Source: a virus. From it: a stretch of DNA of 15,256 nt. The DNA is taken from the UHGV virus genome UHGV-0159580, one strand, 5' to 3'. A program made the position numbers and the translations under genes. Positions 1 through 15,256 of the stretch are shown here, in pieces (positions within the stretch are counted from its first letter, which is position 1; every line of letters starts with the position of its first letter). The notes under the pieces were generated by a model that saw nothing but the letters and a program-made list of their open reading frames with translations, did not search any database and was not told where the DNA came from.

Positions 1-435
1 TAAGTACTCTTTGTAGTTGTACAGTCGCTTTGTTAATGTGCACTCTTTGTCAAAATCAAACCGCAAGTCAGTTGTCAACGTAAATTTGCGCACACTTGAC
101 AAACACCATGCCTTGAATGCATTCCACAGAACATCTTGCTGAAATTCTGAGCAATGCTCAAGAGCAGCCTTTGAGCCCTGCCAGAATATTGCGCAATCAT
201 CTGATTTTGCGCACTTCAGCATATCTTGCCATGCATGTATGCTGTTGATAATATGCACCTTATCATGCACAAGCTCATCAAGTGTTGCATGTTTGTTCTC
301 AGGGTCGCCAAACACGTATACAGCATCAAACATTGTCTGCACAAAACCTGCAAATGCGATGGGTTCTGTATGTTTAAGATGCTGTATGTCTGAACGTACG
401 CATGTGTCAAATTTCAAAATGAAGAGTTTGCTCAT
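1..435 (-). CDS. Hypothetical protein, partial (C-terminal part lies beyond the window's left edge); not in the ORF track
   Basis: Manual translation of the minus strand shows one frame open from ATG at 435..433 to position 1 with no stop (about 145 codons, MSKLFILKFDTCVRSDIQHLKHTEPIAFAGFVQTMFDAVYVFGDPENKH...KRLYNYKEYL). Composition is protein-like. It overlaps the dCMP deaminase 3' end by 29 nt; an internal ATG at 333..331 would give a non-overlapping start. It competes with the Cys-rich 64-aa ORF 216..410. Confidence 0.45.
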   Translation of the reverse strand, partial: MSKLFILKFDTCVRSDIQHLKHTEPIAFAGFVQTMFDAVYVFGDPENKHATLDELVHDKVHIINSIHAWQDMLKCAKSDDCAIFWQGSKAALEHCSEFQQDVLWNAFKAWCLSSVRKFTLTTDLRFDFDKECTLTKRLYNYKEYL

Positions 436-1132
436 ATGCTTTGCAATTATCTATTACATGTTGATATTGTACTTCATCTATGATGTGATTTGCAATGACA
501 CCATATGAAGTGTCATACATTGGCATCTTCTCATATGACAACGCTGCGTCAAGATTGCATATCACATAATTGCAATGCGCAATGTCATCTACATTGTCAC
601 TAACTGCTACGATATTGACGCAATTTGCAAGAAATGCATCATCAAAGTCTACTTGATTGCATGCAACTTCATAATCTGCAGCGCTTCTTGGGTACCAATA
701 TAACTCAATGCCAGCGCTACTAAGTAGTCGCAAGCCATCTATGTGATGATACAAGTCAACAAAATGCACTTGCTTAACACCTGCTTGCAAAATGAGCTTT
801 GCACAATCAATGCATGGACTGTATGTTACATACAACACGGCGTCGTTTGCAGTTGCATTGCCATATTTGCATAGCTTCATCAATGCATTTGATTCTGCAT
901 GCAAAACTTCTTTGTTGGTTTTGATACCTGCTGATGTTGCATGCTCACAACAATTTGACATACCAGTTGGCATGCCATTATAGCCATCTGAAATTATGCA
1001 GCCATCTTTTACAAGCAATGCGCCAACTTTTGCTCGCTGAGCATGTGAATTTAATGACCAGAGCTCAGCCATTTTAAGATATATGAGATTTCGTTGAAAC
1101 CACTTCGTTTCAGACCAAGTTAGCCATTTCAT
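407..1132 (-). CDS. Deoxycytidylate (dCMP) deaminase, cytidine/dCMP deaminase zinc-binding family, with a C-terminal extension of about 90 aa of unknown function
   Basis: Complete ORF with ATG start. Carries the zinc-ligand motifs of the CMP/dCMP deaminase fold: HAESNAL (H-A-E) and SPCIDCAK (PCxxC), preceded by VGALLVKDGCIISDGYNGMPTG, typical of dCMP deaminases. Confidence 0.8.
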   Translation of the reverse strand: MKWLTWSETKWFQRNLIYLKMAELWSLNSHAQRAKVGALLVKDGCIISDGYNGMPTGMSNCCEHATSAGIKTNKEVLHAESNALMKLCKYGNATANDAVLYVTYSPCIDCAKLILQAGVKQVHFVDLYHHIDGLRLLSSAGIELYWYPRSAADYEVACNQVDFDDAFLANCVNIVAVSDNVDDIAHCNYVICNLDAALSYEKMPMYDTSYGVIANHIIDEVQYQHVIDNCKAYEQTLHFEI

Positions 1133-1136
1133 ATGC

Positions 1137-2525
1137 TTACAGCGAATTTATGATTTTGCTGAAGTCTGCTACAATGTTTGAATGTAGCTCAATGAGATAG
1201 TCGTCTTGCAATGTCATAAGCTCATCAAGTTCATCTACACTTAATGACTTGAAGACTTCTGCACAATGCTTAGCGTTTTTGATGCTTGCAACTTTGTGAT
1301 GCTTAATGAAATCAGGGCACACACAGTCATTCACATACATACAAGGCAAGCCTGCAAGCATTGATTCAATTGCTCTGAATGTAATTGCGTTGCATTGTTT
1401 CATATTCTCTTCACATACGACGTATGCAAAGTCGAACTGTGACAAGTATGTTAGCATATCAAAATACTTAACTGTGCCATCATAGACATGCGGCATATCA
1501 ATGTCGATATTGCCGACAACATGAGTTTCGATGTCTGCGCAGCCAAGCAAATCAATGATGTCTTGTTTACGTTCAGCACACATATCATTCCAAGCCACCA
1601 TCGGCATTGCAGTAGTTAACTTGCCTGATTGCAATTTTGCTAAATGTTTTTCGTTATGCGATGCATACAATGGAATGCCTTCAAGTCTTGCATGCTGAAT
1701 TGCATTGACGTTGATTTCTGTCAACATTGACAACGCATTATGCATGTTCTGCGCTTGTGTGACAATTGTCATCTTTTTGCAGTGCAATCTAAAGTTTGCA
1801 ATGTGTGGCACGAGTCGTAAATCATACCACAACCATACAATGTCACCCTTCCATGATTCAATGAGCTGCTTGTGCTGTTTGTAGATGACTGACTGACTCA
1901 TCGAGTCATTCATTGCTGAGCATACAATGTACAACACACCGTATTTGTCAATTGAGTGTTGCACATAGTCAACTGAGCAGCATAGCACATCTTTGTCGAA
2001 AAGTTTTGGGTCATGCACTTCTGCATCATCTACAATAAGATGTGCCTTGTATTGATGCTGCTTTGTTGCATCAATGATGCGAGCAATTGCAAAACATTCT
2101 CTACTTTGAATGTCTGTCTTATCTTGTCGTGGTTGGTCTTGTGTTCGTACAGGATACGCAGGCTTAAGTATTACGGGCACAAAATGCGTTTTTGCAGAAT
2201 ATGGCACATCTGCAGCAGCAAACTCCGCGTTGCATCGTCGTGAATGTAGATGTCGTGCATATGATTGCAACAATGCATGAATCATTGCAATGTACTCTTC
2301 CAATTCAAACACCTCGTGTTCAGTTGCGTTTGTTATGTCGACTACGACATTTTGTCGCACAATTGGATATACACAAATAGCATAGTCATTGTATGTCAGT
2401 GGAATGCCTATAAATGCTGTGCATTTGCTTCTAAGCCATACAATGCAATCAGCATCAAACACAATCTCATATTGCTGCTGCAAAGCATTTAATTGCGCTA
2501 TAATCAAATCATTGTGCATGTTCAT
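1137..2525 (-). CDS. Glycosyltransferase-like protein (GT-B fold, GT4-like C-terminal donor-binding motif); substrate unknown
   Basis: 462-aa ORF with ATG start, 4-nt gap to the downstream dCMP deaminase. The C-terminal region CEENMKQCNAITFRAIESMLAGLPCMYVND closely resembles the GT4/GT-B signature E-x7-E, roughly EGFGLxxLEAMAxGxPVI. The N-terminal half is unassigned. Confidence 0.5.
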   Translation of the reverse strand: MNMHNDLIIAQLNALQQQYEIVFDADCIVWLRSKCTAFIGIPLTYNDYAICVYPIVRQNVVVDITNATEHEVFELEEYIAMIHALLQSYARHLHSRRCNAEFAAADVPYSAKTHFVPVILKPAYPVRTQDQPRQDKTDIQSRECFAIARIIDATKQHQYKAHLIVDDAEVHDPKLFDKDVLCCSVDYVQHSIDKYGVLYIVCSAMNDSMSQSVIYKQHKQLIESWKGDIVWLWYDLRLVPHIANFRLHCKKMTIVTQAQNMHNALSMLTEINVNAIQHARLEGIPLYASHNEKHLAKLQSGKLTTAMPMVAWNDMCAERKQDIIDLLGCADIETHVVGNIDIDMPHVYDGTVKYFDMLTYLSQFDFAYVVCEENMKQCNAITFRAIESMLAGLPCMYVNDCVCPDFIKHHKVASIKNAKHCAEVFKSLSVDELDELMTLQDDYLIELHSNIVADFSKIINSL

Positions 2526-2563
2526 ATTGTTTTATCATATATGAATATATTGTACAACACAAA

Positions 2564-2577
2564 GTGCATACTTGCAC
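2564..2577. promoter_or_regulatory. Inverted repeat GTGCA-N4-TGCAC in a non-coding gap (candidate operator or promoter-associated site)
   Basis: gtgcaTACTtgcac at 2564..2577. The same half-site arrangement recurs at the centre of the 32-bp palindrome at 14622..14653. Confidence 0.25.
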
Positions 2578-2626
2578 GTTGTGTTGCTAAAAATGTCACC
2601 ATTGTACAACATGTATTGAGCTTTTG

Positions 2627-2663
2627 CACACAAAACAAGCAGACTGCAATTGCAGCCTGCTTG
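2627..2663 (-). terminator. Rho-independent terminator candidate for the minus-strand transcript downstream of CDS 2713..3258
   Basis: On the minus strand, CAAGCAGGCTGC-AATT-GCAGTCTGCTTG forms a 12-bp stem (one G-U pair) with a 4-nt loop, immediately followed by UUUUGUGUG. It lies in the 187-bp gap 2526..2712. Confidence 0.5.
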
Positions 2664-2712
2664 CACTTGTTTACTAACCCTTAAAATCAATGACACTATG
2701 TCAATGTCATTT

Positions 2713-3258
2713 TTACTTTGCGTCTGCTTCTTGCAATTCAGCTTCAGCAGTCTTTTCAGCGAGCTCAGCTTGCTTGCGCTTGTCAATTTCCTGCAAACAT
2801 GCGTCAAGTGCAGTGGCGTTTTCACGATACTGCTCATCGAACTTCTGCACTTCTGCTGCAGGAGCCTCAAGCAGATTGTTGAGCGAATCCAGTGCTGCAG
2901 CAACCTGAGCGCCCTTGAACTTTGTCGTTGATACTGCACGAACAATGTACTTGAACTCGAAGATGCCCATAGTGCTTCGTCCTTTTGCAGCGTCAGTAGC
3001 CCATGCAGCAAATGCGACAACGTCACGCATAAGTCGCATATCAAACTCAAGCTGCGGCAAAACAAGTTCGCACACATTACGTGCAACAGACTTAAGCAGC
3101 TCGCCATCAGTTGTGACAATCATCTGCATTGACTGCGATTTGTCTTCGAGTTCTTTTCGAGCTTCGCTGAGCGACTTTTCAAGTGCTTTCAGCTGCTCCA
3201 TTGTCATGTCTTTGAGTTCAGTTGCAGGCTTTGCTGCAACAGCATTTTTCTTTGCCAT
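2713..3258 (-). CDS. Hypothetical protein, Ala/Glu/Lys-rich with predicted coiled-coil termini
   Basis: 181-aa ORF with ATG start (MAKKNAVAAKP...) and protein-like composition. Preferred over the overlapping 2535..3119 ORF, which is Ser/Leu-rich low complexity. Confidence 0.7.
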   Translation of the reverse strand: MAKKNAVAAKPATELKDMTMEQLKALEKSLSEARKELEDKSQSMQMIVTTDGELLKSVARNVCELVLPQLEFDMRLMRDVVAFAAWATDAAKGRSTMGIFEFKYIVRAVSTTKFKGAQVAAALDSLNNLLEAPAAEVQKFDEQYRENATALDACLQEIDKRKQAELAEKTAEAELQEADAK

Positions 3259-3271
3259 ACGAATAAATGTG

Positions 3272-3823
3272 TTATGAGATGATTTTGATGATTGTTAATG
3301 CTAACGCCGTTAAGCACATTGCACTTAACAGAATCTTCCATATTACAGCAGAACGTCTTAGCAATCGCAAGGGCTGTTCTTCTGCATATGCAAGATATTC
3401 GAGTTCAGCAACATTTGACATCACTGTTCTAATGATGCCATTGCCGGTGTAGTTATGTCGAAGTGTTACGACATCAAGCAGATTGTTTTGCACAAGTTGA
3501 TTGAAGACAGGTTCCATGCGTTCATGCATGATGTGCTCAACAATTGCGACTGAGTCAAGCGCTTCAAATTCTGTGCCTTGTATTGTTGCAATGACTTCGG
3601 CAGGGAGCTGCGTATGCACAATGAAGCATCGTTGTTCATTGAACAATGCAAATCCACTGTTCTTCAAAAATGTCAAAAAGTACTCATGTTCAGGGTCATT
3701 CAGATAGTCAAGCAGATATTGATGCCACTTGTTAGCTTCTGCATCAAGCTTGTTTAGACGTCGAATGACACCAAATGGCCATAAAGCCAATTTGGCATTG
3801 TGGAGGATGGTTTTGTAGTTCAT
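3272..3823 (-). CDS. Hypothetical protein with a hydrophobic C-terminal segment (possible membrane anchor)
   Basis: The ORF-track start at 3832 is a TTG; the first in-frame ATG is at 3823..3821 (MNYKTILHNAK...). The C-terminus ...AVIWKILLSAMCLTALALTIIKIIS is hydrophobic. Confidence 0.65.
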   Translation of the reverse strand: MNYKTILHNAKLALWPFGVIRRLNKLDAEANKWHQYLLDYLNDPEHEYFLTFLKNSGFALFNEQRCFIVHTQLPAEVIATIQGTEFEALDSVAIVEHIMHERMEPVFNQLVQNNLLDVVTLRHNYTGNGIIRTVMSNVAELEYLAYAEEQPLRLLRRSAVIWKILLSAMCLTALALTIIKIIS

Positions 3824-3828
3824 ATGTG

Positions 3829-4827
3829 TCAATGTTCAAGATGACATGCGCCATTCTGACAGCCTGTATTGCCATCTGACACGCTTGCAAGATTTGCATT
3901 GCTGCCACTACCAGCAGCTTTGCCAGCATTGCCAGATGAGCCAACAATGCTTATGAGTCTACTGTCAGACATTGCAGAGCCTGCATTAGCTGAACCTGAT
4001 TTGCTTGGCAATGATATTCTGGCTTCATCATAGTTGCCGCCGAAAGTGATGTTCAAGTCAAGTGTAGAATCATCACTGTCAATATCAATGTTGTGCTCGT
4101 AGTCTGTGATGATGTCATCGCCAGCCCATATGTTATCACCAGAATTGATTGCAGGATATTGCAAGTGCAGTGTCAATGGCAGCTTAATGACTGCATCAAT
4201 ATCTTCTTTGCCATGCACAATTGCATGCTGAGCATCCATAGAAGACACATCAAATTCATATGATGCGCCATGCATGGTGCCTGCCCAGACAAAGCCATAC
4301 ATGTTCAACTGATACAGCTTGCTAAGTAAATACTCGTAAGTCTCAAGCGCAGTTAACCAATCTGTTGAAAACACTTGCACATTGATAGCAAAATCTACTG
4401 GTATTCGTCTCATTGTGCTATACAATGCGACAGGCACACTGTCAATTGTGGCAATCAAACGAATCTGTGTATCTTGCATGCCAAGTGCTTGTTTGTTGAT
4501 TCGAGGCGACTCTACTTCAACAACACATCGCGGCACAGTTTGAACAAAGTTCTTTGCGTCAACAAATGCATTTTCAAGTGAATTTGTTGGTGTATTGCCA
4601 ACTGGACTTGAGCCTTTGCCAACAAGTTCACCCGACCAATATCGTTGGTCACCAGTGCTCAGCATGTATGTCGGCATATTCAGACGAGCATATAAATCAG
4701 ACAACAGGCCAATAAATGCATTACGAAAGAAGTGCTGAAATGTCACGTCTTTTGCATTGACTTGCTGTTTGATTGCAGCTTGAGCTGATTTCAGCTCAGC
4801 TGAGCTCCTGTTCAGTGAATCTTTCAT
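3829..4827 (-). CDS. Hypothetical protein with a Gly/Ser/Asn/Ala-rich C-terminal tail
   Basis: 332-aa ORF with ATG start and an ATGA overlap with the upstream gene. The low-complexity tail is SGSANAGSAMSDS...SSGNAGKAAGSGSNANLASVSDGNTG. Confidence 0.75.
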   Translation of the reverse strand: MKDSLNRSSAELKSAQAAIKQQVNAKDVTFQHFFRNAFIGLLSDLYARLNMPTYMLSTGDQRYWSGELVGKGSSPVGNTPTNSLENAFVDAKNFVQTVPRCVVEVESPRINKQALGMQDTQIRLIATIDSVPVALYSTMRRIPVDFAINVQVFSTDWLTALETYEYLLSKLYQLNMYGFVWAGTMHGASYEFDVSSMDAQHAIVHGKEDIDAVIKLPLTLHLQYPAINSGDNIWAGDDIITDYEHNIDIDSDDSTLDLNITFGGNYDEARISLPSKSGSANAGSAMSDSRLISIVGSSGNAGKAAGSGSNANLASVSDGNTGCQNGACHLEH

Positions 4828-5258
4828 TGGTCAAGCATATCATTAGCAGCTTTTTGCTGCATAACGAGTTTTAGCAAAGCGTCATTGCCCTGTGATTCAA
4901 GCATGTCTTTAGCTATGATGAGCTTGTTTGTGTATGACAACTGGTCCCAACAAAGCTTTGTGTCAAGCTCATAATACGTGTTGATTGCATCAAACACATC
5001 GATAAGCTGCAAAGCGCTTTTTGTTAACGCAGCGCATTTTGCGATGCACTCATTGTACTTTGTTGGCTCAATGAACTTGTATTTGCGAAGTCTTATTCTA
5101 ATGTACCTGTGATACGAAGACTTTTGCAAAAACTGTTCTATTGTAGATGTTGCTGATGCTACTACAGTGTCATCATTGATTGAAAGCTTGTCGTATTTGA
5201 TTTCAAACCGCTCAAGTTCAGTAGATAGCCATTCATTGTCAAATATCGACTTGCCCAT
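4824..5258 (-). CDS. Hypothetical protein
   Basis: 144-aa ORF with ATG start; its stop overlaps the next start (ATGA at 4824-4827). Confidence 0.7.
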   Translation of the reverse strand: MGKSIFDNEWLSTELERFEIKYDKLSINDDTVVASATSTIEQFLQKSSYHRYIRIRLRKYKFIEPTKYNECIAKCAALTKSALQLIDVFDAINTYYELDTKLCWDQLSYTNKLIIAKDMLESQGNDALLKLVMQQKAANDMLDQ

Positions 5259-5282
5259 AGCGTATAAACTGCTTGTAGTGTG

Positions 5283-5651
5283 TTATTGCATATTGTCGAC
5301 AATCAGCTGTTCAAGTGCAGTAGCTGACAATGCGCCAGTTGCACGGCCAACTTCAATGCAATCACGAAAGACAATTGTCGTTGGTACTGAACGAACATTG
5401 TGAGTGCTATCAAGCTCATCGCACTCTTCAACATTCACTTCAGCAAATGTCACTTTGCCATTGAATTTCTTTTCAGTTGACTCGAAAATTGGCGCATAAC
5501 CTTGACAAGGCACACACCATGGCGCACTGAACTTCACTACAACGAGTGGATTGTTTGCAAGTGCTCGAGCCATTTCGGCTTTATGTTTGAGTTGCAGCAT
5601 ATCTTTTTTTATGTTTGTTGTTGACAATATATGTATATTTGCATTACGCAT
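5283..5651 (-). CDS. Thioredoxin (thioredoxin fold with a CVPC active site)
   Basis: FSAPWCVPCQGYAPIFE matches the thioredoxin WCGPC region with Gly replaced by Val. The C-terminal VRSVPTTIVFRDCIEVGRATGALSATALEQLI matches the thioredoxin cis-Pro and Gly region (E. coli GIRGIPTLLLFKNGEV...GALSK). The start at 5651 overlaps the upstream gene by 8 nt; an internal ATG at 5600 is possible. Confidence 0.85.
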   Translation of the reverse strand: MRNANIHILSTTNIKKDMLQLKHKAEMARALANNPLVVVKFSAPWCVPCQGYAPIFESTEKKFNGKVTFAEVNVEECDELDSTHNVRSVPTTIVFRDCIEVGRATGALSATALEQLIVDNMQ

Positions 5652-6099
5652 CGTCTTCTACAGCAAGAACAGCTTCAAGCAATCTTGAAGTGCCTTTGCT
5701 AATGCTCTTATCTTTGACGTTGGTGAGCTTTTTAAGGTCATACTGCATGATGCGCTCAAGCTTCTTTGCATGCTTGACTATGTCAGCATCTTTAGCACGC
5801 AATGCTTTTGCAATTTGTGCAGCAAAGATGCGCTTGTAAATGTCAAGTTCTACGAAATCTGCTGCTTTGATGCCCTGTTCTTTGTACAACTCAGTCAACG
5901 CTAAACCAAACTGATTTGATGCTCTGTCAAAATCAACTTTTGTTGCGGGCTGTTGTGTTGCATTTGCTGCAGCTTGAATTCGCTTTGTTACAAGCAAATA
6001 CGTGTCAAACACGCCTTTGAGGTATCGCTGCTCTACTACAGGCCGCAGCATTTCTTTGACTTCAGTAGAATTGAACGGTTGCATATTGTTTGTTAGCAT
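5644..6099 (-). CDS. Hypothetical protein
   Basis: 151-aa ORF with ATG start and protein-like composition. Confidence 0.7.
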   Translation of the reverse strand: MLTNNMQPFNSTEVKEMLRPVVEQRYLKGVFDTYLLVTKRIQAAANATQQPATKVDFDRASNQFGLALTELYKEQGIKAADFVELDIYKRIFAAQIAKALRAKDADIVKHAKKLERIMQYDLKKLTNVKDKSISKGTSRLLEAVLAVEDDA

Positions 6100-6117
6100 T
6101 TATATTGATAATGTACA

Positions 6118-7713
6118 TCAAAGCTTGAATTTTTGCACTTTTGCATCTACTGGCATCTTTTCAGCGTCATAGATTCGTTTTCGAGCAGCAAAGTGTTGCA
6201 TGTCATAATTGCAGTAGCAATAGCCTTTGCGAAGCTTGACAAGCATATCACTGTGAATTGTAAGCTTATGTGCAATATCAATAATGATTGCTTTCTGCTT
6301 AAGTGGATGCTTACGCAACAGTCGACCAATTGACTGTAATGTTACGTTGTCAGATTTGCCAATCATTAAGAACGCAGCGTAAAACCAAGCATGCACAGAT
6401 ACACCTGTAGACAAAGTACCAGTAGTTGCAATCATGATATGTCTGTCAGGCTCTGCTTCCATCATTGCAAGCATATCTTTGCGTTCATGCAAGGGTACAT
6501 CACCTCTAATGATGTGAACAACCTTGTCAACACCAGACTGCTGTATGAATGTTTGGCAAGCATCATAGATGTTCTGCACATGGTCTCGTCGTTTGCAAAG
6601 TACAAGAGCATTTTTGTCAAGCGAACAAATGATTTTTGCAATGAGCTTGTTAGCATCGACGTAGTTCATGCAATGATGTTGTTCTGCTGGAAGCAGTCTT
6701 GCAGTGTTATCAAACACTTCAGGATGCTCTTCAAGATACTGCACAAATGGCGCATCGTATTCTGCTGAATGCTCAATGACTACTCGTTTGATTTCAAAGT
6801 CAGACACGATGTTCTTTTCGAGTGCTTGAGCTACACCAAATGTACCCAATATTGGCCCAATGTACGATTCAATTGTCAAACGAGCTGCAGTATGTTCAAG
6901 CGGCAATGAACCAGACACACCAAGACGATAATGAGCCTTTGTGCAATGACTGAAGATTTCACGAATTGATGCTGCAGGTGCACCATGAGCTTCATCAGTC
7001 ACAATAAAGTCAAACTGTTCGAAAAAATCTGCTGGCATATTGACAAGACTTTGATATGTGCCGACAACCATATCTGCATCTTGCATTTTGTACTCATTGC
7101 GAACGCCTGAATGGATTTTGTAGAGCTTGTAGTTCTTGTTTGCTAAATCTGACTCATTTTGTTGATAGCTGACAACAATATCGTCAAATGCTTGTGATAC
7201 AAGATGCACCGAGGGTACAATCATAAGCGTTTTGCCATTGATTCTCTTGCTATCTTTTAAGAAGCGACTAATTACATAAACAAGAGCTGTTTTGCCATAA
7301 GACGTCGCAAGGCGCAAACAGCATTTCTTGAATTTGCAAGCAGTCAAAATGAATTTGAGCTGGTCGTCACGCATGTCAAATGGCATGTCAAGACATTCTG
7401 CCCATTGCTCAAGTTCTTCAAGCGATACAATGCGGTCAAAATTGTCAATGAGACCCTCAATCTTGACTTCATATGGAATTGGCTTACGCAATTGTAGGTC
7501 CCAAATACGCTTCCATAAGCCAAATGGCAAGTACACGCCATTAAACACATAGCAAATTTGCCCATTCCAATCTGCTTTGCGACCTTTACGCTTATTGACT
7601 GCTGCTGCAACAAAGTTTGGCACTTCTGCAGTAGCTTCAGCATACAATTGCTTGACTTCCAAATCATTTGCTTCGACAATCTGAAGCAAATCACCTATGA
7701 CTTTGAGTCTCAT
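6118..7713 (-). CDS. Superfamily 2 DNA/RNA helicase (DEAD/DEAH-box type; UvsW-like role possible)
   Basis: Helicase motifs are present in canonical order: Walker A LATSYGKTAL, motif II VTDEAH, motif III GVSGSL, motif V IATTGTLSTGVSV and motif VI QSIGRLLR. An N-terminal domain of about 130 aa is unassigned. Confidence 0.85.
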   Translation of the reverse strand: MRLKVIGDLLQIVEANDLEVKQLYAEATAEVPNFVAAAVNKRKGRKADWNGQICYVFNGVYLPFGLWKRIWDLQLRKPIPYEVKIEGLIDNFDRIVSLEELEQWAECLDMPFDMRDDQLKFILTACKFKKCCLRLATSYGKTALVYVISRFLKDSKRINGKTLMIVPSVHLVSQAFDDIVVSYQQNESDLANKNYKLYKIHSGVRNEYKMQDADMVVGTYQSLVNMPADFFEQFDFIVTDEAHGAPAASIREIFSHCTKAHYRLGVSGSLPLEHTAARLTIESYIGPILGTFGVAQALEKNIVSDFEIKRVVIEHSAEYDAPFVQYLEEHPEVFDNTARLLPAEQHHCMNYVDANKLIAKIICSLDKNALVLCKRRDHVQNIYDACQTFIQQSGVDKVVHIIRGDVPLHERKDMLAMMEAEPDRHIMIATTGTLSTGVSVHAWFYAAFLMIGKSDNVTLQSIGRLLRKHPLKQKAIIIDIAHKLTIHSDMLVKLRKGYCYCNYDMQHFAARKRIYDAEKMPVDAKVQKFKL

Positions 7714-7720
7714 GACATGA

Positions 7721-7768
7721 CTTGTTAAATGAAAAGAGGCTCAGACAAACAATGTCTGTCTGAGCCTC
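7721..7768 (-). terminator. Hairpin plus U-tract (terminator or attenuator candidate) between the SSB-like gene and the helicase gene
   Basis: Perfect 12-bp stem gaggctcagaca (7736..7747) with tgtctgagcctc (7757..7768) and a 9-nt loop. On the minus strand it is followed by UUUUCAUUU (plus 7727..7735). Confidence 0.45.
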
Positions 7769-7790
7769 GAGCATCTTTGATGCACTTGTG

Positions 7791-8921
7791 CTACTTGAGC
7801 CCGTTGATGAATGCTTCAGTTTCAGCATCCATCGTTGCTGCTGCAGGTGCTGCTGCCGGAGCTGCTGCAGGTGCAGGCTCTGCTGCAGGCGCTGAAGCTG
7901 CTGCAAACGGGTCAATAGCTGTCTGAGCTGCTGGTGCAGTAGCAGGCGCAGCTGCCGGAGCTGCTGCAGGTGCAGGCTGAGTAGTCTGTGCCTGCTGAGT
8001 TGCTGACGGATTGATGACAATGTCAGGCCAGATGTCCGACACATCCTTGTAGTTAGCAAGGCGCATCTTAACCTGACGCTTGATGTCATCAGAAGCTTCG
8101 TGGTAGCCCCACTCCTTTTCGACATTCGGGTACTCCTTGAGCATGTCGACAATCTGCTGCATGATTTGCTGCTTGTATGCAGGGTCAGTGTCATACTTCG
8201 CCTGGTCAACAAGCGTGCCATCTGCAAGCAGCATCGACGATACGTTGGGCGAAATCGTCGAAGTCTCGTAGTCACGCATTTCAACACCATTGACGTCTTT
8301 CAGCGTAATCTTCAAGAGAATGTCGTGGCCCTTAACGGGATGGAACATGTCCATAGGCTGAGCGCCCATCTGGATGTCTTCGTCGGTCGGCTTCATTGCA
8401 GACATGCAACGCTTGTAGATGGCTGCGGGTAACCTGTATGGTAACACGCGACCAACGTTCTCAGTGTGCACTGAATCAGCCTTGATTTGCACGAGGCAAG
8501 TGTACTGACTCTGCATGCTGAACTCTCGCTTTGCAAGTGCTTCCTGCTGAGCATCCTTGGTATTGATGAGATCCCAGTAAAAATTTGATACTGGGCACCA
8601 ACCATAGGGTTTCATCAAATTTTCAGGATTTTCAGGATGCGGATTCGGCGAGCTCGGCGAATTGTAGCGGAAGCCCTGATTAGCGCCAGTCCCAAACCAG
8701 TAATAGCGGATGATTGAAATCGGCACAGCAGGGTCGTTCAAGTTCGGCAGAATTCGAATGACTGCTCGATAGATTCGGTCCTTACTTTCGGAAGGCTTAG
8801 GATTGAAGAACTCGGGTCCTGCAGAACGTTCCGGCTTAGCAAAGCTTGCTACATTGTCCGGCTGGACATCAAAGATTGACAGCGGCCGATTGCCATTCTG
8901 TCCATTTTCAATTTGTGACAT
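7791..8921 (-). CDS. Putative ssDNA-binding protein, T4 gp32-like, with a Pro/Ala-rich linker and a short C-terminal tail
   Basis: 376-aa ORF with ATG start. RAVIRILPNLNDPAVP resembles the gp32 segment I recall as QAVIRFLPSKNDEQAPF, and VGRVLPYRLPAAIYKRCMSAM resembles gp32 [20 protein letters not shown]. Both comparisons are from memory, not a search. A PAPAAAPAAAPA low-complexity linker precedes the tail ...TMDAETEAFINGLK. Confidence 0.55.
   Translation of the reverse strand: MSQIENGQNGNRPLSIFDVQPDNVASFAKPERSAGPEFFNPKPSESKDRIYRAVIRILPNLNDPAVPISIIRYYWFGTGANQGFRYNSPSSPNPHPENPENLMKPYGWCPVSNFYWDLINTKDAQQEALAKREFSMQSQYTCLVQIKADSVHTENVGRVLPYRLPAAIYKRCMSAMKPTDEDIQMGAQPMDMFHPVKGHDILLKITLKDVNGVEMRDYETSTISPNVSSMLLADGTLVDQAKYDTDPAYKQQIMQQIVDMLKEYPNVEKEWGYHEASDDIKRQVKMRLANYKDVSDIWPDIVINPSATQQAQTTQPAPAAAPAAAPATAPAAQTAIDPFAAASAPAAEPAPAAAPAAAPAAATMDAETEAFINGLK
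7800..7990. repeat. GC-rich simple-sequence region (GCTGCNGGN-type) encoding the Pro/Ala-rich linker, with a duplicated block of about 30 bp
   Basis: gctgccggagctgctgcaggtgcaggct occurs at about 7850 and again at about 7942. The surrounding sequence is a near-periodic gctgc(a/c)gg repeat. Confidence 0.7.
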
Positions 8922-9037
8922 CGCAATAAAATTTTAGAAAGTTTAACAAAAAGTTTGAAATAGACTCTTAAGAAAATCTTCAGAAGTTTATTTGTTTTGT
9001 ATATGTATATGATACAACATGCGAATATCATTTGCAC

Positions 9038-10291
9038 TTATCTTGCATGGCCACAGTCATAAACTGCAACATAACCTGCATCAATCATCTCTTGCTCATT
9101 TTGTCCGCAGTCTTCAATATGCTCTTTTGTTTTGAGATGACACCAGTGTTTGCGAATTGTCGACCTGTCATCTGACAGATGTGGCTTAAGTGCGAAGTCA
9201 GTTGAATCTACAGGTTCACCTGCAAGATGCTTTCTAATGACGTCAATGACTTCATTGTCATCCATCCATTCGAATATTGTAATGCAAGTGTAGCCATGCT
9301 TGAGAGCAAGCTGAGTTTTGTCGAAGTGATATTGCGTGCCAGTCGGCCAATTGTCTTTTGATTTGCCAACAATATAAATGTATGACAATGTTGAATTATG
9401 CGTAATTGTTGGATTGACTTCAATCAATAACTTACAACAATCATTGACATAGCTAAGGTCATATGAACGATTTTCAATGTTAACTGCATCAAAATCACAC
9501 GCAATTCCAAGTTCTTGCAATAATTTGTCATGCCACCATTTATTTGCTTTTGATATGACTTTGCCTTGTGCTGTACGACATTTAGTAGTCATACAATGCC
9601 AAGGCACACCATAACGTTGCATACATGTTTCTGATACTTTACTCATATTGCCGCATCCATTGCCGTATCGCTCACGCTTTATTGCAACGCATTTAGCAAT
9701 GTCACCAAACCCATTACCATATCGCTCACGCTTTGTCGCAATTGATTTAGCAATGTTGCCTGGTCCCGCATTGCCATATCGCTCACGCTTTGTCGCATGA
9801 ATTTTGTCAATAGGCCCAATTGCATTGCCATATTTAGCAATCTTTGCAGCAACAGTCTTTTGCATAGTTTCAGCACTGCATACACCATTATCATAGCGTT
9901 CAAGCTTTGTTGCTACTGCTTTCTGCGGATTACCTGAACGTGCGCCATAGCGTGCAATATTTGTTGCTTCACATTTTTCTTTTGGCCCAAATGTGTTGCC
10001 ATACAGTAGCTTCTTTGTGGCTTGCTGACGTTCAAGAGGTCCTTGTGCATAACCATAGCGCTCAATATTTGTTTGCTTACTTTTATCAATGACTGATTGC
10101 ACAAGTCTACAACTTTCTACACCATATTTGCGTAAGCACCCAATTTTTGTGCCATATCGATTCTTAATTTTGCCGTGTACAGTGACATTTCTGCTCAACC
10201 GAATGTTCTCAGTTGTTCTCAACAACTCATCTCGCTCTTGCTCAAGTTCTGCAATTCGTTTCTCAAGAGCTTCACCAGTTAGTGGTGTCAT
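9038..10291 (-). CDS. Repeat-containing protein: N-terminal coiled coil, about 9-10 tandem repeats of about 21 aa with an (K/E)RYG(N) core, and a C-terminal Vsr/DUF559-like PD-(D/E)xK endonuclease-like domain (homing-endonuclease-like)
   Basis: 417-aa ORF with ATG start and an ATGA overlap with the upstream gene. Repeats include IATKRERYGNAGPGNIAKS, IATKRERYGNGFGDIAKCV and AIKRERYGNGCGNM. The C-terminus LLIEVNPTITHNS...HFDKTQLALKHGYTCITIFEW follows the Vsr/DUF559 pattern (IEvDG..H...D..R...L...GW.vlRf). The domain assignment is by motif only. Confidence 0.45.
   Translation of the reverse strand: MTPLTGEALEKRIAELEQERDELLRTTENIRLSRNVTVHGKIKNRYGTKIGCLRKYGVESCRLVQSVIDKSKQTNIERYGYAQGPLERQQATKKLLYGNTFGPKEKCEATNIARYGARSGNPQKAVATKLERYDNGVCSAETMQKTVAAKIAKYGNAIGPIDKIHATKRERYGNAGPGNIAKSIATKRERYGNGFGDIAKCVAIKRERYGNGCGNMSKVSETCMQRYGVPWHCMTTKCRTAQGKVISKANKWWHDKLLQELGIACDFDAVNIENRSYDLSYVNDCCKLLIEVNPTITHNSTLSYIYIVGKSKDNWPTGTQYHFDKTQLALKHGYTCITIFEWMDDNEVIDVIRKHLAGEPVDSTDFALKPHLSDDRSTIRKHWCHLKTKEHIEDCGQNEQEMIDAGYVAVYDCGHAR
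9657..9835. repeat. Tandem direct repeats of about 57-60 bp, at least three well-conserved copies, inside CDS 9038..10291
   Basis: attgccRtatcgctcacgcttt(a/g)t(t/c)gca... recurs at about 9657, 9713 and 9771, with degenerate copies continuing toward 10180. These encode the (K/E)RYG protein repeats. Confidence 0.8.
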
Positions 10292-11028
10292 TTCACTTCA
10301 GGTTTTGCTTGCTTGGCCAACTCAGCTTCAGCATTGAACTCTTTGCCCTCAGCTTTCATTGTTTCGGCATAAGTCTTTTCATCAGTATAGCGTTCTACAT
10401 CATCGCCAAGTAATTTTGCGACTTCATCATCTGCTTCAAACAATGGCTGTGGATTGTCATCGTTGTCATCTTTGAGTTGCTCAAATGTGCTGTTATGCTT
10501 TTCTGCAATTTTGATGAGGTCGACGATTGAACGAGTTACGAGTTCACCATTGATGCCTGACTGCTGTTCAGATTGACCAGAGCCTTGTTGCAATTCTGCT
10601 TGGGTTGCTCGAACATTATTGTTGAGTGACGCAAGTACATTGGGAAGCGTTCGACAATATGATATATATTGCTGAACCAACGACATTGCGTCATTCTGTA
10701 GTTTGATGAGAAACGCAAACTCACCCATGCCTCCGCCTTGTGCATCAATGCGCTCGAACACTGAATCAAGTGCATGCATTGCATAGAACACTTGTTTGCA
10801 AAGCAAATTGATGTTTGTCTTCTCCATCTCAATTGATGCATCAATAAACGGTGACTTGACATCAGCTGCTATGCACAATTTGCGAACTTCGTCAACGTAT
10901 TTTGAACACTTGTCAAGTGTTTTGTCAAGTTTGCTTCGGTCAAACTGCTTGTAAACTTCTAACGCATCGCTTACTTCTGCAGCATCCAATATTGCATTTG
11001 CTGCAGCCAATTCTGATTCTCTGCTCAT
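10288..11028 (-). CDS. Hypothetical protein with an acidic C-terminal region
   Basis: 246-aa ORF with ATG start. The overlapping 10536..10862 ORF is in another frame and less protein-like. Confidence 0.7.
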   Translation of the reverse strand: MSRESELAAANAILDAAEVSDALEVYKQFDRSKLDKTLDKCSKYVDEVRKLCIAADVKSPFIDASIEMEKTNINLLCKQVFYAMHALDSVFERIDAQGGGMGEFAFLIKLQNDAMSLVQQYISYCRTLPNVLASLNNNVRATQAELQQGSGQSEQQSGINGELVTRSIVDLIKIAEKHNSTFEQLKDDNDDNPQPLFEADDEVAKLLGDDVERYTDEKTYAETMKAEGKEFNAEAELAKQAKPEVK

Positions 11029-11049
11029 CTGCCAATAGTGTAAATATCG

Positions 11050-11664
11050 CTAGCGCAATATAGTCCAAGCTTCAATAATTGCTGAAAAATCTTCAAAGGG
11101 CATTGTAGTGTAGCCGGAATCACCCCAAGATACACCCCAGCTATTCTTAATGATGAATGAGTCTTTTGTGTAGCCGACAATTGACACTGCATGCCCACCA
11201 AAATTGCCATCGCCTTTCCAAAAATGCTCAGCATCAATGTCTTTTACGAGCATGCCAACAAAGACAGGCCCATTTGCTACAACAGCAGATTTGATTTCAT
11301 CAATTGTGTAGCAACGTCTGTATGCAGTTATTGGCAATTGCTCTGAGCCCTTTGACATCTTGATTGGCTGTGCTTTGAGCAGCTTAAAGACATCACGTGG
11401 AATCATGCCCTCTTGAGGTGCATTTGAACGACGCTCATACAATGCTTTGATGTCAAGCTTGCCTTGCATAGACAGCACAGAAGACCACCAGTCAATCATT
11501 GTTGCTGCTGTGTAAGCTGCACACATTGATGTACTGCCTTGGTCTTCTACTTGAAGTTGAGCCAACTTGTACACAAGTGGCAAATCTGTTTTTGCGTCAA
11601 AACGCAAGTCTCTGTCATCTTGAGGCGACTGGATGTAGCCCAGTCCATATGTCGTTTGTTTCAT
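11050..11664 (-). CDS. Papain-family (C1) cysteine peptidase, without propeptide or signal peptide
   Basis: All three catalytic-region signatures of C1A peptidases are present with papain-like spacing: VEDQGSTSMCAAYTA (oxyanion Gln six residues before the catalytic Cys, as papain Q19/C25), GGHAVSIVGY (catalytic His; papain DHAVAAVGY) and IKNSWGVSWGDSGY (catalytic Asn; papain IKNSWGTGWGENGY). Confidence 0.85.
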   Translation of the reverse strand: MKQTTYGLGYIQSPQDDRDLRFDAKTDLPLVYKLAQLQVEDQGSTSMCAAYTAATMIDWWSSVLSMQGKLDIKALYERRSNAPQEGMIPRDVFKLLKAQPIKMSKGSEQLPITAYRRCYTIDEIKSAVVANGPVFVGMLVKDIDAEHFWKGDGNFGGHAVSIVGYTKDSFIIKNSWGVSWGDSGYTTMPFEDFSAIIEAWTILR

Positions 11665-11679
11665 ATCAGATAATGTATC

Positions 11680-11976
11680 TCATTGTTCATGCCAGTGTCC
11701 TGTCAAGTCAAACATTGCTTCACGTTGTGCCTTTGTGCATTTTGCAATGTCGTCAATAATCCAACACGGAGTGCTTCCCCAGTTGCAATATCGAATATAG
11801 CCTAATTGCTCAAGTTCTGCAATTGGGTCATATGCAAGACTAACTGGCATATTGTACGCGTCAAACAGCTCTGGTTTGAGCTTTTGCAACAAAGTGTCAG
11901 CAGTTTTGCTATGTTCAGCAAAGCCGCAATATGTGACTTGGCCTGATGGGCTTAACCAGCAAGATTGCATTGTCAT
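11680..11976 (-). CDS. Hypothetical small protein
   Basis: 98-aa ORF with ATG start and an ATGA overlap with the upstream lipoprotein-like gene. Confidence 0.6.
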   Translation of the reverse strand: MTMQSCWLSPSGQVTYCGFAEHSKTADTLLQKLKPELFDAYNMPVSLAYDPIAELEQLGYIRYCNWGSTPCWIIDDIAKCTKAQREAMFDLTGHWHEQ

Positions 11977-12335
11977 TCATTTGGTTGAGGCTCAATTCGC
12001 ATCACTACACGCACAGAATCTCTATAAGGATAAACTGACGCAACAATCAAATACCAACGTTTGTCGTCAACTTCGCCATTTGACTTGATGTATGGCGCAG
12101 AAGTAGCAATATATCGAGCATGTTTGAATGTCGTATCTACTCTTGCAACAAGACAGGTAGAATCAGTCGCTTGAGCATGCCACACATCAATTTCAGGCAA
12201 ATGTGTATTGTGTGCGTTGCATACACTGTCAACAAATTCTCGTGGTTGCAAAGTGACAGTCGACACATATGTTGGTTTAACTGCAGCACATGCAATACAT
12301 GCAATTGCAATGAACAACAATGTAAATCGTTTCAT
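11973..12335 (-). CDS. Putative secreted protein or lipoprotein (N-terminal signal peptide with Cys-containing lipobox-like segment)
   Basis: MKRFTLLFIAIACIACAAV has a positively charged N-terminus, a hydrophobic core and IAC/IAC cysteines at positions 13 and 16. 120 aa, ATG start. Confidence 0.65.
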   Translation of the reverse strand: MKRFTLLFIAIACIACAAVKPTYVSTVTLQPREFVDSVCNAHNTHLPEIDVWHAQATDSTCLVARVDTTFKHARYIATSAPYIKSNGEVDDKRWYLIVASVYPYRDSVRVVMRIEPQPNE

Positions 12336-12339
12336 ATTC

Positions 12340-12600
12340 TTAGACGTTTTGTAGTTCTACAATATCATATCGCTTATGCAATTCAGACCAGTCACGAACG
12401 TAGCCTGTCATAAAGACGTGCAACATGTATGGTTTGTTGTCAGCATACTTGACTGCGCCTGCAGCATCTTTGATTTGCTTGGCTGTTAGCCAAACTTCTG
12501 CATTGTTGTTTGCATATACACAACGATACACCGGTTCTGATAATTCAGTCACTGTGATTTTCTTGCCATTGCGAAGTATGCATCGTACTTGTTTGTCCAT
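12340..12600 (-). CDS. Hypothetical small protein, paralog of CDS 12924..13208
   Basis: The ORF-track start at 12609 is TTG; the first ATG is at 12600 (MDKQVRCILRNGKKITVTELSEPVYRC...HVFMTGYVRDWSELHKRY). It aligns with the 12924..13208 product (NG..I.ITEL..PV..C...LHV...GYVR.W.EL). Confidence 0.65.
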   Translation of the reverse strand: MDKQVRCILRNGKKITVTELSEPVYRCVYANNNAEVWLTAKQIKDAAGAVKYADNKPYMLHVFMTGYVRDWSELHKRYDIVELQNV

Positions 12601-12630
12601 TGCTTGCAATTTATGATATTGTTAAGATAT

Positions 12631-12927
12631 CTACAAAAAGCAATGCACCATAAAACCCAAGAACATAATTATTGCAGGCTGCATGATGCAATACATAAAG
12701 AACTGTGCAGCAATTGGCAATTCACTGAACTTGTTGACTGTGTCATGATTCTTGAACAATGCCAGTACAAATGATATCCCAATTGCATGCTTAAGTGATA
12801 ACGCAGTCAATGCGGGCCACACGGGCATTACAAACCACTCCCAGAAGTTCATAATAATGCAGCCATTCAGAATGTAGCCTAACAGCATGAACACAATGCA
12901 TGCAACAGTTATCAGAAAGTTTTTCAT
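12631..12927 (-). CDS. Small integral membrane protein (about 3 predicted TM helices)
   Basis: 98 aa with ATG start. Three hydrophobic stretches: FLITVACIVFMLLGYILNGCIIM, VWPALTALSLKHAIGISFVLALF and FFMYCIMQPAIIMFLGFMVHCFL. ATGA overlap with the upstream paralog gene. Confidence 0.7.
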   Translation of the reverse strand: MKNFLITVACIVFMLLGYILNGCIIMNFWEWFVMPVWPALTALSLKHAIGISFVLALFKNHDTVNKFSELPIAAQFFMYCIMQPAIIMFLGFMVHCFL

Positions 12928-13208
12928 ATACGCTCAAGTTTTATGATGTCAGTTCTTAATGATTTGTATGCGGCAAATAATTCAGTCCAGCCTCGTACAT
13001 AACCAACGCCAATTACATGCAATGCATGCGCATCTGGTTTTGCATGACAATGTCTTGCATGAGGCTGCTGTTCAAGTTCTGCTTGTGTAAGATAGGCCTT
13101 TGATGAGTCATCATGCACAAAACATGGAAATACTGGCTGTGCAAGTTCTGTTATGTCAATGTCTTGACCATTAGATAGCTTTGCAAGATATAATGTATTG
13201 GCTTGCAT
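12924..13208 (-). CDS. Hypothetical small protein, paralog of CDS 12340..12600
   Basis: 94 aa with ATG start (MQANTLYLAKLSNGQDIDITELAQPVFPC...HVIGVGYVRGWTELFAAYK). Shares conserved blocks with the 12340..12600 product. Confidence 0.65.
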   Translation of the reverse strand: MQANTLYLAKLSNGQDIDITELAQPVFPCFVHDDSSKAYLTQAELEQQPHARHCHAKPDAHALHVIGVGYVRGWTELFAAYKSLRTDIIKLERI

Positions 13209-13345
13209 GTTACATTGAGATGTTAAGAATTCGCTTGACTACAGAATCGATATCATTGTTTGCTACATTGCACAGTTCCATGCGAACATTAGAATCAATG
13301 AACAAGTCATGAAACGTTGACGCAGCTTGAACAACTTATTTGAGC

Positions 13346-13636
13346 TCATATTCGTGTAAGTTTGATGACACAATGCCGACAAGCTGCAAAAGTACTCAAT
13401 ATTGTTTCTACTTTGACACTGTACTGCACGTCAATAATGCGATATGCGCCACACAATGTCGACATTTCTTGACGACGTTCTGCAGGAACATTAACACTGT
13501 CTGTCAAATTGATGATTGCGCCAATTTGCATAGATGACATGACTGCAAATTGTTCTGGACCTACTTCTGCTTTGCGATATGCGACTTGTTTGTTGTTTTC
13601 GCAAATGCTGAATGCTACTATATAATTTGGTGTCAT
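13346..13636 (-). CDS. Hypothetical protein
   Basis: 96-aa ORF with ATG start. The overlapping 13491..13775 ORF is in another frame and judged spurious. Confidence 0.55.
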   Translation of the reverse strand: MTPNYIVAFSICENNKQVAYRKAEVGPEQFAVMSSMQIGAIINLTDSVNVPAERRQEMSTLCGAYRIIDVQYSVKVETILSTFAACRHCVIKLTRI

Positions 13637-13653
13637 GATGACTGTGTGTTAAT

Positions 13654-14136
13654 TTATTCGTTATCGTCAGTATCGCATCCCATGCAATCTTCAAGAGTTG
13701 CAAAATCATCGTCAAAGTCATCGAATTCAGGCTCTTTATTACACCACTTGTATGGCGGATTGTTGAGCAATTCATGCTCTATTGCATTTGACTGTGCAGA
13801 AAGTGGAACATATTCGAACGCTTTGACTGACATGTCAAATTTGATGCAATGCAGCCACGGAAACATATCAGTGTCCTCATTCACAATTGGCTGACGAACG
13901 TAGTCTTTCATTGCAATGAACTTGCTGCGGGCGTCCCAGTCTTTTATAGGAATTTCAAATTGCGATATGGTCGTATGACAATCGTCAAAGAAATTGCAGG
14001 ATACACCTACAATAACATGAGAGTCTGTACGTTTGCGTTCTATTGCAAGAAAGTCATGTTTCTTAGAAAGACGAACTTCTCCATGTTTCTCTAAGAAGAT
14101 TTTAAGAAGCTCTTTGTTAATGTCGTTGATGTTCAT
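13654..14136 (-). CDS. Hypothetical protein with an acidic, Cys-containing C-terminus
   Basis: 160-aa ORF with ATG start. The C-terminus is ...EFDDFDDDFATLEDCMGCDTDDNE; CNFFDDCH and CMGC cysteine pairs are present. The 14 nt upstream of the ATG are near-identical to those upstream of the next gene. Confidence 0.65.
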   Translation of the reverse strand: MNINDINKELLKIFLEKHGEVRLSKKHDFLAIERKRTDSHVIVGVSCNFFDDCHTTISQFEIPIKDWDARSKFIAMKDYVRQPIVNEDTDMFPWLHCIKFDMSVKAFEYVPLSAQSNAIEHELLNNPPYKWCNKEPEFDDFDDDFATLEDCMGCDTDDNE

Positions 14137-14158
14137 TGTTGTAGAGATTTTGTGATGT

Positions 14159-14473
14159 TTAATACTGAGTTTTTGCAGATATAGCTACTTTAATTGCTGC
14201 TTTAATTTGTTCGATTGCATCTTGTGAGAACAATTCTGGCACTGCTAAATAGTGATACCATGATGTTGGCGCTGCCTGCATATCAGTTCGTTTAACTGCG
14301 AACCGAAGTTCTTTTGGCGAACCAAGGCAACCCATGTATTGACAGCTTGTTAACTTAACTTGTGCATTGTTAATGCTGCTATGAATATCAAGATGAGACA
14401 GATTTATTCTGTCATAGAATTTTAGATGCTTTAGTTGTTTTTCAATTGCTTTGAATGCGTTTGTATTATTCAT
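14159..14473 (-). CDS. Hypothetical protein
   Basis: The ORF-track start at 14506 is a TTG lying inside a TGCAATA repeat; the first ATG is at 14473 (MNNTNAFKAIEKQLKHL...). The leader AAACCTCTACAACA-ATG is shared with CDS 13654..14136 (AAATCTCTACAACA-ATG). Confidence 0.6.
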   Translation of the reverse strand: MNNTNAFKAIEKQLKHLKFYDRINLSHLDIHSSINNAQVKLTSCQYMGCLGSPKELRFAVKRTDMQAAPTSWYHYLAVPELFSQDAIEQIKAAIKVAISAKTQY

Positions 14474-14501
14474 TGTTGTAGAGGTTTGTATACTATATTG
14501 A

Positions 14502-14522
14502 TGCAATATGCAATATGCAATA
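14502..14522. repeat. Three tandem copies of the heptamer TGCAATA, 29-49 nt upstream of the ATG of CDS 14159..14473
   Basis: tgcaata-tgcaata-tgcaata, read directly from the sequence. Confidence 0.8.
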
Positions 14523-14621
14523 TATTAAAATATATTGATATATGATAATTGTACTACAAAAATCCCAAATTTGCACACTTTGATAATCAAAAGTGCAAAC
14601 AAAATTCAAAGTTATATTGTA

Positions 14622-14653
14622 CATCATAAAGTGCAAATTTGCACTTTATGATG
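14622..14653. promoter_or_regulatory. Perfect 32-bp palindrome (candidate operator for a dimeric DNA-binding protein, or hairpin)
   Basis: catcataaagtgcaaatttgcactttatgatg is its own reverse complement; the core is GTGCA-N4-TGCAC. Related half-sites occur at 14568 (TTTGCACAC) and 14591 (AAAGTGCAAA) in the same gap. Confidence 0.55.
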
Positions 14654-14667
14654 CTGCAAAATGTCTG

Positions 14668-14700
14668 CATAAAATAAGCAGCTTAGCAATCTAAGCTGCT
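14668..14700 (-). terminator. Rho-independent terminator candidate downstream of minus-strand CDS 14725..15240
   Basis: Perfect 10-bp stem agcagcttag/ctaagctgct with a 4-nt loop at 14677..14700, followed on the minus strand by UAUUUUAUG (plus 14668..14676). Confidence 0.55.
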
Positions 14701-14724
14701 GTCATTGCGTATATGCAGTCACTG

Positions 14725-15240
14725 TCATTTGTAGTGTTCAGTTATGTATGCAGAGCATAGCAATACAACTGATATGCAAATGACAATGTATGTTGGCGTA
14801 ATCAGTGTTACATTGAATAACAATGCAGTCAATGCGCATACTGTTACTGATATGAGTGTTGAAATGAATGCAGCATATGCACTAAATTTGCTTTTGAACA
14901 AACGTTCAATGACATATGTTGTCGCAACAGACAGTAAGACTACATATGCAAATAACAACAGCCAAGTTGAGTTTGACGTTGTTGGCTCTTCAATAAACTG
15001 CAATGTTGCTGATGGCACTTCAATGTTATTTGATGCTTGCAAAGTGCCGCTTACTGCATCTGCATACATCACAGTTAAGTAGTGTCGTTGAATTTCTGCT
15101 GCGTCTACTTTATAGATTCTATGCCATGCAACATCTGATATGATGTATGTTGCAGCCATAAATACAGCAATGCATAGCATATAAGAGCCAAACTTTGCAA
15201 TCGGTTTCATGCAAATATATTTTTGTTTGTATATGTACAT
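14725..15240 (-). CDS. Integral membrane protein (about 4 predicted TM helices), function unknown
   Basis: 171-aa ORF from ATG at 15240; an alternative ATG at 15210 gives MKPIAKFGSYMLCIAVFMAATYII... Hydrophobic segments include LCIAVFMAATYIISDVAW, WLLLFAYVVLLSVATTYVI, AAFISTLISVTVCALTALLF and IVICISVVLLCSAYI. Confidence 0.7.
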   Translation of the reverse strand: MYIYKQKYICMKPIAKFGSYMLCIAVFMAATYIISDVAWHRIYKVDAAEIQRHYLTVMYADAVSGTLQASNNIEVPSATLQFIEEPTTSNSTWLLLFAYVVLLSVATTYVIERLFKSKFSAYAAFISTLISVTVCALTALLFNVTLITPTYIVICISVVLLCSAYITEHYK

Positions 15241-15256
15241 AAAAGAGCAAGTTCTC

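What the first reader, a model, noticed from the sequence alone, without database searches (positions are those of the whole stretch)
407..2525. Glycosyltransferase-like gene tightly coupled to dCMP deaminase: candidate DNA-modification pair
A 462-aa protein with a GT-B/GT4-like C-terminal motif is only 4 nt upstream of a dCMP deaminase, inside a replication/nucleotide-metabolism module with a gp32-like SSB, helicase and thioredoxin. In T4-like and other phages, glycosyltransferases in this context glycosylate modified DNA bases. The unassigned N-terminal half of the GT-like protein and the 90-aa C-terminal extension of the deaminase may be adaptations. A DNA-modifying role is hypothesis; the GT could instead act on polysaccharide or protein.
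Basis: inference. Interest (0 to 1): 0.65.

Follow-up and report, generated by a model that had tools for sequence, protein, structure and literature searches.

The report
Phage DNA sugar-transferase gene cluster
The 462-aa protein is a very divergent relative of the phage T4 enzyme that puts glucose on modified cytosine in DNA, and it heads an operon (dCMP deaminase, more sugar transferases, a nucleotide kinase) in an uncultured ~175-kb phage that also encodes a dCMP-hydroxymethylase-type enzyme, so the phage most likely sugar-coats its own DNA.

Summary
In detail: a 462-aa ORF (1137-2525, minus strand) lies 4 nt upstream of a 241-aa dCMP deaminase (407-1132).

Near-identical 175-kb IMG/VR contigs show one operon:
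- the BGT-like gene;
- the deaminase;
- a second BGT-like paralog, whose first 145 codons are window 1-435;
- a GT47-like transferase;
- a TMPK-like kinase.

A second unit follows with a 4-TM membrane protein, a third BGT-like paralog and a second GT47-like gene. About 13 kb downstream lie a thymidylate-synthase homolog with the dCMP-hydroxymethylase signature (L143D, D169, N177D) and a canonical ThyA.

Best reading: T4-like 5hmC synthesis followed by glycosylation on the DNA, with the deaminase feeding dUMP to ThyA. The DNA target is inferred, not shown. This is a new variant of a known kind. The cultured relatives, Chryseobacterium phages MA9V-1 and MA9V-2, make it testable.

The parts
1137..2525 (-). 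Gene for the 462-aa BGT-like (T4 DNA beta-glucosyltransferase-like) GT-B glycosyltransferase, first gene of the operon
2190..2525 (-). N-terminal extra domain (aa 1-~112; predicted two helices, three strands, then a long helix), placed before the GT-B core
   Evidence: It is confidently modelled (pLDDT ~80-90). It is present in divergent form in P0001-P0005 and P0009, and absent in P0006-8 and P0010-12. Residues 101-112 form a low-confidence linker. Function unknown.
1137..2189 (-). GT-B core (aa ~113-462). The acceptor domain carries the K121 / D-K-T-D-x-Q-x-x-E143 motif and D235 (WYDLRLVP). The donor domain carries R319, G338, R384 and E387 (FRAIESMLAG).
   Evidence: These columns are invariant in the 13-member alignment. 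D235 aligns with BGT D100, R319 with R195, and R384/E387 with R269/E272 in the HMMER and hhalign alignments.
407..1132 (-). dCMP deaminase gene (241 aa), starting 4 nt after the GT stop codon
   Evidence: PF00383 5e-21, phrog_174 1e-43. PDB 4p9c (S-TIM5 dCMP deaminase) 1e-29 and T4 Cd 1e-21. Its closest cellular relatives are Bacteroidota dCMP deaminases at 52-57% identity.
407..682 (-). C-terminal extension of the deaminase (aa 151-241) ending in ...HFEI
   Evidence: No PDB or Pfam match. Deaminases of 238-291 aa with extensions occur in all syntenic relatives, but the extensions are barely alignable.
1..435 (-). First 145 codons of a second BGT-like paralog (388 aa in full). It overlaps the deaminase 3' end by 29 nt and runs off the window.
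   Evidence: ATG at 435-433. It matches L004 12088-13251 at E=7e-98. The full protein hits the A2 HMM at 7.4e-8 and phrog_32512. Its donor-domain motif is PNRWVEGVLA.
2635..2664 (-). Terminator-like hairpin (13-bp stem, 7 GC pairs, T-rich tail) ending the upstream transcription unit
   Evidence: the sequence is shown.
2549..2609 (-). Two copies of TTGTACAAT (2601-2609 and 2549-2557) in the 187-nt intergenic region upstream of the GT gene; candidate phage promoter elements
   Evidence: The window has 2 matches against 0.29 expected. All five copies in the related contig (L004/L013) are on the coding strand in intergenic gaps upstream of genes.

Best explanation
The 462-aa protein is a highly divergent homolog of phage T4 DNA beta-glucosyltransferase. 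It is an inverting GT-B enzyme that takes a sugar from a UDP-sugar and, by analogy, transfers it to the hydroxymethyl group of 5-hydroxymethylcytosine flipped out of duplex phage DNA. Asp235 would act as the catalytic base, and Arg319, Arg384 and Glu387 would hold the UDP-sugar. It is the first gene of an operon in a ~175-kb uncultured phage, probably with a Bacteroidota host. That operon also encodes a dCMP deaminase, a second BGT-like paralog, a GT47-like transferase and a TMPK-like nucleotide kinase. A second unit follows with a 4-TM membrane protein, a third BGT-like paralog and a second GT47-like transferase.

Inferred pathway: a TS homolog with the hydroxymethylase signature converts dCMP to 5hm-dCMP. 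The kinase and host NDK raise this to the triphosphate. The polymerase incorporates 5hmC. The BGT-like enzyme attaches the base-proximal sugar on DNA, and the paralogs or GT47-like enzymes may extend it.

The deaminase plays the T4-cd role. It diverts dCMP to dUMP for the phage's canonical ThyA, balancing dTTP against modified dCTP and draining unmodified dC.

Shown: the fold, the homology to BGT, residue conservation, the operon anatomy, and the presence and signature of the TS homolog in 92.6%-identical genomes. Inferred: DNA as acceptor, 5hmC as the base, the identity of the sugar, and multi-sugar extension.
For: BGT homology:
- The family profile hits only T4 BGT among 177,635 PDB sequences, E=3.5e-10; hhalign gives 95% probability.
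- The top five Foldseek hits are all T4 BGT, TM 0.72-0.76.
- The equivalents of BGT D100, R195, R269 and E272 are invariant in the family.
- One family member and the 391-aa paralog hit phrog_7922 'beta-glucosyltransferase'.

Operon anatomy:
- A terminator and promoter-like motifs lie upstream, followed by a 4-nt gap and then a 29-nt overlap between genes.
- The downstream gene order is known from L001/L004.
- The 190-aa kinase is 36% identical to MA9V2_145 'thymidylate kinase', which abuts the TS homolog MA9V2_146 in a cultured relative.

Base supply:
- The 340-aa TS homolog in the same IMG/VR contig has its best PDB hit to MilA CMP hydroxymethylase, 1.4e-22.
- It carries L143D, D169 and N177D, exactly like T4 gp42. 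RB69 5hoC synthase has D169N instead, and SP8 dUMP hydroxymethylase has Asn at position 177. The meaning of these positions is taken from PMC13326640.
- A separate canonical ThyA is present, 41% identical to the E. coli enzyme.

Precedent:
- T4 places beta-gt next to gene 42.
- RB69, DLP3 and RL38J1 cluster GTs with a TMPK-like kinase and a TS homolog.
- An association of dCMP deaminase with ThyS-containing GT pathways is noted in bioRxiv 10.1101/2023.12.21.572611.

Conservation: the GT-deaminase-GT47-kinase order is kept in six further divergent lineages.
Against: - There is no biochemical or nucleoside evidence.
- The protein fails Pfam PF09198 and every other curated model.
- Identity to BGT is only 14-18%.
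- The TS homolog, the kinase and the other GTs lie outside the window. They were seen in contigs 92.6% identical to it, not in the window's own genome.
- No dCTPase was found in the ~45 kb examined, so full replacement of C is unproven.
- A conserved 4-TM membrane protein sits next to BGT-like paralogs in several lineages, and a KdsC-like sugar-phosphate phosphatase sits next to the TS homolog. Both would also fit an envelope-glycan role.
- The whole region is colinear across the clade, so conserved GT-deaminase adjacency may reflect general synteny rather than functional coupling. More distant family members (L003, MA9V-2) lack the adjacent deaminase.
Confidence: 0.65

Rival explanations
1. 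The BGT-like and GT47-like transferases glycosylate something other than DNA. Candidates are a host envelope glycan (LPS, capsule or lipid-linked intermediate, for superinfection exclusion or receptor masking) or a phage or host protein. On this reading the location among nucleotide genes is simple synteny.
For: A 4-TM membrane protein is conserved next to a BGT-like gene in the window's clade, L003, MA9V-2, L015 and L017, and a further small TM protein follows the last GT. A KdsC-like (Kdo-8-P phosphatase family) domain is encoded beside the TS homolog. GT47/Glyco_trans_1_2-type enzymes normally build polysaccharides. Five transferases is many for a DNA base.
Confidence: 0.2
2. The transferases do act on phage DNA, but on a different base. 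One option is 5-hydroxymethyluracil, with the tightly coupled deaminase converting 5hm-dCMP to 5hm-dUMP. Another is 5-hydroxycytosine, as in RB69 and DLP3.
For: The deaminase is translationally coupled between two BGT-like genes and carries a clade-specific C-terminal extension of unknown role. The TS homolog's best structural relatives (MilA) are the same ones reported for the 5hoC synthases. Relatives of the TS homolog in phage databases are annotated as both dUMP and dCMP hydroxymethylases.
Against: The TS homolog keeps Asp at position 169, whereas 5hoC synthases have Asn there. It has Asp at position 177 (cytosine) rather than Asn (uracil). A canonical ThyA is present to use the dUMP made by the deaminase. 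The deaminase catalytic core is an ordinary dCMP deaminase, 52-57% identical to cellular enzymes.
Confidence: 0.1
3. The BGT-like protein is a decayed or non-catalytic relic, for example a DNA- or sugar-binding protein without transferase activity.
For: It is extremely diverged, there is no curated family hit, and the family is very small: 12 cluster representatives among 1.84 billion proteins.
Against: All BGT catalytic and donor-binding positions examined are invariant across family members that share only 19-29% identity. The ORF is intact in every lineage, and the fold is confidently predicted.
Confidence: 0.05

Closest known systems
Phage T4 DNA beta-glucosyltransferase (BGT; CAZy GT63, Pfam PF09198; PDB 1bgt, 1c3j, 1qkj, 1nzd)
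   Different: Identity is only 14-18% and there is no PF09198 hit at E<=1. This protein has an extra ~110-aa N-terminal domain and a family-specific K...DKTDxQxxE motif at the start of the acceptor domain. It occurs with two paralogs whose acceptor domains are unalignable. The phage lineage is unrelated to T-even phages (helicase <=30% identical to any known phage). The sugar and anomeric linkage are unknown.
Multi-glycosyltransferase cytosine hypermodification clusters of RB69, DLP3 and RL38J1 (PMC13326640)
   Same: Both have several GT-B transferases, a TMPK-like nucleotide kinase, a TS homolog with N177D, and a sugar-phosphate phosphatase, all in or near one cluster.
   Different: Those TS homologs carry D169N and make 5-hydroxycytosine, whereas this one keeps D169 like T4 gp42. 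Their transferases resemble BshA, PimA or SPS rather than BGT. No arabinose-5-P isomerase or NTP-transferase homolog was found here. Here the TS homolog lies ~13 kb from the transferases, and a dCMP deaminase sits inside the transferase operon.
Chryseobacterium phages MA9V-1 and MA9V-2 (OR050627, OR513085), the cultured relatives
   Same: The SSB - helicase - ... - BGT-like (MA9V2_112) - 4-TM protein (113) - BGT-like paralog (115) order is syntenic. A TMPK-like kinase (145) abuts an N177D TS homolog (146). A canonical TS (094), an SbcCD-like fusion and a KdsC-like protein (142) are also present.
   Different: The BGT-like member is only ~20% identical, lacks the N-terminal domain and has no adjacent deaminase. 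All of these genes are annotated as hypothetical, and the MA9V papers do not mention DNA modification.
dCMP deaminases of phages (T4 Cd, 1vq2; cyanophage S-TIM5, 4p9c)
   Same: The zinc-dependent HAE / PCxxC catalytic core is shared (1e-29 to S-TIM5, 1e-21 to T4 Cd). The probable role is the same: feeding dUMP to a phage ThyA in a phage that modifies cytosine.
   Different: It lacks the T4 insertion (the alignment splits at T4 residues 64-88). It carries a ~90-aa C-terminal extension with no detectable homolog, which is variable even among syntenic relatives.

Membership tests
T4 DNA beta-glucosyltransferase family (Pfam PF09198 / CAZy GT63) | Scores above the Pfam gathering threshold for PF09198 | tested here: not met
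   PF09198 does not appear for the window protein at E<=0.1 or E<=1, or among the top families of the 13 family members. PF09198 is the beta-GT model according to PMC13216743.
T4 DNA beta-glucosyltransferase family (Pfam PF09198 / CAZy GT63) | GT-B two-Rossmann-domain fold, closest to BGT among solved structures | tested here: met
T4 DNA beta-glucosyltransferase family (Pfam PF09198 / CAZy GT63) | Catalytic base Asp100 (the D100A mutant structure is 1nzd; Lariviere et al. 2003) | tested here: met
   D235 in WYDLRLVP aligns with D100 in FTDIRLP and is invariant in 13 sequences. The role of D100 rests on the PDB title and the reference title.
T4 DNA beta-glucosyltransferase family (Pfam PF09198 / CAZy GT63) | UDP-glucose-binding Arg195, Arg269 and Glu272. 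The roles of these residues are recalled from Morera et al. and were not re-read here. | tested here: met
   R319, R384 and E387 align with them and are invariant. BGT R191 lies in an insertion that is absent here.
T4 DNA beta-glucosyltransferase family (Pfam PF09198 / CAZy GT63) | Transfers glucose in beta linkage to 5hmC in duplex DNA | not testable with these tools
   This needs an enzyme assay or nucleoside LC-MS/NMR.
Phage pre-replicative pyrimidine hypermodification pathway (TS homolog + kinase + DNA GT; T4, RB69 type) | TS homolog with cytosine specificity (N177D) and a non-methyl product (L143D/E) | tested here: met
   L006:2463-3485(-) has D at both positions and keeps D169 like T4 gp42. 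The criteria come from PMC13326640. The gene is in the 92.6%-identical IMG/VR contig, not in the window itself.
Phage pre-replicative pyrimidine hypermodification pathway (TS homolog + kinase + DNA GT; T4, RB69 type) | Dedicated nucleotide kinase in the cluster | tested here: inconclusive
   The 190-aa P-loop protein has only weak TMPK/dNK/AAA_28 hits. It is clearly orthologous to MA9V2_145, annotated 'thymidylate kinase' (3e-28), and to the Pfam dNK-hitting genes in L015-L017.
Phage pre-replicative pyrimidine hypermodification pathway (TS homolog + kinase + DNA GT; T4, RB69 type) | dCTPase to exclude unmodified dCTP | not tested
   None was recognised among the ORFs scanned in ~45 kb. About 130 kb of the genome was not examined.
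   E=0.2, 11.6 bits against a cutoff of 26.4, aa 385-432 only.
Deoxycytidylate deaminase (PF00383, zinc-dependent CDA fold) | Pfam threshold met, H-A-E and P-C-x-x-C zinc motifs present, and closest to characterised dCMP deaminases | tested here: met
   74.9 bits against a cutoff of 25. The motifs LHAESNAL and SPCIDCAK are present. PDB 4p9c 1e-29 and 1vq2 1e-21.

The most novel reading that the evidence does not exclude
This uncultured phage clade, probably infecting Bacteroidota, may build a new oligosaccharide hypermodification on 5hmC using up to five transferases (three BGT-like, two GT47-like). The glycan might include an unusual sugar supplied through the KdsC-like phosphatase pathway, with a conserved 4-TM membrane protein as a partner. 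The lineage-specific N-terminal domain of the first transferase and the C-terminal extension of the deaminase could tether base synthesis and DNA glycosylation into one complex.
Probability: 0.2. Interest if true: 0.75.

Novelty: new variant of a known kind. Interest (0 to 1): 0.55.

Why it matters
Glycosylated 5hmC is the classic phage counter-defence against restriction enzymes and CRISPR. BGT itself is a standard epigenomics reagent. Until now the BGT fold family has been recognised essentially only in T-even-like phages.

This locus shows a deeply divergent BGT branch that is invisible to Pfam, PHROGs and NCBIfam and is annotated 'hypothetical' in cultured phages. It sits in an unrelated ~150-220-kb phage lineage and has expanded to three paralogs alongside two other transferases. 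That predicts a previously undescribed, probably multi-sugar, DNA hypermodification, and possibly new 5hmC-directed transferases with different sugar or linkage specificity.

The prediction is directly testable on Chryseobacterium phages MA9V-1 and MA9V-2. It would also explain host-defence evasion in that lineage.

Tried and rejected
- Direct Pfam, PHROG and NCBIfam scans of the 462-aa protein gave nothing.
- Megablast of the window and tblastn of the protein against 50,697 phage genomes gave no match.
- A PDB search with the 3-sequence profile found nothing, and the first AF2 model from that alignment was unusable (pLDDT 44.5). Both succeeded only after the exhaustive HMMER search added ten distant homologs.
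- Genome walking with an exact DNA pattern near a chunk edge returned the same chunk and cost one scan. Walking with a protein query worked.
- I tested whether GT N-terminal domain presence tracks the adjacent extended deaminase. The match is not strict: P0008 lacks the domain but has the deaminase one small ORF away.
- The intervening 77-aa ORF is not a split-off N-terminal domain.
- The deaminase C-terminal extension has no PDB relative and aligns poorly even among syntenic relatives. I therefore reject calling it a defined domain.
- RB69 arabinose-pathway proteins (phosphatase, NTP-transferase/kinase, isomerase) have no detectable homologs in the ~60 kb of loci held.
- phmmer with T4 BGT as a single sequence finds none of the paralogs.
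- The 518-aa GT47-like protein is not related to the BGT-like family (hhalign 2.7%).
- No tRNA genes were found in the related loci.
Full report
**1. Observation**

All long ORFs in the window are on the minus strand. ORF 1137-2525 encodes 462 aa and ORF 407-1132 encodes 241 aa. The junction reads TAA-GCAT-ATG, which is a 4-nt spacer.

A third ORF starts at 435 (minus strand), overlaps the deaminase 3' end by 29 nt and runs off the window.

Upstream of the 462-aa gene lies a 187-nt intergenic region. It holds a strong terminator-like hairpin (2664-2635; 13-bp stem) and two copies of TTGTACAAT. The 462-aa gene therefore opens a new, tightly packed transcription unit.

**2. The deaminase**

It passes PF00383 (74.9 bits against a cutoff of 25) and hits phrog_174 at 1e-43. 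It has the HAE and PCxxC motifs. Its closest solved relative is the cyanophage S-TIM5 dCMP deaminase (1e-29), followed by T4 Cd.

The catalytic core is 52-57% identical to cellular dCMP deaminases of Bacteroidales, Marinilabiliales and Muribaculaceae. This hints at a Bacteroidota host.

Residues 151-241 have no match in Pfam or the PDB. All syntenic relatives have extended deaminases (238-291 aa), but the extensions are barely alignable. The extension is a clade feature under weak sequence constraint, not a recognisable domain.

**3. The 462-aa protein**

Pfam, PHROGs, NCBIfam and tblastn against 50,697 phage genomes give nothing. The family is tiny. There are two homologs in the 5.8-billion-sequence word-indexed search and twelve cluster representatives among 1.84 billion proteins by exhaustive HMMER.

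In the 13-member alignment the conserved core is aa ~114-462. The first ~110 aa are variable or absent.

A profile of that alignment hits exactly one PDB sequence, T4 DNA beta-glucosyltransferase, at E=3.5e-10. hhalign gives 95% probability.

An AlphaFold2 model built on the 13-sequence alignment reaches pLDDT 85.8. A model built on 3 sequences had failed. The fold searches give:
- Foldseek: T4 BGT entries at ranks 1-5.

In the alignments:
- BGT D100 (FTDIRLP) corresponds to D235 (WYDLRLVP).
- BGT R195 corresponds to R319.
- BGT R269 and E272 (LRVWET) correspond to R384 and E387 (FRAIES).

All of these are invariant in the family. D100 is the catalytic base of BGT. This rests on the title of PDB 1nzd and on Lariviere et al. 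2003, as cited. The UDP-binding roles of the Arg and Glu residues are recalled from the Morera papers and were not re-read here.

As a Glycos_transf_1 match it is sub-threshold (E=0.2).

Conclusion: this is a GT-B enzyme of the BGT lineage, far outside PF09198, with an added N-terminal alpha/beta domain (aa 1-~112) of unknown role.

**4. Context beyond the window**

The window is 92.6% identical in nucleotide sequence to an ENA contig (L001) and to two IMG/VR contigs of 174.6 and 175.6 kb (L004, L005).

The gene order downstream of the BGT-like gene is:
- deaminase;
- 388-aa protein;
- 518-aa protein;
- 190-aa protein;
- 71-aa protein;
- then, after a TTGTACAAT motif, a 244-aa, a 391-aa, a 412-aa and a 115-aa protein.

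The assignments are:
- The 388-aa and 391-aa proteins are paralogs of the BGT-like family. Their A2-HMM E-values are 7e-8 and 6e-10, and they hit phrog_32512 and phrog_7922 'beta-glucosyltransferase'. Only their donor domains align, through a PNR..E motif.
- The 518-aa and 412-aa proteins are mutual paralogs with weak GT47 and Glyco_trans_1_2 hits.
- The 190-aa protein is a P-loop kinase. It is orthologous (3e-28) to 'thymidylate kinase' MA9V2_145 of Chryseobacterium phage MA9V-2, which directly abuts a TS homolog there.
- The 244-aa protein has about four transmembrane helices. It is conserved next to BGT-like genes in several lineages.

Further downstream in the same contig (L006, L013) lie:
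- an SbcCD-like fusion protein;
- a 364-aa protein with a KdsC-like HAD phosphatase domain;
- a 340-aa TS homolog;
- an XPD-like helicase;
- a canonical ThyA.

**5. The TS homolog**

Its best PDB hit is MilA CMP hydroxymethylase (1.4e-22).

I aligned it with E. coli ThyA, T4 gp42, RB69 gp48, the SP8 dUMP hydroxymethylase and MA9V2_146. It has Cys146, Asp at L143, Asp at D169 and Asp at N177. This is the same pattern as T4 dCMP hydroxymethylase. RB69 5hoC synthase has Asn at 169, SP8 has Asn at 177, and the canonical ThyA of this phage has L143, D169 and N177.

According to PMC13326640:
- N177D marks cytosine specificity;
- L143D/E marks a hydroxymethyl rather than a methyl product;
- D169N marks 5-hydroxycytosine synthases.

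The enzyme is therefore predicted to be a dCMP hydroxymethylase. The phage thus encodes the T4 set: gp42-like, cd-like, td-like, a nucleotide kinase and BGT-like transferase(s). In T4 itself, beta-gt and gene 42 are adjacent.

**6. Conservation**

The order [BGT-like] - [extended deaminase] - [BGT-like paralog and/or GT47-like] - [kinase] recurs in L002, L015, L016, L017, L019 and L020. In these lineages the BGT-like protein is only 23-43% identical.

The more distant members P0012 (L003) and MA9V2_112 lack the adjacent deaminase but keep the membrane protein and the extra transferases.

The whole SSB-helicase-thioredoxin-...-GT region is colinear in all of these lineages. The adjacency therefore cannot by itself prove functional coupling.

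**7. Interpretation**

The most likely mechanism (confidence ~0.65) is pre-replicative synthesis of 5hm-dCTP, followed by glycosylation on DNA by the BGT-like enzyme, with possible extension by the paralogs and GT47-like enzymes. The deaminase supplies dUMP to ThyA and lowers the dC pool, as T4 cd does.

The rivals are:
- a non-DNA acceptor, suggested by the membrane partner and the KdsC-like phosphatase (0.2);
- a different modified base, 5hmU or 5hoC (0.1);
- a non-catalytic relic (0.05).

The published descriptions of MA9V-1 and MA9V-2 do not mention glycosyltransferases or DNA modification. An earlier metavirome survey already noted that dCMP deaminase annotations associate with ThyS-containing GT pathways.

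**8. Novelty and score**

The kind of system is known: phage 5hmC synthesis plus DNA glycosyltransferase. What is new:
- a BGT branch undetectable by curated models;
- its N-terminal domain;
- its threefold paralogy combined with two GT47-like enzymes;
- a conserved membrane partner;
- its occurrence in a phage lineage only distantly related to anything cultured (helicase at most 30% identical to any known phage).

I rate it a new variant of a known kind, with interest 0.55. It is a solid, testable lead rather than a surprise.

Noticed in passing
window 2549-2557 and 2601-2609 (minus strand); L004 9913, 9966, 15694, 19441; L013 2994: The near-palindromic motif TTGTACAAT occurs only in intergenic gaps, always on the coding strand, just upstream of gene blocks: the GT operon, the membrane-protein/GT block, and the SbcCD-like gene. 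It is a candidate phage-specific promoter element. The window has 2 copies against 0.29 expected.
   Followed up: partly
L004 15961-16695 (outside the window; homologs L012 12631-13365, L003 7794-8375, L015 18060-18797, L017 13539-14324): A ~200-260-aa protein with about four transmembrane helices and an acidic tail is conserved immediately next to BGT-like genes across divergent phage lineages. Its role is unknown. It is the main argument for a non-DNA (envelope) target.
   Followed up: partly
L013 7353-8447 (outside the window): A 364-aa protein overlaps the start of the TS homolog. It has an N-terminal KdsC-like HAD phosphatase domain (DxDG motif; TIGR01670 1e-9, below cutoff) plus ~210 unassigned residues. 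MA9V-2 has a counterpart annotated the same way (MA9V2_142). This may point to synthesis of an unusual sugar donor.
   Followed up: partly
window 7791-8921 (minus strand), especially 7836-7977: The gp32-like SSB ends in an Ala/Pro-rich low-complexity tail (APAAAPAAAPATAPAA...). It is encoded by imperfect 12/18/30-nt repeats. This explains the local GC rise to 0.50 and the spurious overlapping 199-aa ORF at 7691-8290.
   Followed up: yes
window 9623-10208, with a 54-bp tandem repeat at 9657-9797: This segment, inside the 417-aa ORF (9038-10291), is the only part of the window that does not align with the 92.6%-identical IMG/VR and ENA contigs. Those contigs have a different ORF arrangement (84, 47 and 250 aa). 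The segment contains 2.5 copies of a 54-bp repeat and shows strong strand skew. It looks like a hypervariable gene.
   Followed up: no
window 11050-11664 (minus strand): A 204-aa papain-like cysteine peptidase (PF00112 8e-11, C39-like weak) is conserved at the same position in L001 and L002, upstream of the SSB. This is unusual inside a replication module.
   Followed up: no
window 2713-5258 (minus strand): Four conserved ORFs of unknown function (144, 332, 186 and 181 aa) lie between the thioredoxin and the GT operon. They are syntenic in L002, L015, L017 and L019 and have no family hit, apart from a weak PhiKZ gp85-like match for the 144-aa protein.
   Followed up: no
L017 12973-13542 (outside the window): In one related lineage a DHFR gene sits inside the GT/kinase cluster. 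This reinforces the link between these transferases and folate-dependent pyrimidine metabolism.
   Followed up: no

What the first reader, a model, noticed from the sequence alone, without database searches (positions are those of the whole stretch)
1..435. Edge-truncated minus-strand gene missing from the ORF track; the listed 64-aa ORF 216..410 is probably an artefact
Manual translation shows a frame open from 435 to the window edge (at least 145 codons) with ordinary protein composition. The track ORF covering part of the same DNA (216..410) is Cys/His/Leu-rich and in another frame. Accepting the long frame means a 29-nt overlap with the dCMP deaminase 3' end (or a start at the internal ATG 333).
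Basis: seen in the sequence. Interest (0 to 1): 0.4.

Follow-up and report, generated by a model that had tools for sequence, protein, structure and literature searches.

The report
Truncated phage glycosyltransferase gene, T4-like
The open frame at the window's left edge is a real gene, the first 145 of 388 codons of a phage sugar-transferring enzyme distantly related to the T4 enzyme that glucosylates DNA; the 64-codon ORF on the same DNA is a frame artefact.

Summary
Observation confirmed. Window 435..1 on the minus strand is open for 145 codons and starts at ATG 433-435. An in-frame stop lies just upstream, at 451-453.

- **The long frame is coding.** It scores +0.24 bits per codon, like the window's other genes. 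Among four related sequences, 38 of 54 variable sites fall on its third codon positions.
- **ORF 216..410 is an artefact.** It scores -0.49 and carries two stops in a divergent relative.
- **Full length.** Two ~175-kb viral contigs carry the whole gene: 388 aa. The 29-nt overlap with the dCMP deaminase gene persists in a relative at 44% protein identity. The start is therefore ATG 435, not ATG 333.
- **Context.** Nearby are a paralogue, two weaker glycosyltransferase candidates, a kinase-like ORF, a divergent MilA-like thymidylate-synthase homologue and a canonical ThyA.

Best reading, inferred and not shown: a DNA glycosyltransferase in a cytosine-hypermodification module. It is a new, very divergent member of a known kind. 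Interest is modest.

The parts
1..435 (-). Codons 1-145 of a 388-codon gene, cut by the window edge. It encodes most of the N-terminal Rossmann-like domain of a GT-B glycosyltransferase related to T4 DNA beta-glucosyltransferase. By analogy with other GT-B enzymes this is the acceptor-side domain.
433..435 (-). ATG start codon of the glycosyltransferase gene.
   Evidence: First start codon after the in-frame stop at 451-453. The N-terminus M-x-x-L-F/Y-I-x-K is conserved across the family. The same start and overlap occur in L003, L004 and L005.
407..435 (-). 29-nt overlap between the 3' end of the dCMP deaminase gene (...HFEI*) and the 5' end of the glycosyltransferase gene. Probably a site of translational coupling; that is an inference.
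   Evidence: ORF coordinates. The overlap has the same length in L003, L004 and L005, and the core TTCATTTTGAAATTTGA is invariant.
364..366 (-). Codon for Glu24 of the nearly invariant Glu-Pro motif. It aligns with Glu22 of T4 BGT.
   Evidence: Codon check. Nearly invariant in the family. Global hhalign pairs lkhEPiaf with vpssETiyl, with low confidence in this region.
67..69 (-). Codon for Asp123 in the motif T-D-L-R-F. It is the equivalent of the T4 BGT catalytic base Asp100 (motif T-D-I-R-L).
   Evidence: Codon check. Conserved in all ten full-length rows of the family alignment; the 189-aa fragment P0008 lacks this region. Aligned to T4 TDIRL by HMMER and by hhalign. PDB entry 1nzd is the BGT D100A mutant. 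Lariviere et al. 2003 is cited in bioRxiv 10.1101/2023.12.21.572611.
216..410 (-). The 64-aa TTG-initiated ORF from the ORF track. It is an out-of-frame artefact inside the glycosyltransferase gene.
   Evidence: Coding score -0.494. Substitutions in this frame are mostly amino-acid-changing. Two stops in L005.
239..508 (+). An 89-aa antisense ORF. Also an artefact.
   Evidence: Plus-strand frames score -0.25 to -0.36. Interrupted by a stop in L004.
407..1132 (-). Upstream neighbour: dCMP deaminase, 241 aa. The deaminase domain covers residues 17-150, followed by a ~90-aa C-terminal extension with no family match.
   Evidence: Pfam dCMP_cyt_deam_1 5.3e-21 and phrog_174 1.1e-43. The extension and the C-terminus HFEI are conserved in L005.

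Best explanation
Window 435..1 on the minus strand is the 5' 37% of a genuine 388-codon gene of an uncultured, roughly 175-kb phage that is distantly T4-like. The product is a two-domain GT-B glycosyltransferase, and its closest relative of known structure is T4 DNA beta-glucosyltransferase.

Proposed mechanism (inferred). The C-terminal domain binds a nucleotide sugar through the equivalents of T4 Arg195, Arg269 and Glu272. Asp123, the equivalent of the T4 catalytic base Asp100 and encoded inside the window, activates an acceptor hydroxyl for direct-displacement transfer.

Proposed acceptor (inferred). It is most likely a hydroxylated cytosine in phage DNA, either 5-hydroxymethyl-C or 5-hydroxy-C, or a sugar already attached to that base. 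The modified base would be made as a nucleotide by the divergent thymidylate-synthase homologue encoded about 13.6 kb downstream, then phosphorylated with the help of the neighbouring kinase-like protein. The gene would be one of several glycosyltransferases that build a glycan on the DNA, protecting it from host nucleases.

The gene is probably translated by coupling to the dCMP deaminase gene, which it overlaps by 29 nt.

Shown here: gene reality, the start codon, full length, fold, homology to T4 BGT, conservation of catalytic-type residues, and gene neighbourhood. Inferred: DNA as acceptor, the modified base, the sugar, and translational coupling.
For: Gene reality.
- Open frame of 145 codons.
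- Coding score +0.243 against -0.494 for the rival ORF.
- 38 of 54 variable sites at codon position 3, P = 3e-8.
- Orthologues of 388-390 aa in L003, L004 and L005 with conserved synteny and the same 29-nt overlap.

Homology and fold.
- A family profile against PDB sequences hits T4 BGT 1bgt_A at E 4.2e-10, aligning TDLRF with TDIRL and LPNRWVEG with ITLRVWET.
- hhalign gives probability 94% and E 1.4e-7.
- AlphaFold2 with a 9-sequence alignment gives pLDDT 87.3 and pTM 0.89.
- The seven best-ranked Foldseek PDB hits are six T4 BGT entries and one OtsA chain, best E 2.8e-9.
- The paralogue four genes downstream is 24% identical (E 7e-14). It matches phrog_7922 'beta-glucosyltransferase' at 1.4e-7.

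Residues. Glu24, Asp123, Arg236, Arg310 and Glu313 align with T4 Glu22, Asp100, Arg195, Arg269 and Glu272.

Context, all on the same strand.
- dCMP deaminase.
- 518-aa and 412-aa ORFs with weak, sub-threshold GT47-type or GT1-type matches.
- A 190-aa P-loop ORF with weak thymidylate-kinase-like matches.
- A 293-aa thymidylate-synthase homologue whose best PDB sequence match is CMP 5-hydroxymethylase MilA (E 1.5e-22). It has Asp at the position where MilA has Asp, in the GxxxD motif. The same position is Asp in the best-scoring thymidylate-synthase chain.
- A KdsC-like sugar-phosphate phosphatase domain.
- A separate canonical ThyA, Pfam 4e-76.

Precedent. Several glycosyltransferases plus a thymidylate-kinase-like kinase plus a MilA-like thymidylate-synthase homologue is the architecture of the experimentally characterised glycosyl-5-hydroxycytosine clusters of RB69, DLP3 and RL38J1 (PMC13326640).
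Against: - There is no biochemical or DNA-composition evidence. The phage is known only from metagenomes.
- Sequence identity to T4 BGT is only about 12%.
- Pfam PF09198 (T4-Gluco-transf), which covers exactly the N-terminal domain encoded in the window, does not match any family member. It scores 9e-98 on T4 BGT itself.
- T4 Arg191 aligns with an invariant Leu.
- The N-terminal part of the alignment, including Glu24/Glu22, comes from a forced global alignment with low confidence.
- The thymidylate-synthase homologue is separated from the glycosyltransferase genes by a large Mre11-Rad50-like ORF. Its activity, whether hydroxymethylase, hydroxylase or methylase, cannot be told from sequence.
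Confidence: 0.62

Rival explanations
1. The gene is real and encodes a GT-B glycosyltransferase, but its acceptor is not DNA. It might glycosylate a host envelope glycan or lipid, a phage or host protein, or a small molecule. The resemblance to T4 BGT would then reflect only shared ancestry of fold.
Against: The two best structural matches in the whole PDB are the two T4 DNA glucosyltransferases. The only significant PDB sequence-profile hit with a glycosyltransferase function is T4 BGT. The cluster sits among DNA and nucleotide-metabolism genes: dCMP deaminase, a kinase-like ORF, Mre11-Rad50, two thymidylate-synthase-family genes and helicases. A second, MilA-like thymidylate-synthase homologue beside a canonical ThyA is hard to explain without a modified pyrimidine.
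Confidence: 0.22
2. The gene is real and acts in DNA glycosylation, but on thymine-derived 5-hydroxymethyl-uracil rather than on a cytosine derivative. The adjacent dCMP deaminase would supply dUMP to a dUMP hydroxymethylase.
For: The gene overlaps and is probably co-translated with a dCMP deaminase, which makes dUMP. The thymidylate-synthase homologue also resembles phage enzymes annotated as dUMP hydroxymethyltransferases, at 42% to Agathobaculum phages and 29% to SPO1-like phages.
Against: The thymidylate-synthase homologue has Asp where MilA, a CMP 5-hydroxymethylase, has Asp. The best-scoring thymidylate-synthase chains (1njc, 1njd) also have Asp there. From my own knowledge, not tested here, wild-type thymidylate synthase has Asn at this position and Asp there confers cytosine specificity. 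The best PDB match is a CMP hydroxymethylase. A canonical ThyA is also present, as in T4, which keeps thymine and modifies cytosine while also encoding a dCMP deaminase (the T4 gene content is from my own knowledge).
Confidence: 0.12
3. The long frame is a chance open frame or a decaying pseudogene, and the 64-aa ORF 216..410 (or no gene at all) is the functional unit.
For: The 64-aa ORF stays open in the three closest relatives. One 1,199-nt contig carries a frameshifted 83-aa version of the long frame, P0001.
Against: The chance of 145 open codons is about 6e-5. The third-position substitution bias has P = 3e-8. The full 388-390-aa frame is intact in L003, L004, L005, P0002 and P0003. The 64-aa ORF scores -0.49 and has two stops in L005. 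The AlphaFold model is confident.
Confidence: 0.01

Closest known systems
Bacteriophage T4 DNA beta-glucosyltransferase (BGT; PDB 1bgt, 1c3j, 1qkj, 1nzd; Pfam PF09198; CAZy GT63 from my own knowledge)
   Different: About 12% sequence identity. Not detected by Pfam PF09198. Not detected in any of 50,697 phage records by tblastn at E <= 1e-3. T4 Arg191 is replaced by an invariant Leu. There is an insertion of about 40 residues between the domains (helices ~176-211). It occurs as two paralogues beside at least two further glycosyltransferase candidates, which suggests an oligosaccharide rather than a single glucose. The donor sugar and the acceptor are unknown.
Bacteriophage T4 DNA alpha-glucosyltransferase (AGT; PDB 1y6f)
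   Different: No detectable sequence similarity in the PDB profile search. AGT is a retaining enzyme (from my own knowledge), whereas the conserved Asp base suggests BGT-like inverting chemistry here.
Glycosyl-5-hydroxycytosine and glycosyl-5hmC hypermodification clusters of RB69, DLP3, RL38J1 and metavirome gene clusters (PMC13326640; bioRxiv 10.1101/2023.12.21.572611)
   Same: Cluster logic: several GT-B glycosyltransferases, a thymidylate-kinase-like nucleotide kinase, a thymidylate-synthase homologue whose best structural or sequence match is MilA, and a sugar-phosphate phosphatase.
   Different: The glycosyltransferases in those clusters resemble GT4-type enzymes such as BshA, PimA and sucrose-phosphate synthase rather than BGT. 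Here the module is split by a Mre11-Rad50-like ORF. Within the ~45 kb examined, no nucleotidyltransferase or isomerase for sugar activation was seen.
PHROG families phrog_32512 (unknown function) and phrog_7922 ('beta-glucosyltransferase')
   Same: Family members P0009, P0011, P0007 and P0004 match phrog_32512 at 7.6e-14 to 5.8e-5. The paralogues match phrog_7922 at about 1e-8.
   Different: The window gene's own orthologue reaches only E 0.021 against phrog_32512, and P0002 matches nothing. It lies outside both families at normal thresholds.

Membership tests
Protein-coding gene (versus chance ORF) | Open reading frame much longer than chance, with codon usage like the genome's other genes | tested here: met
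   145 codons open, chance about 6e-5. Score +0.243 bits per codon, against 0.03-0.41 for 19 other genes.
Protein-coding gene (versus chance ORF) | Purifying selection in that frame, and conservation of the intact frame in relatives | tested here: met
   Variable sites 12/4/38 by codon position, P = 3e-8. Intact 388-390-aa orthologues down to 44% identity.
GT-B fold glycosyltransferases | Two Rossmann-like beta/alpha/beta domains with a C-terminal helix crossing back | tested here: met
T4 beta-glucosyltransferase family (Pfam PF09198 T4-Gluco-transf) | Match to the Pfam model above its gathering score | tested here: not met
   No Pfam hit at E <= 1 for P0002, P0004, P0005, P0006, P0007, P0009 or P0011, while T4 BGT scores 9.4e-98 in the same scan. 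No hit for the 145-aa fragment.
T4 beta-glucosyltransferase superfamily (distant homology) | Significant profile-level sequence similarity, with T4 BGT as the best structural match | tested here: met
T4 beta-glucosyltransferase superfamily (distant homology) | Catalytic base Asp100 in the T-D-x-R motif | tested here: met
   Asp123 is present in all ten full-length rows of the alignment and aligns to Asp100. The codon is at window 67-69.
T4 beta-glucosyltransferase superfamily (distant homology) | UDP-phosphate-binding residues Arg191, Arg195, Arg269 and Glu272, plus Glu22 (roles recalled from Morera and Lariviere structures, my own knowledge) | tested here: inconclusive
   Arg236, Arg310, Glu313 and Glu24 align with Arg195, Arg269, Glu272 and Glu22. 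Arg191 aligns with an invariant Leu232. The N-terminal part of the alignment has low confidence.
DNA glycosyltransferase (functional class) | Transfers a sugar from a nucleotide sugar to a hydroxylated base, or to a base-linked sugar, in duplex DNA | not testable with these tools
   Only contextual support: a MilA-like thymidylate-synthase homologue plus ThyA, a kinase-like ORF, dCMP deaminase and a paralogous glycosyltransferase.
Phage pyrimidine-hypermodification gene cluster | A thymidylate-synthase-family enzyme distinct from ThyA that makes the modified nucleotide, together with transferases | tested here: met
   A 293-aa thymidylate-synthase homologue: Pfam 3.7e-24, best PDB sequence match MilA at 1.5e-22, Asp at the position of MilA's Asp. 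A separate canonical ThyA of 352 aa at 4.3e-76 on the same contig. The presence of these genes is shown; their activities are not.

The most novel reading that the evidence does not exclude
The gene and its paralogue would found a previously unrecognised, very small branch of BGT-like enzymes. Only 10 proteins in 1.84 billion representatives score E <= 1e-3. These two would work with the two GT47-like candidates, a KdsC-like sugar-phosphate phosphatase and a MilA-like thymidylate-synthase homologue. Together they would build a complex and possibly new oligosaccharide, perhaps containing an unusual or acidic sugar, on cytosine in the DNA of an uncultured ~175-kb T4-superfamily phage. The lack of Shine-Dalgarno motifs and the best hits to Chryseobacterium, Bacteroides and Maribacter phages hint at a Bacteroidota host.
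Probability: 0.25. Interest if true: 0.6.

Novelty: new member of a known kind. Interest (0 to 1): 0.35.

Why it matters
For annotation, the window's left edge carries a real gene that a stop-to-stop ORF lister cannot report. The short ORF listed in its place should be dropped. The 29-nt gene overlap is genuine and conserved.

Biologically, the gene extends the family of the textbook T4 DNA beta-glucosyltransferase to a lineage so divergent that Pfam, PHROGs, NCBIfam and tblastn against 50,697 phage records all miss it. It also flags a multi-glycosyltransferase locus that probably hypermodifies phage DNA.

Such enzymes matter for understanding how phages evade restriction and CRISPR. They are also used as reagents; T4 BGT is the standard tool for labelling 5hmC. 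The interest is nevertheless moderate. The kind of system is already well known and nothing here contradicts it.

Tried and rejected
- Megablast of window 1-3000 against phage records: no match.
- tblastn of the full-length protein against phage records: no match at E <= 1e-3.
- Pfam, PHROGs and NCBIfam on the fragment and on the full-length protein: nothing, except a weak phrog_32512 hit at E 0.021.
- Profile of the four closest sequences against PDB sequences: no hit. The hit to T4 BGT appeared only after adding distant members and paralogues.
- First AlphaFold run with a 4-sequence alignment: unusable, pLDDT 43.6.
- The apparent stop of the gene in L002 was rejected as an artefact. The last 22 nt of that contig read AGATCGGAAGAGCGTCGTGTAG, which I recognise from my own knowledge as Illumina adapter sequence. 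The IMG/VR orthologues read on for about 60 more codons.
- Start at ATG 333 or TTG 417: rejected. The Met is not conserved, and either start would remove the conserved first beta-strand.
- Paralogy of the 388-aa protein with the 518-aa and 462-aa neighbours: not detectable by BLASTP. The 462-aa ORF remains uncharacterised.
- Exact-protein look-up of the 171-aa ORF at the far end of the window, to extend the contig: not on record.
- The third homologous-protein search, made with the profile, added only P0011.
- tRNA scans of the window, L003 and L004: none found.

Full report
**1. The observation**

The minus-strand frame that begins at window position 435 translates without a stop to position 1. 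It gives 145 codons, MSKLFILKFDTCVRSD...NYKEYL. The nearest in-frame upstream stop is TAG at 451-453, so ATG 433-435 is the first possible start. The other two minus-strand frames contain 5 and 13 stops.

With this base composition the chance that 145 codons stay open is about 6e-5. Only 1 of 20,000 shuffles was stop-free.

The ORF tool omits this frame simply because it does not list ORFs that run off the end of the source. The dCMP deaminase ORF 407..1132 (-) is confirmed (Pfam 5.3e-21, phrog_174 1.1e-43). The overlap with it is exactly 29 nt.

**2. Which frame is coding**

I trained a codon log-odds score on 19 other minus-strand genes of the window.
- The long frame scores +0.243 bits per codon, within the 0.03-0.41 range of those genes scored leave-one-out.
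- ORF 216..410 scores -0.494.
- All other frames over 1..435 score negative.

An exact-protein look-up of the deaminase gave two contigs, L001 and L002. A scan of IMG/VR gave two contigs of about 175 kb, L003 and L004. Over the 435 nt these sequences are 92-94% identical to the window.

Of 54 variable sites, 12, 4 and 38 fall on codon positions 1, 2 and 3 of the long frame. The binomial P is 3e-8. In the other two frames most changes alter the amino acid.

The 64-aa ORF is still open in these close relatives, which have little power to break it. It has two stops in the divergent relative L005. The antisense 89-aa ORF 239..508 (+) is broken in L004.

**3. Extending leftwards**

In L002 the frame continues to codon 336. 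However, the last 22 nt of that contig read AGATCGGAAGAGCGTCGTGTAG, which I recognise from my own knowledge as Illumina adapter sequence. Its terminal TAG is therefore an artefact.

In L003 and L004 the gene is complete at 388 aa (10001-11167). It is followed by a 518-aa ORF with a 4-nt overlap.

The protein database holds 388-aa versions at 95% and 85% identity (P0002, P0003) and a 390-aa orthologue at 44% (P0004). The contig carrying P0004, L005, has the same gene order: peptidase C1, gp32-like, helicase, thioredoxin, several unknowns, dCMP deaminase, this gene, the GT47-like ORF and the 190-aa ORF. It has the same 29-nt overlap. The core TTCATTTTGAAATTTGA is invariant because it encodes both ...HFEI* and LFILKFD.

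The N-terminus MxxLFIxK is conserved across the family and forms the first beta-strand of the model. The Met encoded at 333 is not conserved. The start is therefore ATG 435.

**4. What the protein is**

Pfam, PHROGs and NCBIfam give nothing significant for the fragment or for the full-length protein. tblastn against 50,697 phage records finds nothing.

An exhaustive HMMER search of 1.84 billion representative proteins finds only 10 proteins at E <= 1e-3.
- One of them, P0010, is a repetitive false positive.
- Another, P0007, is a 391-aa paralogue encoded four genes downstream in L003 and L004. It is 24% identical over 345 residues (E 7e-14).
- That paralogue and P0011 match phrog_7922 'beta-glucosyltransferase' (1.4e-8 and 8e-6).

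A profile of 11 family sequences hits T4 DNA beta-glucosyltransferase among all PDB sequences at E 4.2e-10. It aligns TDLRF to T4 TDIRL and LPNRWVEG to T4 ITLRVWET. hhalign gives probability 94%. The T4 sequence I used was verified as 100% identical to the T4 record.

AlphaFold2 with four sequences failed (pLDDT 43.6). With nine sequences it gave pLDDT 87.3 and pTM 0.89. The model has two Rossmann-like domains plus a long C-terminal helix.
- The seven best-ranked Foldseek PDB hits are six T4 BGT entries and one OtsA chain, best E 2.8e-9.

In a global profile alignment, Glu24, Asp123, Arg236, Arg310 and Glu313 pair with T4 Glu22, Asp100, Arg195, Arg269 and Glu272. T4 Arg191 pairs with an invariant Leu.

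Asp100 is the catalytic base of T4 BGT. This rests on the PDB title of 1nzd and on Lariviere et al. 2003, as cited in bioRxiv 10.1101/2023.12.21.572611. Its equivalent, Asp123, is encoded inside the window at 67-69.

The window fragment thus encodes most of the N-terminal domain. In GT-B enzymes generally this is the acceptor-side domain (my own knowledge).

Pfam PF09198, which models exactly that domain of T4 BGT, does not recognise any family member. The protein is therefore a distant relative and not a member of that Pfam family.

**5. Context and likely role**

All genes of the region lie on one strand. I viewed about 45 kb by combining the window with L003, L006 and L007. In transcription order they are:

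1. peptidase C1
2. two unknown ORFs (246 and 417 aa)
3. gp32-like single-strand DNA-binding protein
4. UvsW-like helicase
5. an unknown ORF (151 aa)
6. thioredoxin
7. four unknown ORFs
8. a 462-aa unknown ORF
9. dCMP deaminase
10. **the 388-aa BGT-like glycosyltransferase**
11. a 518-aa ORF with a weak GT47 match
12. a 190-aa P-loop ORF with weak thymidylate-kinase-like matches
13. a 71-aa ORF
14. a 244-aa membrane protein
15. the 391-aa BGT-like paralogue
16. a 412-aa ORF with weak GT47 and Glyco_trans_1_2 matches
17. a 136-aa ORF
18. a fused Mre11-Rad50-like ORF of about 1,300 aa
19. a 110-aa ORF
20. a 364-aa ORF with a KdsC-like sugar-phosphate phosphatase domain
21. a 293-aa thymidylate-synthase homologue
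22. a 118-aa ORF
23. a DinG-like helicase
24. a 227-aa ORF
25. a canonical 352-aa ThyA

The best PDB sequence match of the 293-aa thymidylate-synthase homologue is the CMP 5-hydroxymethylase MilA (1.5e-22). Thymidylate synthases reach at best 5e-14 and T4 dCMP hydroxymethylase 8e-12. The homologue carries Asp (GFCND) at the position where MilA has Asp, and the best-scoring thymidylate-synthase chains (1njc, 1njd) also have Asp there. From my own knowledge, wild-type thymidylate synthase has Asn at this position and Asp confers cytosine specificity.

So the phage has a ThyA plus a second, cytosine-type thymidylate-synthase homologue plus a dCMP deaminase plus BGT-like transferases. This is the T4 logic.

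The combination of several glycosyltransferases, a thymidylate-kinase-like kinase, a MilA-like thymidylate-synthase homologue and a sugar phosphatase also mirrors known clusters. These are the experimentally characterised glycosyl-5-hydroxycytosine clusters of RB69, DLP3 and RL38J1 (PMC13326640).

I therefore infer that the gene is one of several DNA glycosyltransferases decorating a hydroxylated cytosine. The sugar, the linkage and whether it adds the first or a later sugar are unknown.

The main rival is a non-DNA acceptor. It cannot be excluded from sequence, and I give it about 0.2.

**6. Novelty and verdict**

The annotation should show a partial CDS at complement(<1..435).

The protein is a new and very divergent member of the BGT-like DNA glycosyltransferases, in an uncultured phage lineage. 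Its UvsW-like helicase is at most 31% identical to that of any sequenced phage. The kind of system is known, so interest is modest at 0.35. The locus may nevertheless be worth heterologous reconstitution, because four candidate glycosyltransferases suggest a complex DNA glycan.

Noticed in passing
L002:3070-3091: The Logan contig SRR29820833_18463 ends in AGATCGGAAGAGCGTCGTGTAG, which I recognise as Illumina adapter sequence. This creates a false TAG stop and a false C-terminus (..DRKSVV*) for the gene. A gene caller would report a 336-aa 'complete' protein there.
   Followed up: yes
window 1 (edge); L001:11126; P0001: Three independent assemblies break or go wrong inside this gene. The window ends at codon 145 and L001 at codon 143. 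P0001, from a 1,199-nt ENA contig, jumps frame after codon 60. The C-terminal half differs strongly between L003 and L004 (85% identity overall). Strain-level variation may be fragmenting the assemblies here.
   Followed up: partly
window, 24 nt upstream of each of 19 start codons: No Shine-Dalgarno-like purine-rich motif is visible upstream of any gene. Many genes overlap by 4 nt (ATGA). This suggests a host that does not rely on Shine-Dalgarno motifs, possibly Bacteroidota. The thymidylate-synthase homologue's best cultured-phage hits are Chryseobacterium, Bacteroides and Maribacter phages.
   Followed up: partly
window 407-680 (-), residues ~150-241 of the dCMP deaminase: The dCMP deaminase carries a ~90-aa C-terminal extension with no family match. 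The extension is conserved in length, and its C-terminus HFEI is conserved, in the 44%-identity relative L005. Its function is unknown.
   Followed up: partly
L003:17404-20987, continuing to L006:2577 (-): A single ORF of about 1,300 aa combines an N-terminal Mre11-like phosphoesterase (Metallophos) with a Rad50-like ATPase (AAA_23 and long coiled coil). In T4 these are two genes, 47 and 46 (my own knowledge). As in T4, the ORF lies next to glycosyltransferase genes.
   Followed up: partly
L006:212-1093 (-) = L007:10001-10882; L007:14108-15166: The contig holds two thymidylate-synthase-family genes. One is a divergent 293-aa MilA-like homologue with Asp at the position of MilA's Asp. The other is a canonical 352-aa ThyA (Pfam 4e-76). 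This implies a modified pyrimidine, probably cytosine, in this phage's DNA.
   Followed up: partly
L006:1118-2212 (-): A 364-aa ORF whose N-terminal ~140 residues resemble KdsC and KDN-9-P phosphatases of the HAD family (TIGR01670 1.9e-9, below cut-off). It lies beside the thymidylate-synthase homologue and may take part in making the sugar donor.
   Followed up: no
window 1137-2525 (-): A 462-aa ORF immediately upstream of the deaminase has no match in Pfam, PHROGs, NCBIfam or PDB sequences. It is conserved in L003, L004 and L005 (460-494 aa). Its C-terminal third reads like a GT-B donor-domain motif (..FRAIESMLAGLPCMYV..), but this was not tested.
   Followed up: partly
window 2535-3119 (-) and 2713-3258 (-): Two long overlapping minus-strand ORFs lie in different frames. 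The 181-aa ATG ORF has the highest coding score in the window (0.41). The 194-aa TTG ORF is Leu/Ser/Cys-rich and is probably another frame artefact.
   Followed up: no
window 4824-5258 (-): A 144-aa ORF gives a weak, sub-threshold hit to the PhiKZ vertex-binding protein gp85 family (E 0.004). This is curious in a genome whose replication genes are otherwise T4-like.
   Followed up: no

What the first reader, a model, noticed from the sequence alone, without database searches (positions are those of the whole stretch)
7791..8921. gp32-like SSB with an expanded Pro/Ala-rich linker encoded by GC-rich simple repeats
Two blocks resemble T4 gp32 as I remember it (AVIRxLP..ND and VxxYRx...I....AM), placing a gp32-type ssDNA-binding protein next to an SF2 helicase. 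The C-terminal region differs from classical acidic SSB tails: a long PAPAAAPAAAPA linker encoded by a duplicated gctgc(a/c)gg tract that is prone to slippage. The short tail after the linker may be a partner-interaction tip.
Basis: partly seen in the sequence, partly recalled or inferred. Interest (0 to 1): 0.45.

Follow-up and report, generated by a model that had tools for sequence, protein, structure and literature searches.

The report
Zinc-free gp32-type phage ssDNA-binding protein

Summary

The tail (aa ~301-376) is predicted to be disordered. It is the most Pro/Ala-rich of 154 family representatives and is weakly acidic. It is encoded by real 12-nt tandem repeats and a 44-nt duplication. 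It is not notably expanded (75th percentile of length) and shows no length variation among close relatives.

The last 13 residues (EAFINGL) carry the same acidic-hydrophobic tip motif as T4 (DDLLNDL).

Only one of T4's four zinc ligands survives, as in most of the nearest 150 relatives. The N-terminal LAST motif is replaced by a conserved PLSIFDV motif. A subfamily-specific [DN]PF motif sits inside the linker.

Verdict: a divergent variant of a known protein family. Interest is modest.

The parts
7791..8921 (-). Complete CDS of the gp32-family ssDNA-binding protein (376 aa plus stop codon)
   Evidence: ORF list and translation; Pfam PF08804 at 56.9 bits; the identical gene occurs on 4 metagenomic contigs.
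8772..8921 (-). N-terminal extension (aa 1-50), low model confidence. It contains the conserved motif PLSIFDV (aa 13-19, nt 8865-8885) and FFNPKP (aa 38-43). It has no basic Lys-Arg-Lys-Ser-Thr (LAST) motif.
   Evidence: Residues invariant across the subfamily; related hydrophobic-acidic motifs (IFDF, MFGVFG) at the N-termini of the wider clade; pLDDT 48-57.
8022..8771 (-). gp32 core (aa 51-300): OB-fold DNA-binding domain plus C-terminal helices, modelled with pLDDT >90
8586..8702 (-). Region equivalent to the T4 zinc subdomain (aa 74-112). Only C109 (nt 8595-8597, equivalent to T4 C87) is retained. It includes a subfamily-specific ~14-aa insertion, NPHPENPENLMKPYGW.
   Evidence: Three independent alignments (phmmer, MAFFT, profile). 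The H-C-C-C ligand pattern is present in only 4 of 161 aligned sequences.
7833..8021 (-). Disordered Pro/Ala(/Gln/Thr)-rich linker (aa 301-363)
   Evidence: pLDDT 41-52; Pro+Ala fraction 0.57, the highest of 154 representatives; GC 0.58-0.61.
7935..7978 (-). Ala/Pro block copy A, encoding (Q)PAPAAAPAAAPATA (aa ~315-329)
   Evidence: Direct repeat family D1, 89% identical to the copy at 7836-7879; identical codon choice over the first 8 codons.
7905..7913 (-). Internal short motif D337-P338-F339 (context AIDPFA)
   Evidence: [DN]PF occurs in 13/13 subfamily tails and 3/143 other tails. Every aromatic residue in the subfamily tails lies in this motif or in the tip motif. A synonymous change in the Pro codon in a relative leaves the motif intact. 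The three residues fall outside the listed pLDDT<50 segments of the linker.
7836..7879 (-). Ala/Pro block copy B, encoding (E)PAPAAAPAAAPAAA (aa ~348-362). It contains the 12-nt tandem repeat and occupies the position where sister lineages have a second DPF motif.
   Evidence: TRF period 12, 3.2 copies; repeat family D1; tail alignment with P0002-P0004.
7794..7832 (-). C-terminal tip (aa 364-376, MDAETEAFINGLK): a predicted amphipathic helix and candidate partner-docking motif
   Evidence: Helix 366-375 at pLDDT ~82. It matches the family tip motif [DE]x[LIFVMW][LIFVM]xx[LIFM], which is shared with T4-type DDLLNDL. The profile aligns the family tip to the T4 C-terminus.
7726..7768 (-). Intrinsic terminator just after the stop codon: a 15-bp stem (8 G-C pairs), a 3-nt loop and a T-rich tail
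   Evidence: Terminator scan; inverted repeat I2.
8922..9037 (-). AT-rich 116-nt leader/promoter region (GC ~0.30), conserved in relatives. It has a TTCTGAAGA-type direct repeat, no Shine-Dalgarno sequence and no unusual RNA structure.
   Evidence: Alignment of upstream regions; fold z-score +0.39; no Rfam hit.
6118..7713 (-). UvsW-like SF2 helicase gene immediately downstream: a conserved neighbour and a candidate partner for the tail
   Evidence: 2OCA UvsW at E=3e-32; ResIII/DEAD domains; synteny in P0001, P0003, P0007 and Chryseobacterium phage MA9V-2.

Best explanation
The gene encodes the replication/recombination ssDNA-binding protein of a large (~175 kb) uncultured phage whose nearest cultured relatives infect Bacteroidota (Chryseobacterium).

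Shown:
- It is homologous to T4 gp32 in sequence and in predicted fold.
- It keeps the main basic and aromatic residues of the OB-fold DNA cleft.
- It lacks three of the four T4 zinc ligands and the N-terminal LAST motif.
- It ends in a disordered tail.

Inferred:
- It coats ssDNA through the conserved cleft without needing the T4-type zinc site.
- It assembles cooperatively through its own conserved N-terminal peptide (PLSIFDV), not through a basic LAST peptide.
- Its tail acts as a tether. The Ala/Pro-rich segments serve as extended, uncharged spacers that present two short docking motifs: an internal I-D-P-F and a terminal amphipathic helix, D-A-E-T-E-A-F-I-N-G-L. These would recruit replication or recombination partners, by analogy with T4 gp32, whose tail binds Dda, UvsW and gp59.
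- The UvsW-like helicase encoded next door is the most obvious candidate partner.
- The Ala/Pro spacers arose by local DNA duplication. In this lineage one such duplication replaced a second DPF motif that sister lineages keep.
For: Homology and fold:
- Pfam PF08804 56.9 bits; phrog_224 SSB; 1GPC E=6.7e-8.
- Profile against 8GME E=3.3e-44; model pLDDT 84.
- Conserved cleft residues.

Zinc ligands: Y/S/C/S or Q/P/C/S, depending on the alignment, against H/C/C/C in T4-type gp32. Only 4/161 aligned sequences have the full set.

Tail:
- Disordered linker and confident terminal helix.
- Tip motif enriched roughly ninefold over shuffled tails and shared with T4-type gp32.
- [DN]PF in 13/13 subfamily members against 3/143 others. 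All tail aromatic residues sit in one of the two motifs, while the spacer sequence and length drift.

Precedent: the T4 tail is bipartite, with a Dda-docking helix (A255, V258, L262, F265) and acidic-aromatic D-x-F elements (PMC11551737). T4 UvsW and gp59 need the gp32 tail (PMC10391720).

Context: SSB-UvsW-like synteny is conserved down to 30% identity. Related contigs are 175 kb. The best cultured match is Chryseobacterium phage MA9V-2.

Duplication origin.
Against: - No biochemical data exist for this protein or for any zinc-free gp32 relative that I could find.
- A replacement metal site cannot be excluded. H95, C109, C142, H152 and H194 are invariant in the subfamily, and C142 co-occurs with C109.
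- The partner of either tail motif is unknown, and gene adjacency to the helicase is only circumstantial.
- The window protein has just one DPF, and its shuffle probability is only 0.017. The motif's significance therefore rests on its conservation in related, non-independent sequences.
- The host assignment rests on 30%-identity hits.
Confidence: 0.8

Rival explanations
1. The [DN]PF motifs imitate the C-terminal tip of bacterial SSB (consensus D-D-D-[I/L]-P-F). The phage SSB would then hijack host SSB-interacting proteins (for example RecQ, PriA, exonucleases or the clamp-loader chi subunit) and not phage partners.
For: The first motif is always [I/V]-[D/N]-P-F, a near-permutation of D-[I/L]-P-F. 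Some subfamily members place a DPF 1-3 residues from the C-terminus (DPFA, DPFK, DPFAKQ). One family member, P0071, ends in a canonical ...DDLPF, so gp32-type proteins can carry a bacterial-type tip.
Against: From established knowledge of SSB-Ct complexes, binding of the bacterial tip depends on the free alpha-carboxylate of the terminal Phe. Here the motif is internal in the window protein and never exactly terminal in the subfamily. The acidic run before the motif is absent. No host is identified.
Confidence: 0.1
2. The Ala/Pro-rich linker and the internal DPF are functionally neutral low-complexity filler produced by replication slippage. Only the core and the terminal tip matter.
For: Linker sequence and length vary widely across the family (38-159 residues after the anchor). 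Twelve of 154 tails contain exact tandem peptide repeats, and each lineage uses different DNA repeat units. The window lineage lost the second DPF without apparent harm.
Against: The first DPF is retained in all 13 subfamily members despite complete turnover of the surrounding spacer. Tail length is invariant (77 aa) across four alleles at 92-97% identity, and the tail diverges less at the nucleotide level than the core (10/228 against 71/750). That is not what an unconstrained, slippage-prone tract would show.
Confidence: 0.15
3. The tail acts mainly in cis, as an auto-inhibitory or cooperativity-tuning element. It would fold back on the DNA-binding cleft or on neighbouring SSB molecules, as proposed for T4 residues ~273-301 and for the E. 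coli SSB linker and tip, and would not act as a recruitment tether.
For: T4 and T7 SSB tails compete with DNA for the cleft (PMC11551737; PMC10391720). The tail here has a net charge of -5. Repeated aromatic 'sticker' motifs in a disordered spacer (up to 5 in P0012) would also suit self-association.
Against: The acidic fraction is only 0.08 against 0.30 in T4-type gp32, so the tail is a poor DNA mimic. The tip motif is shared with T4-type gp32, and in T4 the gp32 tail is needed for partner binding. The two roles are not mutually exclusive.
Confidence: 0.15
4. The protein has a gp32 fold but was repurposed for a function other than SSB, for example as a recombination directionality factor or a regulator.
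For: Distant gp32-like OB folds have been co-opted as integrase cofactors (PMC11795197). The core LAST motif in the DNA trough is not clearly conserved.
Against: The gene sits in a replication and nucleotide-metabolism module beside a UvsW-like helicase, thioredoxin and dCMP deaminase. The key cleft residues and the partner-docking tip are conserved. The gene has its own terminator and the highest GC3 in the window, which fits an abundant protein. No integrase is seen in the window.
Confidence: 0.03

Closest known systems
Bacteriophage T4 gp32 (PDB 1GPC, 8GME) and RB69 gp32 (2A1K, 2ATQ)
   Different: About 18-27% identity. Only one of the four zinc ligands is kept. There is no N-terminal Lys-Arg-Lys-Ser-Thr motif (PLSIFDV instead). 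A ~14-aa insertion sits in the former zinc subdomain. The tail is Ala/Pro-rich and weakly acidic (0.08 against 0.30) and carries a DPF motif where T4 has its Ser/Asp-rich stretch.
Chryseobacterium phage MA9V-2 single-stranded DNA binding protein (WNN12351.1), a 218-kb myovirus
   Same: The best cultured match (30.6% identity, E=1e-28). It has the same zinc-less ligand pattern (Y/A/C/S), the same SSB-then-DEAD-box-helicase gene order and a Pro/Ala/Gln/Val-rich tail.
   Different: No [DN]PF motif (NPIA at a comparable place), no DNA tandem repeats in the tail, a shorter tail (63 aa) and no 14-aa insertion.
Bacterial SSB (E. coli type): intrinsically disordered linker plus C-terminal tip
   Same: It works in a similar way: an OB-fold DNA binder carrying a Pro/Gln/Gly/Ala-rich disordered linker that presents a short acidic-aromatic docking motif ending in P-F.
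Ala/Pro-rich inter-domain linkers of 2-oxo-acid dehydrogenase E2 chains (from my own knowledge; not tested here)
   Same: Near-identical composition ((A/P)n runs such as PAAAPAAAPA). These linkers are known to behave as extended, flexible but fairly stiff spacers.
   Different: No homology. The context is entirely different: swinging lipoyl domains as opposed to an SSB tail.

Membership tests
gp32 family (Pfam PF08804 / T4-type phage SSB) | Sequence match to the family profile above the curated threshold | tested here: met
   56.9 bits against a gathering score of 26.8, residues 53-281; phrog_224 at 3.8e-16; family profile against 8GME at E=3.3e-44.
gp32 family (Pfam PF08804 / T4-type phage SSB) | gp32 core fold (OB-fold with its flanking subdomains) | tested here: met
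T4-type gp32 in the strict sense | Structural zinc site formed by His64, Cys77, Cys87 and Cys90 | tested here: not met
   Only the Cys87 equivalent (C109) is kept. The other positions are Y or Q, S or P, and S in three alignments. The full ligand set occurs in only 4/161 aligned sequences. An alternative metal site could not be tested.
T4-type gp32 in the strict sense | Basic N-terminal cooperativity peptide with the LAST motif (Lys-Arg-Lys-Ser-Thr) | tested here: not met
   The first 30 residues contain one Arg and one Lys, far apart, and no KRK run. The conserved element is PLSIFDV. The motif definition comes from PMC12893549.
T4-type gp32 in the strict sense | [quoted passage not shown] | tested here: inconclusive
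   phmmer aligns T4 KRKTS with KREFS (K131, R132), but these residues are not conserved in the subfamily. MAFFT places SMQSQ there instead. A 4-residue indel makes the region ambiguous.
T4-type gp32 in the strict sense | Disordered acidic C-terminal domain that recruits partner proteins | tested here: inconclusive
   The disorder and the conserved tip motif are met. Acidity is low (0.08 against 0.30). Partner binding cannot be tested here.
gp32 family (Pfam PF08804 / T4-type phage SSB) | Cooperative, sequence-independent ssDNA binding | not testable with these tools
   Only conservation of the cleft residues R56, Y140, Y162, R163 and Y218 could be shown.
gp32 family (Pfam PF08804 / T4-type phage SSB) | Location in a phage replication/recombination gene module | tested here: met
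   The UvsW-like helicase is adjacent, and thioredoxin and dCMP deaminase are nearby. Synteny is conserved in relatives.
Bacterial SSB C-terminal tip (SSB-Ct) mimic | D-D-D-[I/L]-P-F at the free C-terminus | tested here: not met
   The window protein has an internal AIDPFA and ends in ...FINGLK. No subfamily member ends exactly in P-F. Only the distant relative P0071 ends in DDLPF.

The most novel reading that the evidence does not exclude
The [DN]PF elements scattered through the tails of this subfamily (1 to 5 per protein) are a previously undescribed class of multivalent docking motif in a phage SSB. They would imitate the D-[I/L]-P-F tip of the host's own SSB, so that the phage SSB captures the host SSB interactome. 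Together with the zinc-free core and the non-LAST N-terminal peptide, this would define a mechanistically distinct branch of gp32 proteins.
Probability: 0.12. Interest if true: 0.6.

Novelty: new variant of a known kind. Interest (0 to 1): 0.3.

Why it matters
gp32 is the textbook cooperative SSB, and it is used as a reagent in recombinase polymerase amplification. Its mechanism is described in terms of a structural zinc site, LAST motifs and an acidic tail.

This protein and most of its 150 nearest metagenomic relatives keep the fold but lack the zinc ligands and the N-terminal LAST motif. That suggests the T4 features are lineage-specific and not defining for the family.

The tails give a clear natural example of how an SSB tail evolves. 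The spacers turn over through local repeat duplication, while two short motifs are kept, moved or multiplied.

If the zinc-free proteins prove stable and cooperative, they could be useful metal-independent SSB reagents. If the DPF motif has a defined partner, it would add a new SSB-partner interface. None of this changes the basic classification: it is a phage SSB.

Tried and rejected
1. Megablast of the whole window against 50,697 phage records found nothing. The phage has no close cultured relative.
2. The first homolog search, with the full-length protein, returned only 5 hits, probably because the low-complexity tail dominated the word index. Repeating it with a core-only alignment gave 11. 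The exhaustive profile search gave 542.
3. The first AlphaFold run, on 6 sequences, was unusable (pLDDT 38). It was replaced by a 149-sequence run.
4. T4-style translational autoregulation through a structured leader: there is no Rfam match, and the leader folds no better than shuffled sequence (z=+0.39). Nothing here supports it. An unstructured AU-rich operator is neither shown nor excluded.
5. Recent slippage polymorphism: I looked for tail-length differences among identical and near-identical alleles and found none.
6. A replacement metal site: co-variation of Cys and His columns gave a suggestive C109-C142 association.
7. The overlapping 199-aa ORF 7691-8290 in another frame was set aside as a by-product of the GC-rich repeat (QQLRQL-type translation).
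8. Literature searches for zinc-free gp32 homologs and for DPF motifs in SSB tails found no description in the library searched. That library is incomplete.

Full report
**Observation.**
The window is a complete metagenomic contig (ENA ERZ507895 NODE_2236), and nearly all its long ORFs are on the minus strand.

The tail is ...QPAPAAAPAAAPATAPAAQTAIDPFAAASAPAAEPAPAAAPAAAPAAATMDAETEAFINGLK. At the DNA level, TRF reports a 12-nt unit (TGCTGCTGCAGG, 3.2 copies, 7836-7874). The repeat finder reports a 44-nt block at 7836-7879 that recurs at 7935-7978 with 89% identity. The first eight codons of the two blocks use identical synonymous codons, which indicates duplication of DNA.

GC reaches 0.61 in the tail, against 0.41 for the window.

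**Identity of the protein.**
- Pfam gp32 (PF08804) scores 56.9 bits against a threshold of 26.8, over residues 53-281.
- PHROG 224 (single strand DNA binding protein) gives 3.8e-16.
- phmmer against PDB sequences finds only gp32 chains (1GPC 6.7e-8, 8GME, 2A1K, 2ATQ).
- An exhaustive profile search found 542 cluster representatives at E<=1e-3.
- A profile built from 149 of the best-scoring 150 matches full-length T4 gp32 at E=3.3e-44.
- With that alignment the AlphaFold model has mean pLDDT 84 and >90 through residues ~40-300.
- Foldseek against the PDB returns only T4 and RB69 gp32 as significant hits (1GPC E=7.6e-13, target TM 0.72).
- Cleft positions equivalent to T4 R46, Y115, Y137, R138 and Y186 are conserved as R56, Y140, Y162, R163 and Y218. 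Their role in T4 is from my own knowledge of the 1GPC structure.

This is a gp32-family SSB.

**Context.**
- The gene immediately downstream (6118-7713) is an SF2 helicase most similar to T4 UvsW (2OCA, E=3e-32).
- The SSB-then-helicase order is kept in the 93%-identical relative, in 56-61%-identical relatives, and in Chryseobacterium phage MA9V-2, whose SSB is only 30.6% identical.
- Thioredoxin and dCMP deaminase genes follow.
- Two IMG/VR contigs carrying 93-97%-identical copies are ~175 kb long.
- No deposited phage is close at the DNA level.
- The gene has its own strong terminator (15-bp stem plus a T-run) and an AT-rich conserved leader.

(a) Zinc site. The T4 ligands are His64, Cys77, Cys87 and Cys90 (established knowledge, and consistent with H/C/C/C in the RB14 reference sequence). 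The pairwise, MAFFT and profile alignments all agree that only the Cys87 equivalent (C109) is kept and that Cys90 is Ser. There is no other Cys, and only one His (H95, inside a subfamily-specific insertion), between residues 70 and 112. Among 161 aligned sequences only 4 have the full ligand set. The query therefore belongs to a broad, apparently zinc-free part of the family. I could not exclude a new site. H95, C109, C142, H152 and H194 are invariant in the subfamily, and Cys142 occurs almost only with Cys109 (30/31).

(b) N-terminal LAST motif. The basic motif that drives T4 cooperativity (PMC12893549) is absent. The subfamily has an invariant PLSIFDV instead, and the wider clade has related hydrophobic-acidic motifs.

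(c) Internal LAST motif. Conservation is ambiguous.

**The tail.**
The model shows a disordered segment (~311-363, pLDDT 41-52) followed by a helix at 366-375 with pLDDT ~82.

Across 154 full-length representatives the usual design is a low-complexity linker ending in an acidic-hydrophobic tip. The strict motif [DE]x[LIFVMW][LIFVM]xx[LIFM] occurs in the last 25 residues of 58/154 proteins, against 4% of shuffled tails. Both the T4-type DDLLNDL and the query's EAFINGL fit it. The family profile also aligns its tip to the T4 C-terminus.

The linker is compositionally extreme. Its Pro+Ala fraction is 0.57, the highest of 154 (median 0.17). Its acidic fraction is 0.08 (median 0.21; T4-type 0.30).

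Its length is unremarkable: the 75th percentile overall, and within the 57-130 aa range of its subfamily.

**The DPF motif.**
In the query's subfamily (13 sequences, 56-93% core identity), every aromatic residue in the tail belongs to one of two motifs. One is [I/V/x][D/N]PF[A/K/G] and the other is T-x-x-F-[I/V]-x-x-[L/I/M].

[DN]PF is present in 13/13 subfamily tails and in only 3/143 other tails. Copy number varies: 1 in the window lineage, 2 in most, 5 in P0012. Position relative to the tip helix also varies, while the spacers between motifs change completely, from Ala/Pro-rich to Gln-rich. This is how short linear motifs typically evolve.

In the window lineage the second DPF, present in sister lineages just before the tip, has been replaced by the duplicated Ala/Pro block.

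**Is the repeat unstable?**
Over short timescales no instability is seen. The gene is 100% identical on three further contigs from other samples. Three other alleles at 92-97% identity have no indel in the tail. The tail differs less at the nucleotide level (10/228) than the core (71/750).

Over longer timescales repeat-driven turnover is evident. Each subfamily lineage has its own tandem unit (9, 12, 15 or 18 nt), and 12/154 family tails carry exact tandem peptide repeats.

**Mechanism.**
The fold and the conserved cleft are shown.

What follows is inferred from the T4 precedent. In T4 the tail has an internal amphipathic helix (residues 248-269) that docks on the Dda helicase through A255, V258, L262 and F265, followed by an acidic stretch (PMC11551737). 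UvsW, gp41 and gp59 depend on the gp32 tail (PMC10391720).

By analogy, the Ala/Pro segments here would be uncharged, extended spacers that present the DPF motif and the terminal helix to partners. Ala/Pro linkers of this composition behave that way in 2-oxo-acid dehydrogenases (my own knowledge). The adjacent UvsW-like helicase is the most obvious candidate partner.

Alternatives that remain open are mimicry of the bacterial SSB tip, a purely neutral linker, and a mainly cis-acting regulatory tail. They are ranked in the rival explanations.

**Comparison and novelty.**
The protein is a member of the Pfam gp32 family by sequence and fold. It fails two features that define the characterised T4-type protein: the zinc site and the N-terminal LAST motif. 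It also differs in tail chemistry.

I found no description of zinc-free gp32 relatives or of DPF motifs in SSB tails in the searchable literature, but that library is incomplete.

I classify it as a new variant of a known kind. A specialist would not be surprised to find a gp32-like SSB beside a UvsW-like helicase in a large phage. The variant features are worth a note but are untested. Interest 0.3.

Noticed in passing
window 9038-10291 (minus strand): A 417-aa protein directly upstream of the SSB gene. It is built from about eight copies of an ~18-aa module (K-R-E-R-Y-G-N-type; a 54-nt DNA tandem repeat lies at 9657-9797). It gives weak hits to DUF7487 and to a homing-endonuclease PHROG. The gene is absent from the same position in the P0002 contig (L010), so it looks like a mobile insertion.
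   Followed up: partly
window 7791-8921 compared with all other genes: The SSB gene has the highest GC (0.515) and GC3 (0.533) in the window (other genes 0.35-0.48). Even without the tail its GC is 0.496. This may reflect codon adaptation of a highly expressed gene or a different evolutionary history.
   Followed up: no
window 8922-9037 (minus strand); L001, L007, L008, L010 upstream regions: The conserved AT-rich leader carries a direct repeat of TTCTGAAGA-type elements whose spacing differs between lineages (3 against 15 nt). There is no Shine-Dalgarno sequence. It could be a promoter or operator element. It has no unusual RNA structure and no Rfam match.
   Followed up: partly
window 8495-8597 (residues 109 and 142); family alignment: Cys at position 142 occurs almost only when position 109 (the single retained T4 zinc ligand) is also Cys (30 of 31 sequences). 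H95, H152 and H194 are also invariant in the subfamily. This may be a replacement metal site or a structural coupling. Distances could not be measured.
   Followed up: partly
protein P0071 (family relative, no locus): One gp32-family relative ends in ...NDPNDDLPF, which matches the C-terminal tip motif of bacterial SSB and not the usual gp32-type tip.
   Followed up: no
window 12340-12609 and 12924-13208 (minus strand): Two small ORFs (89 and 94 aa) look like paralogs. They share ...ITxTELxxPVxxC...YL(T)...LHV...GYVRxWxEL... Their function is unknown.
   Followed up: no
window 407-1132, 5283-5651 and 11050-11664 (minus strand): A dCMP deaminase with a ~90-aa C-terminal extension that matches no family, a thioredoxin, and a papain-like (Peptidase_C1) cysteine protease are all encoded in the same module.
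   Followed up: no
window 7691-8290 (minus strand, other frame): A 199-aa ORF overlaps the SSB tail in another frame and translates the repeat as QQLRQL-type sequence. It is almost certainly a by-product of the GC-rich repeat and not a gene.
   Followed up: no

What the first reader, a model, noticed from the sequence alone, without database searches (positions are those of the whole stretch)
9038..10291. Protein with about 10 tandem (K/E)RYG repeats fused to a Vsr/DUF559-like endonuclease domain; the repeats are also near-identical at the DNA level
The repeat array (about 21 aa per unit) is not a repeat class I can name with confidence; it may be a modular DNA-binding array in front of a PD-(D/E)xK-type nuclease, i.e. 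a homing-endonuclease-like or selfish element. The three most conserved units are nearly identical at nucleotide level (9657..9835), implying recent expansion or concerted evolution and potential length variation by recombination.
Basis: partly seen in the sequence, partly recalled or inferred. Interest (0 to 1): 0.6.

Follow-up and report, generated by a model that had tools for sequence, protein, structure and literature searches.

The report
Hef-like homing endonuclease with repeat array
This is a selfish nuclease gene of a known phage family (Hef-like homing endonucleases) inserted just upstream of the phage's single-strand DNA-binding protein gene; its repeat array, probably the DNA-reading part, differs sharply between otherwise nearly identical phages.

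Summary

"Near-identical at DNA level" is overstated. The three best units are 65-70% identical over 54 nt; only a 29-nt core reaches 86-97%.

A more distant syntenic relative (L044) has an empty site, so window 9019-10302 is an ORF-sized insertion. Close relatives are about 85-100% identical in DNA across the rest of the window. At this one locus they carry different alleles (361-417 aa) whose arrays cannot be aligned, and several alleles are frameshifted. One 181-kb relative carries four paralogs; three were mapped, to three different loci. Alleles are mosaics in which array and nuclease are shuffled.

Verdict: a free-standing Hef-like homing endonuclease, and a new member of a known kind. 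How the DUF7487 array binds DNA is inferred, not shown.

The parts
9038..10291 (-). Complete ORF (417 aa plus stop): a free-standing Hef-like homing endonuclease gene. Its ATG overlaps the stop codon of the upstream gene (ATGA).
9019..10302 (-). The stretch that is an insertion relative to the syntenic relative L044. It is the ORF plus about 11 nt upstream and 19 nt downstream, and about 70 bp occupy the same place in L044.
   Evidence: blastn homology runs from window 11640 to 10303 (L044 733-2083) and from 9018 to 7604 (L044 2153-3593). tblastn of the ORF product finds nothing in L044.
10214..10276 (-). N-terminal long helix (aa 6-26), coiled-coil-like. It may be a dimerisation element (inference). 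Codons 1-28 are 94-95% identical in nucleotides to type B alleles at this locus.
   Evidence: helix 6-26, pLDDT 88-96; coiled-coil Pfam hits in 16 of 33 homologs.
9608..10159 (-). Array of about 10 (R/K)YG units (aa 45-228), matching Pfam DUF7487. Each unit is predicted as a helix of about 12 residues plus a loop of about 6. The array has pI 9.8 and net charge +20. It is the probable DNA-binding and specificity module (inference) and the most variable part between alleles.
9662..9826 (-). The three most similar units (aa 156-210). They are 65-70% identical in nucleotides overall, with a 29-nt core at 86-97%.
9257..9559 (-). Nuclease core with a Vsr/DUF559/I-Bth0305I-type fold (aa 245-345).
9395..9460 (-). 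Candidate active-site block: D278 (invariant), E291, N293, P294, H298 (invariant) and N299. D278, N293 and H298 are mapped onto Vsr D51, H64 and H69, which are I-Bth0305I D196, N208 and H213.
   Evidence: conservation; the same residues align in Hef85; PMC3239194 for the Vsr and I-Bth0305I residues. The mapping itself is an inference from the sequence alignment.
9317..9328 (-). The H322-F-D-K325 motif at the start of the core helix. H322 and K325 are nearly invariant. H322 sits where Vsr has D97 and I-Bth0305I has D222.
   Evidence: the mapping is inferred.
9041..9256 (-). C-terminal tail (aa 346-417, ending VYDCGHAR). It is the most conserved segment among alleles and paralogs: 75-94% in amino acids, and 92% in nucleotides to the paralog next to the terminase gene. 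It corresponds to the two ends of a larger domain that, in bigger homologs, holds an insert of about 125 aa.
10288..11028 (-). Upstream flanking gene (ORF246, function unknown). It marks the left edge of the insertion site.
7791..8921 (-). Downstream flanking gene: a gp32-like single-strand DNA-binding protein. It is a candidate target region for the nuclease (inference, by analogy with T4 segG and gene 32).
   Evidence: phrog_224; Pfam gp32, E 3.9e-15; higher diversity at 8422-9037; PMC2988022.

Best explanation
The ORF is a free-standing homing endonuclease gene of the Hef-like (Vsr-like) family, inserted as a promoter-less, ORF-sized cassette between ORF246 and the gp32-like SSB gene. The host is an uncultured phage of about 175-181 kb with T4-type replication genes.

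Proposed mechanism:
1. The basic DUF7487 array lies along DNA and selects a long target site (inferred).
2. The N-terminal coiled coil may pair two subunits, so that two Vsr-type active sites can cut both strands (inferred).
3. The nuclease domain (D278, E291/N293, H298, H322/K325) cleaves a co-infecting relative near the ORF246/SSB junction when that relative lacks this allele (inferred by analogy with Hef and SegG).
4. Recombinational repair then copies the gene into the cut genome.

Shown here: the fold, homology to Hef, the insertion and its empty site, several paralogs per genome, turnover of alleles at one locus, frameshifted copies, and shuffling of array and nuclease segments between alleles. 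This shuffling is the likely way that specificity gets retargeted.
For: - Family: PHROG 3339 'homing endonuclease' matches at E 8.8e-6. hhalign of the domain profile against Hef85 of Campylobacter phage NCTC12673, which is annotated as similar to phage U5 Hef, gives probability 87% and E 4e-6, with the conserved N, D, E, N, H, H and K residues aligned. The homolog P0040 hits 411 phage records annotated as homing endonuclease, Hef-like or F-LimIII. PMC3239194 places Hef-type proteins in the Vsr-like EDxHD family. PMC2988022 reports that U5 Hef cleaves nrdB.
- Insertion: L044 has peptidase, ORF246, gp32 and helicase in the same order with no such gene. Homology breaks at window 10303 and resumes at 9018.
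- Selfish behaviour: the 181-kb relative carries four homologs. Three were mapped: at this locus, beside the terminase gene, and upstream of a sigma-like gene. Similarity between these paralogous loci stops at the ORF ends. Frameshifted alleles occur in L013, L019/L020 and L034.
- Hypervariable island: nucleotide identity to relatives, in 300-nt bins, is about 0.84-1.00 (mostly at least 0.90) across the window. It falls to 0.70, or becomes unalignable, only at 9301-10200. Flanking proteins are 90-100% identical, the ORF product 62-70%, and the array 39-59%.
- Mosaic alleles: P0002 has the N-terminal segment of P0003 (96%) but the nuclease core of the window allele (93%).
- Array properties: pI 9.8 and net charge +20. 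In homologs the same array sits beside NUMOD3 or C2H2 zinc fingers and in front of a Pfam-recognisable Vsr domain.
Against: - No cleavage, DNA binding or homing was tested, and the target site is unknown.
- Two of the five EDxHD/Vsr positions are not acidic here: N250 replaces the Glu and H322 replaces the last Asp. Activity therefore cannot be read from the motif, although Hef85 has the same residues.
- Neither the window protein nor the other close homologs match Pfam Vsr or DUF559. A profile HMM finds no PDB sequence.
- All close relatives (>=94% flank protein identity) carry some allele. The only empty site is in a relative about 70% identical, so the insertion could be old.
- Flank haplotypes do not travel with allele type. 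This shows recombination but not endonuclease-driven conversion.
- The start codon overlaps the upstream stop, which suggests a well-integrated, co-translated gene.
Confidence: 0.75

Rival explanations
1. It is a domesticated nuclease that no longer homes. The phage would keep it for competition with co-infecting phages (marker exclusion), for degrading host DNA, or for stimulating recombination and gene amplification near the SSB gene.
For: The gene is present in some form in all close relatives. Its start overlaps the upstream stop, so it is likely co-expressed with replication genes. The conserved residues are maintained across many homologs. T4 Seg enzymes do have such side roles (PMC2988022; abstract of PMC13096335).
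Against: Frameshifted alleles in four relatives show the gene is dispensable. A syntenic relative lacks it entirely. Rapid allele turnover and dispersed paralogs are the classic behaviour of a selfish homing gene.
Confidence: 0.12
2. It is a catalytically dead DNA-binding protein. The array binds DNA, for example near the SSB promoter, and the Vsr-like domain serves only as a scaffold.
For: The positions equivalent to Vsr E25 and D97 are Asn and His here. No Pfam nuclease model matches the protein directly.
Against: D278 and H298 are invariant, and E291, N299, H322 and K325 are nearly invariant, in homologs down to about 30% identity. The same residues occur in Hef85, and the prototype of that family is reported to cleave DNA (PMC2988022; PMC3322345).
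Confidence: 0.08
3. It is an RNA-binding or RNA-processing protein, built like the eukaryotic organellar proteins that join a helical-repeat array to a RAP domain.
Against: The best fold matches are DNA enzymes. Sequence homology is to phage Hef-type homing endonucleases. The genomic behaviour (insertion, paralogs, pseudogenes) fits a DNA-level selfish element.
Confidence: 0.04

Closest known systems
Hef (phage U5) and Hef-like free-standing homing endonucleases, such as Hef85 of Campylobacter phage NCTC12673 and F-LimIII, VII, VIII and X of Dickeya phage LIMEstone1
   Same: The nuclease core is homologous: hhalign gives E 4e-6 and the same conserved N, D, E, N, H, H and K positions align. The conserved C-terminal 'YDCG' tail is shared. 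The genes are free-standing, sit between essential phage genes and occur in several copies per genome (PMC3296691).
   Different: The window protein lacks the insert of about 125 aa, weakly similar to Mom/GNAT acetyltransferases, that many Hef-like proteins carry between core and tail. Hef85 appears to have CxxC-containing, zinc-ribbon-like N-terminal segments instead of a DUF7487 array (read from the alignment, not tested). The units here are compact: 18 aa against about 23-24 aa in distant homologs.
I-Bth0305I, the prototype of the EDxHD (Vsr-like) homing endonuclease family (PDB 3r3p)
T4 SegG (GIY-YIG), located between gene 59 and gene 32
   Same: The genomic niche is the same: a free-standing, promoter-less endonuclease cassette immediately upstream of the gp32 SSB gene. 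SegG cuts within gene 32 (PMC2988022).
   Different: The nuclease fold and the DNA-binding module are unrelated. The resemblance is one of position and lifestyle, not homology.
T5orf172 homing endonucleases with repeated Zn-finger DNA-binding domains (Barth et al. 2023, PMC10448857)
   Same: They share repetitive DNA-binding modules, recombination between degenerate repeats that changes copy number, and swapping of DNA-binding and nuclease modules between alleles (compared).
   Different: The nuclease is different (GIY-YIG-like T5orf172), and the repeat type is different (independently folded Zn fingers rather than single-helix units).
Vsr mismatch endonuclease and DUF559 proteins (1cw0, 3hrl)
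   Same: The core fold and the Asp...His active-site geometry are shared. One array-bearing homolog, P0117, matches Pfam Vsr at E 9e-6 (25.9 bits, just under the cut-off of 27).
   Different: The window protein matches neither Pfam Vsr nor DUF559. The aligned loop (NPTITHNS) has none of the Cys residues of Vsr's zinc site (read from the sequence plus my own knowledge of Vsr). It is a multi-domain phage protein, not a repair enzyme.

Membership tests
Hef-like / EDxHD (Vsr-like) homing endonucleases | Catalytic domain with the Vsr-type PD-(D/E)xK fold | tested here: met
   [not shown]
Hef-like / EDxHD (Vsr-like) homing endonucleases | Detectable sequence homology to Hef-type proteins | tested here: met
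   hhalign of profile A2 against Hef85 gives probability 86.9% and E 4.1e-6 over 76 columns. PHROG 3339 matches at E 8.8e-6. There is also a transitive link through P0040, which matches the domain profile at 1e-39 and phage Hef-like genes at E up to 1e-62. Direct BLASTP of the window protein against Hef85 is not significant.
Hef-like / EDxHD (Vsr-like) homing endonucleases | The five E-D-x-H-D active-site residues (I-Bth0305I E170, D196, N208, H213, D222) | tested here: inconclusive
   D278 and H298 are invariant, and N293 matches the 'x' (Asn) position. The Glu position is N250 and the last Asp position is H322. Hef85 shows the same N...D...N...H...H pattern. The mapping comes from sequence alignment, not from structural superposition.
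Hef-like / EDxHD (Vsr-like) homing endonucleases | Site-specific DNA cleavage and homing into alleles that lack the gene | not testable with these tools
   Only genomic correlates are available: an empty site in L044, paralogs at several loci, and pseudogenised alleles.
Hef-like / EDxHD (Vsr-like) homing endonucleases | Free-standing or intron/intein-borne cassette that is variably present among related genomes | tested here: met
   The gene lies between ORF246 and gp32. No intron or other RNA family was found in the window. It is absent from the syntenic L044. Paralog similarity ends at the ORF boundaries.
Pfam DUF7487 (PF24308) | Score at or above the gathering threshold of the Pfam model | tested here: met
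   The score is 27.4 bits against a cut-off of 27, at E 3.8e-6, which only just passes. 28 of 33 close homologs match, and distant homologs reach E 1e-44 with several overlapping stretches.
Vsr mismatch endonuclease (PF03852) / DUF559 (PF04480) | Match to the Pfam family model | tested here: not met
   Neither model matches the window protein (E up to 1) or its C-terminal domain (E up to 10). Among 28 domain sequences only P0117 hits Vsr. The window protein shares the fold but is not a member of either family by sequence.
NUMOD3 DNA-binding repeats (PF07460) | Match of the repeat units to the NUMOD3 model | tested here: not met
   NUMOD3 is not among the 25 most frequently matched Pfam families for the 33 homologs at E up to 10 (37 families matched in all), and the window protein itself has no NUMOD3 hit. 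One distant homolog (P0070) has a true NUMOD3 motif directly next to its DUF7487 array, so the two can co-occur.
RAP-domain helical-repeat proteins (FASTK and mitoribosomal proteins) | RAP domain sequence family and a eukaryotic organellar RNA-binding role | tested here: not met
   [not shown]

The most novel reading that the evidence does not exclude
The DUF7487 array could be a truly modular DNA-reading device, with each 18-aa helix-loop unit contacting a fixed small number of base pairs through its variable positions (5, 6, 10, 12-14, 17, 18). In that case the unit gain, loss and shuffling seen between near-identical phages would directly retarget the nuclease. That would amount to a natural, TALE-like programmable recognition code attached to a small Vsr-type nuclease.
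Probability: 0.12. Interest if true: 0.75.

Novelty: new member of a known kind. Interest (0 to 1): 0.3.

Why it matters
As an annotation this is ordinary. It adds one more Hef-like homing endonuclease to a family with about 3,900 cluster representatives. Its position upstream of gp32 mirrors T4 segG.

The population picture around it is more useful. A dozen contigs are nearly identical across the rest of the window but carry different arrays, shuffled array and nuclease combinations, frameshifted copies and, in a more distant relative, an empty site. That is a compact natural data set for two open questions: how homing endonucleases change specificity, and what the uncharacterised DUF7487 repeat recognises. 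If the repeat reads DNA in a modular way, it would interest nuclease engineers.

Tried and rejected
- Megablast of the whole window against 50,697 phage records found nothing, so the phage has no cultured close relative. Its helicase is at most 31% identical to any of them.
- tblastn of the ORF product against phages found only weak hits to the array.
- phmmer and a profile HMM against PDB sequences gave nothing meaningful.
- NCBIfam gave nothing.
- A link between the repeats and NUMOD3 was tested and not supported.
- Promoter-like sites around the gene were no more frequent than in shuffled sequence. The four terminator-like sites, slightly above the shuffle mean, are all on the + strand, antisense to the gene. 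So I make no claim about promoters for the SSB gene embedded in the ORF.
- I tested whether flank haplotypes travel with allele type, as co-conversion tracts would. They do not.
- IMG/VR scans with the SSB, helicase and ORF246 proteins returned only the same two contigs.
- Rfam and tRNA scans of the window were empty, which rules out an intron-borne gene.
- The 307-aa ORF that is variably present nearby is not a homolog of this gene.

Full report
**1. What is at the coordinates**

One ORF fills window 9038-10291 on the minus strand (417 aa, ATG start). All neighbouring genes are on the same strand and form a phage replication and nucleotide-metabolism module:
- dCMP deaminase (407-1132)
- a UvsW-like helicase (6118-7713)
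- a gp32-like SSB (7791-8921; PHROG 224; Pfam gp32, E 3.9e-15)
- the ORF under study
- an unknown 246-aa gene (10288-11028)
- a papain-like peptidase (11050-11664)

The ORF's ATG overlaps the stop codon of the 246-aa gene. ORFs on the opposite strand within the region are short (at most 82 aa). Rfam and tRNA scans of the window are empty.

The window is ENA contig ERZ507895 NODE_2236. It has no near relative among 50,697 deposited phage genomes, and its helicase is at most 31% identical to any of them.

**2. The repeats**

Eleven Y[GD] anchors lie at aa 46-227, spaced 10, 23, 18, 18, 18, 21, 18, 19, 18 and 18 residues. [RK]YG occurs 9 times against 0.24 expected, and none of 100,000 shuffles reached 9. 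The unit is therefore mostly 18 aa, not about 21. TRF finds a 54-nt period.

The consensus from 87 clean units in close homologs is R-Y-G-N-x-x-G-N-[VI]-x-K-x-x-x-T-K-x-x. Positions 5, 6, 10, 12-14, 17 and 18 are variable. AlphaFold predicts each unit as a helix of about 12 residues plus a loop of about 6, with pLDDT 60-77. The array has pI 9.8 and net charge +20.

It matches Pfam DUF7487, a family of unknown function (28 of 33 homologs). NUMOD3 is not among the families these homologs match.

The DNA-level claim is overstated. The three best units (window 9662-9826) are 65-70% identical over 54 nt. Only a 29-nt core is 86-97% identical, with shared Arg codon choices.

**3. The C-terminal domain**

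RAP domains, Bax1, Hjc and restriction enzymes follow. The top three form one clade of the PD-(D/E)xK superfamily in PMC3424549.

Sequence methods do not see this relationship directly. Pfam Vsr and DUF559 do not match, and a profile finds no PDB sequence. A profile of the domain does align with Hef85 of Campylobacter phage NCTC12673, whose GenBank note says it is similar to phage U5 Hef (probability 87%, E 4e-6).

Conserved residues are D278 and H298 (invariant) and S247, N250, E291, N299, H322 and K325 (at least 90%); P294 is invariant in one alignment and at least 90% in the other. Using the residue equivalences in PMC3239194, I map:

| Vsr | I-Bth0305I | This protein |
|---|---|---|
| E25 | E170 | N250 |
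| D51 | D196 | D278 |
| H64 | N208 | N293 |
| H69 | H213 | H298 |
| D97 | D222 | H322 |

This mapping is an inference from alignments. Two of the five positions are not acidic here, and Hef85 has the same residues at those positions.

**4. The wider family**

A profile search of 1.84 billion representative proteins finds 3,916 relatives of the domain at E up to 1e-3. Most have 200-400 residues in front of the domain.

Distant homologs of 500-670 aa have units of about 23-24 aa of the form K..T..ERYGV. They share the nuclease core and carry an insert of about 125 aa before the conserved 'YDCG' tail. The insert is weakly similar to Mom/GNAT acetyltransferases in one case. The window protein lacks this insert.

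In some homologs the array sits beside a NUMOD3 motif or C2H2 zinc fingers. In P0117 it sits in front of a domain that Pfam nearly recognises as Vsr (25.9 bits against a cut-off of 27).

tblastn of such a homolog hits 411 phage genomes, with up to 15 places per genome. The hits are annotated as homing endonuclease, Hef85, Hef-like, F-LimIII or nuclease/acetyltransferase. Foldseek against viral models finds the same architecture in uncultured phages, phage PA5oct and giant viruses.

PMC3239194 already places Hef-type proteins in the Vsr-like EDxHD family. PMC2988022 reports that U5 Hef cleaves nrdB.

**5. Mobility and population variation**

- *Empty site.* Contig L044 has proteins 65-72% identical to the window's and the order peptidase, ORF246, gp32, helicase, with no such gene. 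DNA homology to the window stops at 10303 and resumes at 9018. So 1,284 bp, the ORF with about 11-19 nt on either side, replace about 70 bp.
- *Close relatives.* In 300-nt bins, relatives are about 84-100% identical in DNA (mostly at least 90%) across the rest of the window. Identity drops to 0.70, or the sequences cannot be aligned, only at 9301-10200. Flanking proteins are 90-100% identical, the ORF product 62-70%, and the array 39-59%.
- *Alleles at this one locus.* Downstream of an identical or near-identical ORF246 gene, contigs carry the window type (417 aa), a type B (361-388 aa) or a type C (373 aa, different start). Frameshifted copies of type C and of the window type also occur. The frameshift in L034 is the loss of one ATGG from ATGGATGG at window 9266-9269.
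- *Paralogs.* A 181-kb relative carries four homologs. Three were mapped: at this locus, beside the terminase gene and upstream of a sigma-like gene. The terminase locus is itself allelic. Similarity between paralogous loci ends at the ORF boundaries.
- *Mosaic alleles.* P0002 has the N-terminal segment of P0003 (96%) but the nuclease core of the window allele (93%). The 72-codon tail is the most conserved segment everywhere, and it is 92% identical in nucleotides to the terminase-locus paralog.
- *Flanks.* Flank haplotypes do not follow allele type. The 600 bp downstream of the ORF (intergenic region plus the 5' part of the SSB gene) are more diverse (88-98%) than the middle of the SSB gene (95-99%).

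**6. Interpretation**

The evidence fits a free-standing Hef-like homing endonuclease at various stages of the cycle of invasion, fixation and decay. Recombination among alleles and paralogs reshuffles the array and the nuclease.

The niche upstream of gp32 parallels T4 segG, which cuts gene 32 (PMC2988022). Copy-number change by recombination within repeats, and swapping of DNA-binding and nuclease modules, have been described for another phage endonuclease family (PMC10448857).

Three steps are inferences: that the array binds DNA, that the coiled coil dimerises the protein, and that the cut falls near the ORF246/SSB junction.

The rivals cannot be excluded without experiments but fit the genomic behaviour less well. 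They are a domesticated nuclease, an inactive DNA binder and an RNA-directed protein like the RAP-domain proteins.

**7. Verdict**

The gene is a new member of a known kind. Interest is modest. What is left to learn is what DUF7487 arrays recognise and whether they do so in a modular way.

Noticed in passing
window 7836-7977 (minus strand, the 3' end of the gp32-like SSB gene): The SSB ends in an Ala/Pro-rich low-complexity tract (APAAAPAAAP...). It is encoded by degenerate 6-30-nt tandem repeats, and GC content rises to 0.50 in this part of the window. It occupies the C-terminal end of the protein. From my own knowledge, not tested here, T4 gp32 has an acidic tail at that position.
   Followed up: no
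window 13213-13335 (minus strand); L011 1890-2813: Relatives L011 and L018-L021 carry a 307-aa ORF of unknown function between two ORFs of 96 and 98 aa. The window keeps only its last 41 codons (93% identical). This is a second presence/absence difference in the window. The ORF is not a homolog of the endonuclease.
   Followed up: partly
L034 2446-3725; L013 5761-6884; L019 5004-5709; L020 4786-5587: Frameshifted or fragmented alleles of the endonuclease gene occur in four related contigs. In L034 the cause is the loss of one ATGG from an ATGGATGG repeat (window 9266-9269). An assembly error cannot be excluded for any single contig.
   Followed up: yes
L001 10001-11275; L025 3638-4981; L026 1221-1802: The locus next to the terminase gene in related phages is also occupied by family members. 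L001 has a 424-aa copy, L025 has a paralog only about 35% identical, and L026 retains only the first 194 or so codons of the L001 type.
   Followed up: partly
P0040 aa 473-596; P0068 aa 321-370; also P0033 and P0034: Larger family members carry an insert of about 125 aa between the nuclease core and the 'YDCG' tail. It has weak similarity to Pfam Mom (GNAT-like), and some phage records call such proteins 'nuclease/acetyltransferase'. Its role in a homing endonuclease is unexplained.
   Followed up: no
window 8422-9037: The intergenic region and the first 500 or so nt of the SSB gene are 88-98% identical among relatives. The middle of the SSB gene is 95-99% identical and the gene upstream of the endonuclease 94-99%. 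This may mark a recombination or target zone.
   Followed up: partly
L037-L040 5864-7169; L041 5757-8218: In more distant relatives (ORF246 homolog 48-56% identical), the interval between the ORF246 homolog and gp32 holds other small ORFs of unknown function: 232 plus 193 aa, or 239, 107, 76, 194 and 138 aa. The interval seems to be a general hot spot for inserted genes.
   Followed up: no
[not shown]
   Followed up: no

Follow-up and report, generated by a model that had tools for sequence, protein, structure and literature searches.

A xylellain-type papain-family peptidase of a large gut phage and its conserved linkage to a predicted lipoprotein gene

The stretch of viral DNA analyzed here (virus genome UHGV-0159580; 15,256 nucleotides, hereafter the window) carries on its minus strand a genuine open reading frame at 11050–11664, running from an ATG start to a TAG stop and encoding a C1A peptidase of 204 residues. 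In the direction of transcription it is preceded by an ORF for a 98-residue protein rich in cysteine and histidine (11680–11976, minus strand), which stops 15 nt before the peptidase ATG and whose start overlaps by 4 bases (11973–11976) the stop of a gene for a predicted small lipoprotein of 120 residues (11973–12335, minus strand; lipobox cysteine at Cys16, or at Cys13). The lipoprotein and peptidase genes are thus separated by a gap of 308 nt with one intervening ORF. Two genes upstream of the lipoprotein, at 12631–12927 on the minus strand, lies a small membrane protein of 98 residues, with about three hydrophobic segments in a hydropathy scan and a match to the PHROG 2169 family 'membrane protein' (1.2e-6). 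This product is possibly holin-like, but it is not conserved alongside the lipoprotein and peptidase genes, and its homologues are confined to the phage group to which the window belongs. The preliminary description of this DNA had set the peptidase immediately upstream of a small membrane and lipoprotein module; because the peptidase gene is on the minus strand it is, in transcription order, downstream of both the lipoprotein and the membrane protein genes, while its nearness to the lipoprotein proved to be a deeply conserved linkage.

The surrounding genes belong to replication and nucleotide metabolism (SSB, helicase, thioredoxin, and dCMP deaminase), with no recognized lysis or head module among them. 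Sigma-70 promoter sites were no more numerous in a scan than in shuffled sequence, base composition gave no sign of recent acquisition, and none of 50,697 phage records was matched when the whole window was searched by megablast. The phage-like setting originally read from the gene array is borne out by a 98 per cent identical copy of the peptidase on a 175.6-kb IMG/VR viral contig (UViG 3300045988_149023).

The analysis confirmed that the product of 11050–11664, in a large gut phage, is a papain-family (C1A) cysteine peptidase of the short xylellain type. It matches Pfam Peptidase_C1 (PF00112) at E = 8e-11 and 42.9 bits against a cut-off of 20.7 bits, a domain also present in most of its homologues; residues 10–198 match PHROG 16701, 'peptidase' (6.7e-20), and a phmmer search of PDB sequences returned procerain B, ervatamin, xylellain, and papain. 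A search of NCBIfam gave no match, and the match to Peptidase_C39_2 stayed below threshold (E = 0.0011, 20 bits versus a 24-bit cut-off). Through the ervatamin and xylellain alignments the segment QGSTSMC (Gln42 to Cys48) corresponds residue for residue to QGSCGSC of papain (Gln19 to Cys25), His158 in the segment GGHAV aligns with papain His159, and Asn174 and Trp176 of NSWG align with papain Asn175 and Trp177; in papain, Gln19 belongs to the oxyanion hole and Asn175 orients the catalytic histidine. The codons for Cys48 (11521–11523), His158 (11191–11193), and Asn174 (11143–11145) were confirmed in the DNA, and that for Gln42 (11539–11541) was placed from the reading frame. Among 18 homologues the histidine and NSWG are invariant, and the glutamine and cysteine are nearly so.

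An AF2 model of the enzyme (pLDDT 93.3, pTM 0.91) has the two-lobed papain fold. Its top Foldseek match is xylellain (3ois; TM 0.83–0.85, normalized to the query), and the best 50 of the 259 PDB matches at E ≤ 1e-3 are all papain-family enzymes. By fold superposition and sequence register, Cys, His, and Asn are predicted to form the catalytic triad, and with the predicted catalytic residues complete the peptidase is apparently active. The initial assignment to the papain (C1) family had been made from the Gln-Cys, His, and Asn blocks; it agrees with the residue alignment, with a profile search that led above threshold to Peptidase_C1 and not to a non-peptidase family, and with a confident structural model whose closest match is xylellain.

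The enzyme departs from secreted C1A zymogens of the eukaryote type, in which a signal peptide is combined with a propeptide of the I29 type, about 100 residues long. No Pfam match to I29 was obtained in the window peptidase, and neither a signal peptide nor any hydrophobic segment was found at its N-terminus, as had been noted at the outset. It was also described as lacking a propeptide, which is right as far as I29 is concerned and only partly right overall, since a conserved xylellain-like extension is present: residues 1–26 carry the motif GYIxSPxDDRD (family consensus GxIxSPxDxRD across 18 homologues), and only about 26 residues stand ahead of the part aligned with the N-terminus of mature papain. 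Peptidases of the xylellain type are recognized by three traits, all present here: one C1 domain, the absence of I29, and a short N-terminal extension that bears a conserved motif. The 2013 structure study of xylellain by Leite et al. is said to place the N-terminal segment in the active-site cleft, with self-inhibition as the consequence.

Xylellain itself (Xylella fastidiosa, PDB 3OIS) and Lpg2622 of Legionella are short prokaryotic C1A enzymes that share with the window peptidase the Gln, Cys, His, Asn, and Trp residues as well as the lack of I29 and of a signal peptide. The N-terminal motif is common to xylellain (GYGYIPDIADIRD) and the window (GLGYIQSPQDDRD), and the window's N-terminal segment aligns with xylellain residues 31–88. 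The phage enzyme is nevertheless shorter, at 204 residues against 291 in the xylellain chain of 3OIS and a median of 275 for the ORFs at bacterial loci; it is only about 24 per cent identical to xylellain and falls in a separate, phage-only clade. It is also coupled to a lipoprotein gene, whereas the bacterial xylellain-type relatives have no such gene. The physiological role of xylellain is poorly known (PMC10380794).

A C1 peptidase had at first been considered unusual for a phage, which overstates the case. Relatives of the window peptidase occur on at least 483 IMG/VR contigs, the family has its own PHROG (16701), and homologues are carried by Lak megaphages, by Thermoanaerobacterium phage THSA-485A, and by Gordonia phages; moreover, short C1A peptidases of the xylellain type have already been reported in Myoviridae and Siphoviridae, that is, as transfers into tailed phages (Kordis and Turk 2023; PMC10380794). 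The database entries (PHROG 16701; Tsac_2838 of THSA-485A, 'peptidase C1A papain'; 'cysteine protease' of Gordonia phages; the Lak megaphage homologues) come from tailed phages and belong to the same Pfam family, yet they are only 27–32 per cent identical to the window protein, and those of THSA-485A and the Gordonia phages, which infect Gram-positive hosts, sit beside canonical lysins in lysis cassettes and have no lipoprotein partner. No experimental characterization of these database peptidases was found in the literature searched, and searches on crAss-like phages with papain and on Peptidase_C1 with bacteriophage turned up no functional study. What is new here is the lipoprotein partner gene and not the presence of a C1A peptidase in a phage.

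When the viral peptidases were grouped into lineages (45 clusters at 60 per cent identity), the lipoprotein family adjoined the peptidase in 25 of the 45, and in 21 of these 25 the lipoprotein gene was directly upstream on the same strand. The spacing is narrow: in 20 of the 21 the end of the lipoprotein ORF falls between 7 nt inside the peptidase gene and 28 nt short of its start; in lineage L010 the two genes as called share one base. The linkage also persists after rearrangement, with the genes divergent in lineage L042 and 3.5 kb apart in L002, and the lipoprotein is the sole conserved neighbor of the peptidase across loci. In a neighbor-joining tree all paired peptidases fall together, apart from unpaired viral and bacterial relatives; they form a single phage-specific clade of enzymes of 189–227 residues, whose genes almost always have the lipoprotein gene immediately ahead of them, usually with stop and start codons that overlap or nearly touch. 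Among 120 bacterial loci with the same motif spacing, obtained by scanning genome contigs with a degenerate DNA pattern, the lipoprotein appeared once, on a 360-kb 'fecal MAG' contig that is probably a mis-binned phage.

The lipoprotein and peptidase genes travel jointly as a cassette, which occupies widely differing places in the genomes that carry it. As in the window, the cassette lies within replication modules in crAss-like contigs, while in jumbo myophages it is found amid late tail genes: immediately after the gene for the tail sheath, ahead of gp25/gp6-like baseplate genes, or within a set of tail-fiber genes. Small proteins with several transmembrane segments, of the holin-like kind, neighbor it at 3 of 23 representative loci. 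A gene for a 246-residue protein downstream of the window peptidase resembled, at 25 per cent identity by BLAST, one beside the peptidase in the L042 group; neither phmmer nor an iterated HMM recovered the similarity, which was treated as compositional.

The Cys/His-rich 98-residue ORF directly upstream of the peptidase was suspected initially of being the partner because relatives have ORFs of 96–99 residues at that place, but BLASTP rejected it, the true homologue being the 120-residue lipoprotein one gene further (1e-6 against the partner in lineage L001). The Cys/His-rich ORF is confined to the phage group of the window and one relative that is 66 per cent identical (L008), is absent between the two genes elsewhere, and has no match in Pfam, PHROG, or PADLOC; it is probably lineage-specific and not core to the cassette. 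The lipoprotein family, assembled by single-linkage clustering, numbers 23 sequences of about 100–125 residues, in which a conserved alpha/beta domain makes up some 85–105 mature residues. The lipobox cysteine and a DS pair are invariant in the alignment and a tryptophan is nearly so. The family has no match in Pfam or PHROG and no hit in PADLOC, and its profile matched only the signal peptides of known lipoproteins among PDB sequences. AF2 modeled the lipoprotein only with low confidence (pLDDT 60), and a Foldseek search of the model against the PDB yielded nothing significant (best E = 0.045, a PAS domain, TM 0.22); with the model at that confidence, no sequence or fold similarity was seen to staphostatins, Spi, chagasin, cystatins, or spanins. 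The outer-membrane subunit of a two-component spanin, a short, Pro-rich lipoprotein encoded within or beside the gene of an inner-membrane partner with an N-terminal TM helix, is poorly matched in other respects too: the lipobox is present but accompanies a conserved alpha/beta domain, with no conserved type-II membrane protein adjacent.

Several known systems bear comparison with the cassette. The staphopain–staphostatin, SpeB–Spi, and Bacteroides fragilis Bfp–Bfi pairs each join a papain-fold protease gene to a small, co-oriented partner gene (about 100–140 residues), and the phage cassette has the same organization of a protease with a small, co-oriented, and tightly linked partner ORF that typifies inhibitor operons. 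The C10 proteases of B. fragilis are co-transcribed with putative inhibitors of 116–138 residues, two of which are predicted lipoproteins, and one of the protease genes lies on a prophage (PMC2873492). Staphopain, SpeB, and Bfp, however, are exported proteases of families C47 and C10, whereas the phage peptidase is a C1A enzyme with no signal; unlike in those operons, the partner gene of the phage cassette precedes the protease gene, and its product is a putative inhibitor only. A second parallel is found in T4, where the gp5 tail lysozyme is countered by periplasmic Spackle, and in membrane-bound lysozyme inhibitors of the MliC type: in both, an enzyme that attacks the envelope and arrives in the periplasm with no Sec signal is neutralized by a small protein, either exported or lipid-anchored. 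The parallel goes no further than analogy, as the lysozyme is not C1A, the gp5 and Spackle genes are not adjacent in T4, and there is no sequence relationship.

There is reason to think that the peptidase acts on the cell envelope, possibly in connection with lysis, and that the lipoprotein is its periplasmic partner or inhibitor; we would give this reading a probability of roughly 40 per cent. The invariant lipobox cysteine marks the partner as extracytoplasmic, and an extracytoplasmic site of action is therefore indicated for the peptidase. Distant homologues located in lysis cassettes point the same way, that of THSA-485A directly following a GH25 endolysin and that of Gordonia phage Aleemily standing between lysin A and the holin and lysin B genes, as does the position of the jumbo-myophage cassette among late tail genes. 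The conserved linkage of the two genes also favors it, and the B. fragilis proteases with their putative inhibitors offer a precedent. Against this reading, the window and the crAss-like contigs have the cassette among replication and not lysis genes, and holin-like neighbors are as scarce as noted above. The bacterial relatives also have no signal peptide and are presumably cytoplasmic, and where lysis is concerned an inhibitor waiting in its enzyme's own target compartment is not an obvious design. PF00112 is the only domain above threshold in the window peptidase, so that none of the recognized peptidoglycan-hydrolase domains expected of a phage endolysin (lysozyme, amidase, CHAP, NlpC/P60, M15, M23, or C39-like) is seen. 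We know of no C1A enzyme that cuts peptidoglycan, the sole hint here being the sub-threshold Peptidase_C39_2 match. The lysis role floated in the preliminary description, or more broadly an envelope role, gains indirect support from the lysis-cassette homologues and the extracytoplasmic partner.

If the peptidase does act on the envelope, it would be synthesized in the cytoplasm in a state that keeps it in check, with its N-terminal extension perhaps lying in the active-site cleft by analogy with xylellain. It would then reach the periplasm late in infection by a route other than Sec, such as holin lesions, and would cut peptide bonds of the envelope, either in envelope proteins or in the stem peptides of peptidoglycan. 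With its anchor on the periplasmic side, the lipoprotein would serve the peptidase as a dedicated partner: either a tight-binding inhibitor or immunity-like protein, confining the enzyme's action in place and time, or an adaptor keeping the enzyme at the outer membrane.

The main rival to envelope action is that the peptidase is a cytoplasmic effector, cleaving host or phage proteins in takeover, anti-defense, or turnover, and that the lipoprotein does a separate job, for example in superinfection exclusion, the two being no more than co-inherited in a cassette of the moron type. No member of the paired clade has a signal peptide, nor do the bacterial xylellain-type relatives, and the placement among replication and early-type genes in the window and crAss-like contigs would suit such an enzyme, as would the variable, moron-like positions of the cassette. 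Yet unrelated genes would be unlikely to stay adjacent, stop to start, in 21 lineages that have diverged to about 30 per cent identity, or to keep their linkage after the rearrangements in L042 and L002, and no similarity to known defense or anti-defense proteins was found; an effector is possible but doubtful. A virion-borne enzyme would account for the mismatch of compartments between a signal-less peptidase and an exported partner, given delivery from outside: carried in or on the virion and ejected into the periplasm, it would open the envelope on entry, while the lipoprotein, produced by the infected cell, would inhibit the same enzyme from superinfecting phages, on the pattern of T4 gp5 and Spackle. 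Tight linkage fits this toxin–immunity logic, and in jumbo myophages the cassette adjoins tail sheath, gp25/gp6-like baseplate, or tail-fiber genes. With only 204 residues, however, the peptidase has no extra domain for attachment to a tail or baseplate, the crAss-like and window cassettes sit in replication modules, and translational coupling implies co-expression, although one would expect early synthesis of an exclusion factor and late synthesis of a virion protein. Such an entry role is unlikely.

The remaining alternatives fare less well still. The peptidase might be the phage's only peptidoglycan-degrading enzyme, a stem-peptide endopeptidase, with the lipoprotein as a spanin-type component of outer-membrane lysis. 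The sub-threshold C39_2 match and the small three-TM protein two genes upstream of the lipoprotein are in keeping with this, as are the lysis cassettes of THSA-485A and the Gordonia phages, although in those cassettes the C1 gene accompanies canonical endolysins and does not replace them. Papain-fold relatives with peptidoglycan-cutting activity do exist (CHAP, NlpC/P60, and C39-like lysin A domains; PMC10318531), but the window peptidase has no cell-wall-binding domain, most loci have no holin-like neighbor, and the lipoprotein, a globular alpha/beta protein with no inner-membrane spanin partner next to it, is unlike o-spanins. A sole endolysin is on this evidence distinctly unlikely. Maturation of the capsid or prohead, also raised at the outset, is highly improbable: that the protease is phage-encoded is the single point in its favor, while neither the window nor any of the 23 representative loci has a portal, scaffold, or major capsid gene adjoining the peptidase, and the conserved partner, an exported lipoprotein, has no place in head assembly. 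To our knowledge, all known prohead proteases come from families other than C1A.

Taken alone, the peptidase is ordinary, one more example of an enzyme family that phages were already known to carry, and it is the cassette that is of interest. A monophyletic, phage-only branch of C1A enzymes has kept a dedicated lipoprotein partner through deep divergence, and the cassette is found in crAss-like phages and in jumbo phages of 100–400 kb, from the gut and from other microbiomes. It can be suggested, as a rather unlikely case, that the lipoprotein and the signal-less C1A peptidase make up a new two-component phage system that works by periplasmic proteolysis, either as a route to lysis or as a toxin–immunity-like pair. 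In the lysis version the protease would break the connection between outer membrane and cell wall, in place of spanins or as their aid, and the lipoprotein would serve as its anchor or timer; in the immunity version the lipoprotein would shield infected cells from the enzyme of incoming phages. In either version the system would be widespread in crAss-like and jumbo gut phages. The mechanisms of lysis and superinfection exclusion in phages of Bacteroidota are poorly understood, and the pair, being small, easily cloned, and directly testable, could reveal a new accessory mechanism of lysis or entry or a new protease–inhibitor family.

The window corresponds to an entire metagenomic contig (ENA ERZ507895 NODE_2236), all of whose credible genes lie on the minus strand. 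Its peptidase gene (11050-11664, minus strand) starts with ATG, ends with TAG and encodes 204 residues. The papain-family assignment of the preliminary description is borne out by profile, sequence and fold comparisons alike. The protein scores 42.9 bits (E=8e-11) with the Pfam profile Peptidase_C1 (PF00112), whose curated cut-off is 20.7, and matches PHROG 16701 ('peptidase') at 6.7e-20 over almost its full length, and a PDB-wide phmmer search returned papain-family enzymes only (procerain B, ervatamins, xylellain, papain and cathepsins). The Gln-Cys, His and Asn signature blocks on which that assignment was founded align as proposed: HMMER alignments set DQGSTSMC against NQGxCGSC, which equates Gln42 and Cys48 with papain Gln19 and Cys25, and likewise equate His158, Asn174 and Trp176 with His159, Asn175 and Trp177. 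Codons for Cys48 (TGT, 11521-11523), His158 (CAT, 11191-11193) and Asn174 (AAT, 11143-11145) were confirmed in the DNA. An alignment of 18 homologues shows no change at the histidine, within NSWG or at several glycines, and hardly any at the glutamine and cysteine. An AlphaFold2 model built on this alignment is confident (mean pLDDT 93.3, pTM 0.91), and Foldseek found 259 significant PDB matches, the best 50 of which are all papain-family enzymes, headed by xylellain (3OIS; TM 0.83-0.85 normalised to the query). The resemblance is confirmed as lying far beyond chance, and it is very highly probable that the window encodes a complete xylellain-type C1A peptidase with predicted catalytic residues.

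A hydrophobic N-terminus is absent and the enzyme therefore has no signal peptide, as the preliminary description held. Its further statement that a propeptide is missing stands as far as an I29 domain is concerned, for which Pfam gave no match, but is overstated in that ∼26 residues precede the part aligned with the mature papain N-terminus and form a xylellain-like extension. Within it the motif GLGYIQSPQDDRD aligns with the N-terminal GYGYIPDIADIRD of xylellain (family consensus GxIxSPxDxRD), and the extension is well modelled (pLDDT 75 for residues 1-10 and 91 for residues 11-20). In the part aligned with the mature papain N-terminus the window peptidase reads LPLVYKLA and the family consensus PxxYDLR, where the corresponding papain segment is IPEYVDWR. 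The N-terminal segment of xylellain reportedly blocks the active site, in work by Leite et al. 2013, and by analogy we infer that the phage enzyme would be a self-restrained form.

Such a peptidase had been called unusual for a phage, which proves too strong. Relatives occur on at least 483 IMG/VR viral contigs (pattern-plus-tblastn scan), and an annotated phage collection has homologues in every one of its Lak megaphages, in Gordonia phages (under the name 'cysteine protease') and in Thermoanaerobacterium phage THSA-485A ('peptidase C1A papain'). Moreover, xylellain-type short bacterial C1A peptidases were independently acquired by giant viruses and by Myoviridae and Siphoviridae (Kordis & Turk 2023, PMC10380794). 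Functional data on the bacterial enzymes come from two species only (Kordis & Turk 2023, PMC10380794), and the literature searched contained no work on the function of any C1A peptidase from a phage.

PHROG and Pfam scans identify the window as a phage replication and nucleotide-metabolism region, with a dCMP deaminase (407-1132), a thioredoxin-domain protein (5283-5651), a DNA helicase (6118-7713), a single-strand DNA-binding protein (7791-8921, minus strand; PHROG 224) and a 417-residue homing-endonuclease-like protein (9038-10291, minus strand; weak PHROG 3339 and DUF7487 matches). The last of these carries many K/RERYGN-like motif repeats, and a much stronger homologue of the PHROGs it matches adjoins the lipoprotein and peptidase genes of another contig (L074, 1813-3588). 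The Ala/Pro-rich, low-complexity C-terminal tail of the DNA-binding protein (PAPAAAPAAAP...) accounts both for a local G+C of 0.54 (∼0.41 elsewhere) and for a spurious 199-residue ORF read in a different frame (7691-8290). A 98% identical peptidase lies on a 175,564-bp IMG/VR viral contig (L012), and the phage genome is therefore large. Given that the peptidase has its nearest relatives in crAss-like contigs (one, L009, with CrAss_Ring Pfam families) and Prevotella Lak megaphages, and that a protein of a related 27-kb contig shows a faint BACON-domain match, a Bacteroidota host is likely.

Downstream of the peptidase, an acidic 246-residue protein (10288-11028, minus strand) is 73% identical to its counterpart in the nearest relative, L008, where the peptidases share 66%. 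It also weakly resembles the product of a gene beside the peptidase of the L042 group (6524-7159, minus strand; 25% over 131 residues); HMM iteration did not confirm this similarity, which may therefore be compositional. Two paralogues (12924-13208 and 12340-12609, both minus strand; 94 and 86-89 residues, 34% identity, E=1e-17), neither with a family match, flank the gene of a 98-residue membrane protein with three transmembrane segments (12631-12927, minus strand). A strong terminator-like hairpin (14677-14700, minus strand; 10-bp stem with five G-C pairs and a T-rich tail), just downstream of the gene of a 171-residue multi-transmembrane protein (14725-15240), could mark the edge of an operon, ahead of the run of small genes to which the lipoprotein and peptidase belong.

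The feature of significance proves to be the lipoprotein neighbourhood, which the preliminary description mentioned only in passing. The peptidase gene had been placed upstream of the lipoprotein and membrane genes; being on the minus strand, it is in fact downstream of them in transcription order. Three divergent crAss-like contigs have a ∼98-residue frame with a lipoprotein signal directly upstream of the peptidase, and these are related (BLASTP 1e-6) to the 120-residue lipoprotein of the window (11973-12335, minus strand), one gene further up. The 98-residue frame directly upstream of the window peptidase was considered as their homologue and is unrelated. An ORF scan found small lipobox-bearing frames at the peptidase start in ∼40 of 92 loci, and BLAST single-linkage clustering unites 23 lipoprotein representatives in one family. 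At a clustering threshold of 60% identity the peptidases fall into 45 lineages; a family HMM located the lipoprotein in the locus of 24 of them, and of 25 once TAG is read as Gln in lineage L037. In 21 lineages the lipoprotein gene immediately precedes that of the peptidase, in the same orientation, and in 20 of these its frame ends between 7 nt inside and 28 nt before the peptidase start; the two called genes of the other, L010, have one base in common. One extra frame intervenes in the window group, as it does in L027 (locus 5322-6570), where it is unrelated and encodes 107 residues with two hydrophobic segments. The junction seems to tolerate insertions. In L042 the pair is divergently oriented with 33 bp between the genes, and in L002 3.5 kb separates them. 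Stop-codon recoding seems to occur in some of the related phage contigs: in L037 the lipoprotein frame (5672-5992) is complete, and rises from 33 to 82 bits, only with TAG as Gln, and the standard-code translation of the L010 peptidase gene (8001-8660) differs from the database protein.

Across lineages the lipoprotein is the sole conserved neighbour of the peptidase. In a neighbour-joining tree all 24 paired peptidases (189-227 residues), the window group included, fall in one clade, apart from unpaired viral enzymes (245-556 residues, many from giant-virus bins) and from bacterial enzymes. When 185,579 species genomes were searched with a degenerate pattern, C1 peptidases with the same spacing of motifs turned up at 120 loci, and only one of these has the lipoprotein (L175, 2332-3296). 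This locus is on a 360-kb contig (JBGVNW010000068.1) of a 'Bacilli bacterium' fecal MAG; the contig is probably a mis-binned jumbo phage, since its peptidase frame is fragmented under the standard code. The peptidase is tightly and anciently linked to a predicted exported lipoprotein within a phage-only clade.

The two-gene cassette itself occurs in varied settings: among replication genes (PIF1 helicase, RecA, sliding clamp, dUTPase) in crAss-like contigs and the window, directly after the tail sheath gene in jumbo myophage contigs (L039, L081), immediately ahead of genes for gp25-like and gp6-like baseplate wedge proteins (L028), surrounded by tail-fibre genes (L026, L027), and alone between opposite-strand genes in several loci (L065, L067). 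It therefore behaves as a mobile accessory unit. Two distant homologues that lack the lipoprotein sit inside annotated lysis cassettes of phages of Gram-positive hosts: that of THSA-485A (L093, 5989-6822) directly follows the GH25 endolysin, and in Gordonia phage Aleemily (L095, 4644-5321) the gene has lysin A on one side and holin/lysin B on the other. No characterisation of either homologue was found in the literature searched.

Members of the lipoprotein family share an invariant lipobox cysteine, an invariant Asp-Ser and a nearly invariant tryptophan. Among 1.84 billion proteins the family accounts for only 56 representative clusters; it has no match in Pfam, PHROG or PADLOC, and no informative names were found for its members. 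Against PDB sequences only lipoprotein signal peptides were matched, with no sequence relation to known inhibitors; the structural model is poor (pLDDT 60) and gave no fold match, and the predicted secondary structure runs strand-helix-(uncertain segment)-three strands. In Escherichia coli the residue that follows the lipid-modified cysteine bears on lipoprotein anchoring, and aspartate never occupies this position in the family, which suggests outer-membrane anchoring.

Linkage this persistent argues that the two proteins work together, and their functional coupling is probable. Given an extracytoplasmic partner, the enzyme would most likely act in the periplasm, which it could reach only by a non-Sec route, through late holin lesions or by virion ejection. 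On these grounds we favour, at a probability of about 0.4, an envelope-directed and possibly lysis-associated peptidase, with the lipoprotein serving as its dedicated inhibitor in the periplasm, as an immunity-like protein or as an adaptor. However, the window phage carries the cassette in a replication module, and small multi-transmembrane, holin-like neighbours occur at just 3 of 23 representative loci (the 98-residue protein of the window included). Family C1 is also without known peptidoglycan activity, the lipoprotein has no detectable similarity to any inhibitor, and an inhibitor would be awkwardly placed where the enzyme must act.

The main rival, though rather unlikely, is that the peptidase is instead a cytoplasmic effector and the lipoprotein an unrelated co-traveller, a view that the persistent linkage opposes. 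An entry enzyme delivered by the virion, with the lipoprotein as an exclusion inhibitor, is improbable. Slightly less probable again is a sole endolysin with a spanin-like lipoprotein. Capsid maturation, an option raised in the preliminary description, is rejected on gene context and is very improbable.

For the favoured envelope-directed pairing, phage T4 offers a precedent by analogy only, in which the gp5 lysozyme is paired with Spackle in the periplasm. The other nearest precedents are operons that pair a clan-CA protease with an inhibitor: staphopain-staphostatin, SpeB-Spi and, in Bacteroides fragilis, the Bfp proteases, co-transcribed with small Bfi proteins of which two are predicted lipoproteins (PMC2873492). 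By itself the peptidase is a further member of a family already known in phages; its union with the lipoprotein is a phage-specific cassette that, as far as our searches show, is new to the literature.

Follow-up and report, generated by a model that had tools for sequence, protein, structure and literature searches.

Four small genes lie side by side on the minus strand of a 15,256-nt stretch of viral DNA (UHGV virus genome UHGV-0159580; this whole stretch is hereafter called the window). Two of them are paralogs that flank a membrane protein, and a lipoprotein follows, an arrangement that raises the question of whether the four products form a single membrane-associated machine or belong to separate units that happen to adjoin. 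The original prediction, made by reading the sequence, had favored a translationally coupled unit without recognizable family signatures, with superinfection exclusion, anti-defense or lysis (a holin-like membrane protein plus an o-spanin-like lipoprotein) as candidate roles.

Four genuine genes in a probable early operon

All four predicted open reading frames were recovered on the minus strand: paralog A (12924..13208; 94 aa, soluble), the small membrane protein TM (12631..12927; 98 aa), paralog B (12340..12600; 86 aa counted from its ATG, soluble) and the lipoprotein (11973..12335; 120 aa, with signal peptide and lipobox). An alternative in-frame TTG start is possible for B at 12609. Compared with three close relatives, dN/dS ranges from 0.03 to 0.57 across the four, which are genuine protein-coding genes under purifying selection. 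The proposed translational coupling is seen at the junction of A and TM, where the start of TM overlaps the stop of A (ATGA), and does not extend to the others, as gaps of 30 nt and 4 nt separate TM from B and B from the lipoprotein gene. Since ATGA-type overlaps are common in the window (an overlap of 4 or 8 nt is present at 6 of 21 gene junctions), and since the lipoprotein gene itself overlaps the downstream gene at 11680..11976 in the same way, coupling does not delimit a four-gene unit.

By megablast, the region matched none of 50,697 phage records, and word-indexed protein searches with A/B, TM and the lipoprotein returned close relatives only. The claimed absence of family signatures held for Pfam, NCBIfam and PADLOC; TM and the lipoprotein matched nothing there (Pfam at E<=1), the known exclusion families of T4 Imm and Sp included. 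It did not hold for PHROGs, where TM matches phrog_2169 over its full length (E=1.2e-6, 29.4 bits; residues 8-98 align with positions 15-103 of the 103-position profile). This family is annotated as 'membrane protein' in the category 'moron, auxiliary metabolic gene and host takeover', and is itself without known function.

The only large upstream intergenic gap (14607..14700, minus strand) contains a terminator-like hairpin at 14700..14677 followed by a TAACTTTG motif at 14614..14607, and is the probable start of a long co-directional operon holding all of these genes together with those for SSB, a helicase, thioredoxin and dCMP deaminase. No terminator-like site was found on the minus strand from 13600 to 10900, sigma-70 promoter and TAnnTTTG counts were at chance level overall, and no Shine-Dalgarno sequences were detected. 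The closest homologues of a peptidase encoded just downstream are from Prevotella Lak phages, and the relatives of the helicase include Chryseobacterium and Tenacibaculum phages. The source is probably a T4-like phage of ~175 kb, with a long early or replication-region operon, that infects Prevotella or another member of the Bacteroidota.

A and B belong to an unannotated family of small phage proteins

The paralogy of A and B was borne out far beyond chance, with 34% identity over 85 residues (BLASTP, E=1e-17). B is equidistant from all members of the family, at 27-34% identity to each of them, A included, so the duplication is old and not a recent or isolate-specific event; we read A and B as true, deep paralogs that diverged anciently. 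An HMMER search over 1.84e9 representatives gathered about ten distant clusters, each of roughly 90 aa, that have in common the motif L-x-N/D-G-x5-7-L-x2-P-V/I-Y/F-x-C ... G-Y-x3-5-L/I-F ... I-V/I-x-L. A and B align over their full length with 11 other members, and L11, G14, L22, G69 and L91 are invariant. The A subfamily carries its own His/Cys cluster, RHCH..PD.H.LH, and the RHCH motif is retained in the A orthologue of a divergent relative (P0007 in L009, 57% identity). B is confined to the close clade of the window, where its dN/dS against close relatives is 0.03-0.13.

Searches beyond the family found little. Pfam and PHROG searches with A/B had no match, the A/B profile met nothing credible among PDB sequences, tblastn with a central family member gave zero matches, and an IMG/VR scan with a trimmed alignment of the distant members (A4) had no confirmed match. 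AlphaFold modeling, a check that the original prediction had proposed, gave a confident AF2 model for A (pLDDT 84, pTM 0.70) that matches nothing in PDB or BFVD. The proteins are uncharacterized, and A and B define an unannotated family of soluble phage proteins that are rich in beta structure and ~90 aa long. Matches of the A/B profile to the giant proteins P0008, P0009, P0016 and P0018 had hinted at kinship with MBG_2 surface-protein repeats but proved to be an artefact, made up of ~5-bit matches summed over near-identical repeats.

The distant members occur singly among soluble neighbors in five contexts (L005/6, L010, L012, L020 and L021), in none of which a membrane protein is a neighbor. 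As the family is single-copy and without a membrane partner in these other phages, A and B are likely to act singly.

Gene order around A and B varies among close relatives

Conservation of the four-gene order in related phages had been proposed as a check. Within the window's own lineage, sampled by five or six genomes in a comparison that rests on the short divergent contigs L009 (2.5 kb) and L011 (2.6 kb), the order is not conserved, an outcome that the original prediction had itself named as counting against it. A-TM-B-lipoprotein is found in the window, L001, L002 and L017. L009 has A-TM-lipoprotein without B; there, the lipoprotein gene directly follows the leader that in the window stands before B. 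L011 has neither A, TM nor B and reads 336-aa gene, lipoprotein, 101-aa gene, peptidase. Depending on the relative, the same flanking genes enclose A-TM-B, A-TM or the unrelated 336-aa gene.

Immediately upstream of A, at 13209..13345 (minus strand), lies a deletion scar, the remnant of a gene of 282-307 aa that is intact in L001 (5064..5987, 307 aa) and L009 (714..1562, 282 aa), is reduced to end fragments in the window and L002, and has left not even those in L017. We take this scar to mark the stretch as a plasticity region. In one natural variant (L002), A is interrupted by an in-frame TAG with TM, B and the lipoprotein intact. Recoding of TAG to Gln was considered for this allele and rejected, because the codon is the sole in-frame stop among 13 compared genes; it is also disfavored by TAG terminating the TM, peptidase and SSB genes of the window.

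TM occurs only in the window clade and L009. Its hydropathy shows two strong hydrophobic segments (~4-26 and ~72-98) and a moderate one (~39-58) that includes K46 and H47; three transmembrane segments, as originally proposed, are plausible, and two to three is the safe statement. Its profile met nothing credible among PDB sequences, and tblastn with TM in sequenced phages gave marginal matches only. The ATGA overlap with A is kept in every genome that carries A, including L009, where identity is 57%. A and TM may conceivably form a functional pair.

The lipoprotein is paired with a papain-family peptidase

The lipoprotein has a different partner. At 11050..11664 (minus strand) lies a gene for a 204-aa protein without signal peptide or propeptide that matches Pfam PF00112 (E=8e-11; 42.9 bits, with the cutoff at 20.7) and phrog_16701 (E=6.7e-20), and whose profile finds a xylellain-like protease, papain and cathepsins in the PDB. 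Cys48, His158 and Asn174 are invariant (alignment A8). With a score above the gathering threshold and a Cys/His/Asn triad, we assign this predicted product to peptidase family C1A. Across the peptidase set (80 records), a hydrophobic N-terminus is absent from all 75 proteins whose full N-terminus was called.

A lipoprotein gene of ~110-125 aa directly adjoins the peptidase gene in 40 of 78 other IMG/VR loci, as counted by BLAST clustering of loci outside the window clade that are not phylogenetically independent of one another. Two lipoprotein clusters always occupy position -1 of the peptidase (31/31 and 9/9), and the 40 pairs fall into 15 groups (>=60% identity) in at least five different flanking contexts. 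A strict lipobox filter retained 22 of 80 loci, whereas only 4 of 525 background ORFs passed it (Fisher p=3e-17). The two genes are on the same strand in 32 of the 40 pairs, in 29 of which the stop and start overlap or lie within 13 nt of each other; the other 8 pairs have their genes on opposite strands. The same arrangement is present in the GenBank phages MT121960 and MT836733. None of the 78 loci contains A/B, TM or the 98-aa gene described below, and no Pfam or PHROGs family covers this widespread lipoprotein.

The predicted signal peptide and lipobox of the window lipoprotein were confirmed: its N-terminus reads MKRFTLLFIAIACIAC followed by AAV, with a CIAC lipobox whose C13 and C16 do not vary across four orthologues, the most distant of them at 65% identity. 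The protein is strongly constrained (dN/dS 0.08-0.11). Its AF2 model (pLDDT 46.7) is too poor for a fold search and predicts beta strands at low confidence. With the peptidase-adjacent lipoproteins it has in common the motif (F/V)DS(M/V)C.A..LP..L..W; comparison with that family gave 9.0 bits by HMM and E=7e-4 with a probability of 26% by hhalign (profiles of 17-21 sequences), and pairwise BLASTP/hhalign against the single L023 and L024 lipoproteins was not significant. We consider it a probable remote member of the family, on a homology that is statistically weak and leans on position, size and motif. The window lipoprotein and peptidase are retained together in L011, and we assign the lipoprotein, on linkage, to a recurrent and previously undescribed gene pair with the signal-less peptidase.

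In the window clade, a gene for a 98-aa soluble protein (11680..11976, minus strand) sits between the lipoprotein and peptidase genes. It is conserved in L011 (101 aa there) and frameshifted in L002/L016 and L018; with frameshifts in two relatives, it appears dispensable.

Separate units and their possible functions

The distant A/B members have no membrane neighbor, and 0 of the 78 other peptidase loci carry A/B or TM; the proposed four-gene unit is therefore not supported. On balance, we lean towards four juxtaposed genes from separate units and not a four-part machine, in which A-TM and B would be swappable cargo of a plasticity hotspot and the lipoprotein would be paired with the peptidase. 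A and B would each bind host targets in the cytoplasm, serving host takeover or anti-defense. The lipoprotein and the peptidase would act on the host envelope, with the lipoprotein pre-positioned in the periplasm or outer membrane and the peptidase accumulating in the cytoplasm, to reach its target once the inner membrane is breached at lysis; an envelope-directed function of the pair at or before lysis is our best guess. We infer every biochemical role given here; the genes, their paralogy, the variable synteny and the lipoprotein-peptidase linkage are observed.

Could the locus instead be a lysis cassette, with TM as the holin, the lipoprotein as an outer-membrane, spanin-like protein and the papain-like peptidase as the endolysin-type enzyme? 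As in phage lysis cassettes, a hydrolase gene, signal-less as in canonical endolysins, lies beside that of a predicted exported lipoprotein, with a small multi-TM protein near. Elsewhere, in Thermoanaerobacterium phage THSA-485A, an annotated GH25 lysozyme gene is immediately followed by that of the C1A peptidase; in L056 and L098 the peptidase comes right after a multi-TM protein, and at several loci after a signal-anchored protein of 250-270 aa with a GH73-like motif, an identity that was seen by eye, was unconfirmed by PDB and phage searches and is given no weight here. TM is small and has TM segments, as holins do, but its C-terminus, ...IIMFLGFMVHCFL, falls inside the last hydrophobic segment and has no hydrophilic, highly charged tail. 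Holin-type linkage to the lytic enzyme gene is also lacking: TM is missing from L011 and from the 78 other peptidase loci, so it is no obligatory partner of the pair. As for spanins, the lipoprotein has the lipobox Cys, but there is no i-spanin candidate, as the flanking B (max KD19 0.18) and 98-aa protein (0.51) have no TMD and TM has no periplasmic domain. Nor is the lipoprotein a u-spanin: its mature part of ~105 aa is predicted to be beta-rich, has 7% Pro and ends in a hydrophilic C-terminus (...DSVRVVMRIEPQPNE) without a TMD. The genomic context also differs from that of a lysis cassette, being one of replication and nucleotide metabolism in the window operon, and at other loci the genes beside the pair resemble, on inspection by eye, anaerobic RNR, baseplate and helicase/dUTPase genes, none of them lytic in appearance. 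The original holin and o-spanin reading fails on these defining features. We judge a lysis cassette unlikely; a lysis-related role for the lipoprotein and the neighboring peptidase, which lies outside the stretch that the original prediction covered, is conceivable.

A little less probable, to our minds, is a protease with a dedicated inhibitor, in which the lipoprotein, as a small beta-barrel protein, would inhibit or chaperone the peptidase next to it. The analogy is with the C10 proteases (Bfp) of B. fragilis, whose genes are contiguous and co-transcribed with staphostatin-like Bfi genes, two of which (Bfi1B and Bfi4) encode predicted lipoproteins (PMC2873492). In the Bfp/Bfi and staphopain/staphostatin systems, as here, the gene of a papain-fold cysteine protease adjoins a short one (~110-130 aa) that often encodes a lipoprotein signal, and Bfp/Bfi is likewise from Bacteroidota, including mobile elements, and co-transcribed. 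The tight, recurrent adjacency of our pair fits such a relationship, as do a mature size of ~95-105 aa and the beta strands of the low-confidence model. However, the protease here belongs to C1A and not to C10 or C47, and the compartments do not match: unlike the Bfp/Bfi partners, which are both exported, a peptidase without signal peptide and propeptide would meet its exported lipoprotein only after a breach of the membrane. The lipoprotein has no detectable sequence similarity to Bfi or staphostatin; its profiles (A5 and A9) match no PDB chain, the solved inhibitors staphostatin and chagasin included, and Pfam assigned it to no family, inhibitor families included.

Superinfection exclusion or receptor masking, with early TM and/or lipoprotein altering the envelope to block DNA entry or adsorption of other phages, much as T4 Imm/Sp or T5 Llp do, and A/B unrelated to it, seems to us improbable. 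Those proteins are, as here, small early membrane or exported (lipo)proteins encoded among the accessory genes of large lytic phages, and the analogy draws on the early-type operon in a T4-like replication region, on a small membrane protein beside a predicted exported lipoprotein, on the presence/absence polymorphism of A-TM-B in close relatives, which is typical of accessory genes under conflict, and on the moron/host-takeover category of phrog_2169. Against it, no sequence relation to T4 Imm/Sp or T5 Llp was detected and Pfam yielded no match to the families of known exclusion proteins; the lipoprotein is constrained and not fast-evolving, and it is tied to a peptidase and not to a receptor-binding protein gene, a linkage across unrelated genome contexts that receptor masking leaves unexplained.

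Least probable of all, and very doubtful in our view, is a real module, with A and B as cytoplasmic subunits bound to either face or end of TM in a membrane complex that works with the lipoprotein: the A/TM overlap is kept in all A-bearing genomes and A and B both have TEL and GYVR-x-W-x-EL, derived features absent from distant members, but B is missing from L009 and A, TM and B from L011, family members elsewhere lack a TM neighbor, a nonsense allele of A coexists with the other three genes intact, and ATGA overlaps are generic in this genome.

We return to separate units, and to what they would mean. A machine built from these four genes would have been architecturally new; the evidence points instead to chance neighbors within a plasticity region, which do not merit further effort as a unit. 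The family of A and B is confidently modeled and stands, so far, without annotation or fold match. Anti-defense and host-takeover proteins typically come from such unannotated families of small proteins, and A/B may possibly have been duplicated here as effectors of either kind. To our knowledge, spanins are rarely recognized in Bacteroidota hosts, and we know of no C1A peptidase that serves as a cell-wall or lysis enzyme; the pair could represent an unconventional step at the outer membrane or in lysis, or else a peptidase for which the lipoprotein acts as a 'safety catch'. The further view that the two-gene lipoprotein/C1A unit is mobile and a new envelope-acting system, carried by many gut and environmental, probably Bacteroidota, phages, and that A/B form a new early-gene fold family is one that we hold tentatively, as a possibility short of an expectation. 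Phage lysis and envelope manipulation in Bacteroidota, including Prevotella and Lak-related phages, are poorly understood, and the pairing of a lipoprotein with a papain-like peptidase offers a concrete, testable candidate for work on how Bacteroidota phages deal with the envelope and lysis.

Gene layout and genomic setting

All substantial ORFs of the 15.3-kb window are encoded on the minus strand and tightly packed. The region is of early or replication type, and elsewhere it encodes a dCMP deaminase, a thioredoxin-domain protein, a gp32-like SSB and a helicase, with 'RNA-DNA + DNA-DNA helicase' among the annotations of its phage homologues. No Shine-Dalgarno sequence was found at any window gene; the nearest phage homologues of the window's papain-family peptidase (11050..11664, minus strand) belong to Prevotella Lak phages, relatives of the helicase include Chryseobacterium and Tenacibaculum phages, and loci near-identical to the window occur on ~175-kb IMG/VR contigs. 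Taken with the gene content, these features point to a large T4-like phage of a probable Bacteroidota host as the source. GATC occurs once in the window (expected ~39 under a second-order Markov model, 56 from base composition), as does CTAG (16.5 and 56, respectively), a scarcity that suggests restriction avoidance; TGCA, with 285 occurrences against 56 expected by base composition, is in ~5-fold excess. A 417-aa ORF (9038..10291), in which '..RYGN..' motifs recur, matches DUF7487 and a homing-endonuclease PHROG (phrog_3339, 8.8e-6) and shows 56–60% identity to its counterparts in relatives, against 96–100% for the flanking genes; it is likely a mobile endonuclease, and a similar repeat protein (cluster c30) lies near the peptidase at other loci.

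The original prediction described four small genes as one compact, translationally coupled module: A (12924..13208, 94 aa), a membrane protein, TM (12631..12927, 98 aa), B (12340..12600, 86 aa) and a lipoprotein-like protein (11973..12335, 120 aa). The four ORFs are present, all on the minus strand, and dN/dS values of 0.03–0.57 against three close relatives identify them as real genes. The paralogy of A and B is borne out by BLASTP (34% identity, E=1e-17). Coupling holds at the A/TM junction, the only ATGA overlap within the set, whereas gaps of 30 nt and 4 nt separate TM from B and B from the lipoprotein gene; the latter overlaps a downstream 98-aa gene (11680..11976) by ATGA. Since such overlaps occur at 6 of the 21 window junctions, they do not delimit a four-gene unit. 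A terminator-like hairpin (14700..14677), followed by TAACTTTG, lies inside the sole long gap upstream, and from 13600 to 10900 the minus strand has no terminator-like site; these two features suggest that the four genes sit in one long operon.

Of the three transmembrane segments proposed for TM, two are strongly hydrophobic and the third only moderately so. The expected lack of family signatures is confirmed for TM in Pfam, NCBIfam and PADLOC, but in PHROGs the protein has a full-length match (E=1.2e-6) to phrog_2169, a 'membrane protein' family of unknown function. TM is limited to the window clade and L009, a more distant related locus; in the close relative L001, a 19-nt tandem duplication (GGTGCATTGCTTTTTGTAGA) at ~6560..6600, the 3′ end of the gene, doubles the stop region. 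Two further predicted membrane proteins, both lacking a family match, lie at 14725..15240 (171 aa, several hydrophobic segments) and 3272..3832 (186 aa, max KD19 2.38), so membrane proteins are not peculiar to the four-gene region.

A plasticity hotspot

The order A–TM–B–lipoprotein is common to the window, L001, L002 and L017, but these four genomes are at least 91% identical, so the shared order tells little. It is broken in L009, where a 96-aa gene, a 282-aa gene, A (57% identical to window A), TM (ATGA-overlapping) and the lipoprotein gene follow one another; B is absent, and the leader found before B in the window sits directly before the lipoprotein start codon. In L011 a 336-aa gene, the lipoprotein gene (65% identity to that of the window), a 101-aa gene and the peptidase gene are present without A, TM or B. 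Directly upstream of A, the window carries a deletion scar (13209..13345), the remnant of a 282–307-aa gene that is intact between the 96-aa gene and A in L001 (5064..5987) and L009 (714..1562); in the window and L002 all that survives of it is ~8 codons at the start and ~25 at the end, and in L017 nothing. Gene A of L002 (IMGVR_UViG_3300045988_152288, 4232..4234) has TAG in place of the CAG (Gln24) found in all others, the sole in-frame stop among the 13 genes compared. Recoding was rejected, as TAG does terminate genes in the window; the codon is a nonsense allele or a sequencing error.

The variable order, the scar and the nonsense codon together identify a plasticity hotspot, in which A–TM and B make up the exchangeable cargo and lipoprotein–98-aa gene–peptidase is the stable part. 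The 98-aa gene is itself probably dispensable, being frameshifted in L002 (5398..5670) and L018 (111..379) and absent from all other lipoprotein–peptidase loci. The original observation was thus correct, but comparative genomics does not support its reading as a four-gene module: the separable units are A–TM, B and lipoprotein–(98 aa)–peptidase.

A lipoprotein–peptidase gene pair

The lipoprotein has the predicted signal peptide and lipobox (MKRFTLLFIAIACIAC/AAV at the N-terminus), and its CIAC motif is unchanged in orthologues down to 65% identity. By its sequence the peptidase is a genuine member of family C1A: it scores 42.9 bits against Pfam PF00112 (cutoff 20.7), conserves Cys48, His158 and Asn174, and its profile finds papain, cathepsins and xylellain among PDB entries. 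An IMG/VR scan with the peptidase alignment yielded 80 loci, 78 of them outside the window clade. A strict lipobox ORF ends within 500 nt upstream at 22 of the 80, against a background of 4/525 other ORFs (Fisher p=3e-17). On BLAST clustering, both lipoprotein clusters always occupy position −1 to the peptidase (31/31 and 9/9), and a clustered lipoprotein stands beside it at 40 of the 78 loci, representing 15 groups at ≥60% identity. Flanking contexts, judged by eye, comprise anaerobic RNR and baseplate genes, a ~640-aa gene, or helicase and dUTPase; PHROGs confirmed only the baseplate-wedge gene. At eight loci (L035, L066, L071, L072, L078, L087, L089, L091) the lipoprotein gene lies on the opposite strand; these are large contigs (148–283 kb) with the two ORFs 32–42 nt apart and all remaining neighbours on the lipoprotein's strand. 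Two GenBank phages that are unrelated, MT121960 and MT836733, each encode a peptidase homologue (36–41% identity) whose start is overlapped by a lipoprotein ORF of ~100 aa. The lipoprotein therefore belongs with the peptidase, in a widespread and conserved linkage; A/B, TM and the 98-aa gene were found at none of the loci outside the window clade.

The window lipoprotein shares with the pair lipoproteins its size, a same-position motif, (F/V)DS(M/V)C-x-A-..-LP-..-L-..-W, and a C-terminal D(S/T)x..(K/R) motif; weak statistical support comes from an HMM built without it (9.0 bits) and from hhalign (E=7e-4, probability 26%). The family has no match in Pfam, PHROG or the PDB, and the AF2 model of the window protein is unusable (pLDDT 47). 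Lak-type megaphages (L022, Prevotella phage Lak-B5 412315..412944; L099, L102–L105) carry the same peptidase and no lipoprotein; the peptidase gene immediately follows that of the portal (phrog_213, 2.3e-56). Under code 11 it is broken by in-frame TAG codons, and it reads through only with TAG as Gln, which fits the recoding known for Lak phages.

No signal peptide or propeptide was seen in the 80 peptidase records. We infer that the cell envelope is where the pair acts: the lipoprotein, once exported, would be in place in the periplasm or outer membrane, and the peptidase, being cytoplasmic, would gain access to it, or to its own substrate, only on inner-membrane permeabilisation. This topology matches the logic of an endolysin with an outer-membrane factor. 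The case for lysis proper is thin; an annotated GH25 lysozyme lies beside the peptidase in one phage and multi-TM proteins neighbour it at two loci, but canonical holin and spanin features are lacking, which also counts against the proposed cassette of a holin-like TM and an o-spanin-like lipoprotein. Holins carry a charged C-terminal tail, and TM has none. A protease/inhibitor pair fits the topology less well, since such partners normally share one compartment and here the lipoprotein is exported and the peptidase cytoplasmic. The closest published architecture is of this kind, the Bacteroides Bfi/Bfp systems, in which inhibitors with lipoprotein signals are co-transcribed with papain-fold proteases (PMC2873492); no homology to them was found. 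TM and/or the lipoprotein might act in superinfection exclusion, but this leaves the peptidase linkage unexplained.

The A/B family

Searching 1.84 billion representative proteins with a profile gave about ten distant clusters of relatives ~90 aa long, a few with additional N- or C-terminal extensions, that share the motif L-x-NG-...-L-x2-PVY-x-C ... GY ... LF ... IVKL; no member matches Pfam or PHROGs. Apparent matches to giant MBG_2-repeat proteins were rejected as additive artefacts. B has 27–34% identity to A and to each of the other members, which makes the duplication an old one; TEL and W-x-EL features occur in A and B and in no other member. In five distant readable contexts (L005/6, L010, L012, L020, L021) the gene is single-copy with soluble protein neighbours. 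A residues 50–64 and the L009 orthologue (P0007) conserve a His/Cys cluster, A-R-H-C-H-x2-P-D-x-H-x-L-H, missing from B and all distant members, which may be a metal site. A and B are plausibly independent cytoplasmic early proteins of the host-target-binding kind, with no mechanistic tie to TM beyond generic gene overlap.

In kind, the four-gene region is ordinary, a set of accessory genes within a plastic stretch of a phage genome. The leads it provides are A/B, an unannotated small-protein family whose confidently predicted model has so far no fold match, and the lipoprotein/C1A-peptidase gene pair, itself undescribed, which is common in probable Bacteroidota phages.

What the first reader, a model, noticed from the sequence alone, without database searches (positions are those of the whole stretch)
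13654..14506. Two adjacent genes share a near-identical 14-nt leader immediately upstream of the ATG
AAATCTCTACAACA-ATG (gene 13654..14136) and AAACCTCTACAACA-ATG (gene 14159..14473) differ at one position, and both products begin MN... This suggests either a local duplication that created two divergent small genes or a shared translation-initiation or regulatory element specific to this accessory block.
Basis: seen in the sequence. Interest (0 to 1): 0.4.

Follow-up and report, generated by a model that had tools for sequence, protein, structure and literature searches.

The report
Shared phage gene leader, reused cassette
The identical 14 bases in front of two neighbouring phage genes are real: they are a reusable "start here" module placed in front of several unrelated small genes in this uncultured T4-like phage, which is an ordinary kind of phage genome modularity rather than a new mechanism.

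Summary
On the minus strand, AAATCTCTACAACA|ATG (14137-14150) and AAACCTCTACAACA|ATG (14474-14487) precede a 160-aa and a 104-aa ORFan. Chance gives about 1e-6 per gene pair.

The two proteins show no detectable homology (BLASTP E=1.1, hhalign probability 0.2%). The structure test was unusable because the g2 model had pLDDT 39.

In related contigs the core AAAYCTCTACA heads at least six unrelated ORFs. These include loci 104-114 kb from this block in two ~175-kb IMG/VR genomes. Every relaxed match followed by ATG opens an ORF of at least 76 aa. In 18 unrelated phage loci such matches are random.

For gene 1 the leader is the 3' end of a repeated intergenic cassette. The cassette holds a promoter-like box, GTGCAA-N12-TGWWGTA. 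The window has 6 exact copies, all intergenic and all on the coding strand, against 0.33 expected.

Gene gain or loss and contig break-points fall at the leader or cassette, as with T4 PeSL cassettes.

The leader has no G, is unstructured, and has A at -3, -6 and -12 to -14. None of 87 gene starts has a Shine-Dalgarno core, so it fits a Bacteroidia-type SD-less initiation region.

Verdict: a recombining leader/initiation module, a new variant of a known kind, of modest interest.

The parts
13654..14136 (-). g2: 160-aa ORFan with a very acidic C-terminal tail (EPEFDDFDDDFATLEDCMGCDTDDNE)
   Evidence: ORF and translation. No Pfam, PHROG or PADLOC hit. Only 2 clusters in 5.8 billion proteins. AF2 pLDDT 39.
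14137..14153 (-). g2 leader ACAAAATCTCTACAACA. The finding's 14-mer is 14137-14150. It sits in the 22-nt g1-g2 spacer and has no promoter-like box upstream.
   Evidence: Across 8 haplotypes positions -3 (A/G/T), -5 (C/T) and -8 (C/A) vary. Among the six aligned haplotypes, variability is 2/14 against 0.22 at g2 third codon positions. Unpaired in the RNA fold.
14159..14473 (-). g1: 104-aa ORFan, the first gene after the intergenic cassette
14474..14489 (-). g1 leader ACAAACCTCTACAACA. The finding's 14-mer is 14474-14487.
   Evidence: CCTCTACAACAATG is invariant in 10 haplotypes, including some whose protein is only ~60% identical. Variability is 1/14 against 0.44 at g1 third codon positions.
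14495..14531 (-). Variable spacer between the promoter-like block and the leader. It is a ~37-nt insertion present in the window, L001 and L003, flanked by the direct repeat CAATATA. It contains TATTGCA x3 (TRF 14501-14523, period 7).
   Evidence: Alignment of 8 upstream regions. TRF. L221 has 2 repeat units.
14531..14576 (-). Promoter-like cassette core GTGCAAATTTGGGATTTTTGTAGTACAATTATCATATATCAATATA. The box GTGCAA-N12-TGWWGTA is at 14552-14576.
   Evidence: Six exact boxes in the window against 0.33 expected, with 0 of 200 shuffles reaching 6. About 13 in 52 kb of contig 149023, all upstream of genes in coding orientation. Zero in 18 unrelated phage loci. Only chance-level scatter in 185,579 bacterial genomes.
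14620..14649 (-). Second box copy (14620-14644) overlapping the perfect palindrome ATAAAGTGCAAATTTGCACTTTAT (14626-14649). This could be an operator or a stem-loop.
   Evidence: The same element is at site A of the 175-kb genomes.
14677..14700 (-). Intrinsic-terminator-like hairpin plus T-run that closes the upstream gene
   Evidence: 10-bp stem, 5 GC pairs, tail TATTTTATGC.
14725..15240 (-). Upstream 161/171-aa hydrophobic protein gene. In the 175-kb genomes it lies next to a different cassette copy (site A), not next to g1.
2553..2629 (-). Two further promoter-like boxes (2553-2577, 2605-2629), preceded by a terminator-like hairpin and a GTGCA...TGCAC inverted repeat, upstream of the 462-aa gene. 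The cassette architecture is the same but the leader differs (GATAAAACAAT|ATG).
6114..6138 (-). Promoter-like box upstream of the 151-aa gene (5644-6099)
9013..9037 (-). Promoter-like box upstream of the gp32-like SSB gene (7791-8921)

Best explanation
The 14-mer is the ribosome-loading end of a modular 5' leader (ACAAA-Y-CTCTACA-N1-3-ATG). An uncultured ~175-kb T4-like phage lineage places this leader in front of several unrelated small ORFan genes. For g1 it is the 3' end of a repeated intergenic cassette with this order: terminator or palindrome, promoter-like box GTGCAAA-N11-TGTWGTAcaAT, AT-rich block, variable spacer, leader, ATG. g2 carries only the leader part. The near-identity reflects common descent: the leader was copied when gene modules were inserted, deleted or exchanged by recombination at these cassettes. 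It does not reflect gene duplication. Functionally it most likely serves as a Shine-Dalgarno-independent translation-initiation region: G-free, unstructured, with A at -3, -6 and -12 to -14. That is the pattern that enhances initiation on Bacteroidia ribosomes. Shown here: the motif's existence, its non-randomness, its exclusive association with gene starts, its presence before at least six unrelated ORFs, its linkage to the repeated cassette, indel and break-points at the leader or cassette, and the absence of SD cores. Inferred: the translational role, the promoter activity of the box, a Bacteroidota host, and the direction of the events.
For: Gene-start association. Relaxed motif plus ATG hits in the lineage all open ORFs of 76-239 aa: g1, g2, geneX (239 aa), the L001 110-aa gene, p76 and p84. 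In ~350 kb of unrelated phage loci the same pattern hits only random places.

Register. CTCTACA lies at -10..-4 in 4 of 6 families and is shifted by 1-2 nt in the other two. The distance to the promoter-like box varies from 40 to 151 nt because of tandem-repeat spacers. The motif is therefore tied to the ATG and not to the box.

Cassette. The same ~45-nt block lies at two sites 112-114 kb apart in both 175-kb genomes. The box is strongly over-represented and strictly intergenic and co-oriented with genes.

Shuffling. Contig 149023 has the p76 gene lying exactly inside the leader that in 152288 directly heads p84, with 96% identical flanks. A related cassette heads an unrelated 110-aa gene in L001. 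Homology between the window and L001/L003 breaks at the box, at 14576.

Initiation-region fit. Zero of 87 gene starts have an SD 4-mer. A is enriched at -14..-12. A PWM built from 64 other genes ranks the motif leaders 2, 5, 6, 10 and 16 of 69. Fold energies equal those of shuffles and the motif is unpaired. Baez et al. 2019 (PMC6847099) show that A-3, A-6, A-12 and A-13 are positive determinants in an SD-less Bacteroidia species.

Conservation. The g1 leader has 1/14 variable sites against 0.44 at third codon positions.
Against: The pyrimidine core CTCT is not explained by the published A-rich rule. The g2 copy drifts at -3, -5 and -8 at about the synonymous rate, so selection on its exact sequence is weak or absent. 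Only ~30% (52 kb) of one genome was surveyed. No transcription or translation data exist. The host is not identified; the only pointers are the nearest helicase relatives, which infect Bacteroidota, a faint BACON hit and the lack of SD cores. Conservation of the g1 leader could partly reflect recent recombination, because the first 33 coding nt are also invariant.
Confidence: 0.55

Rival explanations
1. The CUCUACA leader is a sequence-specific operator. A phage-encoded translational repressor or activator (T4 RegA-like), an endoribonuclease (T4 RegB-like) or an antisense RNA would recognise it. That would define a co-regulated set of ORFan genes.
For: The core is identical in unrelated genes and more specific than the general A-rich rule. 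It overlaps the initiation region, as T4 RegA operators do (own knowledge). The g1 copy is invariant in 10 haplotypes.
Against: The g2 copy tolerates changes at -3, -5 and -8, including inside the core (CTATACA, CTCTATA). The register to the ATG shifts by 1-2 nt in geneX and p84. No RNA-binding regulator was identified in the sequence surveyed, and there is no Rfam hit.
Confidence: 0.15
2. The motif is part of a transcription start or initiator of a phage promoter, so each copy, including g2's, marks its own transcript start.
For: Five of the six motif genes follow a promoter-like box. ACAAAC recurs about 7-25 nt downstream of the box at several other genes.
Against: g2 has no box within g1. 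The box-to-motif distance varies from 40 to 151 nt while the motif-to-ATG distance is nearly fixed. Most box-bearing genes lack the CTCTACA core.
Confidence: 0.15
3. A tandem gene duplication produced g1 and g2. The proteins diverged beyond recognition and only the leader and first codons stayed alike.
For: Both begin MN-N. Predicted secondary structure starts alike: a helix at 3-17/18, then three strands at about 30-63. The global N-terminal alignment is slightly above shuffles (p~0.02). True paralogue pairs do exist nearby: 12340-12609 and 12924-13208 are 35% identical.
Against: BLASTP E=1.1. hhalign probability 0.2%. The g2 model is unreliable (pLDDT 39). The same leader heads four other unrelated ORFs elsewhere, so gene duplication is not needed to explain it.
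Confidence: 0.07
4. The match is a neutral recombination scar or a chance resemblance with no function.
For: The g2 copy evolves at about the synonymous rate.
Against: Chance is excluded (1e-6 per pair; 6-mer enrichment p=1.5e-6). The g1 copy is far less variable than third codon positions. The motif is retained at six gene starts in near-fixed register.
Confidence: 0.08

Closest known systems
PeSL (promoter-early stem-loop) regulatory cassettes of T4-type phages (Arbiol et al. 2010, PMC2839356; Comeau et al. 2014, PMC4122927)
   Same: These are short composite intergenic cassettes (stem-loop or terminator, promoter, ribosome-binding sequence, start codon) repeated through the genome. They lie mostly in front of ORFans in plastic regions. 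Insertions, deletions and replacements between close relatives have their break-points in the cassette.
   Different: There is no sigma-70 consensus here; the box is GTGCAAA-N11-TGTWGTAcaAT. There is no Shine-Dalgarno; the 3' end is an A-rich, G-free leader with a CTCTACA core. Stem-loops lie upstream of the box and are not interleaved with it. Promoter and terminator activity and mini-circles are untested. The copy number per genome is unknown: about 13 boxes and 4 CTCTACA leaders in 52 kb.
SD-independent, 'Kozak-like' translation-initiation regions of Bacteroidia (Baez et al. 2019, PMC6847099; Jha et al. 2021, PMC7797042)
   Same: There is no SD (0 of 87 genes). A is enriched at -14..-11. 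The motif has A at -3, -6, -12 and -13. G content is low and the region is unstructured.
   Different: The published rule is degenerate. Here an exact 11-14-nt word including a CUCU pyrimidine block is reused, which the rule does not predict. The host phylum is inferred, not shown.
T4 RegA translational operators and RegB cleavage sites in early mRNA leaders (own knowledge, not tested here)
   Same: These are short shared sequences that overlap the initiation regions of several early phage genes.
   Different: No RegA or RegB homologue was found in the surveyed sequence. The g2 copy tolerates core changes. The sequence is unrelated to the known RegA (AU-rich) and RegB (GGAG) targets.

Membership tests
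PeSL-type mobile regulatory cassette (T4-type phages) | Repeated intergenic motif located preferentially in front of ORFans | tested here: met
   The box is exact 6 times in the window and ~13 times in 52 kb of contig 149023. All copies are intergenic and co-oriented with genes. The CTCTACA leader stands in front of six ORFs without Pfam or PHROG hits.
PeSL-type mobile regulatory cassette (T4-type phages) | Sigma-70 consensus early promoter (-35 TTGACA / -10 TATAAT) | tested here: not met
   The sigma-70 scan of 13600-14800 found 6 sites against 5.4 expected. The conserved box is GTGCAA-N17-TACAAT at best. The transcription machinery and the host are unknown.
PeSL-type mobile regulatory cassette (T4-type phages) | Stem-loop or terminator component within the cassette | tested here: inconclusive
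   A terminator (14677-14700) and a 24-nt palindrome (14626-14649) stand upstream of the box. The cassette at 2553-2700 has the same layout. They are adjacent to the promoter rather than interleaved with it. The native site B flank was not analysed for hairpins.
PeSL-type mobile regulatory cassette (T4-type phages) | Shine-Dalgarno sequence plus start codon at the 3' end | tested here: not met
   Zero of 87 gene starts have GGAG, GAGG, AGGA or AAGG in -22..-5. An A-rich, G-free leader takes that position.
PeSL-type mobile regulatory cassette (T4-type phages) | Indels and replacements between close relatives have break-points in the cassette | tested here: met
   The p76 gene is present or absent exactly within the leader between contigs 149023 and 152288. 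A related cassette heads a different ORF in L001. The window/L001 homology break lies at the box.
PeSL-type mobile regulatory cassette (T4-type phages) | Demonstrated promoter and terminator activity | not testable with these tools
   This needs reporter assays or transcript mapping.
Bacteroidia-type SD-less translation-initiation region | Absence of SD with A enrichment at -14..-11 | tested here: met
Bacteroidia-type SD-less translation-initiation region | A at -3, -6, -12 and -13 in efficiently translated genes | tested here: met
   g1 and g2 have A at -1, -3, -4, -6, -12, -13 and -14 (rule from PMC6847099). geneX and p84 keep only the -14..-10 A-run.
Bacteroidia-type SD-less translation-initiation region | Little secondary structure around the start | tested here: met
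   MFE is -1.6 to -6.1 kcal/mol with z-scores of 0.27-0.47 against shuffles, and the motif is unpaired.
Bacteroidia-type SD-less translation-initiation region | Host belongs to Bacteroidota | tested here: inconclusive
   The nearest helicase relatives are Lak-type megaphages and Chryseobacterium and Tenacibaculum phages at ~30% identity. There is a faint BACON hit. The bacterial genome scan gave only chance hits.
Paralogous gene pair from tandem duplication | Detectable sequence or profile similarity of the products | tested here: not met
   BLASTP E=1.1. hhalign probability 0.2%.
Paralogous gene pair from tandem duplication | Shared fold | tested here: inconclusive
   The g1 model has pLDDT 85.7 in one of five models. 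The g2 model has pLDDT 39. No pairwise structure comparison was possible.

The most novel reading that the evidence does not exclude
The exact CUCUACA-type leader is a sequence-specific signal and not just an A-rich open initiation region. It could be a recognition site for a phage factor, or for a ribosomal element of an SD-blind host. It would mark a set of ORFan (host-takeover?) genes for co-ordinated, SD-independent translation. Such a signal would be a phage-specific substitute for the Shine-Dalgarno interaction in Bacteroidota-type hosts.
Probability: 0.12. Interest if true: 0.55.

Novelty: new variant of a known kind. Interest (0 to 1): 0.28.

Why it matters
The result gives a concrete, testable regulatory grammar for an uncultured ~175-kb T4-like gut or environmental phage lineage: the box GTGCAAA-N11-TGTWGTAcaAT plus the leader ACAAAYCTCTACA. 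That helps with gene-start and operon annotation. It also shows that cassette-mediated module shuffling, described for SD-using coliphages, operates in a phage whose genes lack SD sequences. Finally, it flags that such repeats can create chimeric metagenome contigs. It does not reveal a new mechanism.

Tried and rejected
**Searches that found nothing useful**
- Megablast of the whole window against GenBank phages gave no match.
- IMG/VR scan for AYCTCTACAACAATG gave more than 120 single random hits and was uninformative.
- IMG/VR scan for ACAAACCTCTACANNNATG gave one hit per related genome, and the other 10 hits were random non-starts. The extended exact word is therefore not a pervasive repeat.
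- Bacterial genome scan for the box gave 30 single hits scattered over phyla, about the number I estimated for chance (my own estimate, not a tool result). None is related to the phage, so there is no host clue.
- Rfam (gathering) and tRNA scans of the window found nothing.

**Ideas tested and dropped**
- TTGTAG as a -35-like word is too common to mean anything.
- Pairing of an upstream TTGTAG with CTACAA in the leader is not supported by folding.
- Pfam, PHROGs and PADLOC on g1, g2, geneX and the 110-aa protein gave no hits.
- P0002, a 98-aa protein sharing the g2 C-terminus, carries a signal-peptide-like N-terminus on a 669-nt contig at 2.2x coverage. I treated it as a probable assembly chimera.

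**Calls that failed**
- The fourth fold used wrong coordinates and is ignored.

Full report
**What the window is.** The window is an ENA metagenome contig (NODE_2236, ERZ507895). It is 41% G+C and essentially all its genes are on the minus strand. It encodes a T4-like replication and nucleotide-metabolism set: a gp32-like SSB, a UvsW-type helicase, dCMP deaminase, thioredoxin and a C1 peptidase. The remaining genes are many small ORFs without family hits. The closest GenBank phages share only ~30% identity in the helicase. They are Lak-type megaphages and Chryseobacterium and Tenacibaculum phages. Megablast against GenBank phages found nothing. Two IMG/VR contigs of 175.6 and 174.6 kb carry the same genes at ~90% amino-acid identity: IMGVR_UViG_3300045988_149023 and _152288. 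Several short ENA and Logan contigs carry further haplotypes.

**Check of the observation.** The two 14-mers are exactly as described, on the minus strand.
- 14137-14150 reads AAATCTCTACAACA in front of the ATG of the 160-aa ORF 13654-14136 (g2).
- 14474-14487 reads AAACCTCTACAACA in front of the ATG of the 104-aa ORF 14159-14473 (g1).
- CTCTACAACAATG occurs only at these two places in the window.
- Using position-specific base frequencies from 64 other gene starts of this phage, 13 or more matches out of 14 in register have probability 1e-6 per pair and 3e-4 over all pairs.
- An unbiased 6-mer count in -25..-1 of 67 gene starts puts CTCTAC second (5 observed, 0.19 expected, p=1.5e-6). AAACCT, ACAAAC and ACAACA are also enriched.

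**Are the two genes paralogues?** The sequence evidence says no.
- BLASTP gives E=1.1. Profile-profile comparison gives 0.2% probability.
- A global alignment of the first 75 residues is only marginally better than shuffles (p~0.02).
- Both proteins are ORFans with only 2 and 4 clusters in 5.8 billion proteins.
- AlphaFold gave one confident model out of five for g1 (pLDDT 85.7; layout alpha, four beta strands, two alpha helices). It gave an unusable model for g2 (pLDDT 39).

**The leader occurs in front of other, unrelated genes.** I used a relaxed pattern, AA[ACT][CT]CTCTA[CT]A with at most one mismatch followed by ATG within 0-6 nt. Every hit in the lineage opens a real ORF.

| Gene | Length | Leader and start |
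|---|---|---|
| g1 | 104 aa | AAACCTCTACA-ACA-ATG |
| g2 | 160 aa | AAATCTCTACA-ACA-ATG |
| 110-aa gene, only in contig L001 | 110 aa | AAACCTCTACA-GCT-ATG |
| p76, genome 149023 | 76 aa | AAACCTCTACA-TCT-ATG |
| geneX, both 175-kb genomes and L220 | 239 aa | AAATCTCTACA-T-ATG |
| p84, genome 152288 | 84 aa | AAACCTCTGCA-AT-ATG |

None of the four leader-headed proteins scanned (g1, g2, geneX and the 110-aa protein) has a family hit; p76 and p84 were not scanned. As a control I ran the same pattern on 18 loci (~350 kb) of unrelated or very distant phages. There it hits only random places: ORFs of 2-22 codons or gene interiors. The motif is therefore lineage-specific and gene-start-specific. 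It is also not confined to this accessory block. In genome 149023, geneX lies 114 kb and p76 about 104 kb from g1.

**The g1 copy is the end of a larger repeated cassette.** Alignment of eight g1 upstream regions shows a conserved layout: GTGCAAATTT, 7 nt, TTTGTAGTACAATTATCATATATCAATATA, a variable spacer, then GTATACAAACCTCTACAACA-ATG. The spacer is 0 nt in most haplotypes and ~37 nt, with TATTGCA repeats, in the window, L001 and L003.

An IMG/VR scan for the central block found a second copy in each 175-kb genome, which I call site A (L177, L193). It heads geneX. Its spacer contains one to five 16-nt tandem repeats.

Generalising the 5' part gave a bipartite box, GTGCAA-N12-TG[AT][AT]GTA.
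- It occurs six times exactly in the window: 2553, 2605, 6114, 9013, 14552 and 14620. All copies are on the minus strand and all are intergenic.
- The expectation is 0.33, and 0 of 200 shuffles reached six.
- It occurs about 13 times in 52 kb of genome 149023, always upstream of a gene in coding orientation.
- It is absent from the 18 control loci.
- In 185,579 bacterial genomes it is found only at chance level, and no hit is related to the phage.

Upstream of the box at site A, which is the flank the window carries, lie a terminator (14677-14700) and a perfect 24-nt palindrome (14626-14649). The cassette in front of the 462-aa gene (2526-2712) has the same order of parts but a different leader. 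Box and leader are therefore separable modules. Most box-bearing genes lack CTCTACA. g2 has CTCTACA without a box.

**Is the motif tied to the ATG or to the promoter-like box?** The distance from the box to the motif ranges from 40 to 151 nt because of the repeat-containing spacers. The distance from the motif to the ATG is 3 nt in four families and 1-2 nt in the other two. That argues for a role at the initiation codon rather than at the transcription start.

**Fit to a Shine-Dalgarno-independent initiation region.**
- None of 87 gene starts in the lineage has an SD 4-mer in -22..-5. G is depleted and A peaks at -14..-12 (0.44-0.54).
- The g1 and g2 leaders have A at -1, -3, -4, -6, -12, -13 and -14 and no G.
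- Baez et al. 2019 showed by ribosome profiling and reporters that A-3, A-6, A-12 and A-13 stimulate initiation in the SD-less Bacteroidia species Flavobacterium johnsoniae (PMC6847099).
- A weight matrix built from the 64 other gene starts ranks the motif leaders 2nd, 5th, 6th, 10th and 16th of 69. They are close to this phage's own optimum.
- The leaders are predicted to be unstructured, with MFE of -1.6 to -6.1 kcal/mol, no different from shuffles.
- The CUCU block itself is not explained by the published rule.

**Evidence that the identity comes from module shuffling.**
- Genomes 149023 and 152288 are 96% identical on both sides of the p76/p84 locus. 152288 reads AAACCTCT|GCAAT-ATG-p84. 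149023 reads AAACCTCT|ACATCT-ATG-p76-TAA-AAAGCATTC|GCAAT-ATG-p84. A whole gene is therefore gained or lost exactly inside the leader.
- A closely related cassette in L001 heads the unrelated 110-aa gene in another genomic context.
- The window is 99.9% identical to L001 from 6924 to 14576, and the homology stops at the box.
- Beyond that point the window matches the upstream flank of site A (92.8% to L177) and not the flank of the g1 site. The window contig thus joins two cassette copies that are 114 kb apart in the complete genomes. This is either a genuine recombinant or an assembly chimera across a ~34-nt exact repeat at 5.4x coverage.
- The layout promoter-leader-g1-leader-g2 is what insertion of a module with duplication of the leader would give.

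This behaviour matches the PeSL cassettes of T4-type coliphages, which consist of terminator, early promoter, SD and start codon. There are about 50 per genome, they stand in front of ORFans, and they mediate indels (PMC2839356; PMC4122927). Two PeSL features are not met here: the sigma-70 consensus and the SD.

**Constraint.** Among six aligned haplotypes the g1 leader has 1 variable site in 14, against 0.44 at g1 third codon positions. CCTCTACAACAATG is invariant in ten haplotypes. The first 33 coding nucleotides are equally invariant, so recent recombination may contribute. The g2 leader varies at -3 (A/G/T), -5 (C/T) and -8 (C/A). That is 2/14 among the six aligned haplotypes, about the same rate as synonymous sites. 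This speaks against a strict sequence-specific operator at g2. It is compatible with a tolerant initiation region or a slowly decaying copy.

**Verdict.** The best-supported reading (confidence ~0.55) is a reusable leader and initiation module. It belongs to a lineage-specific family of regulatory cassettes, it was copied by recombination, and it works as an SD-independent initiation region. The rivals are:
- a specific post-transcriptional operator (0.15);
- a transcription-start element (0.15);
- a non-functional scar (0.08);
- ancient gene duplication (0.07).

This is a new variant of a known kind, namely PeSL-like modularity in an SD-less phage. It is useful for annotation but not surprising to a specialist. 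Interest is about 0.28.

Noticed in passing
window 14531-15256: This end of the contig holds the 171-aa hydrophobic protein gene, a terminator, a palindrome and the box. It matches the flank of a different cassette copy (site A, L177, 92.8% identity) that lies 114 kb from g1 in the 175-kb genomes. L001 and L003 keep the native flank. The contig is either a real recombinant between cassette copies or an assembly chimera across a ~34-nt repeat (coverage 5.4x).
   Followed up: partly
window 12340-12609 and 12924-13208 (minus strand): The 89-aa and 94-aa products are paralogues (34-35% identity by tblastn). Genuine local gene duplication therefore does occur in this accessory block.
   Followed up: no
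window 14626-14649; also 14571-14600: There is a perfect 24-nt palindrome, ATAAAGTGCAAATTTGCACTTTAT, and a second imperfect inverted repeat (TTTGCACTTTTGAT/ATCAAAGTGTGCAAA). Both are built from the GTGCAAA half-site of the promoter-like box. They look like operator sites for a dimeric DNA-binding protein.
   Followed up: no
L127:9541-9593 vs L127:6460-6514 (also L001:5173-5279): A 55-110-nt element upstream of the g1 cassette recurs in inverted orientation ~3 kb away. It brackets a segment that holds two opposite-strand genes. A related copy lies upstream of the p76 cassette in genome 149023. It may be a second class of repeated intergenic module.
   Followed up: partly
L177 (site A spacer; L177 minus strand ~5690-5775) vs L193 and L220: The 16-nt unit GATATAGAATGCAATT is present about 5 times in genome 149023 and 1-2 times in 152288 and L220. 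The window's g1 spacer has TATTGCA x3 (14501-14523) and L221 has x2. The 5' UTR spacers are hot-spots of tandem-repeat copy-number change.
   Followed up: partly
window 13654-13740 (C-terminus of g2): g2 ends in a strongly acidic tail, EPEFDDFDDDFATLEDCMGCDTDDNE, which is conserved in all homologues. It is reminiscent of the protein-interaction tails of SSBs or of DNA-mimic proteins. Its function is unknown.
   Followed up: no
window 7836-7977 (inside the gp32-like gene 7791-8921): There are GC-rich tandem repeats (periods 6, 12, 18 and 30) near the 3' end of the SSB gene, encoding an Ala/Pro-rich low-complexity linker. The ORF pattern differs in L128, so the repeat is probably length-variable.
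   Followed up: no
window 9657-9797 (inside gene 9038-10291): There is a 54-nt tandem repeat of 2.5 copies at 81% match inside the 417-aa DUF7487-like gene. This product is only 56% identical to its counterpart in genome 149023, while its neighbours are 93-100% identical.
   Followed up: no
L197 (ENA NODE_60545, 669 nt): A 98-aa ORF (P0002) fuses a signal-peptide-like N-terminus to the last ~50 residues of g2. The contig has 2.2x coverage, so it is probably an assembly chimera.
   Followed up: partly
contig 149023, merged locus L201+L198 position ~5790-6020: p76, the gene inserted within the leader, has CxxC...CPCC spacing typical of a small zinc-ribbon protein.
   Followed up: no

What the first reader, a model, noticed from the sequence alone, without database searches (positions are those of the whole stretch)
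14474..14724. Structured 251-bp non-coding region: terminator, perfect 32-bp palindrome, GTGCA half-site repeats and a (TGCAATA)x3 array
This is the largest gap in the window. From right to left on the minus strand it holds a terminator hairpin (14677..14700), a perfect 32-bp palindrome with GTGCA-N4-TGCAC core (14622..14653), further TTTGCAC/GTGCAAA half-sites (14568, 14591), and three tandem TGCAATA heptamers just upstream of the next gene. A similar GTGCA-N4-TGCAC inverted repeat sits in the other large gap (2564..2577). This suggests a regulated promoter/operator region or possibly a replication origin; which repeats are functional is unknown.
Basis: seen in the sequence. Interest (0 to 1): 0.6.

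Follow-up and report, generated by a model that had tools for sequence, protein, structure and literature searches.

The report
Terminator plus tandem phage promoter cassette
The 251-bp gap is the end of one transcription unit and the start of the next in a large uncultured phage: a terminator hairpin, then two copies of a phage-specific promoter (GTGCAA-N17-TACAAT) that recurs across the genome and marks where related phages have swapped gene blocks. This is an ordinary kind of element with a promoter sequence I found no description of.

Summary
Four of them fit one explanation. The "GTGCA half-sites" are the -35 boxes, and their mirror copies, of two tandem promoters on the gene (minus) strand. 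These are P1 (14644..14616) and P2 (14576..14548), both GTGCAA-N17-TACAAT, 32 nt after an intrinsic terminator (14700..14677).

The exact pattern occurs 4 times in the window against 0.01 expected, always after a terminator and upstream of a gene. In 63 kb of a related 175-kb phage, the same pattern with a relaxed -10 box (TA..[AT]T) occurs 12 times on the gene strand and never on the other. The consensus of 15 independent copies is GTGCAAA-N11-TGTTG-TAcaAT.

The promoter block is more conserved than the neighbouring gene. P2 is the only segment shared by relatives with different flanks. This is the terminator/promoter recombination-cassette pattern described for T4-like phages (PeSL).

The host is probably a Bacteroidota, and the motif does not fit that phylum's promoter consensus. 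Relatives encode a sigma-70-family factor, a candidate reader that remains unproven.

The 32-bp palindrome kept its symmetry through a double substitution, but its role is unresolved. The heptamer array is a variable repeat in the 5' leader. A replication origin is unsupported.

The parts
14725..15240 (-). Upstream gene: 171-aa predicted membrane protein whose transcript the terminator ends (context).
   Evidence: ORF. It is 93-95% identical in protein in relatives L002 and L003. No Pfam or PHROG match.
14667..14700 (-). Intrinsic terminator: stem AGCAGCTTAG / CTAAGCTGCT, loop ATTG, then the U-rich tail TATTTTAT.
   Evidence: I10; -15.3 kcal/mol. The stem is invariant in 4 relatives, while the loop varies (ATTG, CAAT, CACT).
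14622..14653 (.). Perfect 32-bp palindrome, CATCATAAAGTGCAAA|TTTGCACTTTATGATG. It spans -44 to -13 of P1, and its right arm abuts the P1 -10 box.
   Evidence: I2. L003 carries CATCAcAAAG...CTTTgTGATG, a double substitution that keeps the palindrome perfect. As an RNA hairpin it would fold at -21.7 kcal/mol.
14616..14644 (-). Promoter P1: -35 GTGCAA (14644..14639), 17-nt spacer, -10 TACAAT (14621..14616). Predicted start near 14609.
   Evidence: Exact match. Identical in L002 and L095. The start site is inferred from sigma-70 geometry and is not mapped.
14570..14599 (.). Imperfect 30-bp palindrome, TTTGCACTTTTGAT-T-ATCAAAGTGTGCAAA. Its right arm holds the P2 -35 box. It lies at about +11 to +40 of the P1 transcript.
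   Evidence: -11.9 kcal/mol, followed by UUUGGGAUUUUUG.
14548..14576 (-). Promoter P2: -35 GTGCAA (14576..14571), 17-nt spacer, -10 TACAAT (14553..14548). Predicted start near 14541. P1 and P2 are a 68-bp tandem duplication.
   Evidence: (D1: 48-nt direct repeat, 71% identical, spacing 68). The core from -35 to about +16 is the only block shared by all six related sequences.
14532..14547 (-). Conserved region just after the P2 -10 box (TATCATATATCAATAT), containing the CATATA motif common to this promoter class. Homology to L002, L003 and L095 ends here.
14501..14523 (.). Tandem heptamer array (ATGCAAT on the + strand, ATTGCAT on the gene strand) x3.3, inside the roughly 68-nt AT-rich leader of the P2 transcript.
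   Evidence: It is identical in L092 and L094. In L002 it is replaced by a 16-mer x5.6, and in L003 and L095 by about 1.5 copies of that 16-mer.
14492..14520 (-). Possible weak third promoter: TTGCAT-N17-TATAGT, followed by ATACAAAC, a sequence that follows the -10 box of other promoters of this class. Speculative.
   Evidence: Read from the sequence. ATACAAAC also follows the -10 box in the SSB and L002_3635 promoters and in L118 after the sigma gene.
14159..14473 (-). First gene served by P1/P2: a 104-aa ORFan with ATG at 14473. It heads a run of small ORFs.
   Evidence: No Shine-Dalgarno sequence. No Pfam or PHROG match.
2549..2629 (-). Sister cassette in the other large gap: P4 (2629..2601) and P3 (2577..2549), both GTGCAA-N17-TACAAT. 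P3 carries the GTGCA-N4-TGCAC dyad with 14-nt arms.
   Evidence: The order of P3 and P4 is swapped in L081 and L034.
2635..2664 (-). Intrinsic terminator preceding P4 (13-bp stem, -22.7 kcal/mol).
9009..9037 (-). Same promoter class upstream of the gp32-like SSB gene: GTGCAA-N17-TATCAT.
   Evidence: Identical in L092.
6110..6138 (-). Same class with one mismatch (GTGCAA-N17-TACATT), 10 nt upstream of the 151-aa gene and inside the 3' end of the helicase gene.

Best explanation
The gap is a composite terminator/promoter cassette on the minus strand of a roughly 175-kb T4-related phage that probably infects a Bacteroidota.

Proposed sequence of events:
1. Transcription of the upstream 171-aa gene stops at the intrinsic terminator (14700..14677 plus its U-tract).
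2. Thirty-two nucleotides further on, two tandem promoters restart transcription into a run of small ORFs beginning with the 104-aa gene. These are P1 (14644..14616) and P2 (14576..14548).
3. Both belong to one genome-wide class with consensus GTGCAAA-N11-TGTTG-TAcaAT, followed by at..CATATA.

- The "GTGCA/TTTGCAC half-sites" are the two -35 hexamers plus inverted copies of that hexamer. One inverted copy lies in the P1 spacer and creates the 32-bp palindrome. The other lies upstream of P2 and creates the second palindrome.
- The heptamer array is a variable repeat in the P2 leader.

Because the promoter core recurs many times in the genome, it also serves as a short stretch of homology at which related phages exchange flanking gene blocks, as in the PeSL model for T4-like phages.

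Shown: the motif statistics, strand and position bias, conservation, and mosaic junctions.

Inferred: promoter activity, start sites and which polymerase factor reads the motif. My preferred reader is the sigma-70-family factor encoded by close relatives, at about 50%. I put host sigma-A, alone or with a phage cofactor, at about 30%.
For: Motif statistics
- GTGCAA-N17-TACAAT has 4 exact matches in the window against 0.01 expected. All are on the gene strand and all lie in the two large gaps just after terminators.
- L001 has 3 matches against 0.01 expected.
- In 63.4 kb of non-redundant sequence from relative contig 149023, GTGCAA-N17-TA..[AT]T occurs 12 times on the gene strand and 0 times on the other. 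Shuffles give a mean of 1.04 for both strands together.

Position and linkage of the two boxes
- In the relatives scanned, every match lies on the gene strand, and all but one have an ORF starting 10-299 nt downstream.
- Searching from the -10 side alone (T[TA]GTA[CTA][AT]AT) finds exactly GTGCAA 17 nt upstream in about half of all hits, so the two boxes are linked.
- Fifteen independent copies give the consensus, including an unselected TG..G block at -17..-13.

Conservation
- Across 10 orthologous promoter groups, variable columns number 0 of 60 in the -35 box, 0 of 50 at -17..-13, 1 of 60 in the -10 box, and 7 of 120 in the spacer (-29..-18). The flanks vary heavily.
- The 122-bp P1-P2 block has 0 mismatches to L002 and L095 and 2 to L003. 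The adjacent gene is 95.5%, 95.4% and 92.1% identical, and the terminator block 87-94%.

Mosaic junctions
- Alignment A1 shows that P2, from its -35 box to about +16, is the only segment common to two alternative left flanks and two alternative right flanks. Three of the four combinations are observed.
- P3 and P4 are swapped in L081 and L034, and an orphan TACAAT is left after the terminator.
- In L003 two tandem promoters are fused.
- This matches the published PeSL description: a stem-loop just upstream of an N17 promoter, located at indel or replacement boundaries in ORFan-rich regions (PMC4122927).

Host and candidate reader
- None of 22 genes has a Shine-Dalgarno sequence.
- The nearest cultured relatives infect Chryseobacterium and Tenacibaculum.
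- The class keeps T-12, A-11 and T-7 but lacks T-8, T-6 and G-5, which are nearly invariant in the Bacteroidota -7 box TAnnTTTG (PMC6847099).
- Relative contig 149023 encodes a 298-aa sigma-70-family protein with regions 2 and 4.
- That gene sits behind a host-like promoter that is nearly identical to promoters of Chryseobacterium phage MA9V-2.

Genes served
- The class precedes genes for topoisomerase II subunits and SSB, as well as ORFans.
Against: - There is no transcript evidence. Promoter function, start sites and termination all rest on sequence logic.
- The copies were collected by requiring exact GTGCAA and TA..[AT]T, so conservation of those boxes is partly circular. Decayed orthologues do exist (ATGCAA in L003, CACAAT in L106).
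- The perfect identity of the P1-P2 block could reflect recent gene conversion rather than selection.
- Only about 5 of 12 promoter loci have a terminator-like hairpin just upstream, so the composite cassette is not the rule.
- The host is inferred, not known. No relative was found in GTDB genomes.
- In L118 the sigma gene lies next to a baseplate-wedge-like gene, so it could be a late-gene sigma that does not read this class.
- The window's own phage is a 15-kb contig, and it is not shown to carry that sigma gene.
Confidence: 0.8

Rival explanations
1. Operator model. The 32-bp palindrome and the GTGCA-N4-TGCAC dyad of P3 are binding sites for a dimeric phage or host regulator. It would sit over -44..-13 and switch P1 and P3 off or on. 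This would be an added layer on the promoters, not a replacement for them.
For: - The 32-bp palindrome is perfect.
- The same core GTGCA-N4-TGCAC, centred at -28.5, occurs in P1 and P3 (2 sites against 0.02 expected).
- A double substitution in L003 keeps the symmetry.
- An inverted copy of the -35 core, TGCA[CT], lies in the spacer of 6 of 15 promoters; 0 of 5000 shuffles reach that number.
- Five of 15 promoters have at least 6 perfect pairs centred between -32 and -27. Shuffles give a mean of 0.5, and 0 of 1000 reach 5.
Against: - The dyads at other promoters have different arm sequences and spacings (offsets 3, 4 and 8), which a sequence-specific dimer would not tolerate.
- The P3 dyad decays in L034 (TGCGC) and L081.
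- No DNA-binding gene is identified nearby.
- Other positions in these AT-rich sequences also show 3-4 promoters with dyads, so the positional enrichment is modest.
Confidence: 0.25
2. Hairpin model. The palindromes matter as nucleic-acid structures. They could form RNA hairpins in read-through or upstream-promoter transcripts, acting as a 5' stabiliser, a processing site or a weak attenuator. They could also form DNA cruciforms that affect promoter opening or recombination.
For: - Arm sequences differ between promoters but stay complementary within each. The one orthologous change is compensatory, U-A to C-G, and is reachable through a G-U intermediate.
- The gap folds into three hairpins with z = -5.1.
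- Palindrome 2 lies at about +11..+40 of the P1 transcript and is followed by UUUGGGAUUUUUG.
- In tandem arrays, the downstream promoter's palindrome falls in the leader of the upstream promoter's transcript (P4 to P3 in the window, P0 to P1 in L003).
Against: - In L002_13003 and L064 the left arm would lie upstream of the start of the neighbouring promoter's transcript, so it would not be in that RNA.
- The stems are AT-rich and short of the roughly 20 bp typical of RNase III sites.
- There is only one compensatory event.
- No Rfam family matches.
Confidence: 0.2
3. Neutral by-product model. The palindromes and repeat arrays have no function of their own. They arise from duplication, inversion and template switching among many near-identical promoter cores (quasi-palindrome correction) and from replication slippage.
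For: - P1 and P2 are a 68-bp duplication (D1).
- Relic promoters and orphan -10 boxes lie next to intact ones.
- The terminator loop is exactly flipped between strains, ATTG against CAAT. This shows that hairpin-templated events occur here.
- The repeat arrays vary from 1.5 to 5.6 copies and differ in unit between close relatives.
Against: The 122-bp block containing both palindromes is markedly better conserved than the flanking gene. A 32-bp perfect palindrome maintained in four sampled phages is more than drift predicts.
Confidence: 0.3
4. Host-polymerase model. P1 and P2 are early promoters read directly by the host sigma-A holoenzyme, possibly helped by a phage cofactor, as for T4 early or middle promoters. 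The phage sigma would serve late genes.
For: - The class precedes ORFan clusters and replication genes, which are typical early or middle cargo in T4-like phages.
- The sigma gene lies next to baseplate genes.
- T-12, A-11 and T-7 are shared with the host -7 box.
- One promoter of the class lies about 2.9 kb upstream in the same gene string as the sigma gene.
Against: - It lacks T-8, T-6 and G-5 of the nearly invariant Bacteroidota -7 element and has no -33 TTTG.
- A clearly host-like promoter class exists in the same genome and is used for the sigma gene.
- A sigma with both region 2 and region 4 needs a bipartite -35/-10 target. Apart from the host-like promoter before the sigma gene, this was the only conserved bipartite motif seen.
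Confidence: 0.3
5. Replication origin model. A promoter plus a downstream AT-rich unwinding element, as at T4 ori(uvsY) and ori(34), or an iteron-type origin that uses the repeat arrays.
For: - P2 is followed by a roughly 68-nt, very AT-rich stretch containing tandem repeats.
- GC skew is slightly positive from about 13 kb onward.
Against: - The repeats have a 7-nt period and only 3.3 copies.
- In close relatives they are replaced by an unrelated 16-mer with 1.5-5.6 copies.
- The same promoter block sits next to different genes in different relatives.
- The same cassette type occurs many times per genome.
- The skew change is weak, about 1.5 kb from the gap, and within the noise of 500-nt windows.
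Confidence: 0.05

Closest known systems
PeSL (promoter-early stem-loop) cassettes of T4-like myoviruses (Arbiol et al. 2010, PMC2839356; Comeau et al. 2014, PMC4122927)
   Same: - A stem-loop or terminator lies just upstream of a -35/N17/-10 promoter that recurs across the genome.
- The -10 consensus is nearly the same: TAYWAT or TAWWAT in PeSLs against TA(C/T/A)(A/T)AT here.
- The cassettes sit between small ORFans and at insertion, deletion or replacement boundaries between close relatives. Degraded and half copies lie nearby.
   Different: - The -35 box is GTGCAA, not TTGACA, TTTACW or TTGYVH, and there is an extra TGTTG block at -17..-13.
- There is no Shine-Dalgarno sequence.
- The probable host is a Bacteroidota, whose own promoters look different. 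These promoters therefore do not mimic the host consensus as PeSL promoters do.
- Only about 5 of 12 promoter loci carry the stem-loop.
- The phage shares only distant (30% identity or less) T4-type replication and baseplate genes.
- Mini-circle recombination was not tested.
Promoter classes read by phage-encoded sigma-70-family factors (for example Bacillus phage SPO1 gp28 middle promoters); from my own knowledge
   Same: A conserved bipartite -35/-10 motif with about 17-nt spacing that differs from the host consensus, found in front of phage replication-type genes, in a phage that encodes its own sigma with regions 2 and 4.
   Different: The sequence is unrelated. The link between this sigma and this motif is an inference with no experiment behind it, and the sigma may instead serve late genes.
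Bacteroidota housekeeping promoters (-33 TTTG / -7 TAnnTTTG; Baez et al. 2019, PMC6847099)
   Same: T-12, A-11 and T-7 are shared. Leaders lack a Shine-Dalgarno sequence.
   Different: A instead of T at -8, no T-6 or G-5, and a strict GTGCAA hexamer at -35 with 17-nt spacing. A separate host-like promoter class does exist in relatives of this phage.
Second promoter-like class of Chryseobacterium phage MA9V-2 (GCACAA-N15-17-TA(C/A/T)AT(A/T), with dyad CACAA...TTGTG), seen here in L117
   Same: It has a similar layout: a CA-rich -35-like box, TTGTG or TGTTG directly before a TAC-type -10 box, and dyad symmetry spanning the -35 box and spacer. It is found in the nearest cultured relative.
   Different: The hexamer differs (GCACAA against GTGCAA) and the spacing is variable. 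Only 4 copies were seen in 50 kb. The two MA9V papers held do not describe it (checked for MA9V-2 only), and it is untested.
T4 middle promoters (MotA box TGCTTtA at -30 plus a -10 box); from my own knowledge and PMC4122927
   Same: A phage-specific upstream box replaces the host -35 and is combined with a sigma-70-like -10. They serve replication genes.
   Different: Here the box occupies -35..-30 with a 17-nt spacer, not about -30 with 11-13 nt. The sequence is unrelated. MotA and AsiA homologues were not looked for.

Membership tests
Sigma-70-type bipartite promoter | Two conserved hexamers separated by 17 +/- 1 nt | tested here: met
   Fifteen independent copies all have a 17-nt spacer. 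The two boxes are statistically linked.
Sigma-70-type bipartite promoter | -10 hexamer with T-12, A-11 and T-7 conserved, and variable middle positions | tested here: met
   The variants are TACAAT, TATCAT, TATTAT, TAATAT and TACATT. The only orthologous change falls at -10. This is partly by construction of the search pattern.
Sigma-70-type bipartite promoter | Co-oriented with, and shortly upstream of, genes; rare elsewhere | tested here: met
   Twelve matches on the gene strand against 0 on the other in 63 kb. In the relatives scanned, all but one match have an ORF starting 10-299 nt downstream.
Sigma-70-type bipartite promoter | Transcripts start 6-8 nt after the -10 box | not testable with these tools
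   No transcript data are available.
Intrinsic (Rho-independent) terminator | G+C-rich hairpin followed by a U-tract, at the end of a gene | tested here: met
   10-bp stem with 5 G-C pairs, tail TATTTTAT, beginning 24 nt after the stop codon. The stem is invariant and the loop variable in relatives.
PeSL cassette | Stem-loop immediately upstream of an N17 promoter | tested here: met
   Met at this locus (32 nt) and at 2635-2664 with P4 (5 nt). Genome-wide it holds for only about 5 of 12 promoter loci.
PeSL cassette | Many near-identical copies per genome, concentrated among small variable ORFs | tested here: met
   At least 12 copies in 36% of a relative's genome. ORFan runs lie downstream.
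PeSL cassette | Copies coincide with indel, replacement or rearrangement junctions between close relatives | tested here: met
   Alignment A1, the P3/P4 swap and the promoter fusion in L003.
PeSL cassette | The promoter resembles the host early (sigma-70) consensus, and a Shine-Dalgarno sequence precedes the start codon | tested here: not met
   The motif does not fit the inferred host's consensus. No Shine-Dalgarno sequence in 22 of 22 genes.
PeSL cassette | The carrier is a T4-like myovirus | tested here: inconclusive
   gp32-like SSB, UvsW-like helicase, topoisomerase II subunits and a baseplate-wedge-like gene are present, but at 30% identity or less. Capsid, portal and terminase genes were not examined.
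PeSL cassette | Recombination between copies yields mini-circles or deletions | not testable with these tools
   This needs PCR on infected cells.
Bacteroidota sigma-A promoter | -7 element TAnnTTTG (T-12, A-11, T-8, T-7, T-6 and G-5 nearly invariant) and -33 TTTG | tested here: not met
   Three of the 6 invariant positions match, and there is no TTTG at -33.
Repressor/operator site | The same dyad-symmetric sequence at co-regulated promoters | tested here: inconclusive
   GTGCA-N4-TGCAC occurs at P1 and P3 only. Other promoters carry different dyads.
Repressor/operator site | A cognate DNA-binding protein | not tested
   No candidate was found among the neighbouring genes by Pfam or PHROGs.
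Phage or plasmid replication origin | Conserved iterons or initiator boxes plus an AT-rich unwinding region | tested here: not met
   The AT-rich leader is present, but the repeat unit and copy number are not conserved among close relatives.
Known structured RNA families (Rfam) | Match at or above the gathering score | tested here: not met
   No matches in the window. No tRNA genes.

The most novel reading that the evidence does not exclude
GTGCAAA-N11-TGTTG-TACAAT is the cognate promoter of a phage-encoded sigma-70-family factor in a lineage of roughly 175-kb T4-related phages of Bacteroidota. Under this reading the phage imports a classical -35/-10 promoter layout into a host whose own polymerase reads a different code. 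The cascade would run from a host-type promoter to the phage sigma to this class. The dyad symmetry around the -35 box would be a selected hairpin or operator that gates these promoters, and the promoter cores would double as portable recombination joints.
Probability: 0.3. Interest if true: 0.6.

Novelty: new member of a known kind. Interest (0 to 1): 0.4.

Why it matters
The finding turns an unexplained cluster of repeats into a usable annotation rule for this uncultured phage lineage. The motif marks the starts of transcription units, and the mosaic junctions show where gene blocks are exchanged.

It extends the terminator/promoter shuffling-cassette idea from T4-like phages of Proteobacteria to a distant lineage that probably infects Bacteroidota. 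Phage transcription signals in that phylum are little studied.

The mismatch with the host promoter code, together with a phage sigma gene behind a host-like promoter, sets up a simple hypothesis that in vitro transcription can test. If confirmed, the motif and sigma pair could also serve as an orthogonal expression part for Bacteroidota.

Tried and rejected
- **Phage-record DNA search.** Megablast of 13000-15256 against 50,697 phage records found no match. Distant relatives were reached only through protein searches.
- **Known RNAs.** Rfam at gathering threshold and a tRNA scan of the window found nothing.
- **Generic sigma-70 scan.** It is not enriched over shuffles (43 against 39.3) and misses P1 and P2, because GTGCAA scores poorly against TTGACA.
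- **Small ORF in the gap.** A 26-codon ORF starts at 14669. I rejected it because L002 carries a 23-nt insertion within it.
- **Divergent promoter from the palindrome's mirror half.** The window has no -10 box at the required place (CTGCAA). L002 and L003 have TAAAAT at 18 nt. I rejected this for the window.
- **Metagenome scan with the 20-nt palindrome core.** Only 2 of 22 hits are relatives. Several of the others lie inside ParB-like coding sequence and the rest are unrelated, so there is no evidence for a widespread operator.
- **A second phage family matching GTGCAA-N14-TTGTACAAT (L007 and others).** This is one homologous locus in which ...TACAATG holds the start codon of a 369-aa gene. 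It is not a shared promoter class.
- **Host identification.** A GTDB genome scan with the helicase found no relative. A literature search for the sample accessions found nothing.
- **Literature search for the motif.** No papers. The MA9V-2 paper does not mention promoters.
- **Mu-like invertible segment in L092.** The two end genes are not paralogues. I left this open.
Full report
**Setting**

The window is a complete 15,256-bp metagenome contig (ENA ERZ507895 NODE_2236). All convincing genes lie on the minus strand. Recognisable genes include:
- a dCMP deaminase;
- a UvsW-type DNA helicase;
- a gp32-type single-strand DNA-binding protein (SSB);
- a homing-endonuclease-like protein;
- a thioredoxin and a papain-like peptidase.

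The rest are small ORFs with no family match.

The best protein matches, at about 30% identity, are to uncultured huge phages and to Chryseobacterium phage MA9V-2. Tenacibaculum phages follow at 26-27%, and the SSB also matches T4-type phages at 26-28%. None of the 22 start codons is preceded by a Shine-Dalgarno sequence. Absence of that signal is characteristic of Bacteroidota (PMC6847099). Megablast found no phage record with similar DNA.

**Checking the observation**

- The terminator is at 14700..14677: 10-bp stem, 5 G-C pairs, loop ATTG, tail TATTTTAT, -15.3 kcal/mol.
- The perfect 32-bp palindrome is at 14622-14653.
- The two further half-sites are at 14570-14576 and 14593-14599, 2 nt from the stated positions. 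Together they form a second, imperfect 30-bp palindrome.
- ATGCAAT x3.3 is at 14501-14523.
- GTGCA-N4-TGCAC is at 2564-2577 in the other large gap.

These features are not chance.
- GTGCAAA occurs 10 times against 2.0 expected, and 6 of the 10 lie in the 6.2% of the window that is non-coding.
- GTGCA-N4-TGCAC has 2 sites against 0.02 expected, both intergenic.
- The gap folds better than all 200 shuffles (z = -5.1).

**What explains the repeats**

On the gene strand, both large gaps contain GTGCAA, then exactly 17 nt, then TACAAT. Each gap has two copies:
- P1 at 14644..14616 and P2 at 14576..14548;
- P4 at 2629..2601 and P3 at 2577..2549.

That is four exact matches against 0.01 expected; 0 of 200 shuffles reach 4. 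Both pairs lie just downstream of a strong intrinsic terminator. P1 and P2 are a 68-bp tandem duplication (D1).

Two weaker copies lie before the SSB gene (GTGCAA-N17-TATCAT, 9037..9009) and before the 151-aa gene (TACATT, 6138..6110). Of the 16 GTGCAA copies on the gene strand, 6 have a TA...T hexamer 17 nt downstream. Of the 9 on the other strand, none does.

One inverted copy lies in the P1 spacer and makes the 32-bp palindrome. The other lies upstream of P2 and makes the second palindrome.

**Relatives**

The palindrome, and later the proteins, led to two phage contigs of about 175 kb: IMGVR_UViG_3300045988_149023 and _152288. They also led to three shorter metagenome contigs and one fragment (L092, L094, L095, L106).

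- In 63.4 kb of non-redundant sequence from contig 149023, GTGCAA-N17-TA..[AT]T occurs 12 times on the gene strand and never on the other. Shuffles give a mean of 1.04 for both strands together.
- In the relatives scanned, every match lies on the gene strand, and all but one have an ORF starting 10-299 nt downstream.
- Starting from the -10 side alone, about half of all T[TA]GTA[CTA][AT]AT hits have exactly GTGCAA 17 nt upstream.
- Fifteen independent copies give the consensus GTGCAAA-N11-TGTTG-TAcaAT, then at..CATATA around the expected start site.
- The class precedes genes for both topoisomerase II subunits and the SSB, as well as ORFan runs.
- A scan of all viral contigs with GTGCAA-N14-TTGTACAAT found multiple hits only in these two contigs. 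The rest were single chance hits, or one homologous locus of an unrelated phage family in which TACAATG holds a start codon.

**Conservation**

Across 10 orthologous promoter groups, the numbers of variable columns are:

| Region | Variable columns |
|---|---|
| -35 box | 0 of 60 |
| spacer, -29..-18 | 7 of 120 |
| -17..-13 | 0 of 50 |
| -10 box | 1 of 60 (middle position) |
| flanks (-60..-36 and -6..+14) | 110 of 450 |

. One caveat applies: copies were found by requiring the boxes, and decayed orthologues exist.

The 122-bp block from the palindrome to just past P2 compares with the window as follows:

| Relative | P1-P2 block (122 bp) | Adjacent 171-aa gene | Terminator block |
|---|---|---|---|
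| L002 | 0 mismatches | 95.5% identical | 88.7% |
| L095 | 0 mismatches | 95.4% identical | 87.3% |
| L003 | 2 mismatches | 92.1% identical | 94.4% |

The two differences in L003 are the mirror positions of the palindrome (CATCAT to CATCAC, ATGATG to GTGATG), so it remains perfect. The terminator stem is invariant while its loop is ATTG, CAAT (an exact flip) or CACT.

**Mosaic junctions**

Alignment A1 shows that P2, from its -35 box to about +16, is the only block shared by all six sequences.
- On the left there are two contexts. One is the 171-aa gene, the terminator and P1. The other, in L092 and L094, is an unrelated element ending in a 111-nt inverted repeat.
- On the right there are also two contexts. 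One is the heptamer array and the 104-aa gene. The other is a 16-mer array and a different 239-aa gene.
- Three of the four combinations are observed.

Other rearrangements point the same way.
- P3 and P4 are in the opposite order in L081 and L034, with an orphan TACAAT left after the terminator.
- L003 carries a fusion of two tandem promoters that L002 still has.
- The 171-aa gene and the genes of window 407-5651 are about 9 kb apart in the window. In contig 149023 they are at least 74 kb apart.

This is the behaviour described for PeSL cassettes of T4-like phages. PeSLs are stem-loops just upstream of N17 promoters, concentrated among ORFans and found at indel or replacement junctions, with degraded copies nearby (PMC4122927; PMC2839356). 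Their -10 consensus (TAYWAT or TAWWAT) is nearly the same as here. Their -35 consensus (TTGACA, TTTACW, TTGYVH) is not.

**Who reads the promoters**

This part is inference. The Bacteroidota housekeeping promoter is -33 TTTG / -7 TAnnTTTG, with T-12, A-11, T-8, T-7, T-6 and G-5 nearly invariant (PMC6847099). The present class keeps only T-12, A-11 and T-7, and it has a strict GTGCAA at -35.

A host-like class does exist in the relatives.
- The gene for a 298-aa sigma-70-family protein in contig 149023 is directly preceded by TTTTCATATGTGACAAAAAATGATTAAATTTATATAAC.
- That protein has Pfam regions 2 and 4, scores 69.5 bits on TIGR02937 against a cutoff of 42.9, and is 27% identical to the annotated sigma factor of MA9V-2.
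- The promoter sequence is nearly identical over about 35 nt to eight repeated promoters of MA9V-2, a phage cultured on a Bacteroidota. Those carry TATATTTG or TAAATTTA -7 boxes.
- The MA9V-2 sigma gene also sits behind a TATATTTG box.

A cascade therefore fits the data: host-type promoter, then phage sigma, then the GTGCAA/TACAAT class. A sigma with regions 2 and 4 needs a bipartite -35/-10 target. MA9V-2 also has a second, similarly built class, GCACAA-N15-17-TAcATA, with a CACAA...TTGTG dyad.

Against this, the sigma gene lies next to a baseplate-wedge-like gene and could serve late genes. In addition, the class precedes typical early or middle cargo. I put the phage-sigma reading at about 50% and host polymerase, with or without a cofactor, at about 30%.

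**The palindromes**

Dyad symmetry around the -35 box is a recurrent feature of the class and is not peculiar to P1.
- An inverted copy of the -35 core, TGCA[CT], lies in the spacer of 6 of 15 promoters; 0 of 5000 shuffles reach that number.
- Five of 15 promoters have at least 6 perfect pairs centred between -32 and -27. Shuffles give a mean of 0.5, and 0 of 1000 reach 5.
- However, arm sequences and spacings differ between promoters, and only P1 and P3 share GTGCA-N4-TGCAC.
- The P3 dyad decays in relatives.
- Other positions in these AT-rich sequences also show dyads.

This pattern argues against a single sequence-specific dimeric repressor. It fits selection for pairing: an RNA hairpin in the leader of the upstream promoter's transcript, or a DNA cruciform. 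It also fits repeated hairpin-templated correction without function. The flipped terminator loop shows that such events happen here. I cannot decide between these readings.

**The heptamer array**

The array lies in the roughly 68-nt AT-rich leader of the P2 transcript. It is identical in the two contigs that share the 104-aa gene. Relatives with a different downstream gene have a 16-mer array instead, with 5.6 or about 1.5 copies. It behaves as a slippage-prone repeat.

One speculative point remains. The array offers TTGCAT 17 nt upstream of TATAGT (14520..14492), followed by ATACAAAC. That sequence follows the -10 box of other promoters of the class, so a weak third promoter is possible.

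**Origin of replication**

This is unsupported. There are no conserved iterons, the repeat content varies between close relatives, the cassette type occurs many times per genome, and the skew signal is weak. A T4-style origin (promoter plus unwinding element) cannot be excluded by sequence alone. I give it about 5%.

**Verdict**

The element is a new member of a known kind, a phage terminator/promoter cassette that also acts as a recombination joint. A literature search found no description of this promoter consensus. The consensus does not match the likely host's promoter code.

Interest is moderate. The anatomy is ordinary for a large lytic phage. The non-host promoter class, the candidate phage sigma and the conserved dyads are worth an experiment.

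Noticed in passing
L092 5510-5620 and 9780-9890: Two 111-nt inverted repeats, 99% complementary, flank a 4.16-kb segment holding six ORFs with no family match. The right repeat ends 8 nt before the -35 box of P2. A 52-nt partial copy lies at 9075-9126. This could be an invertible or mobile segment. The genes at the two ends are not paralogues.
   Followed up: partly
L086 about 1570-1625 (minus strand), equivalent to L118 about 9915-9975; L117 (MA9V-2) 642, 916, 18106, 18493, 30711, 36645, 43464: The host-like promoter before the phage sigma gene is nearly identical over about 35 nt (TTTTCATATGT..AAAAAATGATTAAATTTA.ATA) to repeated promoters of Chryseobacterium phage MA9V-2. The proteins of the two phages are only 27-30% identical.
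   Followed up: partly
L117 (MA9V-2) gaps 10272-10408, 29971-30102, 39330-39423, 45122-45206: A second promoter-like class in the cultured relative: GC(A/G)CAA-N15-17-TA(C/A/T)AT(A/T), with a CACAA...TTGTG dyad spanning the spacer. It is built much like the class in the window. The MA9V-2 paper does not mention promoters.
   Followed up: partly
window 14687-14690, compared with L002, L003 and L095 in alignment A1: The terminator loop is ATTG in the window and L003, CAAT in L002 (the exact reverse complement, a loop flip), and CACT in L095. The 10-bp stem is invariant.
   Followed up: yes
L001 6943-7031 (equivalent to L002 about 10800-10890): A perfect 16-nt tandem array (TATCAATTGCATTCTA x5.6) lies in the leader after P2. 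L003 and L095 have only about 1.5 copies at the same place.
   Followed up: yes
L003 12954-12982, compared with L002 12970-13031: L002 has two tandem promoters 33 nt apart (GTGCAA-N17-TATCAA, then GTGCAA-N17-TACAAT). L003 has a single fused promoter (ATGCAA-N17-TACAAT), as expected from recombination between the repeated boxes.
   Followed up: partly
window 407-5651 and 14725-15240, compared with contig 149023 (L034 and L001): Genes that are about 9 kb apart in the window are at least 74 kb apart in the related 175-kb contig. Either the genomes differ by a large rearrangement or deletion, or the 15-kb contig is a chimeric or recombinant assembly joined at repeated promoter cassettes.
   Followed up: no
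L096-L116 (metagenome hits to AAAGTGCAAATTTGCACTTT): The 20-nt palindrome core recurs in unrelated contigs. Several copies lie inside ParB-like coding sequence, where it encodes ..KSANLHF.. or ..KVQICTF... Others sit in AT-rich non-coding DNA with extra AAAGTGCAAA half-sites (L097, L107, L113, L116).
   Followed up: partly
window 9657-9797 and 7836-7977: There is a 54-nt x2.5 in-frame repeat (..KRERYGNG..) inside the 417-aa homing-endonuclease-like gene. A G+C-rich Ala/Pro-rich repeat lies at the C-terminus of the SSB; GC reaches 0.51 there against about 0.40 elsewhere.
   Followed up: no
window 7736-7768: The strongest terminator in the window (15-bp stem) lies between the SSB and helicase genes. 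No promoter of the GTGCAA class follows it, so the helicase must depend on read-through or on an unrecognised promoter.
   Followed up: no
L118 10898-11014 and 8236-8283: After the sigma gene there is a terminator and then TTTGTACATATACAAAC, with no GTGCAA box (a form with only a -10 box?). A perfect host-type TACATTTG box lies 5 nt before the ATG of the 527-aa gene.
   Followed up: no
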